From Schmidtea polychroa (taxonomy: Eukaryota): a stretch of DNA of 63,829 bases. The translations under genes were made by a program, and so were the position numbers. Where the stretch lies: positions 48,050,172-48,114,000 of the forward strand of contig CM097885.1 of NCBI GenBank assembly GCA_044892525.1, read 5' to 3'. The notes under the pieces are model-generated. The model saw nothing but the letters and a program-made list of their open reading frames with translations. It did no database searches and was not told the origin of the DNA. Below, one piece after another: positions 1-63,829 of the stretch. Within the stretch, counting starts at the first letter, position 1. Each line of letters opens with the position of its first letter.

Positions 1-12602: not shown

Positions 12603-14071
12603 GTCAAAAACCTAAAATAATTTTTACACACTAGGTTATGGGGTAGAGAATTATTATATGTTTGCAGTATTCTTAGTTGGCGAAGTCCTAAACAAAGAAA
12701 TCTATTGAACCATCTAATAACACAGAATATGATCATCCTTTACATGAAATTATCAATAAGGAGCGATAATTTATATACACATATATACACATACCTTGTT
12801 TAACATAGGTGTATATACTCCTAGTCTATCCGAAAAAATATTCTGTCCCCCTATGGGTATTGCTAGCAAGGGTACTACTTACATTCAACATGTCGTAAGG
12901 GTATATTAATTAGGGTTAGTAAATAAAACTTATTACATGTAAACCATATTTTTAATAATTATTTAAACTATAAAAATCAAGACAAGAGAGGACAAGGCAA
13001 AGTTTATGCAATTATTATTGCCAGGCCTAATGAGCAGTGACCAAATATCTGTGCCTGAAAGACACGGTGGATATTTGTTCGCGTCCACAAGGGTCGTCTG
13101 TGCCTCCCCCAAGTGGGGTCAGAAGAACCTGGGCATTATAGTTCTCCGTACGGAACATTACGCCTAGCATGGGTAGTCAACTACCAGCACATTTGAAACG
13201 TATTAAAAATATATTTCAAAATACATGCGTCATTGGCACTATAACCAAATTAGTTAATGTTTTCACTAACAACAATATATATTTACAGAGGCCTCCCACT
13301 AGTTGGATTACAACCGCCCACCACGACGATCAGCTTGTGAATATATATTAATTAAGGGATAAAGAGGGCCCCCCAACCTTATTATATTTAATTTACAAAA
13401 TGTTTTAAAGGGTTTCTCCGTCAGTTTTCTCACTCTTCTGAATTTTCTCTGGAATTTGTTGGTAATCTAGCATTATTATTATTATTTAAATTATTATTAT
13501 TATAAGTATTATAATTATTATTTTTAAGATTTTATTCTGAGAACAAATTCTAATAATATCAACAAATTTGTATTTATTTTAATTACTATTATCAATTACT
13601 TAGTTGGCGAAGTCCTAAACAAAGAAATCTATTGAACCATCTAATAACACAGAATATGATCATCCTTTAAATTAATTAATAAAATATTTTTATTATGATA
13701 AAGAAATAAACCTAGTTCTTTCCGAATTTCATTTATATATCCACAGGTAATGTCAGTAAGTTGGATTCATCTATAAATTTATATCACATTTATTATTTAA
13801 AGTTAAACTACCCACTGAGAATGACTGAGATAAAGTTTCGCAAACAATAAACTGTAGTTCTCTGGATAGAAAAGAAAGAATTTTCAAAAAATCCACTAAA
13901 ATTTTATCACAAATAGTATTGAATAAATAATTTTGAAATTCTGTTCTAAAATAGAGTTATAAAATTATTTTATATACAAATTAACTTTACTTTGAATTTA
14001 AAAAACTAACTATAAAATTTGCTTTTATATTTAAACAAAGTTTTAAACAAGTTATAATCAAATTATTTTTC
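10631..14071 (+). repeat. Left inverted arm (~3.44 kb)
   Basis: The ORF track gives identical mirrored translations (11619-11819+/19107-19307-, 12136-12360+/18566-18790-, 13169-13351+/17605-17787-). Confidence 0.95.
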
Positions 14072-14532
14072 GTAAAAAATGATTATTTAAAGATGATGAA
14101 CTATAAAATAAATATTATTACTTGAAAATAATTTTACATTTATTGGAAATTTATTTTTTCTTACATAAATTATTACCAAAAATTTAATATCTCTATAAAA
14201 ATATTTAATCATAAGTAAATAACATTAATTAATCTTAATTTTAATTTATATCAATTCATTAAATTTATAAAATTATTATTTATAAAATTACTTTGAATTT
14301 AAAAATCTAACTATAAAATTTATTTTTATATTTAAACAAAGTTTTAAACAAGTTATAATTAAATTATTTTTCGTAAAAATGATTAATTAAAGATGATGAA
14401 CTATAAAATAAATATTATTACTTGAAAATATTTTTATTTGTTATTGGAAATTTAGTTTTCTTACATAAATTATTACCAAAAATTTAATATCTTTATAAAA
14501 ATATTTAAGCATAAGTAAATAACATTAATTAA
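13988..14532. repeat. Tandem direct duplication (~245-bp unit, 301-bp period)
   Basis: 13988-14232 is nearly identical to 14289-14532. Confidence 0.9.
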
Positions 14533-14539
14533 ATTAATC

Positions 14540-14990
14540 TAACAACCAAGTACTTACATCTAGACACTAACAACTAGACACTAACAACTAGTTACCGTTT
14601 ACATAGTACAAGATATCAACAACCTACAACTAGATACCAACAACCTGTACCAACAATGTATTACAAATGGCTACCAAGTACTAACAACTATCTACTACCA
14701 ACCAGATACTAACAACCAAGTACTTACAACTAGACACTAACAACTAGTTACCGTTTACATAGTACAAGATATCAACAACAACAATAACAACAACAACAAG
14801 AACTGGATACATACAACTAGATACCAACAACCTGTTACCAAATACCAACAACCTGTTACCGAATAGGTACTAACAACTATCTACTAAGTACCAACCTAAA
14901 TTCAATCACCCACCAAGTATTTTCAACTACTCACTAACAACTACCAAGTACTAAGCACTTACAACTAGGTGTTAACAAATAGATTTAAAA
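14540..14990. repeat. C/A-rich cryptic minisatellite
   Basis: Repeated ACAACTAG / TACTAACAACT / TACCAACAACC motifs. A ~50-bp block at ~14580 is repeated at ~14730. Confidence 0.85.
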
Positions 14991-15138
14991 GAAACTTGTT
15001 CTTCATTGAAGAAAATGATAATCATTGAATGAAAATAATAATAATAATAAAAATGCAACTGATTGACTGAATTCAAGGTACCAGTACTTGTAAGATTCCA
15101 AATAACTAGGTAAAAATTGATGAAATTATTTTAAAAAT

Positions 15139-16859
15139 AACATGTAAAACATTTAAATTATTCAAAACCTAGTAAATAAATATCATAAAAAGTCAATTAA
15201 TGGACAAGAAAGAACTTGAAATTATAGTCATTGATAATCCAGTAAATATTTATCATTCAAGTTATTAATAAAGTAATTTTAATGATTTCAAATTGATTGA
15301 CTGATTGCTCAAATTATTCAGAAAATTCAGTATAAATTCATTACAAATTATCAAAGTTGTCAATCTAGACTAAAAATATCTAAATAATTATCAATAATTT
15401 CCAAAGGAAACTGATATAAGTCCACTAATGATAACATCTAATAAACCAGTAAATTCATTTATATGACAATATTTAACATTCTTTTTATATCCAAGTGAAT
15501 TCTCCACTAAAATCATCTAAAAAGCTTCAAATTTCCTTAAAATAACTATCCGTCTTTAAAGATTAATATTTTATCGATAAGTATCTGTAAAAGATAATAT
15601 CTAACTAATACGATTTATTAAAATCCATTTAAATGACTATAATTCTAACTCCTTTAACTTTGATTATCTAAAGATTACAAATATTTCACTATAAAACATC
15701 TAAAATCAAGTAAATTAAATTGGTCATTAACCTCAAATAATTTATAAAATCATTTGATAAAACCAGTTATAATTATAAAGAATTAAATTTTTGTTCTATC
15801 ACTCTACTCGAAATTTAAAATAAATATTACTGTACTTTTAACTGAAAATATCACCCTTAGAATATTCCCACATAACTGATCTCTCACCAAATAACTCTAC
15901 CCCATATTTATATCCAACCGAATATATATATCCAAAGATTCATGAAATTCCACCCACTTGAAATCAATTCTTTAAAAACCCTTAGAAAATGTGAAAAATC
16001 TTCAAAAATATGAATTTAGATATATAATAAGAGCATCCCTGATCAAAATTTAATAAAATCAATATTTTCTACAAATCAACAAAATATTTCACCTCATCTA
16101 CCATCAAATACCTAATTAGAGATTATATTTTCTCATTGATTGAAGAAAACTTTGATAAAATTATTCTGAGGAGCTAAGAATCTTCATTGAAATAGAATTA
16201 TTATAGGGAAAATAAATTGATTGATCAAATTATTCATCGATTTCAACCAAATTTTATTATTCTTTGAACTATATGATAAATTATCCAAAAATATATTAAA
16301 AGAATTGGTTATTATTTCAAAGTCAAATACCATTTCATGGTTTGACATGTGACAATTTAGGTAAGAAATAATCCTTTTATTAATAATGTGAACAATCAAC
16401 AGGCGCTATTTACAATATTTATTTTCACACTAATAATCATCGAATGATTTATATTCACCCCACAAATATTTCTTCTGTAAAATTGAACTAAATACTCAAG
16501 TGATGTTTTAAATAAATACTTAATATATCTCCAATCTTATACGTCAACTTTTCATTAAAAACATTTCAATACAACTTGTCAGTGTATTTTCCTTTAGCAA
16601 TTATACCAGTAGACATTAATTCTATCTCAATTAAGATTTCCATCCTTTATGAATAATTATCTTAGCACTGAATTTTCTGAATAATTTGAGCAATCAGTCA
16701 ATCAATTTGAAATCATTAAAATTACTTTATTAATAACTTGAATGATAAATATTTACTGGATTATCAATGACTATAATTTCAAGTTCTTTCTTGTCCATTA
16801 ATTGACTTTTTATGATATTTATTTACTAGGTTTTGAATAATTTAAATGTTTTACATGTT
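15139..16859. repeat. Nested inner inverted repeat (193-bp arms, 15139-15331 and 16667-16859)
   Basis: Direct reverse-complement match read from the sequence. Confidence 0.9.
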
Positions 16860-16884
16860 TTAAATGTTTTTAAATGTTTTACAT

Positions 16885-18353
16885 GAAAAATAATTTGATT
16901 ATAACTTGTTTAAAACTTTGTTTAAATATAAAAGCAAATTTTATAGTTAGTTTTTTAAATTCAAAGTAAAGTTAATTTGTATATAAAATAATTTTATAAC
17001 TCTATTTTAGAACAGAATTTCAAAATTATTTATTCAATACTATTTGTGATAAAATTTTAGTGGATTTTTTGAAAATTCTTTCTTTTCTATCCAGAGAACT
17101 ACAGTTTATTGTTTGCGAAACTTTATCTCAGTCATTCTCAGTGGGTAGTTTAACTTTAAATAATAAATGTGATATAAATTTATAGATGAATCCAACTTAC
17201 TGACATTACCTGTGGATATATAAATGAAATTCGGAAAGAACTAGGTTTATTTCTTTATCATAATAAAAATATTTTATTAATTAATTTAAAGGATGATCAT
17301 ATTCTGTGTTATTAGATGGTTCAATAGATTTCTTTGTTTAGGACTTCGCCAACTAAGTAATTGATAATAGTAATTAAAATAAATACAAATTTGTTGATAT
17401 TATTAGAATTTGTTCTCAGAATAAAATCTTAAAAATAATAATTATAATACTTATAATAATAATAATTTAAATAATAATAATAATGCTAGATTACCAACAA
17501 ATTCCAGAGAAAATTCAGAAGAGTGAGAAAACTGACGGAGAAACCCTTTAAAACATTTTGTAAATTAAATATAATAAGGTTGGGGGGCCCTCTTTATCCC
17601 TTAATTAATATATATTCACAAGCTGATCGTCGTGGTGGGCGGTTGTAATCCAACTAGTGGGAGGCCTCTGTAAATATATATTGTTGTTAGTGAAAACATT
17701 AACTAATTTGGTTATAGTGCCAATGACGCATGTATTTTGAAATATATTTTTAATACGTTTCAAATGTGCTGGTAGTTGACTACCCATGCTAGGCGTAATG
17801 TTCCGTACGGAGAACTATAATGCCCAGGTTCTTCTGACCCCACTTGGGGGAGGCACAGACGACCCTTGTGGACGCGAACAAATATCCACCGTGTCTTTCA
17901 GGCACAGATATTTGGTCACTGCTCATTAGGCCTGGCAATAATAATTGCATAAACTTTGCCTTGTCCTCTCTTGTCTTGATTTTTATAGTTTAAATAATTA
18001 TTAAAAATATGGTTTACATGTAATAAGTTTTATTTACTAACCCTAATTAATATACCCTTACGACATGTTGAATGTAAGTAGTACCCTTGCTAGCAATACC
18101 CATAGGGGGACAGAATACTTTTTCGGATAGACTAGGAGTATATACACCTATGTTAAACAAGGTATGTGTATATATGTGTATATAAATTATCGCTCCTTAT
18201 TGATAATTTCATGTAAAGGATGATCATATTCTGTGTTATTAGATGGTTCAATAGATTTCTTTGTTTAGGACTTCGCCAACTAAGAATACTGCAAACATAT
18301 AATAATTCTCTACCCCATAACCTAGTGTGTAAAAATTATTTTAGGTTTTTGAC

Positions 18354-18388
<35 letters not shown>

Positions 18389-18450
18389 TTGATAATAATA
18401 ATAAAGTTTAATGGGTTGTATATGTGTGTAAAAAATATTTTAGCTTTTTC

Positions 18451-18486
<36 letters not shown>

Positions 18487-20276
18487 TCCCGCGCGTGTTA
18501 ATACTTTGAAAGAAAATATTGAAAATTCCAAAAATAATAATATTTATGCAAAGCATGTGCAATAATTATGTCTTTGTTAAATAAGTAAACTTTAGTGTCA
18601 AAATAAGTTTTTTAAATTTTAAAATACCGTAACGTAATATATTTTTGTCGTACCCCTTCATTGATTTAAGTTGGTCAGAATTTAATAATAATTTTAATTT
18701 TAATAATAAATAATAATAATACTTTGAAATTGTATTTGAAAATAATTTACGACATGTTGAATGTGAGTAGTACCTTTGCCAGCAGTACATTAGTAACCTT
18801 TACCTTTGCGACCATTACCCAATGTGTTAATAAATTTTAGTGTATATTTAAAGTATAATATTTAGAATTTCTTTGTTAAAGTTCTGTCTTGAATAATTTT
18901 TAGCAGTACCTTTGCGACCTTTACCTTTGTGACCATTACCCAATGTGTTAATAAATTTGAGTGTATATTTAAAGTATAATATTTAGAATTTCTTTGTTAA
19001 AGTTTTGTCTTGAATAATTTTAGCAGTACATTTGTGACCTTTACCTTTGTGACCTTTACTTTTGTGACCATTACACATAGGGGGACAGAATATCTTGTCG
19101 GATAGACTAGGAGTATATATAATTATAATACTTTGAAAATAATAATAATAATAATAATAACTTGTTGCATGTGTGGACACTAATAAGATTTTTTTTTATA
19201 CATTGTGTGTAATAATATGTTAAAGTTTTAGCAGTACCTTTGTGACCATTACCCGTAGAGGAACAGAATATCTTGTCTGATAGACTATATAGACAAAGTA
19301 TGTGCAATAATTTTATTTTGTCAACTTAACCGTCAAAATAAGTTTTTAAAATAAATTTACATTTTAAAATACCGCAACGTAATATATTTAAAAAGTATGA
19401 TGAGTAATGTGTGTCTTTGTATGCAATATGTCTTTGTTATATAAAATTGAATATAAAGATGGGGAAAGCTGGTTTGTAAATATGTCAATACAGGTATATA
19501 AAATAGATGAGAAAGATGTCATATCACCGATTTGGAAATTAGATAGTGATCGAATTTCTCTAGGATTTTAATAAATGTTTAGTTTTTAATACATCTTTTA
19601 ATATATCTTTTAATATAATTATTTACTATGAGTTAAGTATAGATGAATAATTTGTATTTTTTAAAAGTTGAAAATATGTGTGTGTATGTAAAAGTTGGCT
19701 GAAAAATACATTGTTAAAGGTGTTATGATTATGAATTTGAAGTAAATAATGATGTCATCTTATAGAGATTAAAATTCTATATATATATTGTTTGAGTGAA
19801 AATATCTCAATTTGTTTAAAAAGATGTGTAAATTTAAAAATGGTATACTAAAAATGAAATTTCAGAACTTTGATTACATCATAGTCTCATTTAACAGAGA
19901 ATTAAATTTCAAGCATAATGACATAAAAAATTCTTATAAAAAATTAAAATCAATGACGTAATCAACGTTTTAAAAATTTTAAAAATTGTTACATAATCGA
20001 CGATTAAAACAAATTAAAATATTATTTAATCAATAATTAAAACAAAAATTTTACGTAATCGATGGTTAAAACAAAAAAATTATTACGTAATCGATGATTA
20101 AAACAAAAATAATAAAATTATTACGTAATCGATAATTAAAACAAAAATTTAAATTAAAAAAAAAATAGGGGGGGGTTTTTTTTAAAATTTAAAAAAAAAG
20201 TAGGGGGGGGGTCTTTTAAAAAATTTTTAAAATTTCTAGAGTGCACATGGATCTAGAGTGCGCATAACTACCTACT
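16885..20276 (-). repeat. Right inverted arm (~3.39 kb)
   Basis: Reverse complement of 10631-14071, apart from microsatellite length, C/G-tract unit number, a short extra block at ~19965-19997 and a few substitutions. Confidence 0.95.
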
Positions 20277-20780
20277 TTTATTGTCACGGAAGATGAACTA
20301 ATAAGTCCATCTGCCTCTGATTCCGATTTTATATTCTGTTCGACAGGCTAAATATTTCTCTATTATTCTTGATTGCACTTCTGATCAGAGTCATAAAGAG
20401 CAGATGTCTATCACAATACGCTTTGTAGATATTAATGAAGATGTTTCTATACGCGAGCATTTCGTTGGTTTTATTGTAGTCGAAGATTCAACAGGCAGGG
20501 TCTTACCAAGGCCTTTCTGGAAGAATTGCAAAAAGGAAATATTTTGTCAATGTAAATGTTTTATGATTTTCCAACTAATTTATATTAACAAGTGCTGATT
20601 GTACTTATTAAAGAAATTATAATAATAAATAACTTAGCTGGGGTATGACATGGGTAATGTTGTGGGCCACTATGCAGTAGTTCATCATTCAATTACAACG
20701 TGTCAGACATGAGGTAGTGTGGGGCTCAGTCTGGTCAGAGGACGCCAAAATGTATGCATTGCCTAGGGCACCATTTCAAA
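20277..20780 (+). pseudogene. hAT (ZMYM1-like) transposase remnant, right part
   Basis: AKYFSIILDCTSDQSHKEQMSITIRFVD...IREHFVGFIVVEDSTG is the first catalytic-D region of Ac-like hAT transposases. The right TIR was not found. Confidence 0.8.
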
Positions 20781-21756
20781 GATGGATAAGTTAAAAATTT
20801 ATTCGTTTGAATGTTTACCTCTGTTGAATCGGAAACTATTATGAAATAATGAATTTCCAATATGAAACATGGTTCAGACATACAATACCATACATTGACA
20901 TCAAATCATTTAAAATAATCTTCAATTAATATATATTACATACAAAATTTTATAGTGTTTGAAGATTTGAATTTTTTAAATCCCCTTGAAAAACATTTTT
21001 GCTATAAACAATTATATAAATTAAGATGTTGTTTTCGTTTTTTGATAATTATTTTCCGATGACTTCAAAATTTAATAATTTATATATAGACGAATTTTCT
21101 TGAGCTTCGTCTGCAGGTGAAATCTAACTCTTGGATCTGTCAAAAAATTACAGACTCTGTTCTCGTTAAATACCAAAACAAACTAAAAATAATTTCATTT
21201 TGATTTTGATTGGTTAAAAATAAAAAAAAAGTTTTCATTTTCACTGATTGTCTAATATTTACAATGCGTTACAAATGTAGTTTTTCTCTGTCTCATTTCT
21301 TTTCGTCGTTTCAGAACGAATAATTGTCATCGTAATTTGCTAAATACAATGCTTTCTACTGTCATTCTGTTACTATGACAACAAAAGTGCTTCAAAATCA
21401 ATATGTAGAATTTACTGAATTTTTTTATTGTTTCTTTATATTTCATATTATTGTTTTTTTCAATTTTCACCTCTGATTTCCTTTCAATTGACATTGTATT
21501 TATTAAAAAGCTTGGCTATGAATCAGTAGAAATATTTTTTTATATTCACGAATTTTCACCACAGTCTTTTTCAAGTGATTTTGATCATGATCTATTAATT
21601 TTGACAATATAGGGAAAAAATTAATATTTATGATTCATAATCAATTTTTTATTAAATACTATTTAATAATTATTAATAATTATTAATGATAATAAATATT
21701 GATCGCAAATTTTATTAATATTTTATTCTTGGTATTTTATTGCTAATTTTTATTCT

Positions 21757-21985
21757 ACTATTGGATATAAAATAATAAAATAGTGTATTTAATTTTCTGA
21801 CACTATATTAATATTGACGAAATCATTTTGATTAATTAACCTAATATTATATACTAAATATTATATAATTTTTATACTACTATTGGATATAAAATAATAA
21901 AATAATGTATTTCATTTTCTGACACTATATTAATATTGACAAAATCATTTTGATTAATTAACCTAATATTATATAATAAATATTA
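21757..21985. repeat. 120-bp-period tandem duplication
   Basis: TACTATTGGATATAAAATAATAAAA...CCTAATATTATA occurs twice. Confidence 0.85.
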
Positions 21986-22683
21986 TTGATAATTGTGTTA
22001 TATAAGATTCAAATTTAAATCAGCATAAGGAAAATATAAATACTTAACTTTGAGACAGTTTTAAATATAAAATACAATTATAAAAATCTAGTAGAAATGT
22101 GAAAAATATATTTAAAATAAAGAAACATTATCGTAAAATACTTGAATTATTATTATATCTAATTTAAGAATTTAAATAAAGTTTTATTTACGAAAATTTC
22201 AATATTATAAATTTCTTATTTATTTGTTTTAATGTTTACTTTGAATGCGAAAAATACCCAAATGCGTAATTATGATATTTTTTGTCCCATCCTATATTAT
22301 TTAATATTTTTTAAATACATCGAATATCAATTTTAATTATTTAACATAAAAAGAAAATACAAATTGTTTAATTATACTTTAGTCCTGTATTGTTTAAGGC
22401 GTCAATATAGTTATATATAATTGTAGCAAACACATATTTTTCTTGTTTAATTGTCACAAACTGTTTTTGATTAGCTTAACAATTTTGCATTTTCTATTAG
22501 TCATTTGTATTAAGTGTACGATGGGCCCCAAATCATGATTTACAAATGCTTTCTAAATATTGGCTATTTTACAGTGAAATAACTTTTTTGAAATAAATTA
22601 TTTAAAATTGCATCAAGATTATTAATTTTAATCTTTATTGTGTGTTTTCTAAGTTTTAGAGCTCTGAAAATTACGATATCTCA

Positions 22684-22684
<1 letters not shown>

Positions 22685-22728
<44 letters not shown>

Positions 22729-22838
22729 TTTTAAGATTGACAAGGACTATCGTATAGTCGAAAATTCTTTCATTAAATACATTATTTGCAGCAAAAGGCT
22801 TAAATTATCATTTTATTGTTTTAAATAATAAATGCTGC
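22685..22838 (+). repeat. (TAA)n plus a single arm of family A
   Basis: Matches 66-172 and runs into an N-run at the same family position (after ...AAATGCTGC). Confidence 0.85.
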
Positions 22839-24163
22839 NNNNNNNNNNNNNNNNNNNNNNNNNNNNNNNNNNNNNNNNNNNNNNNNNNNNNNNNNNNNNN
22901 NNNNNNNNNNNNNNNNNNNNNNNNNNNNNNNNNNNNNNNNNNNNNNNNNNNNNNNNNNNNNNNNNNNNNNNNNNNNNNNNNNNNNNNNNNNNNNNNNNNN
23001 NNNNNNNNNNTCAATAATTTTATGGAATTGTTCGGACAATTTTATCTTGATAATAGATGATGAATTATTTTTCTTGTAAATCAAGATAACAATTCTAAAT
23101 TGATAAGACCAAAGCTATAAAAGGCATTTATTAATTCTAAATTTTTAAGAAATCTCAAAATTTACTTTACAAAACTATTTGCGATTGATTGATAAATTAT
23201 TNNNNNNNNNNNNNNNNNNNNNNNNNNNNNNNNNNNNNNNNNNNNNNNNNNNNNNNNNNNNNNNNNNNNNNNNNNNNNNNNNNNNNNNNNNNNNNNNNNN
23301 NNNNNNNNNNNNNNNNNNNNNNNNNNNNNNNNNNNNNNNNNNTATTATTTCGAAATTTAGCAGTTTTNNNNNNNNNNNNNNNNNNNNNNNNNNNNNNNNN
23401 NNNNNNNNNNNNNNNNNNNNNNNNNNNNNNNNNNNNNNNNNNNNNNNNNNNNNNNNNNNNNNNNNNNNNNNNNNNNNNNNNNNNNNNNNNNNNNNNAGTT
23501 TACTTAAATTAACATTTGCTTTTATCGAAAACATTTTGTCATCTATTAATTAATTGATTATATGAAATTCTCTGAAAATTGAATCTAAATATAATTATCC
23601 TCTAATTCCATTTCAGGCATTCCATTAAATTTTAGATAATATATAAATTCAACTATTAATCAATATATTTTTCTGTGCTTTTCCAAAGTGCTGTTTAATG
23701 TAGATATCCACTGTGGTATGTGAAGTCTACAACTGCAATATTTTCTGTGCCCAATTTGGGAAAAAATAATTTTTGTATAGCCTCTCGTCGGTCTGTACAC
23801 GTGTATGATAAATTGTTGATTTTTGTCGACTTTCGGTGCATGCTTCTGATCAGCTGATCAAATTTGAATGTTGATAAGTATTTCCCCATATTCCAATTGA
23901 TAATTTTACCGCAATTTGAAAATTTTCAATGATAAATAAATTTTTCAACGAAAATATTAAATTTCAAACTCCAAGAAAATTTAAAACCGACTGACAACTT
24001 CTCAAACAGACTTTGTTTATTCTTGAAATACATTTCAACATACAATTTTTATTTGTTGACTTAGCTTCTAAGATATCGTTACTCATCTGTGAAGGGTTTT
24101 TAGATCTGTTTAACACTTTATTTATTAAATTATTTGAATATTTTTTGTATTTCTATTATTTAG

Positions 24164-24262
24164 ATTTGATTCTACGTGATAAATGCTCGGATCAGTGTAA
24201 ATTGTGGCTAAATTCTACTCAGGTATTTTGTTGGGGTCCTTCAGCTAATCAATGTCAACAAC
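24164..24262 (+). CDS. EGFR: EGFR-like receptor exon, start of furin-like domain II
   Basis: tttag|...|gttagt. DLILRDKCSDQCKLWLNSTQVFCWGPSANQCQQ matches the EGFR pattern C...C...CWG....CQ. Confidence 0.85.
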
Positions 24263-24599
24263 GTTAGTTATTTCTATTTAATTTTGTATTATTATATTCT
24301 AATGTTAATAGGTNNNNNNNNNNNNNNNNNNNNNNNNNNNNNNNNNNNNNNNNNNNNNNNNNNNNNNNNNNNNNNNNNNNNNNNNNNNNNNNNNNNNNNN
24401 NNNNNNNNNNNNNNNNNNNNNNNNNNNNNNNNNNNNNNNNNNNNNNNNNNNNNNNNNNNNNNNNNNNNNNNNNNNNNNNNNNNNNNNNNNNNNNNNNNNN
24501 NNNNNNNNNNNNNNNNNNNNNNNNNNNNNNNNNNNNNNNNNNNNNNNNNNNNNNNNNNNNNNNNNNNNNNNNNAAACGAAATATAGTTTAAGGAAATTA

Positions 24600-24950
24600 A
24601 TCTCATCATCATTCTGCCATTATAATTGATGTTAACAATTATACACGGAATGATTATTCCTTAATGAATGAACTAAATAATATCAATAAATTCTTTGCTG
24701 ATTGAATGTTAATTGTTGGGGATTGTGATTTATAAACCAATGCATCACATAACATTCTTTCCCACTTATAATAAACCTAATAGGGTTTGGGATTTATTTC
24801 TAAACATATTTTATGATTTAAAGATTTGTTACTATTTTAAATAAATTGGAATTGACTAATGATTTCAAGATCACAATCTAAATGCCTTTCTTTCATTAAA
24901 TGACAAACGAGTTTATTAAAAATTTTTTCGTCTTTTTAAGTTCAAAGTTT
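24600..24950 (-). mobile_element. Penelope-like element, GIY-YIG C-terminal remnant
   Basis: The minus strand reads ...RL(S)..KERH...NH....WERMLCDALVYKSQSPTINIQSAKNLLILFS, matching the PLE endonuclease tail R.I.EAL.IK...P.LN.Q...L.LF. Confidence 0.6.
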
Positions 24951-25817
24951 TTGTGTAAATTTCCAATGTTAAAAAATTGCGGGCCTTCTAGTACGATTTG
25001 TTAACATAATCAGCTTCGTCTAAGACTACAAAACATTTTTTTATCAAACTCACAAACATTCACCGGTTTTTTCGAAAGTGCTTATAAAATAGCAAAATCA
25101 CTAATATTTTGTAACTTACTTTTTCTAAGACATTCAAACTACTTGAGTGTAAGCTATGTTTAACTTTATCAACATTAATAAATTTATCATACGAAGAAAT
25201 TGTCAAAAAATCGAAATATGATTCGATCTTGGCCATGAAACGTTAGTCATAATCTAATACCAAGTTTAGGCCCAAATTTCAGAAAACGCCAAACATTTTA
25301 AATTAATTAATTTTTTATTTTGGGAAATAAAATTTATTAATTAGCAATTTATGAGCAAAATGTATTGCTAATTACCAACGCAAAACAAACAAAAGGGTAC
25401 TACTAGACATCTCATGACAAAATTATAGAAGGTTTTATCCCTGAAAGAATTCCAAAAAATGCAATAAAAATCCACTTTTGGACAAATAAAAAAGATCATT
25501 TTTAACAAATAAATTGAATTTTTTCTCAATTTTATTTGAACCGATCAAGCTAAATAGTTGATAAAATGTTGATTGAAACTACAATAAAATTCGAGTCAAA
25601 ATATTAAGGTTTTAAATAAATATAAGTTGTTTATTTCTTTTTATTTCCTCAATATTTTGCGCAAAATTAAATTCTGCAGAAAGTCATATCCAATGTCAGT
25701 AAGTTCAATGTTGGGAAATTTATTTTAAATGAGAATTTCTTTATAATCTAATTATAATTAATAAATATTGCATTTTTAATTTATTATTCTATTTATTAAT
25801 TTATTGATTGTTTTCAG

Positions 25818-25945
25818 AAACTTTATGTAGCCCCAAATATTCTGCAGATTGCAGCACATGTCGATATGTTAACGGCGAAGAGCAAGGATGCTGTAGTGAT
25901 CAATGTGTTGGAGGTTGTATAGGTGGGGGATCATCTAAATGCACG
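25818..25945 (+). CDS. EGFR: EGFR-like exon, domain II
   Basis: ttcag|...|gtaaac. QTLCSPKYSADCSTCRYVNGEEQGCCSDQCVGGCIGGGSSKCT (CC..QC.GGC motif). Phase-compatible with both neighbours. Confidence 0.9.
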
Positions 25946-25993
25946 GTAAACAAATTGTCACGTTAAATTTCAGTTCAATATTTTCATTTCTAG

Positions 25994-26129
25994 GCTTGCA
26001 AAAGAATGTTGAATGAAAAAAAATGTGTGGAACAGTGCGAAGGTCGCTATAATGGGGGAATAGATGGAACTATAATAAATAAAGAATTCAAATACCATGC
26101 GGGATTTTTTTGTTCAAAACAGTGTCCAG
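25994..26129 (+). CDS. EGFR: EGFR-like exon, domain II (dimerisation-arm region)
   Basis: ctag|...|gtaaaa. ACKRMLNEKKCVEQCEGRYNGGIDGTIINKEFKYHAGFFCSKQCP aligns with C..CPP...YNP.....NP.GKY.FG..C...CP. Confidence 0.9.
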
Positions 26130-26599
26130 GTAAAAATTTCATGAAATTAATTTAATGAAATTTCAATATTTTATTTAATTAATTTATGCACAAATATATA
26201 TTGATAAAAAGTATCAACCTCCAAAGGGCTTATGACGGATTATTTTATTATAGACAGAATCACTTTTCTGCGATTATGGAGGTTATATGCACAATGTAGA
26301 AATTTAGGTAAATCTTTTTGGACTGGACTTATACATCGTTAGACGTGAGGAGAGGTCGTTTCAGTAAAGAAAATCTTTGTTATAAAAAAATTATTGTTAT
26401 AGTTTACTACAAGTAGATAGATGTGTGGACTCCAGCCTATCAGGAATCCTCGACTCAAACAAATTTTTTTGGCAGCCCCACACCATAAAATATTTAAAAA
26501 TTTGTTTTAATCATCAATTATGTAATATTAAAAAATTTTAAATCACTGATTACATCAATTTTAATTTTTTATAAGAATTTCAAAGACACTATTGCTTGA

Positions 26600-27240
26600 A
26601 ATTAGATTCTCTAATTAATGAGACTATTAAGTAATCAAAATTTTGAAATTTCATGTTTAGTACACCTTTTTTGAATTTTCACATAATTTTAATAATTTCA
26701 CATAATAATTTTCACATAATTTCACATAATAACAACTTGAGATATTTTAAATCTCTACAAAAAGGCATCATTATATATTTCAAATAACACCTTAAACAGC
26801 GCCTTTTTCAGTCAACTTTTACATAAACATACATTTCCTATATTTAAAAAATACAAATTATTCATCTATACGTAAAAAAATTCATTCTGCTATTAAAAAA
26901 TATTATTAAAATACATATTAAAAACTAAATATGGATTAAAATCCCATTTATTAAAATCTACACTTCAAATTGGTGATTTGACATCTTTCTCATCCATTTT
27001 ATATCCCTGTATTGAAATATGTACAAACCAGCTCTCACCATCTTTATATTCAATTTCTTCAAAGGCATCATGAAATCGGGAATTTCGATTGTTGATGAAT
27101 ATATTTTCATTGCAACTTAGATTCTTATTGATTTTCCCCAGCACTTTATTTACTCTAACAACATCTTCTTTTGTTATATGAGCAATGAGACTTGAATTTG
27201 ACTGCATTTGATAATTTATATGAAATTTCATCTACCTAGA
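26600..27240 (-). pseudogene. Decayed Maverick accessory ORF of unknown function
   Basis: ORF 26965-27231 (IEYKDGESWFVHISIQGYKMDEKDVKSPI) has a close homologue (IEYKDGESWFVNMSIQVYKIDEKDVISPI) in both arms of the 10631-20276 element. Confidence 0.65.
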
Positions 27241-27529
27241 AATATCTCTTAAAGTTATAATACATTTGTACTGGTTTCACATCTTTTTTGTTTTAAACCG
27301 GTTTCGTCTCAGTTATTTTCTTAATTGAACTTGTTTCTTTCATGAAATTAAAAAATGATTTCTCCCCAAAAACATTCTTCTTAGATTGCATTTTTAAAAA
27401 TAATGACTATTATTAGGTGAGCCTTCATAAACGTTGAATTGTTTTATATTTATCATCATAAACAATGGATCAATTACCTATGGCTCATTTACCCAATCTT
27501 ATTCTAAATTTTAAATCATCTTGTTGTAA

Positions 27530-28354
27530 TGGAGAAGATATGGACAAACCCGAAAGATCCATTAGGTTTTGGTGAAGTTGCAATGTTTAAGAAAATAGTA
27601 CCAAAGTCAAAAAATTAGATGCAAAAGTAGTTGTCGAGTCAATTGGCATACAGTTTAAAAAAACCAACATTGAAACGGTTTCGCACATTAGCATATAAAA
27701 CATATCAAAGATTTATGGCAAATAGATTTAATGGAAATCATTCGATTTTCTAAAATTTTCTATTTCGACATGTATTGATGTTTTAGTAGATTTGCTATAG
27801 CTATGCTCTTGAAAACCGAATCTGCTTGTGAAATGGTAGTTGCAATAAAAACAATCTTTAAAAATGGTAAACCAAATAATTTACAAACTGATTTGGGTAA
27901 AGAATTTTATAATAGTAAAGTTAAAGAAAATCTAAAGGGAATAAATAATTACTCTGCTTTTTCTCATTTCAAAGCTGCTTACGTGAAAAGGTTTAATAGA
28001 ACATTAAGATATCGTTTGAAAAAGAATTTTGTACATCAAGATATCAAAACTTGGATAAATGTTTTACCGAAAATAATTCATATGTACAATCATTCAGAAC
28101 ATAGAGATTTAAAGGGTATGAGCCCGATTGATGTAACATCTAAAAATACTATGAAAATATTATTATCACAACAAGATATAACAAAAACTACGAAACCTAA
28201 ATATGAAGTTAGTGATCATGTTGATATAAGTAAAATATCGGCTTCACCATTCATTAAATATTTTGACAACAACTGGAGGGATGTCTTTGAAATATTAAAG
28301 ATTAATACGAAACAGAGTCTTGTTATGTGTGTTATTAAAGATATTGACCTATAA
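27530..28354 (+). pseudogene. Maverick-type retroviral-like (rve) integrase, frameshifted
   Basis: WQIDL-like motif upstream, then KPNNLQTDLGKEFYN (second D) and KAAYVKRFNRTL (position of ERFNRTL). The N-terminal part is broken by stops and frameshifts. Confidence 0.85.
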
Positions 28355-28882
28355 TTTTAATTATACAAAATAATAATCAACAAAATCTCAAGAATTACTC
28401 AAGGAAACAAAAACAGAAACGGAGTCAAGAATGATAAGATTTATTTATTATTATTAATATTAATTTTTATAGGAACTAAAATAAATACTAACATTGCCAA
28501 AATATTAAATTACAATTGATGTAATCAAGAAATTTAAATTTTGTTGAAATATTTCGTAATTTATGATTAAATCAAAAATTAAAATATTATGTAATCACCG
28601 ATTAAAACAAATTTTGAAGAAATATTCTGATGGGTCACCTAAAAAAGGTACTTCGCCCAAAAAAAAATTTTGAAAGAAATTCCCATGAGCTGGAGTCCAA
28701 ACATATATCTACTACTACAATATATAACACTTTTATCGAAATTAGTATAAGCCAGGGGCGGCTCACGAAATTTTGTCCAAGCCGAGCCCCCTATGTAAAC
28801 TTTTATGAAGCGCCTATCTTAAAGAATGTCAACTGAAACATTACGTTTTAATCATTTCAATTTCTTAATTCAACGTGTAGGT

Positions 28883-31800
28883 TAGGGTGGGTCGAATGTT
28901 AATAAATTTTGAGTTCAAGAAAGGAAACATGGTTAAAAAGTTGTATTTTGGTATAGAAAAATCGAATCAAACCATTTTACTTAGATTTATGGACATTTAC
29001 TGCTCCCAACTTTTCTCCGAAAATGCAGTTCAACATAAGTGTGAAAACAATGTAATTTGGCCAGTGTCGGAATGTGTTTTGCGCCTTTGTCCATATTTAG
29101 ATGTAGCTTTCTTAAGAGCTTATAAGTATATTATTTACTCTCTTGGGCTGAGATAGTATATTCTGTGTCCTCATCCCGCATTGAAATATATCCTGACAAC
29201 GTCAGTGATTAGGAAGGGCCAAATTCGAATTATCCTTTTCAAAGACAAAAATCAACTTTCGAAATTATTTTTTATTAAAAACATCCAGCCAAAAGTTTAG
29301 AAATGTATTAGCGAGGGCATAAAAAGAAGTCACATGAAATCAGCTTTGCTTTGCACCTTGGGCAATTCCTTCCTTGATTTTTTACACAGTAGTACCATAC
29401 CATGTCTGGACTTGTGACCAAACACTTTGCAACTGGCAGAAGAAACATCTTTGATGGCTCTTTCAACGGCTTGAGAATGACAGGGAAATTGTTCTAATGT
29501 AATTTTCTTATTCATCTTCAATTCATGATCCAATATATGAGATAAAAAAGCGGGAGGCGTCAAATTACATTTTGTCCAGTCAATCATGTCAACATATGAT
29601 GTAGCAGACGACTGAAGAAAGACAGTATTCTTGTCCATAGTGCGAATCACTTCGGAAGGGAGAAAATTTTGTCTTGCAGTTATGATTTTTTCTGTTGAAA
29701 ACTTTCTGATTTCTTCATCATCATCACCAACAGCAGCTAGGAGTATATTTTCTGGATGTGAGAAGTAATTGTTGTTCTAAATGACAGGAAAGATGATTTC
29801 TTGGTCTGATGGATCCAAATCCTGCAGAAGTTGGAGCATATAAAAAATATTTCTTGCACCATCTTGGCATGACGAGTGAGTCTTTATATAAAACCATGAC
29901 GGTCCATAGAAATTGACAATAAATTTCACTATTCGCATGAGAGGTTCAGATGGAGCAGTTTCGGACATATATAGTCGCAGAATTCTATTAGCTTTCGTTA
30001 GCCAGCGACTGTGATTCAAATTTCCTGGTTGTGCCATTTGTAGAAAAGGGACATCCTTGTTGTTGTGGTACTCTTTCTGGACTGCCAAGCATACTCTGAG
30101 GAAATACAATTGATCAGTGTTCAATTCTTTCTTGACATTTTCACTAATATCTACGACCTTTCCAGGAAGGGACATAAAGGTTACTACGGGCTTGTCTTTT
30201 GGATCAAAATCAAGAACGCTTCCTATTTCACCACATGACGTTTTTGGACCTTTTGTTTCTCCACCATCGACGACTGAAAAATACTTCCTGAATGGCAATT
30301 CATTTGCATGCAACAAGCATATCAGCCATTGTAGAGGTCGCCCTAGGCTTTTTTCGAGTCTTCTGATTATTCCATTATTTTTTCCGGTGTTTGTATTGGT
30401 TCCATCGCACACAATTGCTTGAAGGGTCAGTGAGGACTGCGTGCTAACGATGATTGACATGATTTCTTTGCCAATATCCACAGCTTTACTACTTTGAGGT
30501 ACAACATGATCGATATATGTATCCCCTGGAAAGGCGACAATCACATAATGCTCCTCTTTTAGGATCCTTCTATGAAGTAAGGTGGAATCTTGTTTCCCGT
30601 CGAAACCGAGGCAAATCAAGTTTTTCGCTTCTGCTGAATGCTGTTCAATTTCTCTCTCCCTCCAGTACTTTCTCTGACGCCGTAATTTTGCGGGATCGAT
30701 GATTGTTTGAGAGGATAACAGTTCCATATCTTTCAGAAAAGCGTTTACTAGCAAACACGTGTCTCTGTTGCTCACACCACATCTATCAACAGCTTTACTT
30801 AATTCAGGATAATGTCTTCTATTTTGAAATTCATCACATTCTTCTACGCTTGACTCTGAGCTTTCTGTTGAATTGTCTAACTTATCTTTACTTTCATCAC
30901 TAGCGGCTTCACTCTCCGTGTCACTTCTTGAGGTCGGATGTAGATCGTTAACTTCAGTGTCCATTATTTCATTTTTCATTTGTTTTCCTTTTCCTGTAGG
31001 GCTGCTTTTCGTTTGTTTTCTCTTCAATTTTGAGGTTTCCTGTCTGTCCGCATTTCCGATTTTCATGTTTCTGGTAGTTTGTTGGTCAATCCAGAACTCC
31101 CACTCTAAGGTAGGAATTTTCAAGGCCAATCGGCATGTACACTGACTTCTTCCACGAGCACCATCATTAAAACATTTGCAGCAACATATGTCAAACAATT
31201 TGGAAAACGAGCTTAACTTATCTTGAAATTTGGCAGATGACCTCTTGCATTCTGGATACTTCTCTAATTCACGCACTTTTGATATTAGTCGCTTGACACG
31301 AACCACAATACTACTGAACTCAACAGTTGGGATACTTGCCTTCATATAAATTTCCTTCACCTTATTTGCGAGAAGAGTTGCTTGTTCGTTAAAGCCAGTA
31401 TGAAATTGCGTACATTTCTCATTGTAACAGTAATCACGAAACACATCTTCACAAGTAGGTAATTGGTTTCTGGGTAATTCACAAGTTTGACCAAACAGAC
31501 AATGACGTGATTTACTTCTTGTTTTGCGAAATTGCTTATTTCTCTGTCCCTTCATAACTGCTCTTCTGTACTCAGCTCTGGCAAAATAAAGGTGAATCAT
31601 CAAGTTAACTTTTTTAATTAGGTCCAGCAAACACTTGACATCCAATCGAAACAAATTAAATTATCTGAGTTTAGACTGACTAGTAGTATCCATGTGGATT
31701 ATGTGTTGACTGTAGTGTGTGTGTTAGTATTGTTCAGAAGAAATTGTCTTTGTGAGTGCTTGTGTGAAGGTGCTTCCGTGAATTAACCTCTCTATACATG

Positions 31801-32053
31801 CACGCGTTAGCTTGGACTTGTGAATAGAGCATGTCAAAAATGGTCTTTCTGCAAGCGTGTGACTGCTTGCAGGATGAATTTACAATGGCACGTGTGCGAG
31901 CATTTTTACTGGGATAGTACTAATACATACAAACAAAAGTTGGGACCTGTAAACCCGTTTAAACAGCAGTCTTTTGCAGGGATATTTCATTTTCTAGCAT
32001 AAGCACAACTTTTTAGGCATGTTTGGAGAAAAAAAAATTTTCGACCCACCCTA
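28883..32053 (-). mobile_element. hATm-type DNA transposon (3171 bp)
   Basis: Perfect 13-bp TIR TAGGGTGGGTCGA, perfect 8-bp TSD GTGTAGGT and an internal transposase. Confidence 0.88.
29330..31654 (-). pseudogene. hATm transposase with one in-frame TAG at 29777-29779
   Basis: GFDGKQD, CDGTNTNTG, CLLHANELP, HSRWLT and, beyond the stop in the same frame, YFSHPEN, MIDW and PCHSQAVER. Confidence 0.85.
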
Positions 32054-33532
32054 GTGTAGGTATTTCATGATAAATTTTTTATAGAATGAAATAAAAAATC
32101 TGTCCATTTCTAAATATAATAATTTATGCATTTTCTTAATACATAAATAATAATACAAATAATTAAGAAGTGACATTGTCAAAGAGAAAAATTAAAGATA
32201 TCATTATTATAATCATTTATTATAAAAAATGGCTAAATCATCAAACGCATTTTTTAGTAAATAATTTCTTTTCTATATTCAAGAAATAATTTATAAAAAT
32301 ATTTTTGCGCCCTACAAAATTTAGCGCCCTAGGCGGCCGCCTACTTCGCCTATATGGTTGAGCCATCCATGGTATGAGCTAAAACTTTCGCCAAGTTAGT
32401 GATATATTCATCAAAGGCTACACTTAACGGATAGTACAAATTTCCATAGTCTGGATTTATTGCATATCCGGTATTTATAGAAGCGCATTGTGTCAGACAT
32501 ATGCAAATGAAGTTACAATAAAGTTTCATTTTCTTGCTTGACGTTTTCATTTTATTTTCTATTATTTTTGTTGGCATAAAATTGCATAGTTGATACTATT
32601 GTATGTTGAACGATAATAAATTCTATATTCATTCTATGTAGGCATTCTTTAGTACCCAGAACTGCGTAATTAAGCTAATGGTTTCGTGATGCTCAAATAT
32701 TCAGTACAGAGAAATGTCCTTTTGACCAATGTGAATTTGCAGAATAAGTTAAAGTGGGAATAATACCTTAATAAACATGACTTTCCTCATTGCGAAAATG
32801 GAAGCAAACAATCTTTTTGGTATTTAGTTTGTGTTATTCGAGCCGCATAATCTTTCTCAAAGTATCCATGAATTTCACAACAAGAAAAATGACTATTTAT
32901 GCAATACTTAAATAGTTAAGAAGATTCCAATTTCTTAATACGTAATCCCGAATAAGCATAAATGTAATATAGTTTTTTTATGGTTTTTATTGCAATCCTG
33001 TACTCAATTTCTTTACATACATCTTGAATAGAATTTCTTGCTATTACCTTTTATAATAAATCACTTTATATAACTTTATTTTAAGTATATTATACATTCG
33101 AAATGTACACATAATTTCCCACATCTATTTCATATGTATATAGAGCTGCTTACAAAAATATTTAATAAATTGTTTGTAAGGGGATCTGCAATTCTCATTT
33201 TATCAGAGGTCATATCCAACTCAATGGGGTCATGCTAATAATTAATATTACATATTTCATTTCATAATTTTGATACAAACAAGGCAAATTTTATGAAGTA
33301 TTTTCAGAAAGGATAATAAAGAACAATTTGTATAAATAAGTCAGAGTCCCTTAAAAGGACAAAAAACATAACTCAAATTTTCTTGTAACAATTTTAACAA
33401 TTATATTATGTGCAGAATGTAATTTTTAAATTAAACGGTTCAGATGTAATTTTAAAAATAATATAATTAATTTTTATTTTTAATTACTATTTGAATTGAT
33501 AATTATTACTGATCCCTTTTCCATTTGTTCAG

Positions 33533-33649
33533 CGATGATGCTGCCCGAAGATTCAGGATGCGTACATAAATGTACTGAAGGATACTTCAAAAACAAAACA
33601 AATCACTGCATCAAGTGCTACGGAAATATGTGTTTAAACGATGATCTTC
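33533..33649 (+). CDS. EGFR: EGFR-like exon, end of domain II
   Basis: ttcag|...|gtaagt. AMMLPEDSGCVHKCTEGYFKNKTNHCIKCYGNMCLNDDL. Confidence 0.9.
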
Positions 33650-34436
33650 GTAAGTAAATATTTTTGGGAATTTATTTGGAAACAATTGTGAGGGTGCACA
33701 AATATCATAGAATACTTGGCCAAAATCCTGACCGCAAAAAAATTTTAATTCAATTTAATACACGAACCAACGGGATTTATAATGTATATATAAATCATTT
33801 CTTAAATAAAACTTATTTATAAAGAAAAGCGAGAACTCATCGATTTTCGTAAATTTAAAATCAAATTTTATTTTCTGAAAATAAATCGTAACAAAATTTA
33901 ATTTGTTAATGTAGTTTTGATTTAACCTGGGATATTTTTAAAAAGATTTTTTAAAATGTATTTTTGAGTACGATTTTATAAAAATAAATTTAATTTAATA
34001 TATAAAATTTGTAGTTTTAATTAATTTTTAAACTAATTATTGAATTAATTTTTTAAATATTGTTTTTTGTATGTTTCATTTTTTATATATTTCACTTTTT
34101 TTCTGGCAGATCAAGTTTGAATAATGTACAATAATTGAGACTTTCTTCCATAATGTAAATTGGTGTAATATTTAGATGAAAATTCTATTTTAAAAAATCA
34201 AATCATTTTGCTATATAATGTGACTTATTAATTATTTCGTTATTAAATATCTATGACGTAACGATTACATATTATTACATAACTGATATGTTGATTAATT
34301 CATCGTAGTTGCGAAACTATCATACGCTTTAAAGACATCATCCATAATAATTTTAATTTATGAATAACTATTTACCTAATTCTTACATACCACTGTAAAT
34401 TATTATGTAACGGGTTCTATTGTAGTTTGCCTCAAC

Positions 34437-34640
34437 CAGAAGTTCTCAAAGTGTAACTCGCGGAAACTTTATAAAATATATACACTAAGTAATGAGCAAC
34501 GGGAAATTTTGATATTCACATATAAACTACTAGTTTTACTCGGTATTTGTCTTTCCATCCATCTTTAATAATGGGGTGGGTTGTGAAAAGTTTCTACTTT
34601 TTATATTGGATCCTGCTAGTCGAAAGTCTGAGAACCACTG
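34437..34640. mobile_element. Possible Charlie/Buster-type hAT MITE
   Basis: CAGAAGTTCTCAAAGT ... AGTCTGAGAACCACTG imperfect TIRs. No TSD was recognised. Confidence 0.4.
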
Positions 34641-35520
34641 GTCTAGGATAAAATTTCTTTGGATAAATGGCTTGTTGCAAATTTTACATTACTAGTGTAT
34701 TTTCTAGTTTGACGTCTCCTGATTACTTCTCAAAATCAGCTCGTACTCGGCCTCAATTAGTGCATCATTAACTAAACAATTATAGTTTATCATAATACCA
34801 TGGGTATTTAACATTCAATATAATACTTAATTCTTTAGTGTCCAAAACTGTATTTAACTAAAAAATTAAATTTTGATCATTAATAATTTTTAACAGTTGA
34901 ACCAATAGTAACGACAGATATGTATATCAATTCACCGCTGTGTTCTCTGCAAGTGGCGACAGACAGAAGCAGTCAAATTACGCTCAAATGACTAAATTAT
35001 GGAAAAAAATAACACTTTTAAGTATCGTTAGACACTAAAGGGTTAAAATATACTTTTCTGTATTAAAAGACAAAGCTATTAAGAATAAAATATCAAAATA
35101 TTTCATTTCATAAGGTTAAAAAATGACACCGAATTTATCATTTTGTCAAAGTTTGTTAAATTTTAAATATAAAATTAAAATATTATTTTAATAAATTTTT
35201 ACTGTTCATATCTCAAACATAATTCTCAAATTTAATTTTACTTTTACCACGAAAGTTAGTCAAAAATTTAAAAAAAATTAATATTTAATATAGTTTCTAA
35301 AAGATTAATTAATAGTTTTAAGAGAAAAGCTTAAATTGGAAAAATTATGCACCATTCGATAGAAAGTTGAAATTTCTGATAACACTTAAAAAAACGATAT
35401 TTTGTCCATTAAAATTAAAGTTTATTTTAAAATTAAATTTAAAATTTTATATTACACAATATTTCACAAAATACATAGATTTTTGTTTAGATAAAATTTT
35501 AAAAATATATTTGAATTTAG

Positions 35521-35656
35521 CTTGTAACCTAATGAAAATAGCTGACCACACTGATGGGTCAAAGAATTTCTATTTGACGGCTAAAGATTTAGTTCAACTG
35601 AAAAATTGCAAAAAGATTGTGGGATATATAATTCTTACTATGGACTCATTTGTCAA
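35521..35656 (+). CDS. EGFR: EGFR-like exon, start of L-domain III
   Basis: tttag|...|gtaatt. PCNLMKIADHTDGSKNFYLTAKDLVQLKNCKKIVGYIILTMDSFVK corresponds to C......I.A.NI..F.NC..I.G.L.I. Confidence 0.88.
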
Positions 35657-36239
35657 GTAATTTTATTTCATTATTATCATGTTTATTTTAGCATTAGTTA
35701 GCCATACTACAGAAAAAAATTTACTCAATAGTTTTTTAAACTATTTTAAAAACTTTATTAAATACTGTATTTTCTTTATAAATTACTGTATCATTTATTT
35801 GAGTCAGTGTAACAAAGCTGAAATGTCAGTTTTTGACACGAATTTTTCATCATAGATAATAAAATTAAAAACAAGTTATTGTCGAATCCACATAGGTTTG
35901 TTTCCATCGATNNNNNNNNNNNNNNNNNNNNNNNNNNNNNNNNNNNNNNNNNNNNNNNNNNNNNNNNNNNNNNNNNNNNNNNNNNNNNNNNNNNNNNNNN
36001 NNNNNNNNNNNNNNNNNNNNNNNNNNNNNNNNNNNNNNNNNNNNNNNNNNNNNNNNNNNNNNNNNNNNNNNNNNNNNNNNNNNNCGCGGAAACTTTATAA
36101 AATTACTAATATTTGTTTTCTTTTTAATATACGTTAAATTCAACATTGCTGGTTCACAATTTTGACCATATTGTTCAAATCCAGACTCTTCTATATCTTA
36201 TAGCACTATAGATTGTATTTTTACATTCAGAGCCATTGA

Positions 36240-36530
36240 CCAGATTTAGTTGTCTACTGTGACACTTTAGAAACTGGATGTCTTCATGATTTAAGTGACA
36301 TCATCAACAAATTTCAGAGATACACAACAAAAACAATTAAACGTTTTCATAAAGTGCAATTAAAATGCGATCAATTTTTTCCTTAGTCAATCTTTCTACA
36401 AAAAAGATATTATGGGAGACATTGGTTATTAAATCACAATTAACATTCAATCAACAATGATTTCATTCGTTAAGCAAGTCTGTTCCAATATTTATTCTGT
36501 TTGAATGTTGATTCCTGAAACGCGTTGCAC
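36240..36530 (+). mobile_element. Penelope-like GIY-YIG remnant
   Basis: RFSC.. and KILWETLVIKSQ..NIQ are related to 24600-24950. They are followed by GAAACGCGTT, resembling the canonical PLE hammerhead stem III. Confidence 0.5.
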
Positions 36531-39500
36531 TACAATGAGATCTCGATCCGTAACTAATAATTCTGTCACTTCACAGATAAAGGCAACATAACTCAGATAA
36601 TCATTTAATTTTTTGAAAATCTCTTTTCGTCGTTATTAACATTATCTTTTAAAGCTATAGATTGAAATAATTTTACGGGTGATAAGTTATCTTCATGCAT
36701 AAATTCAGCCATTTTTGAATCATGTTCATCTTCTATGTACAAAAGATTAACTGTTTGTAAAATAGCTAGGTTCATTTGGCAAAGATCAACTATTTCTTTT
36801 AATAATTCTATTTGTTCTTTATCGAATAATAATAAAACTTTAATATCACGGAGATGTATATATATGATATATATTATATATAATATATTCCAACAATTAA
36901 ACTAGAATTTAAACACCAAAAAACTTCTTCTAAAATTAAAATACACTTTTGAAATACAAAATATGCAATTGATTTTTATCTCAATTCCGGCCAACACTGC
37001 CAGACAACTTGCACACCAAAATTGCAGCATTAAAAAATTCACACACATGCNNNNNNNNNNNNNNNNNNNNNNNNNNNNNNNNNNNNNNNNNNNNNNNNNN
37101 NNNNNNNNNNNNNNNNNNNNNNNNNNNNNNNNNNNNNNNNNNNNNNNNNNNNNNNNNNNNNNNNNNNNNNNNNNNNNNNNNNNNNNNNNNNNNNNNNNNN
37201 NNNNNNNNNNNNNNNNNNNNNNNNNNNNNNNNNNNNNNNNNNNNNNNNNNNNNNNNNNNNNNNNNNNNNNNNNNNNNNNNNNNNNNNNNNNNNNNNNNNN
37301 NNNNNNNNNNNNNNNNNNNNNNNNNATAATAAAAACTATAATAATAATAATTAAATAATTCTTCTTATTTGTTAATTTGTGAAACGTTTTGATTTCTTTT
37401 CATTTTATTGTATGGCTTTCTGAATATCTGTCGTTCAATCAAAGGCGTAACCATAGGTTAGTGAACGACTACCTGGACTCCCAGACATTAGGGGCCCCAG
37501 AGGCGTTTGGTTGCAGAATCCCATACTTTTTGTAAATTAATATGAATAGAATGAATATTAAAAATTTAAGTTAAAAGTCTTCATTCTAAACTGAACTAAA
37601 ATATAAATTTTTTATAGTAATTAAATTTTATAAAAATGTAACATTTTGTAGTTTTTAATGCAATATTTATGCAATATTTATGGTAAAATAATAATTGTGA
37701 AATTGGTTTTATGAGTAAATTGAATTTTATGAGTTATATTGTACAATAATTATAATATGCATTGATATATGATTTTTGTATTTACTTCTCTATTAGCTGC
37801 TGCCATTCATAGTTTTTGTTTCTGTGTTAGTTTGATCACTCTTTATGTATGTTTATATGATGATGTAAATTTTTAATATTTTAACGCGTCAGTTTATTTA
37901 GTAAAATCATTTTAATGAAAACTACACATAATTGTTCATCAATGTTTTGTAGAAACTAAAATTATTATTTTATTTCTCAATATGGAAAAACTAAATTATG
38001 ACGTCAAAGCTCAAAAGAGGCAAGTGCAGAAAAATGAATGTATGCAAAATTACCTAAATAGATGCATGTTTAGCAACGACCAATACATAAATGAAAGGAT
38101 ATGTTGAAAAAAAATGTCATTAATAATTAATCAAAACAAAATTTCTATTTAGGAAATTAAATGAAAACAGTAATTTTTACTGATAATATGAAAAGTTAAG
38201 TAATTTCTCTAAATGACTCGTTTAATAAACCACCGGTTCCGTATTCAAAGGATATTTCACAAGAGAATAGAAGTTAAAGCTGAAAATATTTACAACTTTG
38301 ACTACATAGGGACTAGCACCTTGGACTTAGGTATGGTATTCAAGAATGTTTGATAAAGATTATTCCAAAAATTTTCGGTTATTTTTCACAAATATCAGTC
38401 AATGAAGATTCTGATTTCGTGATTGAAAAAAAAACAAAAATATAAATTTTTAAAATATAATTAATTAATATTAAAAAGCTTGAAGACTATGAATCAGTAA
38501 AGACTATGAACCGGTAAAATATATCGATGTTTTTTAATATATTTACTGATTCATAGTTTTCAAGCTTTTTAATAATAAATACAATGGAACAGAAATCAGT
38601 GATGAAATTTGAGAAAAAAAGTTCTTATAATAATTAATTAAAAAAATACAAATGCAAATCAATTAGAAATACGAAAATAAAATATCAAAAATTAAGTGCA
38701 AAGATTAATTAAAAGAATTTGAAAAATTTGAATATTAATATTTTTTCAAAGGAAAAAAATATGAGACGGGTAGCGAATAGAATAATTATAAATCGGTCGC
38801 GGATCCCTAAATTAATTAATTAATTTAAAATTTGCTGACATTATAAATAATTCCTCTAGAAAAACAAAAATGACCGTATTTGGCAGGTGCAATGGTGGCC
38901 TGTCAGATTAGGGCTTAGTGGCGGTAATTAATTATTATTTTTTTTATCATTTATATATACTGAACTGGGAAATGATAAATGTTGCCAGTTAGTATAAAAA
39001 GAAAACGAGCAAATTATGAAACGAAAATCAGAGAATGGCACATTATATTACGACAATAAATTGCAATTGTTAGTTTGCCAGATAAACAAAATTTCTTGTT
39101 TGAAATTTAAAAAGAAGAAATATTTTTTTTTGCTTTATCCAAAGCATTAGCTGTTAAGGAGTAAAACTTTCGAAAAGTTGACCACCGGTAAACTTATTCA
39201 AATTTTAAGTTTTTGATGATGGTATGTTGAAATTTTTTAAAATTAAATAAAGTCATTTATATTTTGGGTTGTGTTTTGATCGAAGGAACATGAGGAAACA
39301 GAATAAAATTTAGTCATACCAATATTATTTTTACAACAAACAATATTCACAAGCAAAAAATTATACAAAAAAATCTGAAGAAAGATATATGAAAAAGAAA
39401 GTACTAAAGTATACTTGCAAAAAATGAGTGATTTTTTAAAAATATTTTTGTATTTTTATATTGTACGTAATATATTATTAGTAATATATTATTGTTATCA

Positions 39501-42088
39501 TATATAAAAATCCTCTAGAAACGTTTTGGGGTCTGGGCTTTTAAATTCCATTTACTCTGTTGTATATAATCATTTATATTATTTGAATAAACTTATTATC
39601 ATATTGATTTTAAACTATTAATTCATTTTTAATAATTCTATAACTTTTGGGGAAAATAATTCTGTCATGTTTCAATTAGGAAAAGAAACATTGTTACATT
39701 AGTGAGGATTGTTTTTCTATTTTTAAAATGGAAAATATTAAATTTTTAAAAATCATTTGAAAAGTTTTGGATGTATTTTATCACAGCTTGATTATATTAG
39801 CACAAAGTTATTTTATTAATTATTATATTACATTAAAGAATATATTATCGAGATTATTTTCCTCTGGGGAACAGTACATTATTTAATATTAACAGCACAT
39901 ATATTTAAAATTTTTTATTATCGTCAATTTTAAAATTTTAAATTATTTACTAAAACCATTATAACTTAAATTTTGTAATTTTTCATATTTTATTGACTCT
40001 AAAACGTATCATTATAATATATCGCCTAAATTACTTTTTTAAACTTGAACACTTTTGCGCCTTTATTTTAAACTGATAACTAAAATTAAAAATAAAATTA
40101 TTTATTCATTATTAATAATATCAAATATTTTTAATATTACAAGAACTTTTTTTCAATTATTACCACTGATTTCTTTTCAATTGACATTGTATTTATTAAA
40201 ATGCTTGACTATGAATCAATAAATATATCAAAAAAATACATCGATATCTCTCTTTTCTGATTCATGGTCAAGCTTCTTAATAAATAATATATTTTTAAAT
40301 TTAATAACTATAATAACCTTTTTTTAAAAGAAATTTGATATTATAATTTGAAATTTAAATAATTTCTTTTAATAATAAATAATGTAACTTTTAATCCATA
40401 AAATTACGCAGAGAAATTTATTATATCATAATCTATTTTAATTATATTTGTTTTAATGATCTACTGATTTTTTTATTTATTTAAATATAATATATACATG
40501 AAATGTATACATATAACATAAATCGATTAATAAAATCAATAAAATGTTCATTACTTAATATAATCATAATAAATTTTGAAATATTATTTTCGAAATGTTA
40601 CGATCATTTACACAAATTAACAAAATTATATGGTTAAAGTAAACTGTTAACTAAATGGATTGGAATTGACCTCAAAAAGTAATTATCAAATATAAATATT
40701 TTCTTCAGCGATAGATATTAATAAAGTGATATCTATCCATAATCCAACAAGCATAAAATATAAATATATAGTTTTAATATTAGAATAAATTTACACTTTT
40801 TTTCTTTATCCGAAATTAAAAACATACTATTCCTATAAAAGTTTTCAATACTAAATTTTTAAAATTTTTTTCTGGAAGTTGTGCCAAAATTTTGTGTTGA
40901 AAAACTAACAATATTGATCTGCAATGAAAATAAACTTTGAAAATAAATGAAGATAAAAACAACTGAAAAAATTATTAATATTTTCGAAAAAATGTTTTTT
41001 TTAAATTTAATCGGTTTAATAAAATTAAGGATTATGAAAAACCTGAAATAAAGTATTAAAATAACCTAAGTGTTCCCAGAATTATTGAATTGCTAACAAT
41101 ATCAAAAATAAAAAATTAATAAAGTTGAAAGTATTTTTGAAAGATTTGGTATAGTTGTCAAAATAAGTCAACAGTCAAGACTAGATAAACAACGGCCTAA
41201 TCACAACAAACTGAATTTTAACTATGAAATTCAATTTTAAAATATTAAAAATAAATTGAAATAAGTTATCTTTTAATAGTCGCTTATCAGATTATTAATT
41301 AATTTAGTTTTAATTACTATAAGACATTTATTTTTGTTCGAATTTTATCCTATTAAAAAATATTCTATTGTAATCGCTATTCATATTTTTTAATTTTATT
41401 TTAATTTATCATAAAAAAAATTTGATGAAAATTCTTTTCCCTAATTTTAATTGATTTATATTTTCTACAGTAATTTCACAAAATAGATTATAGATTTCTA
41501 TATAAATAAATTTTATAAATTTAATAAAAATCAAAACATTGAAAAATTAAACCAAAATTTCCAAAAAAAGTATATAAATAATAAGATTTAAAAATCATCT
41601 GAAACAAAAATCCCGCCGCGTNNNNNNNNNNNNNNNNNNNNNNNNNNNNNNNNNNNNNNNNNNNNNNNNNNNNNNNNNNNNNNNNNNNNNNNNNNNNNNN
41701 NNNNNNNNNNNNNNNNNNNNNNNNNNNNNNNNNNNNNNNNNNNNNNNNNNNNNNNNNNNNNNNNNNNNNNNTATTAATATTCGTATCATCGTATAAATTA
41801 TTATTAAAATTGTTATTATATGAAATAAAAACTAATTTTTTTTAATTTATCTCAGAGAAAAATATGGAATTTAGAGTTGAGTACAAAAAATTCAAAACAA
41901 TTTTTCAAATTACTCTGACTGCGATCAAATGGGGACCCAAATAGATAAATGCCGCCAGCATATTAAAATATTTGCTCAGTCTTAATTTAAAATATCATCT
42001 CTTAATTTTTGGTATTGAATAAAAATCTTTGAATATATTGGAAAATATGATGTATTCCGACAGAAATTTACAAATTTACAAATGTTTT

Positions 42089-42136
<48 letters not shown>

Positions 42137-42479
42137 TTTAAAAAGGTAGTGGTAAAATTTCGTGAATATCAAAAAACATCGACATCTTTACTGATTCATA
42201 GTCAAGCTTTCTAATAAATACAATGTCATTTGAAAAGAAATCAGTGGTGAAAATTGAAAAAAGCTCTTATAATATGTAATTCATTAAATCTGTGTTTCTT
42301 TGTGTGTGGGGAAATATTTTTCGTTTCATCTATTTAGAAGTTTATTTACGTTGTGTCTTCAAAAGGTTTCCGGATTAGGAGCTAAAGGAAGTCAACAGGA
42401 GTGATATGTTTTAACATAAGAACAACAAAAGTATGCAGGCTTTATTTTTCAATATAAAACCCATCGTGGTTGGCACACT

Positions 42480-43130
42480 TTTTCCAGTGTACGTGAGTTC
42501 CAAAATGATAGTTTTGAAGAAAATAGGGTGATCTAAGAGAACAAATCCACTTTTCTTCATCATTGCCATTATTTCCGCTTTTTGGTGAATTGGGTTGTTG
42601 TTTTTGAGAAACCGTAGATGGAGACTGCATAGCTTCCGACGATTACGTCTGCATGTGTCCATGAGGTTGTTGTAGTATGTGGTATTAATTCGTTGACCTA
42701 TCTCAGTGAAATCCGTACAGATTATGCCACTGATTTCAAAGAATTGTCAACCTCAATGATTTCTGATGACATGTTTCAGATATCATTTTTCTGGAACTCG
42801 GTTTTCCAATGAATTTACATTCGCTGTACTCACAATAATGATATAGTAATCATAGTAATGATATTTCTAAGGAATTGGTCACCGTCAAAATGAGAAGTCT
42901 TACCTGACTGCATTCTCTCTGGTTTTCGCACTTTTCAAAAGAAATAAAAAGTGGACCAATTTGGATGCAAATTTCCTTACGCACCTTCTGTACTCACATT
43001 CAACCACCATGAAATATCCAAAATAGTGATTTGGCGTTCTTGCTTCACAATTTGAAAACATTCCTCTATTTTTTAATCAGAAATTTCACAAGGACGATCA
43101 ACATTCTCATCATCAAACACTAACTGTTAA
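42480..43130 (-). mobile_element. Mariner transposase remnant
   Basis: The minus strand reads FDDENVDRP...QERQITI (D..RSGRP / DRRIT) and NNNPIHQK...GFVLLDHP (HDNAPAH...LL.HP). Confidence 0.7.
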
Positions 43131-43829
43131 CCATGTTTGAACTGGCTAATCCAATCGTATATTGTGGTTCTAGAAAGATATATATTGTTATAAATTGTCT
43201 GCAACTGAATCCATATATTTACTTACTGTTATCACTACGCAAAACAAAGAATTTAATCATTTTCGATACTTGACAGGATGTTGCATGATTTTGCATATAA
43301 ATTGACAATGTTGTCTCCCACACTGCTATGCAGGTAAGTATTGAAATAAACTATATTTTTGTTCTCATAAATAATATATTATGATTTCACCAGAATATTG
43401 TTAAAGTACTTTTATTTTGGAATGGGGAAATGTGCAGAAAGAGTAGAAAGATTGAGAGTGTATCAAATGAATAATTTACATTACAAATACACATCAAAAT
43501 AACTAAATTAAGATCAATTAAAACAACATTGTAATAAATGTTCTAAATAGCGGCCATAAAATGAATAGTACAAATGGCTGTAGTAGAAATAATGAAAATT
43601 GGAATTCCGCATGTTGATATTTTAAACAACTATCTGCCTATGCATTCGATGGACGAAAATCTGTAAATAAACTGATCATAATTTCACAGAAGTCATCAAT
43701 GAACCAGATCAACAAATATAAGTTCTTGGCAATCTTTATTAGACATAAATTTAACAAATTCGAGCTAATCAACTGTTGAAAATTGGCTTGTTATTTATCA
43801 TTTATTTTAAATTTTCATATATAAATATC

Positions 43830-44194
43830 TAGTGGCGGAACTTCAAAATTTGGGCCCCCGCGCAATGTAAAATAATTCCACAGTAATTTGTTTTTAACAA
43901 AAACAAGTTAGATATTTATTTCATATATCATAAAAATAATACAAAAATGAAAGTAAAACTTAATGGACCTTAAAAATTAAAATCTTTCCTCCTTGCCTTC
44001 ATATTGGCAAAAAAATTTTCGGTTAAAGGTTAATACATAGTTATTCACAGCAGCCGCTATTCAATGATAGTTTTATGTTTGTAGGCAAATATAACTGCGG
44101 AAAAAAAGTTTCAGAAAATGATTGTAAATATTTTTTTAGTAATAATTTTGGGCCCCCGCAACGCAGGGTCCTGCGTCCACTAGTTACGCCACTG
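43830..44194. mobile_element. hAT MITE
   Basis: TIR TAGTGGCGGAACT / AGTTACGCCACTG, subterminal TTTGGGCCCCCGC twice, degenerate 8-bp TSD TAAATATC / TACCTATC. Confidence 0.7.
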
Positions 44195-44484
44195 TACCTA
44201 TCCCTCTAAATTATTTTACACTGTAACAATTAAATAATAAAAATTATTATTCCTATTAAATTCAATTTTTTGCTTATTTAAAAAATATTCAAGTAAATAC
44301 TTCAATAAATATATCAATAAAAAAATTGGAATTAGTTGGACAATGAAGAAAGAAGACATATGAAATCATATAATTGTTTAATAAATTAGTGTTATCCTAT
44401 GTCAGTGTCAAACGTTTGGATGAAATCGGAAATATATGGACCATGCATAAGAAAATCATACTCCGAAAGAATTACATATATAAA

Positions 44485-44517
44485 TCACTTGAAAAAGGCT
44501 GTGCCGAAAATTCGTGA
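44485..44517 (+). ncRNA. Candidate minimal type I hammerhead ribozyme, U3-A8 variant (family B, best-preserved copy)
   Basis: ucac-UUGAAAA-A-[GGC ugu GCC]-GAA-AAUU-C^-guga, with a 4-bp Watson-Crick stem I. Confidence 0.55.
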
Positions 44518-45983
44518 ATATCAAAAATACATTGATATATTTACTGATTATTAGTCAAGCTTTTTAATAAATACAATGTCAATTGAAAAGAAATCAGTGG
44601 TGAAAATTAAAAAAGTTGTATTTATTAAAAATTTGACTAAAAATTTGACTATGAATAAGTAAAGATATAGATCAAAGAAGAAAAAACCATCGATATATTT
44701 ATTGATTTATAGTCAATTTTTTTCATAAATATAATGCCATTTGAAAAGAAATCAGAGATGNNNNNNNNNNNNNNNNNNNNNNNNNNNNNNNNNNNNNNNN
44801 NNNNNNNNNNNNNNNNNNNNNNNNNNNNNNNNNNNNNNNNNNNNNNNNNNNNNNNNNNNNNNNNNNNNNNNNNNNNNNNNNNNNNNNNNNNNNNNNNNNN
44901 NNNNNNNNNNNNNNNNNNNNNNNNNNNNNGTATCTAGAAGAAACTTTAATATCGAGGTGTTTCGTTTTTTCAAGAGACTCTTAAATTCTAGTGAATAACG
45001 TTTTATTGGGGTTTTAAAATAAATAATTCTATTATAGGCTACAAGACCTTTAATAGATCAAAGAAGAAGTATTAAAATTATCGGACCACTAGAAAAGAAA
45101 AGTTTGGGAAACACTGTTCAAGAGGATTGCATCTCATATATATAAAAAGGTTTATTTCCATTATTGCCAACGAAAAATTAGTTCAATTTCATTGTAACCA
45201 CTCTTTTATGAATTGAAGGTGCATTTATAATGAGAATATTTACAGTCCATCTCGTTAATTATGAAAATGTTATATGGACATAAAAAATATATATCACGTC
45301 AGAGATTTACACTGACAAATACTAATACATCGTATCTTTTGGATGGTGATTCTTAAAAAAACCTTAAGAGACAAGTTCCATATGTTTACAATGAATACAG
45401 TTTAATACAATTACATTTAACATAAATTTTATATCTGTTAAAAGTTCTAACCAATTTTAATGTTTTTCTTGTAGAGAAATTGGAATTGAATTTTTCTGAC
45501 TGAAATTGTCTTTTTATCAATGTGTTTGGTGGTAAGCGTTTGGATATACTTATACAGTGTAAACCGCTTATTGTGATGAGTATTGGAGAAAGTCTACTTT
45601 TCATCACACCAAACAAGAATTTTCTTTAATTTTTGGCATTCTAAAACAAGCGAAATAATAAGGATCATTATTTTATAAATTATATTATTATATTATTATA
45701 TTATTATATTATTATGAAAATAAAATGCAGTTCATTTGGATTGATCTTAATATTATTTAGTTATTTTTATTTACATCACTTACTAATTTAGTTTCTATAA
45801 TTGTTCCAAAATCAAATAAGGAAATTTATAGAATTTATATTTACTTTCCTCTAATTACTCTGTCAACAAATTACAATAATGTTAGTTTGTAAACAAAACA
45901 TTTTCTGATTTTTTGAATGATATTTTCAAAGAAAAATTTATATATTATTTGAAATGTTTTTTGATGTTTTTAAATATATTTAG

Positions 45984-46120
45984 GTATAATATAACAGTTC
46001 AAATGCTTTATGAAAATTTTAACAAACTTCAAGAACTCGAAGGTGGATTCAGTTACTTCAAAGATAATCATCTGACGAATCTTACTTTCTTTCACAATCT
46101 TGTTAGATTTAGGGCAGCAA
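45984..46120 (+). CDS. EGFR: EGFR-like exon, L-domain III
   Basis: tttag|...|gtaagt. YNITVQMLYENFNKLQELEGGFSYFKDNHLTNLTFFHNLVRFRAA (L..F.NL..IRG pattern). Confidence 0.9.
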
Positions 46121-46408
46121 GTAAGTTTAAATTAAAATTTTATAAGGTGATTATGTTTATTAATCAACGTTTAATATTAAAATATTCAATATAAACATTT
46201 TTTTAGTTACCATAAATAGCATATATATGAAATAGAAAGTAAATGCAAATAATTATTTACAATATCAGCAAACATTACTATAACATCTGTGACAACGTTT
46301 TACATACTCTTATTGGAAAAATGATTTACTAATCCAAAATTAGATCAGTGTAATAGATGGTCAGAATATTGAAAATAAACAACTCACAAAACTTATTAGA
46401 CCCGTCAC

Positions 46409-47270
46409 CAGCGATGGTTTGGAGCCGGCTCGGTCAGGTTCGTGCGAACCGTTATTTCAAAATAATAATATGCCTAAAATTGTCCGTTTCTACAAATTTT
46501 TATATAAATTGCATAACAGTTTACAGTTTAGCATTTCGGGAAAAATATAGCGAAATTCAGCTCTAAGCAAAAAAGTGAAACTCAAAACAACAAGTCACAG
46601 GTTATATGTCGCACTAATTGGAATTTTGTTGATTACAAGACTTTCTCATCTTTATTATAGAAAATCTTTGTTTATTACTGACAGGAAACCATTCCGCTTC
46701 GTCCAACGTGTGCCTTTTCTGTTATTTACTTCCCGTTATTAAAATACAAATTAAAATCGCTAAGAAAAAATTGGTTGCTACGCTTCATTTCCTGAAATTA
46801 CGGTTTTATTAGTATAATAATAAAACAATAATTTCAGTAAATGAAGCGTAGCAACTAACTTTTTCTTATCGATTTTAATTTTAAAATCAAGCAAGCCTAA
46901 ACATCTACCAATGATACTAATACTAATGACTCCATGCAATCTGAAACTACAACAGGAAAGTGTGAAGAAACTACAAGCAAGCTTGTTGAAAGTCCTCGTT
47001 TATTAGAATCAGTCTCAGATGCCAGCGTGTTAGAGGAGAAAAGTATTTGTGAATCGACATGCCAAATTGTTGGAAAACCGAGCAACTTGAATATTTTAGT
47101 CAACTTTATCCTTGGTTAAAAATATCAAATGGTTTGTTAGGATGTAATGTTTGTTCTAAATTTAGTTCGATTTGTACTAACAAAGAGATTGGTTATCTTC
47201 TTGCATCACAGTGGGTACAAACTCAGATCAAGGTTGTTGGTGAAGAAAAACATGTTCAACAAGCTTAAAC
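46409..47270 (+). mobile_element. hAT remnant (ZNF862-like N-terminus)
   Basis: GC-rich end motif CAGCGATGGTTTGGAGCCGGCTCGG...GGTTCGTGCGAACC. Translation YFSQLYPWLKISNGLLGCNVCSK (W..Y.WL...G.LGC..C zinc-finger pattern). Confidence 0.5.
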
Positions 47271-47532
47271 AAAGCGTACCTAGAAAATACTCATTAATCG
47301 AAGAGGAATTGTGGAAATTAGCGTAGTCGATTTTTTTTGCCTAGGTATCGACACAAAAGGCCCAGAAATTAGATCTGGCCTTGTAAATGGTAGTGCAACT
47401 GGCGAAGTTATACAATTAAAATAGTCATTGTTAATAAAAATTCGGAATTATGTAATAGTAGTCTGAACAATTATCATAAAATAGATATGTTAACTACTAA
47501 AGTACGTCTTTATTAGTATAAAGTGTTGATTT

Positions 47533-47735
47533 CTTGGTAGCAGCATTAATTAAATTTTAAACAGTTAAATGAAAATTTAAACCTTTTGCTTTTAAATATA
47601 TTATATTATATTATTTTATTATATTATTTTATATTATATTATATTATTTTATTATATTATTTTATATTATTTTAAATATATTATTTGTATTAAATATATT
47701 ATTCGCTGCAAAAGGCTTAAATTACCATATAATTG
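47533..47735. repeat. Diverged family A foldback with an (ATATT)n centre
   Basis: TTGGTAGCAGCATT...CCTTTTGC on the left and GCTGCAAAAGGCTTAAATT on the right. Confidence 0.65.
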
Positions 47736-47992
47736 TTTACGTCGTTATTACTTTGTTCAATTTTCTTCTATTTTTTGATAAAGCTGACAATATTTCTTCA
47801 GCTTAAGCCTCTCAAATTGTTTACTTTAACACTCATTTACAATTCTTCAAATAATCTAAATTTTTTACATTTCTAAATTTCATTTTATTTACATTTTAAT
47901 AATTTTCAAGTTTCTCTCTTTGAGTATGAATTTGATAAACCATAATACTACATAAAACAGCCAAATTCCTTTTATTCTTTATTTTTATTCAG

Positions 47993-48202
47993 ACTTACAT
48001 TCGGCAATGCTTGATTTACCCAATTATAACAAGTTTGCTATAAGCAGCACGGAACTTGAATTTTTGGGTTTGAAATCACTTAAGGAAATTAATGGACGAT
48101 TTCAATTCCACAACAATCCTAAACTTTGTTACATGAATTTTCCAAAAAATGAATTATTTAAAGATATAAAGAATTTTGGGTATAAACCATCAAATTGTAC
48201 AG
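47993..48202 (+). CDS. EGFR: EGFR-like exon, end of L-domain III
   Basis: ttcag|...|gtatga. ...LEFLGLKSLKEINGRFQFHNNPKLCY... matches the EGFR pattern LGLRSLKEI.G...N..LCY. Confidence 0.93.
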
Positions 48203-48253
48203 GTATGAAAAAATTTAATTTCTTCAGATTTATTTGAATATTCTTCGCATTAG

Positions 48254-48504
48254 ATAAAGTATGTCATAAAGAATGTTCTGAAAAGGGATGTTGGGGACCT
48301 GGAAATAAACTTTGTTATAACTGTAGGAATTATGAAGCAGCTGACTCATGTGTGTCGGATTGTCGTCAAAAGAAAGGATTTTATTTCCCCAAAAACTCGA
48401 CAATTTTAAGCAATCAGACATGCCTCAGATGTCATCCTGAATGTTTGAACACGTGCTTAGGTCCTAATCCAAATCAGTGCATTAAAGGGTGTAAAAATAA
48501 AAGA
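48254..48504 (+). CDS. EGFR: EGFR-like exon, domain IV
   Basis: attag|...|gtaatt. DKVCHKECSEKGCWGPGNKLCYNCRNY...CLRCHPECLNTCLGPNPNQC. Confidence 0.93.
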
Positions 48505-48586
48505 GTAATTGATTTTACTTTTGTTAAATTTTTAAAATTGTTTTTCAATTTAATTAAAATTATATTTATTTATTTATATATATCAG

Positions 48587-48761
48587 GAAAATGGAACCTG
48601 TGTTGCATCATGTTCCAAGAATTTTTATAATCCATTAAATAATACTAAGGCTTGTTTAGCCTGTCATCCAAATTGTACAGAATATAATTCCACTGTTTGT
48701 ACTGGTCCATCGTCGGTACCGGGCTTCGGTGGCTGTAACAAATGCGAAAGGATTTTATTAA
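48587..48761 (+). CDS. EGFR: EGFR-like exon, extended Cys-rich region
   Basis: atcag|...|gtaaat. ENGTCVASCSKNFY...CLACHPNC...CTGPSSVPGFGGCNKCERILL. Confidence 0.92.
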
Positions 48762-48817
48762 GTAAATCTAAACTTTTTTCAAAAATCAAGTTTCATTTCA
48801 TTTGTAAATTTTAATAG

Positions 48818-49045
48818 ACAGGAAAGGTGATATCGTTAGTTGTGTAAAGAGGTGTCATGAGGGGACATATGCGTTTCCAATTGATCGACCAAATATTTCA
48901 CGTTATTACCCAGGCATTGGTTTTACTTGCCTTCCTTGTCCAGAATTATGCTCAAAATGTAAAGGAAAAAGTCTTAAAAATGATGAATGCGAAGTTTGCA
49001 ATGGTGTTTGGCACAAAAACACTTGTCGAGCACATTGTCCGAAAG
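48818..49045 (+). CDS. EGFR: EGFR-like exon, extended Cys-rich region
   Basis: aatag|...|gtgatt. NRKGDIVSCVKRCHEGTY...TCLPCPELCSKC...CEVCNGVWHKNTCRAHCPK. Confidence 0.9.
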
Positions 49046-50505
49046 GTGATTACTAATAAAAATTAATGAAATATTAAATTTAATAATAGTAACAAAAACA
49101 ATACATGTATATTAATAATAATAAAGAATATTAATAATAATAATAGTATATAGTAATAATATTAATATATAAACGTAATAAATAATAATAATATAAAATT
49201 AATATCGAAAAATTAATTATGCGATTTAACGTTTCAGTGAGGTTTAATTGCTATTGAAATATTAGCGTTGGCATAATTAAATTTATAATTCACTAGTTTT
49301 AATGAATTTTCAATAAAAAAATAAATAATTTAACCGAAAATTTTTTTCATTATTTGAACTGAAGAAACAATCTATATTTTAATAACATCCAATTACTGCA
49401 AGTATGTATTCGCAGAAAACCAATTTATGCATGTGTGTATTTTCAGACAATCTATTTGCGTATGTGTGTATTCGTCGACAACCTCCATTTGATTTGTGCA
49501 TATGTGTTGTTTGGATGTTTGGATGTTTGTGCAAAGTAAAAAAATCGTGTTGATGATACTGATGCTTACATTTTCAGAGAAATTGCAAAAAGTAAGTTTG
49601 TGAAATCGAATTTTTGTTATCAATATTGCGAACACATGAGTGAATTAACATAAATCAATATCTCCATATCAAATTAATTTAATTAATTCAATCTAGTGAC
49701 CAATTTTAATACCAGCCATTTGCCATTCTATTTTACTGTTATTGATGGAAATTATTTATTTTCAAAATACAAAAAAGTACTACACCAAATTTACTTTTTG
49801 AAAATCCTTTCTTGAAATTGGGTTTTTTTTCAATTAAATTGTTTAATATTTTATTTTCAAAATATAATAATGATTGAAGAAAATAAAATATTTAAAATTT
49901 AAAATCGCAATGATTTAATATATTATCATAATAATTTTAATTTTTCCATATTTCTCATGAAAATGTTTATTAGTAAAAATTTAGTTTTAGGCCATTGGTC
50001 GAAAATAATTTTAATATTGTTATTAGTAGACATAAATCAAATTTTTAATGATAACCACAATTTTTTCCAGTTTTTATCTTGTTGATTTTTTTAAGTTAAT
50101 TATAAGAAATATATTTACCTGTAATTTATTAAATATTACTCACTTAAGAAGATACGACTATTTTATTTATTAATATTTTTCTTAGAAAACTAAACTGTGC
50201 CATAGAAAAATTAACATTAATTTATAAACCAATAAAACATAACCTTTTAAAATTTAATTCTTGTTTAATAGTAAATTTAATCATGTATTTATCAACTTAA
50301 AAATCTTCAAAGAAATATTTTTATGTAATATTGATGTTACGTAATGATAAATGAAATAGCTAATTTATTAATTTTAATTTTTGTTATCTCTGTGTGATAC
50401 ATGATATCTCAGGTATTTTCTGGAGAGAGAAACAAATTAAAATGTAAATAAAAATTAAGAAAAATTTCAATTTCAATATTTTTGAAAATTGTTATTTTAT
50501 CCTAG

Positions 50506-50538
50506 ATCGAATGGGCAATCAATTTTATTATGCATTAC
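50506..50538 (+). CDS. Possible next micro-exon of the EGFR-like gene
   Basis: ttttatcctag|...|gtaatc, phase 1 to phase 1, giving CPK-DRMGNQFYYAL. Supported only by splice signals. Confidence 0.25.
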
Positions 50539-51504
50539 GTAATCCAATACAATGAGTTATTAATTACTAATAATTTATAATTAATAATAAAGAATTTGAC
50601 AAATATGCCATGTGAATAACTACATATTTGAGTAGAAATTTTTATCGTAAAGTTGTTCTTTTCATTTAGTTTTTGACTTTAACCTAGTGATTTTTTCTAT
50701 TTTCTAGAGTTAATAATTTAATGATGTTAAATTAAATTCAAATTGAAAAATATATATAATTTTATCAATTATCTAGAATAATTAAAAAATTGCTCTAGGA
50801 CCTAGAGTCTAGGTCCCAAAGCTTAGTAATTACGGATTACAAATCCGTAAAAGAGATCACATTTTAGTGTCGCATTTCTCATATAGTCAATATGTAAAGA
50901 CAAAAATAAACAATATATTAAAGTAAATGCATATTTTCTAAATTCATTTCTATTAGTAAATATAATATTGTGATAAAATACTCATTTTGAAATCAAAACC
51001 ACGATTTGATAAAATTCTATGAATATCAGTAAAATGAGTTCAACATCAATTATATTCACATGTGAAAGTGCAAGTGAGCATATTTATAGATTATGATAAA
51101 ATATCAATATTATCTAAAAATCAATAAAATTAAAAAGGCATTCACAGTGTAAATTATTTACAATAAAAAATCGTAATTACTTGTGAGACGCTGTCCAAAT
51201 TTTGTAAAAGGGAAACAATTATGATAAAAGGAAGCAATTTTGTTGGCATAGATCTATTACATGATTTGACTGAAATCCACTCTTTGTATTTTAATCCCGT
51301 TTTGGAAAATTCAATTATAGGGTATATAATTCCATATTACAGCAAAATATTTTACATCCATAATAATAAACATGAATATTTTTCCTAGTTGACAAAAATG
51401 CTCGTACATATTTTGGTTTGATTTTCTTTGAATTAAAAGAAAACATTTTTTATAATAAGCATTGAAAAACTTTAAAAACATTTTGTAATTACATTGCCTC
51501 ATGT

Positions 51505-51505
<1 letters not shown>

Positions 51506-51590
<85 letters not shown>
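51506..51590. repeat. (TAA)n microsatellite
   Basis: Pure tract, read directly. Confidence 0.95.
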
Positions 51591-51592
<2 letters not shown>

Positions 51593-52099
51593 TTTAAAAC
51601 TACATATAACTCGTCTAAAAATGACCAAATCATGTTATCAATCCAAATACATAATTCTCCATAGATTTGTATGTTCAAAAAAAATATTCTATTAAAATTA
51701 ACTAAAACAAAAATGTGTAACATAAGTAATAAAAAATAATTAATGGTTCAAATTAGACAAATTATGCATCATTCAATAGAAAGTTTATTTTCAGATAACA
51801 TTAAACTAAAAATGGTATGTTGTCTATCAAAATTAAAAGTTATAATAAAATTTGCCATTTGCTACACCAAGTTCTTAGAATGAATCTGTCGTTAAATATA
51901 TGATTGCTTGATATTTATTAGATTTATATTTTAAACTTACTACTAGTAAGAAATATAAAAATGACATGAAACAATGAGCTTTTAATTTGTCTTGTTAATA
52001 ATAATAAATTAATTAAATTAATTTGCAGTTATTAAAACAAAATTTAGTGATAGTTTATATAATATAATTAATATTATTCAATTTTAAAAAGGAAACTTT

Positions 52100-52900
52100 A
52101 GGGTGGCGCAACAAGAACTGCAATGATAAAAGCTAGTTATTTTAATGTTCACGTTTATTAATATGCAAGTAATTAATATACATATGGGAATTATATTGGG
52201 GAAATGATATGGACCATATGATCACCTTGACCCCTATTACAGATAATGACTCTGGGCAAAATGTTTAATAACGGATTCATATAAATGAAAAGATATATAC
52301 AATGAGTGATGTTGAATGTTGGTCATCAGAGGTTTGTTGGTTATTGGTATATATTTGAGATTTAATATAACATTAGACAAAAAGGTCTTAATTAGTTTTA
52401 TCATACAAGCATGGTGATTAATTAACATTTTCATGGCGAGAAATTATACGGTCTGAGAACCTTTTTCTGCAATTAAAACATTGATTCATCAATAGTATGG
52501 CAAGTAACCTGATCTTGTTGGAACCACATGTTTCCAACGTTCAAATCTTTCAAATGATGCAAAAAATAGTTTGAATCATTTTACGATATCAATTTTCATT
52601 GACGGAAACTGCTTGACCACGTTCTTTCTCGAAGAAATATGGTCCAATGACTTCTCCAGCCGAAATATCACACCAAAACATGTTTTGGACGAATTGACAC
52701 TTCTTGAATTGTTTTTTTGGATATTTTGTTGTCCATTTTGAACAATCCTGCTTGCTGACATAGCCATTTAAGTGGAAGTGCGCTTCGTCGCTAAAATGAT
52801 ATTTTTGAAGAATTCCCCATCTTCAATGCGTTCCAAGCACAATTTCACGAGACTTACGACGCTGTTGATGATCAACAAGCTTTATTTCTTGGCCCACTTG
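52100..52900 (-). mobile_element. Tc1/mariner (DD37D/maT-like) remnant
   Basis: The minus strand has FSDEAHFHLNGYVSKQ.C..W and FQQDQVTCHT. An AGGGTGGCGC TIR-like end lies at ~52100. Confidence 0.7.
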
Positions 52901-55900
52901 AATTTTATAAGGTAATAAATCCAAATTTACCAATGTTTAGTTGTCTAGGTACTTAGTTCATTTGCAACATTGCTATTTGCTTGTTTCTTAAATAAATTGT
53001 TCACTGTATTAAATGGGGACACATGATTACTAATGCACTTAGACACATGTTACTAATAAAGTCATCAAGTGTTCTTGGTTTCAGGTTCGATATTTTTCTT
53101 TGAGTTCAGATTGAAGTTTCAAATTAGTTACCCACAAGAAAGGATCTTAACTTGCATTGATGATTATCAATATCGGAATAACAAGAGAAAATAGGCATAA
53201 GGTACCTAAACCAAAAAAACTAAATTTACAAATATAATTTAAAATATATTTCCTTAAAATATTTGCCAATTCAGTTTAACCTTTGTAAATTAGAATCACT
53301 ACTTATCACCATGTCTCTTACATTTTATACAAATTTTATTAAATAAAATAACATGAATTTGACTTTTAGAAATACATAGTTAAAATTCTTGCTTGAATAT
53401 TTCATATCAAAATAAACCTAATAATTTGTTTTACTAAAATCTATTTTTGGATAAATAAATATATTTTTTGGATTATTAATTTAGAAGATAAGAGTAGAAA
53501 TTAAAATTAATTCCAGAAATTAACTTTTTAATTATTTATTAAATTTATTATTTAAAATGAAATAAATTTTAAAAACACTAAAATACCAAAATGTATTTAA
53601 AAGTGAACAACGAAAAAAAATCTGAAAAAATAATTGTCGAATAAAATTTATGCTTTTCAAGCATCATTTCTCATGAGATAATGTGACTCATTTTAGATTA
53701 CATTTTTTTCCACTTTTCATTTTTTTTCGTAGGAAATTCGTCTCATCTTTGTTAGAAATATTAAAACAAAATAACTCACGTGATAAAAAATCATTTTCTA
53801 AAATATTTTATTGATTATTCAAAGAATTAAAAAATTCTAAAAATAAATACGGACATTTAAATAAGGACTGTCTAAATTTTGGGATTTTTTTGTCGCATAA
53901 TTTTTCTTATTTTTCCTAACTGCCTTTATAATGTTATCAGAGCAGCAGGGATCACTGATATTGTGAAAATGAAATGATAAGGTGTGACGTAATAAATTGT
54001 AAAATTTGGAAATGAGATATATAGATTCGAAGAAGGCTAAAATTTTATGATGGAATTTTTTAAAGAAAATAAGTTGCTGTATTTTATTGTCAGTGGATTT
54101 TCTTTGACTTAATTTTCCTAAATTTTTCATTTTCATGTAGTTGTTTCCATTCAACTTTCATATGACACTGTATACAAATTGCGGCAGGTCTCCAATATCA
54201 CGGTATACTTATAACACGGCTTTTATATAATATGACTTGATTAGATTAACCAACGCGGTTCCCAAATAAATCGTATTATAACATAGGTTTTTTTGCCTTT
54301 AAGAATAACAGCTCTATTTTATAGAAGCCAATCAGTTTCAAAATTTGTGGTTAAGTTTTTGTTAATGTTAACTTCATGTCATTTTCAATATTTGCTTTAT
54401 TTTTTTTAAATAAAGAAGTGCTGAATATCTATTCTCATACAGATATGTAGAAGCAAATAGGAATAAATCTCTAAAAGTAAGCGTGGTGACATATGGACTG
54501 ACTCCACTTTCAATTAAGACGACTCAAATGATATTTTATTTTTTGATTTATTGTACTTTATGTTTTGAATATTCTCTAAAGCTATAGGATTGTTAGATTA
54601 ATGAGTCTTTATTGACTCCACTCTCTTTTAAATACAACACCAATATTAAAGCTTTATAATTTGAAACAAGACTTTGGTTATTATAATAAAGTTCGGAACC
54701 CCTGGTAACTCCAATCTTTTCTTCTTGTATATTTTGATTTTATCTTCTGCTTTTATTTTCATTATCTGTTAAATGCATCTTCAAAGGTCATTTTAGTATC
54801 CATTCTTTTTTTCTGTATTTTATATCACTGTTCTTGAAGCCCAACTTGTATTTTAAGTTTATGAAAGAAGATTATATGAAATCAATGATTTCCAAACAAG
54901 TAGAAAGGTTTAAGTCAATAAACGATTCAAGTTCTTCAATCGTTGAAACTCTTCAACCTGCTATGTTGGAGCATTTTAGATAATATCTTTTCATTCAACA
55001 CTCCAGAAGCATTGAGGAGATGACGGTTTACTTTGAATTACAAAAATAAGTTTTCATTTTAATTAAAACCCGAGAAAAATTTAATATTTTTATTTTAGAG
55101 ACATTTTAAATAATTATTAATATTTATTACGGATTTGCATTCGATTTGGAATATTTGAATTGTAAAAAACTAGCTTTATATGCAAAATTTTTGTCAATTA
55201 TTTCATAGCTCTAACAGATGATGTAGTGTAAATAATATATTTTGAATTGCAATTTTGATGCATATTTTATTCAGTTGACTGGTTGACATTAGTTGACATT
55301 TCTCCAGGGGTCCCCTAGCAGGTGTTTTGCTATTTTATGTACTTGGAAATTCGATTATGAGCGATTATTTTAACAAAATGTTTTTCATATCAGATGTGTT
55401 ATTAAACTATAACTATTTACATTTGTTATTTGTATGTTTAGTCAAATGTTTTATTTTTTAACTAAAAAAGATATGTGAATTGTTCAGGCAATACATAGAG
55501 GGTGGATGATATAAAATTTAAAGGCCAAGTAAAATTATTGATTAATTTGATTTAAATAACTGACGCAAATATACCAGGTAATAACGTATACATTTGTTCA
55601 TTTTATATTTCAGATATAATTATATTGATAATGAAATACTTATTTTCTACAACTATATTTACTAGAATTCTATTACGTTATTATCTTTAGGAAGAATTAT
55701 AAATAGATTGGGTACAATTAATTCAAAACGAATTTATTGAGTAACGATGTCAATATTTTAATTTTAAAATCAGAGGTTAATTATGATGTTTGATGGTGTT
55801 TGAATGTTAGTATGTGTGCGTGTTTGGAGGTATTCTGTATCAATACTTAGTTAACCAATTTGTTGCATAATAAAATTGAATACTTCTGTCTCTTCTTAAC

Positions 55901-57253
55901 AATCACTTGAAAAATACTGCCGAAAATTCGTGAATATCAAAAAACATCGATATATTTACTGATTCATAGTCAAGCTTTTTAATAAATACAATTATATTTA
56001 AATCAATAATATTAAATTATTTATAATTTAAAAATATATCATTGTTTGAATATACTAAGAATCAGCAAAAAAACTTGAAATTTAGGAGCTGGACTTCAAA
56101 TCCATGTTGGTATAATTCATCGTAAATTACTAAAATATAATTTCATGGAAAAATTGAAATTGGAGCACATGTGATGTATGACTACTGTTATAACTGCTGA
56201 AGTTCTAGAATTACCCCATTCTGGGAAATTTTCAATTAGCCATTCATAACTACTAAGTAATGAATGAATTGTTTATACTGCTCTTCATTACTCAACTTTT
56301 TAAAGGATAATACAAACATACGTAGAATATATAATGTTTATGTGTGACGAAGCTTAGGCTGAAAAAGTAGATGTGAAAGAGATAAGTCCAACGTTATGTC
56401 TAATGAATTTCGTGGTGATAATTACACTTTGTTACAATCTACAAAACTGTTAGTTTAAAATAATGCTGATGATTTATTTAATGTCTTTTAACGAAAGACA
56501 AAATTTAATAGGAATGTATTAATTACTCTATAATTTAAAACATGATTTGTAAGCATATGACCATCTGAGCATTTGATACCAGGATTGGTAGTAGGTATTA
56601 ATTATTTATTGAAAACATGGATTCATATGGTTTTGGTCCAATGAACTAAATGTTTTTGTTGTTTTTATTTATTTAACTTTTTGATAAAGAAATTTTTTTT
56701 AAATTGTTTTTTGGTATGTAATTTATTTTAGTTTCTTACATTTTGACATTGGTTTTACAATTCTTTTTGACTCTTTTTAGAAATAACTTCTAATTTCCCT
56801 ACTGGTCATTACTGGACTCGATTTATTAGTCGCAAATTAAATCTTTATTATCATTTTATGACGATTTATATTGCAGATTGGGCTACCGATAATAAATTTG
56901 AAATTCGTTGATAATATTGCCTGAGGTTAAATTTTAAATGACAGGAAATATTTTTTATCAAATTTCCTAAAAGTGTTTTGAATATAAAATCTAATTTTGA
57001 GAAATTTGAACTCACGAAAGAGGTCCTACAACGGAATTATCGCCACTGTTTGAGCGTCTCAAAATTTGGTTAAAGATATTGAAATTAAATTACAAAAAAT
57101 TTCTTATTTAAATTATTTAATTTTAATACTGTAAATTTAACGTTAAAATTAATAATGCATAAAATAAAATAATATTATTAAAATTATTAATATCAAATAG
57201 AAAATTTTATTGAGTTCGAAAAATTAGATAGTTAATTTAGCTATTGTTTAAAG

Positions 57254-59696
57254 CAGGGCTTCTTAAACTTTTTTCATTTACGACCCCATTTATGATTGCG
57301 AGTTTCCTAGCGACCCCATATAAATATAACAGAAAGATAAATAAGTATTTTTTGATGGTTTATTTATTATGTAACAATACACATGAAAAAATATAGTTTT
57401 AGAATTCGTTTGGAAACATACAAAAATTTAAAATTAAATTTAATGAGATGGATGTGCCTGTTTTTTATTGCATAACAAATTAAATCTTGGTGGAATGTTT
57501 GACACTGCTGGACGTAAGACCTCTACAACATTTTTTAGCGATGAATGATATTGGGATTTAATATGTGTTAAAGCTGAGAAAGTAACTTCACATAAATATG
57601 TGGTGTTGAATGGCAGAAGCACATTTAACGCCATATCAGCGATTGTGGGAAATTCAGTTCTAGTTCCGATCCAGAATTTAGTCAAGGGCTTTTTTGGAAA
57701 ATGTAGTTTTAGGTTTGAGTCACTCGAAAGCTCAGCAAATTCCTCTTGTGCTTTAAGTGGCAGGTGATCAATCTCACTCAAGTCAGTCCAAAACGGTTTT
57801 TGAATCCAAGCTACCTTTTTGAAATCAATATTTAATATAAAATATGTGCGGAACTGTGTTTCTAGCGTTTTTAAGTGATCTACAATAATTATTGCGATAA
57901 TAGTTTTACAATGATTTTTCTCGATTATAAAATTGTCGAGACTGGAAAACATTTCGAACGAATTCTTTTCTACTCTACTTTTCCAAATGTTGATCTTTTT
58001 AATAAAACTTTCAATTTTATCATTAGAAGTAAATATATCGCAATTTTTTCCTTGAAGAGACAAGTTGAGATCGTTTAATTTCTCAAAGATATCTGACAAA
58101 TAACACAGCTTAGATAGCCATAAGTCATTTTGAAAAAAAGCAGCAAGTTCACATTTTCGTTCGGTTAAAAATATTTCGATTTCATCCTTTAATAACAATA
58201 ATCTTCTTAAACTTTTACCTCTTGACAGCCATCTTACTTCTGCATGTAATAATAAAGTTGTGTAGTTGGAATCCGTATCCTTGCAGAGATTTGAAAATAA
58301 GCGACTGTTAAGGGCATGGCTCTTAATAAAATTTATAATCTTTACAGCATTCTGAAGCACATCGTTCAATTCTGGTGCTAATTTTTTTGATGCAAGGGCC
58401 TCTCTGTGAATAAGACAGTGAGTAAAAGTTATATGATCATAAGGAGCAGCTTGAAAAAATGATTTAAAACCAATATTTTTGCCCGTCATCGCTCTTGCAC
58501 CATCTGTGCATATTCCACAGCAATTTTTCCATTCTAAACCTTCAGTTTTTAAAAATTCGTCAACTTTACAATATATGTCTTTCCCTGTAGTATGGTCTTT
58601 CATAGGACGAGAAAATAACAATTCTTCCTCCACGTTTTCTTTATAAACGTACCTGACATATACTAACAACTGAGCCAATTTATTAATATCCGTTGTTTCG
58701 TCCAACTGAATTGAAAATTTTGGGCTTTCTTTAATTCTTGCAATAAGTTGCACTAATTGGTCCTTGTTAATATCAGAAATTCTATTCGCGACAGTATCGT
58801 TCGACAAAGGAATTTTTCGAATATCATCGCCATATTTACTTCCATGTAGTATTTCTACCATTTTAATAGCAGCAGGTAATATAAGATCTTCTCCAATGGT
58901 GAACGGCTTTTTCTTTTTAGCAATACAGTATGAAACTTCATATGACGCTAATAAATATTTTTCATTAACGGTCATAAATTTTTGAAAGGATTTTTTTTCT
59001 TTATTTAAAGATTTATACAATCTTTCAAAATATTCTTTTGGTTTATTGACATACGAAACATGCTTTGATTCAAGATGTCTTTTTAATTTTGATGGTTTCA
59101 TACTCTCCGCAGCCAATAATTCATTGCAGATCAAACAAAGAGGTTGTTCATTACCATTACAAATTTGAAATGTAAAGCCAAATTGAAGAAAAGACTCATC
59201 ATATTTTCTTTTTCGCACATTAAATGGCTGTTTTTCAATACTTTGTCCTGCCTGAGGAGAGTTTGTAGCATTATCATCTGCGTCATTATCATTCTTATTT
59301 AAGTTCAGCCATTTATCCATGGCCAATAAATATATAAAAATAACATATTGCATATAATAATTGTCATTAAAAAATGTCATTAAATTTAATAACACATAAA
59401 AATTTCACAAATATTACTTTAAAATGAAGTTCAATAAAATTAATATTATTTTAATAAATAAACAAAAGTAGTACATTAATTTATACTATAAATTTTATAC
59501 TATTCTGATATATTATAAATTAATCGAAAAGTAATTTTCGAAAACAAAATATTTTTAGAGTTAAAAAACATTAAATAGTCATTAATTTAAAAAAAAATCG
59601 TGTATTTAAATATTTGGCATTAAAAATCTCTCGCGACCCCAGAATTATGCTAAGCGACCCCATTTGGGGTCGCGACCCATAGTTTAAGAAGGCCTG
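57254..59696 (-). mobile_element. Full-length Buster/Charlie-type hAT transposon (2443 bp)
   Basis: TIR CAGGGCTTCTTAAACT / AGTTTAAGAAGGCCTG, GCGACCCC subterminal repeats and 8-bp TSD GTTTAAAG / GTTTAAAT (central TA). Confidence 0.92.
57440..59320 (-). CDS. Uninterrupted Buster-type hAT transposase (~626 aa from MDKWL; ZBED5/SCAND3/FAM200-like)
   Basis: BED finger CLIC...HLESKH, then LDETTD, CTDGA, CLIHRE, EVRWLSRG and YLCEVTFS. No stops or frameshifts. Confidence 0.92.
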   Translation of the reverse strand: MDKWLNLNKNDNDADDNATNSPQAGQSIEKQPFNVRKRKYDESFLQFGFTFQICNGNEQPLCLICNELLAAESMKPSKLKRHLESKHVSYVNKPKEYFERLYKSLNKEKKSFQKFMTVNEKYLLASYEVSYCIAKKKKPFTIGEDLILPAAIKMVEILHGSKYGDDIRKIPLSNDTVANRISDINKDQLVQLIARIKESPKFSIQLDETTDINKLAQLLVYVRYVYKENVEEELLFSRPMKDHTTGKDIYCKVDEFLKTEGLEWKNCCGICTDGARAMTGKNIGFKSFFQAAPYDHITFTHCLIHREALASKKLAPELNDVLQNAVKIINFIKSHALNSRLFSNLCKDTDSNYTTLLLHAEVRWLSRGKSLRRLLLLKDEIEIFLTERKCELAAFFQNDLWLSKLCYLSDIFEKLNDLNLSLQGKNCDIFTSNDKIESFIKKINIWKSRVEKNSFEMFSSLDNFIIEKNHCKTIIAIIIVDHLKTLETQFRTYFILNIDFKKVAWIQKPFWTDLSEIDHLPLKAQEEFAELSSDSNLKLHFPKKPLTKFWIGTRTEFPTIADMALNVLLPFNTTYLCEVTFSALTHIKSQYHSSLKNVVEVLRPAVSNIPPRFNLLCNKKQAHPSH

Positions 59697-60745
59697 GTTT
59701 AAATAATAAAATATTTTTAACAATATTTTAATATAAAATTTAATTTAATTTAAAAATTAAATTCTTTGTAAAAATATATAAAATGTCATTAATGAAATTT
59801 TATTTAGATTAAATAAAATTAGAGTTATAAGAATACTAACAATGATCTACCTTCCTATTGTAGTTATAAATTTTTAACAAAATCCCAAACGTGCGTTACT
59901 CAGATGTAATTTACATTTAATGGATTAAAATGTGTCAAATGAAAAGTGACAGATTTTTGTTAATTTCTTTAAAAAAATTTTAAGAATAATTTGGAATTTA
60001 TCGAAAAAATTGTTTCTAGTACGATTTTAATATATATTTAAAATAAATTATTTTTTATATTAACTGATGTTATAGAAATTAATAATGATTTTAATTAGAA
60101 TAAGATATTTTATTGCAATATTTATTTAAGAAATTTCAAACAGGAACATGCAATTTCGATATTATTTATAGTACTGCTACTTGCTTAATCTTTACTTGCT
60201 TTATCATGAGTTTAAGCGATATACCATTTCCAAATTCTCCAAAATGTGTACATTGCTTGGTGCAAGCGTATGCATACGTTGTATTCAATACACATACAGT
60301 TAAATTCACGAGACTAATACATCTGGATCTAATTACATCCATTAAAATCATGCAAAATTTCACACACATTTAAGTTATTTGTGCATTGATTCGTATAAAA
60401 CCCTAAAAATATCAGGTGAGCGTAACGTACAAATTGCATACATATAGCAAATTCAACTTGTAAATAATGTATTATGAATATCAGGCACGCACCCAGGGGA
60501 CTGACGAGTTTAAGCGCCCCAAACTCATAACCAAAATATCATCTTTAAACTATAGTTTCTACAGGAACGGTATATAAAATAAGTAGATCACAGACACATA
60601 TATTCGTAAAAAAGACATAGTCCCGGCTAGCACAATAAATACTATATAGTTTTATCAGATATAAGTTACACACACTATATATTTTAATGTACTACATATA
60701 CACTACATGGTTTTATAAGATATAAGTTATACACATACTATATAG

Positions 60746-61269
60746 CAGTCTTTCTCAAAGTGGGTGATAACGCCTCCTTGTGGGCGTTTGAGACTTAGAA
60801 GGGGGCGTTAAAGGGCCCTGAAAAAATGGGGGGGGCGTTGGCGTGGATTAAGAGGGCGATGGTAGATTTGTAATTTCATTTACTTTATATTTTAAATTTC
60901 ACTAAAATTAAAACCACCTACTACACAATAACGAATAATTAGTTTATATTTCTACCCTGAATGATGGTACGCAATCAAGTTGTAAGTTTCTGTTAAATAA
61001 CGCTATTGGAGCAATCCGGTAGCAATCGGCTGGTTCATCGATACTTGTCCTAACTTGGTTAGTACGATTGAGCGTCGAAAGAGATATTTATATATTATAT
61101 AACCTCCTTATATCACTTTCCTTTTCTAATCAATCAGATTCTTTTAGAATATGCAACTAATATATATTTCTGCTTAAATGCTATTAAAATTGAAAAAAAT
61201 CCAGGGGGCGCTGATTAATATTTTTTGCGGAAATGGGGGCGGTAAATCAAATAAATTTGGGAACCAATG
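60746..61269. mobile_element. Buster-type hAT MITE (524 bp)
   Basis: CAGTCTTTCTCAAA ... TTTGGGAACCAATG ends and a perfect 8-bp TSD CTATATAG. Confidence 0.85.
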
Positions 61270-61298
61270 CTATATAGGTTAATTAATTACTCACTATA

Positions 61299-62368
61299 CA
61301 CCCGTTTGCGAAATATAACATAGCCTATAATCTTAAAAAAATCAATAAATATATATTATAGGAATACACAAACTTACCTGTATGTAAAATTTAATGCTGC
61401 GAAAGTTAACATATTTATTATAGGAATCAAAAAAGTGAGAGAATATAATTAAGCATACAAACACAGCACACATAATGAAAAATACATACAAAATTAATAG
61501 TGTTTTTTTTGCGAAATTAACATTGATTAACATATAATTAACATATCAATATTTTCAAATTATTTAAAAATTTATGCACAAAAAAACTTTTGAATCAGAT
61601 TCCGACTACTCTACCTTGATCGTCAGAGAAAAAGAAGAAAATAAATACGTAAGATTTAATTATAAAATAATTTGGAATATAAAATTTCTTTAGATTTACA
61701 GATATTTGAAGATCTGACAATGTAAGATTTATTCATTAAAATATAAAACATTAAAATATTTTACAGTATAGCAGATATTTCTTGGCAAGCACTGCCTTTG
61801 TGTGAAGGTAGCATTTTCAAACATTGTAGAAGGTCCTTCGACATCTTTGAATTTGCAGAAAAAAAAATCTCAAATCGTAAATTTTAATAAATTATTTTAA
61901 CAAATTAATATTTTCATAGAATTACAGAAAAAGACAAAATTCGAAAGAAGATTACAAAAACTTAAAACACTATTTTATCCATTCTTTCCTAAGTGTCTTT
62001 AAAAAATAAATGTTTGGTGAACACTTTATTTATTTATAATTATAAAAATATCTAACTTACATTTTTACGAAATAAATCCAAATAAATCCAAATAAAATAT
62101 CATAAAATTCCTAAAAAACACCTGAAATTTAATTATTAATATATTATATTATAAATGCTGACTTGAACTTGAATATTGATCTCATAATTATATAAAATCA
62201 AAATACAAGTCCTAAAAATTACTTTAATTCAAAAACTTACCTTAAAACGATTTTTGAAAAATTGAATAAATGAAATTAAGTTAACATTGTCATATAATTG
62301 ATGACTCATCTCAACTGGTGTGCACACCAACGTATATTATAGACAATGTTAACTTTCGCAAACGGGTG
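61299..62368. mobile_element. Non-autonomous Tc1/mariner-type element (1070 bp)
   Basis: TA|CACCCGTTTGCGAAA ... TTTCGCAAACGGGTG|TA. GCGAAA(G)TTAACAT is repeated internally at ~61397 and ~61511. Confidence 0.75.
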
Positions 62369-62517
62369 TATTGTTTTATTTAATAAATGAGTATGTTACA
62401 GATAGATACATACACACCTAAAAATAGCAATCCCTTTAAAACATTATGGAAATTATTCATGCCAAGACAAATAACAATTCTATATAAATATCTACTTTAA
62501 AACCTAGTCCCAACTAG

Positions 62518-62518
<1 letters not shown>

Positions 62519-62586
<68 letters not shown>

Positions 62587-62727
62587 GGTCAAGTCAATAA
62601 ATAACATCTTTTTATTTAAATATTGTCGGTTTTATATCAATTATTTTGAGAGTTCCTAACCGTTTATTATTTTGAACAAGGGCATGTGCAATACTAGTGC
62701 ATGATTAACAAAGGCATGACAAATCTA

Positions 62728-62786
<59 letters not shown>
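62519..62786. repeat. Two (TA)n microsatellites
   Basis: Tracts at ~62519-62582 and ~62731-62786. Confidence 0.95.
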
Positions 62787-62787
<1 letters not shown>

Positions 62788-63199
62788 CTTTTATTAGTTA
62801 GTAATAGGTTAAGAGTATACCTGCGTTCTTTATAAATATCAATTTTTTCATTGCATCATTTAAGAAGTTTTCATAAAGTCATTACCACACAATTTCTTTA
62901 TTTATACCATAATGACGAATAATAAAACTATTTATTTTTTGGTCTTGAATTTTCTTTTATCAATAATATTATATTTTTTATAAATTTTTAATATAGAAAC
63001 ATTTTGTTAAATTCTCATTATTAAAAAATTTGTCCTCATGAATTTAATTTTTAAAGAAATTATTAATCATTTTATTAGAATATATTTATTTAAATTAAGA
63101 TGACAATGAAATATAAATGCTATGAGTTAATAACAACAATCTAATAAATCATTTATTTTCTATTTATTTCACACAAAAAATTATTTGTTTAACATAATA

Positions 63200-63829
63200 A
63201 AGATTTTCTTTCCTATCTATGTATAATTATTGGCTTATTAATTTTTTGGGAATAATTCTAATATTTTTTATTAAAGTTTATCACTGAAATTATTATTATT
63301 ATCATAAATATTACTAGTTTCATTATGTTGATAATGTTATTGGATTCAAATAAATATAACAGTTAGTCACTTCAATATATTGTCATTTATATTTTATGTG
63401 TCATTTAATCACCCATTACATGAAAACTGATAAACGAGATCAGAACATAAACTAATCGGTATAAGATATTTATCAGCAAATACTCTACTTATTTTACACA
63501 ATATTACATAACCCATTGTTTTCATAACGTCATATTTCAAGGATTTATAACCTTCAGAATGAGGTAATATCACTACTTATTTATATGGAAGAATCCAGGA
63601 CAGTTTTCAATCTTATCCTTAAGTTGAGATTTGTTAATACAATGCTCAATAGTCTCACGAATACATATATAACTAAATATATAACTAAATTAATAATTGC
63701 ATTTAATTGAATAATTTCATCCTTAAAGTGAAGTAATTCCTAAATTGTGGAACAGTAGAAACATTTTCTTTGTCATATTTACAAACATAATATTTTTAAC
63801 CAATTTTTTTAAAATCAAATTTTTAATAT
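63200..63829 (-). mobile_element. Penelope-like GIY-YIG remnant
   Basis: The minus strand reads ...FADKYLIPISLCSDLVYQFSCNG*, matching PLE DK.P....S.VVY.FSC..C. Confidence 0.6.

What the first reader, a model, noticed from the sequence alone, without database searches (positions are those of the whole stretch)
44485..44517. A second, unrelated family has the same variant hammerhead architecture, on the sense strand of an EGFR intron
ucac-UUGAAAA-A-GGC(ugu)GCC-GAA-AAUU-C-guga shares with family A only the predicted catalytic positions (UUGANAA, extra base, GAA-AAUU-C). Stems I and II differ completely yet still pair. This cross-family covariation is the strongest sequence evidence for a real U3-A8/AAUU hammerhead subclass. 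The other copies (1070-1110, 21545-21580, 42133-42167, 55903-55933) have broken stem II or core, as expected for decaying insertions. This copy lies in intron 35657-45983 in the sense orientation, so cleavage could affect the pre-mRNA.
Basis: partly seen in the sequence, partly recalled or inferred. Interest (0 to 1): 0.8.

Follow-up and report, generated by a model that had tools for sequence, protein, structure and literature searches.

The report
Known Penelope-type minimal hammerhead, intronic copy
The 33-base motif is real and fits a hammerhead ribozyme variant already published in 2014 for Penelope-like retrotransposons; this copy is one intact relic of a very abundant short repeat inside an EGFR-type gene intron and most likely does nothing to the gene.

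Summary
The sequence at 44485-44517 (+) reads exactly as described. RNA contigs confirm the intron as 35657-45983 on the + strand.

A literature-based descriptor finds two families with no detectable similarity outside the motif: A (8714, 8453 rc, 68, 22734) and B (44485). Simulations expect 0.02 hits per window, and none under the strict form.

It is not a new subclass. Cervera & de la Peña 2014 (PMC4209133) described these features in minimal hammerheads of Penelope-like elements:
- no helix III
- a palindromic 15.2-16.2
- an extra base between positions 9 and 10.1
- G10.1-C11.1
- a 4-5 bp helix I
- the U3-A8 core swap, about 1,300 hits in Schistosoma mansoni
- dual motifs on opposite strands
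- little activity, and only as dimers

First readers of this scan (unchecked) noted U3-A8 motifs elsewhere in this genome. Two follow-up agents judged Penelope-type motifs ordinary.

Family B is a roughly 150-nt repeat present in thousands of copies. The motif decays at the same rate as the rest of the repeat. No Penelope coding sequence lies in the window. Folding predicts that the hammerhead shape hardly forms in context, and the mRNA splices normally. A true oddity remains: the motif is an optional ~43-nt end module whose edge is not the predicted cut site.

The parts
44485..44517 (+). Intact minimal hammerhead motif of family B. Helix I 44485-44488 pairs with 44514-44517. Core U3-A9 is 44489-44495 and the extra A is 44496. 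Helix II is 44497-44499 with 44503-44505, and its loop is 44500-44502. G12-A14 is 44506-44508, AAUU (15.1-16.1) is 44509-44512 and C17 is 44513. The predicted cut lies between 44513 and 44514.
44485..44527 (+). About 43-nt hammerhead end module, an optional terminal extension that resembles the Penelope 'tail'. Both of its edges are discrete boundaries of the repeat across the genome.
   Evidence: (18 DNA contigs diverge before 44483; 9 diverge after 44527)
44528..44613 (+). Body of this family B unit.
44616..44672 (-). Inverted, headless fragment of the family B body.
   Evidence: and reading
44676..44760 (+). Second, headless direct copy of the family B body. It runs into the N stretch at 44761.
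   Evidence: (D7)
42133..42275 (+). Family B copy in the same intron, inserted in a (TA)n run. Its hammerhead core is broken (G5>T, damaged helix II).
55903..55992 (+). Family B copy with a 2-nt deletion in helix II and a truncated body.
961..1102 (-). Family B copy with G12>C and a helix II change.
21456..21578 (-). Family B copy with a mismatched helix II.
40127..40286 (.). Headless head-to-head palindrome of family B bodies, centred near 40228.
38500..38623 (.). Headless family B copy preceded by a short inverted fragment.
   Evidence: (D7)
8714..8752 (+). Family A minimal hammerhead motif: GAGA/UUUC helix I, U3-A8 core, extra G, 6-bp helix II, AAUU, C17.
8453..8491 (-). Family A motif on the other arm of the perfect palindrome 8401-8804. 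The two motifs point outward.
   Evidence: (I4)
68..104 (+). Family A motif with a 3-bp helix I, preceded by an inverted partial copy at 1-60.
22734..22770 (+). Family A motif with a 3-bp helix I, directly after an (AAT)n run.
47535..47740 (.). Headless family A palindrome. Its arms start just after the motif position, and the centre is filled with AT-rich repeats.
35657..45983 (+). Intron of the EGFR-type receptor gene that holds the motif in sense orientation.

Best explanation
The motif is a minimal type I hammerhead of the kind found in Penelope-like retroelements, in its published U3-A8 core variant. It sits at the edge of a short (about 150 nt), gene-less, very high-copy repeat (family B). 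This repeat is laid out like Penelope end repeats: an optional terminal module of about 43 nt, head-to-head inverted copies, and insertion into AT or (TA)n sequence.

What is shown: the sequence fits every constrained position; a second family, unrelated outside the motif, fits too; the copies decay neutrally.

What is inferred:
- In the family's active source transcripts, two such motifs would pair through their AAUU tracts to form a double hammerhead that cuts after C17, or the fold would serve the retroelement machinery in some other way.
- This particular copy is a solo relic in an intron. It has no intact partner, so it is catalytically silent and irrelevant to the EGFR-type gene.
For: - Exact sequence.
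- Descriptor hits against simulations: 4 versus 0.023, and strict form 3 versus 0 in 300.
- A and B share all 16 constrained core positions plus G10.1-C11.1. They differ at N7, the extra base and both helices. Their bodies are unrelated.
- Published description of the same architecture, including U3-A8, the extra base, the palindromic 15.2-16.2, the 4-5 bp helix I, dual motifs on opposite strands and mostly solo motifs (PMC4209133).
- Penelope layout of inverted 5'-adjacent copies, an optional 30-40 bp tail and a (TA)n bias (PMC8557442), matched here.
- Family B depth of about 117,000 against about 17 for unique DNA in run X5.
- Neutral decay: 9.7% in the motif against 9.3% in the body.
- Normal splicing across the intron.
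Against: - No reverse transcriptase or GIY-YIG coding sequence was found among the 103 open frames of 62 aa or more in the window. The link to Penelope-like elements therefore rests on architecture, layout, literature and unchecked earlier notes.
- Helix II of family B has only 3 bp, against 6-8 bp typical of published families.
- Rfam hammerhead models do not score it.
- The repeat's sharp edge is the start of helix I, not the predicted cut site. The fixed and variable ends could mean that the transposed RNA is antisense to the motif.
- No cleavage evidence: only contigs were available, not reads.
Confidence: 0.8

Rival explanations
1. The conserved module is kept as a recognition or initiation signal of the retroelement machinery, not for RNA self-cleavage. 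It would act like the Penelope 'tail', which lies between two reverse-transcription start sites and is needed for endonuclease recognition. The hammerhead fit would then be a relic or a passenger.
For: - The motif is an optional terminal module of about 43 nt with two discrete edges, at 44485 and about 44527. Family A behaves the same way.
- The repeat edge does not coincide with the cut site.
- Frangieh et al. 2024 found that hammerhead mutants do not affect insertion in vitro, and found no reads ending at the cut site (PMC11167929).
- Craig et al. 2021 note that hammerheads may simply parasitise Penelope-like elements (PMC8557442).
- The folded hammerhead has a probability below 0.5% in context.
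Against: Two unrelated families keep exactly the hammerhead-constrained bases while both helices change and still pair. A protein-binding site would not obviously require that. In the anole element the tail and the hammerhead are separate, about 90 nt apart.
Confidence: 0.2
2. This intronic copy is an active ribozyme that cuts the EGFR-type pre-mRNA after 44513 and so modulates the gene.
For: The copy is intact at every constrained position and lies on the sense strand of intron 35657-45983.
Against: - Minimal hammerheads are inactive as monomers.
- The only other B copy in the intron, at 42133, has a broken core.
- The intermolecular AAUU helix is predicted unfavourable, at +4.2 kcal/mol, and a competing hairpin at 44492-44565 dominates.
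- Spliced mRNA contigs cross the junction at depths of 131.6 and 14.5.
- The copies of this family in the window show neutral decay.
Confidence: 0.04
3. The match is a chance resemblance in AT-rich DNA, or the end of an unrelated mobile element such as a Helitron 5' end (TC after A), a MITE or a SINE.
For: - All five headed copies start with TC after an A.
- The isolated 33-mer folds no better than shuffles, z = -0.97.
- An AT-only descriptor hit at 62249-62282 shows that chance matches do occur.
Against: - The strict descriptor gave 0 hits in 300 simulations, yet two unrelated families match.
- The two ends of the B unit are not inverted copies of each other on inspection, and the window holds no tRNA-like sequence.
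- The far ends are variable and show no Helitron-type 3' hairpin.
- The fit covers features that were not selected for: the extra base, G10.1-C11.1 and the palindromic 15.2-16.2.
Confidence: 0.03

Closest known systems
Minimal hammerhead (min-HHR) of Penelope-like elements, U3-A8 variant of the Cercyon family in Schistosoma mansoni (Cervera & de la Peña 2014, PMC4209133)
   Same: - Type I layout with no helix III, and A15.1/U16.1 around a palindromic 15.2-16.2
- Unpaired base between positions 9 and 10.1
- G10.1-C11.1
- 4-bp helix I
- U3-A8 in place of C3-G8
- Many sequence families per genome, mostly solo copies
- Pairs on opposite strands a few hundred bases apart
   Different: Helix II of family B has only 3 bp, against 7-8 bp in the published S. 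mansoni families; family A has 6 bp. No Penelope coding sequence is nearby. The host is another AT-rich animal genome, not identified here. In this genome the motif coincides with the optional terminal module of the repeat.
Dimer-dependent small hammerhead variants of Penelope-like retrotransposons (Lünse, Weinberg & Breaker, RNA Biol 2017; cited as ref. 134 in PMC6765202; paper not held)
   Same: A very short palindromic stem III, which implies cleavage only as dimers.
   Different: I could not read the paper, so I could not check whether it covers U3-A8 cores.
Non-LTR retrozymes of animals (Cervera & de la Peña 2020, PMC7229834; Li et al. 2026 preprint 10.64898/2026.07.22.740005)
   Same: Short, gene-less, AT-rich repeats that carry a type I hammerhead. 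They are proposed to be non-autonomous derivatives of Penelope end repeats.
   Different: Retrozymes are head-to-tail tandem arrays of 170-400 bp with canonical hammerheads, which have a helix III and loop-loop contacts, and they give abundant circular RNAs. Here the copies are dispersed or head-to-head, the motif is minimal, and two of the three RNA-labelled runs laid (X2, X3) show no family B contigs; X1 does, no more than its apparent DNA background would give.
Penelope 'tail', an optional 30-40 bp terminal extension (Craig et al. 2021, PMC8557442; Frangieh et al. 2024, PMC11167929)
   Same: An optional end module of about 43 nt, present on some copies and absent on others, next to inverted copies.
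   Different: In the anole element the tail lies about 90 nt downstream of the hammerhead. Here the module is the hammerhead itself.

Membership tests
Penelope-type minimal hammerhead (min-HHR) | Core boxes: C/U3-U4-G5-A6-N7-G/A8-A9, G12-A13-A14 and H17, with positions 3 and 8 able to pair | tested here: met
   The core is U3 U4 G5 A6 A7 A8 A9, then GAA, then C17, at 44489-44513. The U3-A8 pairing is a published variant.
Penelope-type minimal hammerhead (min-HHR) | No helix III or loop 3: A15.1 and U16.1 flank a palindromic 15.2-16.2 | tested here: met
   AAUU lies at 44509-44512, and family A has the same. The feature is listed in PMC4209133.
Penelope-type minimal hammerhead (min-HHR) | [quoted passage not shown] | tested here: met
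   It is A at 44496 in family B and G in family A.
Penelope-type minimal hammerhead (min-HHR) | G10.1-C11.1 closing pair of helix II | tested here: met
   G 44497 pairs with C 44505, and family A has the same pair.
Penelope-type minimal hammerhead (min-HHR) | Short open helix I of 4-5 bp (type I) | tested here: met
   Family B has UCAC/GUGA, 4 bp. Family A has GAGA/UUUC, 4 bp including one G-U.
Penelope-type minimal hammerhead (min-HHR) | Long helix II of 6-8 bp, which is typical rather than defining | tested here: inconclusive
   Family B has 3 bp with a 3-nt loop, and family A has 6 bp. The published search used relaxed helix sizes.
Penelope-type minimal hammerhead (min-HHR) | Several consensus families per genome, with helices that change but still pair | tested here: met
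   Two families have unrelated bodies and entirely different helices I and II. Within family B there are no clean compensatory changes, only decay.
Penelope-type minimal hammerhead (min-HHR) | Location in the end repeat of an element that encodes a reverse transcriptase and a GIY-YIG endonuclease | tested here: inconclusive
   None of the 103 open frames of 62 aa or more matches an RT or GIY-YIG family. Published motifs are mostly solo as well. The layout is Penelope-like. Earlier notes that claim a link elsewhere in this genome were not checked.
Penelope-type minimal hammerhead (min-HHR) | Mg-dependent self-cleavage after position 17, as a dimer | not testable with these tools
   Only assembled contigs were available, so no molecule ends could be seen. 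The thermodynamic model does not favour the dimer helix.
Canonical type I hammerhead (Rfam hammerhead models; retrozyme type) | Helix III with a loop, C3-G8 core and loop 1-loop 2 contacts; scores with the Rfam hammerhead models | tested here: not met
   No hammerhead match appeared at the gathering threshold or at E up to 10 around either family.
Animal non-LTR retrozyme | Head-to-tail tandem arrays of 170-400 bp units, each with a hammerhead | tested here: not met
   The copies are dispersed or head-to-head. The second direct unit at 44676 lacks the motif.

The most novel reading that the evidence does not exclude
In this genome the minimal hammerhead may itself be the optional terminal 'tail' of Penelope-type non-autonomous elements: a discrete module of about 43 nt that is swapped between different bodies. 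The repeat's sharp edge falls at the start of helix I, not at the cut site. This would mean the fold is used for reverse-transcription initiation or termination, or for endonuclease recognition, rather than (or as well as) for self-cleavage. That would give a concrete handle on the unresolved role of hammerheads in Penelope-like elements.
Probability: 0.15. Interest if true: 0.55.

Novelty: new member of a known kind. Interest (0 to 1): 0.25.

Why it matters
As an annotation it is useful. It identifies two abundant short repeat families of this genome as carriers of the U3-A8 minimal hammerhead. In the held literature that variant is reported only once, in Schistosoma mansoni, and I found no test of its activity there. 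It does not reveal a new ribozyme class or a regulatory mechanism for the EGFR-type gene. The modest open point is what these motifs do for Penelope-type elements. The module boundaries seen here, and the mismatch between the repeat edge and the cut site, bear on that question and could be tested genome-wide.

Tried and rejected
- **Rfam.** The gathering-threshold scan of the whole window found nothing. E-value scans around both families gave no hammerhead match. The only matches were long-hairpin microRNA look-alikes on the 8401-8804 palindrome, which reflect the perfect hairpin and not a gene.
- **Helitron 5' end.** The copies start with TC after an A, but there is no conserved 3' end or hairpin and the far ends vary. 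Rejected.
- **MITE or terminal inverted repeats.** On inspection the two ends of the B unit are not inverted copies of each other. The inverted copies found are whole-body head-to-head copies. Rejected.
- **tRNA-derived SINE.** No tRNA-like sequence was found in the window.
- **Target-site duplications.** None was convincing in the AT-rich flanks.
- **Penelope coding remnants.** A Pfam scan of all 103 open frames of 62 aa or more found none.
- **RNA ends at the cut site.** The runs are kept only as contigs, so no ends table was produced.
- **Earlier findings by sequence.** The lookup came back blank.
- **Lünse et al. 2017.** The paper is not held. The supplements of the 2014 paper are not held either.
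- **Organism.** I did not identify the organism. The protein-atlas lookup of the hAT transposase gave no help on taxon.

Full report
**1. The observation**

In hammerhead numbering the parts are:
- helix I: 44485-44488 paired with 44514-44517
- U3-A9: 44489-44495
- an extra A: 44496
- helix II: 44497-44499 paired with 44503-44505, closed by G10.1-C11.1
- G12-A14: 44506-44508
- A15.1-A15.2-U16.2-U16.1: 44509-44512
- C17: 44513

The isolated 33-mer folds into helices I and II at -5.5 kcal/mol. That is no better than shuffles (z = -0.97), as expected for so small a motif.

The pattern TTGANAA-N4-30-GAAAATTC occurs 7 times against 0.25 expected. These are copies of only two families:
- Family A is at 71, 8718 and 22737 (+) and 8457 (-).
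- Family B is at 44489, 55907 (+) and 21550 (-). Near-copies lie at 1070-1102 (-) and 42133 (+).

**2. Is it more than chance?**

I wrote a descriptor from the published features, not from this window. It requires:
- helix I of at least 4 bp
- a C3-G8 or U3-A8 core
- 0 or 1 extra base
- helix II of at least 3 bp
- GAA
- a palindromic A...U tract of 2, 4 or 6 nt
- a non-G base at position 17

It finds the two arms of family A at 8714-8752 (+) and 8453-8491 (-), family B at 44485-44517, and one AT-only hit at 62249-62282 that looks like chance. In 300 first-order Markov simulations of the window the mean is 0.023 loci. When the extra base and G10.1-C11.1 are required, the count is 0 in 300. A relaxed form adds the other two A copies and no further family, against 0.09 expected.

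The bodies of A and B score at or below the shuffled mean in local alignment. Between the two families every constrained core position is identical. N7 (C versus A), the extra base (G versus A) and both helices differ, and the helices still pair.

**3. What the repeat is**

Family B is a unit of about 150 nt whose shared sequence begins at the first base of helix I in all five headed copies. Each is preceded by A-rich or (TA)n DNA.

Headless copies exist as head-to-head palindromes whose arms start about 43 nt in. They lie at 38500-38623, 40127-40286 and 44616-44760. The far ends vary, at about +95, +128 and +150.

Family A behaves alike. Headed copies start at 8714, 22734 and 68. The stretch 8401-8804 is a perfect palindrome with two outward-pointing motifs (I4). 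The stretch 47535-47740 is a headless palindrome.

In the DNA-like run X5, family B reaches a word depth of about 117,000 against about 17 for unique sequence, which means thousands of copies. Eighteen contigs diverge just before 44483, and nine carry 44485-44527 joined to a different body.

Only the 44485 copy is intact. Divergence from the family consensus is 9.7% in the motif and 9.3% in the body, which is neutral decay.

No reverse transcriptase or GIY-YIG frame is found among the window's 103 open frames of 62 aa or more.

**4. Comparison with what is known**

Cervera & de la Peña 2014 (PMC4209133) defined the minimal hammerhead of Penelope-like elements with these traits:
- no helix III
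- palindromic positions 15.2-16.2
- an unpaired base between 9 and 10.1
- a conserved G10.1-C11.1
- a helix I of 4-5 bp
- many variable families per genome, mostly solo copies
- pairs on opposite strands 100-700 bp apart

They explicitly report a U3-A8 covariation in the Cercyon element of Schistosoma mansoni, with about 1,300 hits. They found no activity for a single motif and weak activity for dimers or trimers.

Craig et al. 2021 (PMC8557442) describe inverted 5'-adjacent copies, an optional 30-40 bp tail and a (TA)n insertion bias. Frangieh et al. 2024 (PMC11167929) place the tail between two reverse-transcription start sites. They also found that hammerhead cleavage is not needed for insertion in vitro, and saw no reads ending at the cut site.

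The motif here meets every sequence feature of that class. Two typical features are not met: a long helix II, and a Penelope coding sequence nearby. Rfam's hammerhead models do not score it, as expected for this minimal form. U3-A8 appears in only one paper of the held library.

Earlier first-reader notes of this scan, which I did not check, report U3-A8/AAUU Penelope hammerheads elsewhere in the same genome. Two follow-up agents judged Penelope-type minimal hammerhead motifs there ordinary.

**5. Gene context and the proposed effect**

RNA contigs of runs X1 and X2 cover 45984-46120 only. Their overhangs match 35627-35656 upstream and 47993-48022 downstream. The intron is therefore exactly 35657-45983 on the + strand.

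The exons carry these domains, in EGFR order:

| Domain | Coordinates |
|---|---|
| Furin-like | 25808-25963 |
| Receptor-L | 45886-46191 |
| GF_recep_IV | 48238-48627, E = 6e-17 |

No kinase exon was seen in the window.

Several points argue against cleavage of the pre-mRNA:
- This is a solo minimal motif.
- The only other B copy in the intron has a broken core.
- The nearest-neighbour model gives helices I and II a probability below 0.5% in a ±60-nt context, because a hairpin at 44492-44565 competes.
- The same model makes the intermolecular AAUU helix cost +4.2 kcal/mol.
- Spliced contigs cross the junction at good depth.

RNA-labelled runs X2 and X3 have no family B contigs. X1 has them, but no more than its apparent DNA background would give. 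Words of family B also occur in RNA-labelled runs of a second organism.

**6. What remains odd**

The repeat's sharp edge is the start of helix I, 29 nt upstream of the predicted cut. The motif plus about 10 nt behaves as an optional, exchangeable end module.

If the fixed end marks the start of reverse transcription, the transposed RNA would be antisense to the motif. If the RNA is sense, something other than cleavage sets the 5' end. One window cannot settle this, and I have recorded it in the notebook.

**7. Verdict**

This is a new member of a known kind, and its interest is low to modest.

Noticed in passing
window 57440-59395 (-): An uninterrupted 651-aa frame of a hAT-type transposase (ZBED5/FAM200-like; weak matches to the Spin-doc zinc finger and the hAT dimerisation domain). 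It may be a recent or domesticated copy, and it lies downstream of the last receptor exons seen.
   Followed up: partly
window 29777-31654 (-): A 625-aa open frame in the only GC-richer island of the window (39.5% GC). It has no Pfam family at E 0.01 and sits between Furin-like exons of the receptor gene.
   Followed up: no
window 8401-8804: A perfect palindrome with 202-nt arms, no spacer and 100% match. It carries a family A hammerhead on each arm and is flanked by (ATT)n runs. It could be a real foldback or an assembly artefact. It draws spurious plant microRNA matches in Rfam.
   Followed up: partly
window 173-389, 22839-23010, 44761-44929: N stretches begin at the same point of the family A unit in two copies (just after ...AAATGCTGC), and another begins inside a family B copy. 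The masked or gap stretches therefore adjoin these repeats systematically.
   Followed up: no
window 43826-44195: Another high-copy repeat with GC-rich inverted ends (TAGTGGCG.../...CGCCACTG), MITE-like, inside the same intron. RNA contigs of runs X2 and X3 cover it with an internal 130-nt skip (43881 to 44012). It has no Rfam match.
   Followed up: partly
window 10631-20276: A large inverted-arm structure with arms of about 1.5 kb at 99-100% (10942-12475 with 18451-19984; 12556-14079 with 16877-18400).
   Followed up: no
window 44483-44613: Exact 31-mers of family B occur in RNA-labelled runs of a second coded organism, from many independent studies. The repeat family is therefore shared by at least two species.
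   Followed up: no
window 27779-28351 (+): A 191-aa frame with a weak integrase-core (rve) match, probably a retroelement or Maverick remnant.
   Followed up: no
window 62249-62282 (+): An all-A/T sequence satisfies the loose hammerhead descriptor. It is a useful example of what a chance match looks like in this DNA.
   Followed up: yes
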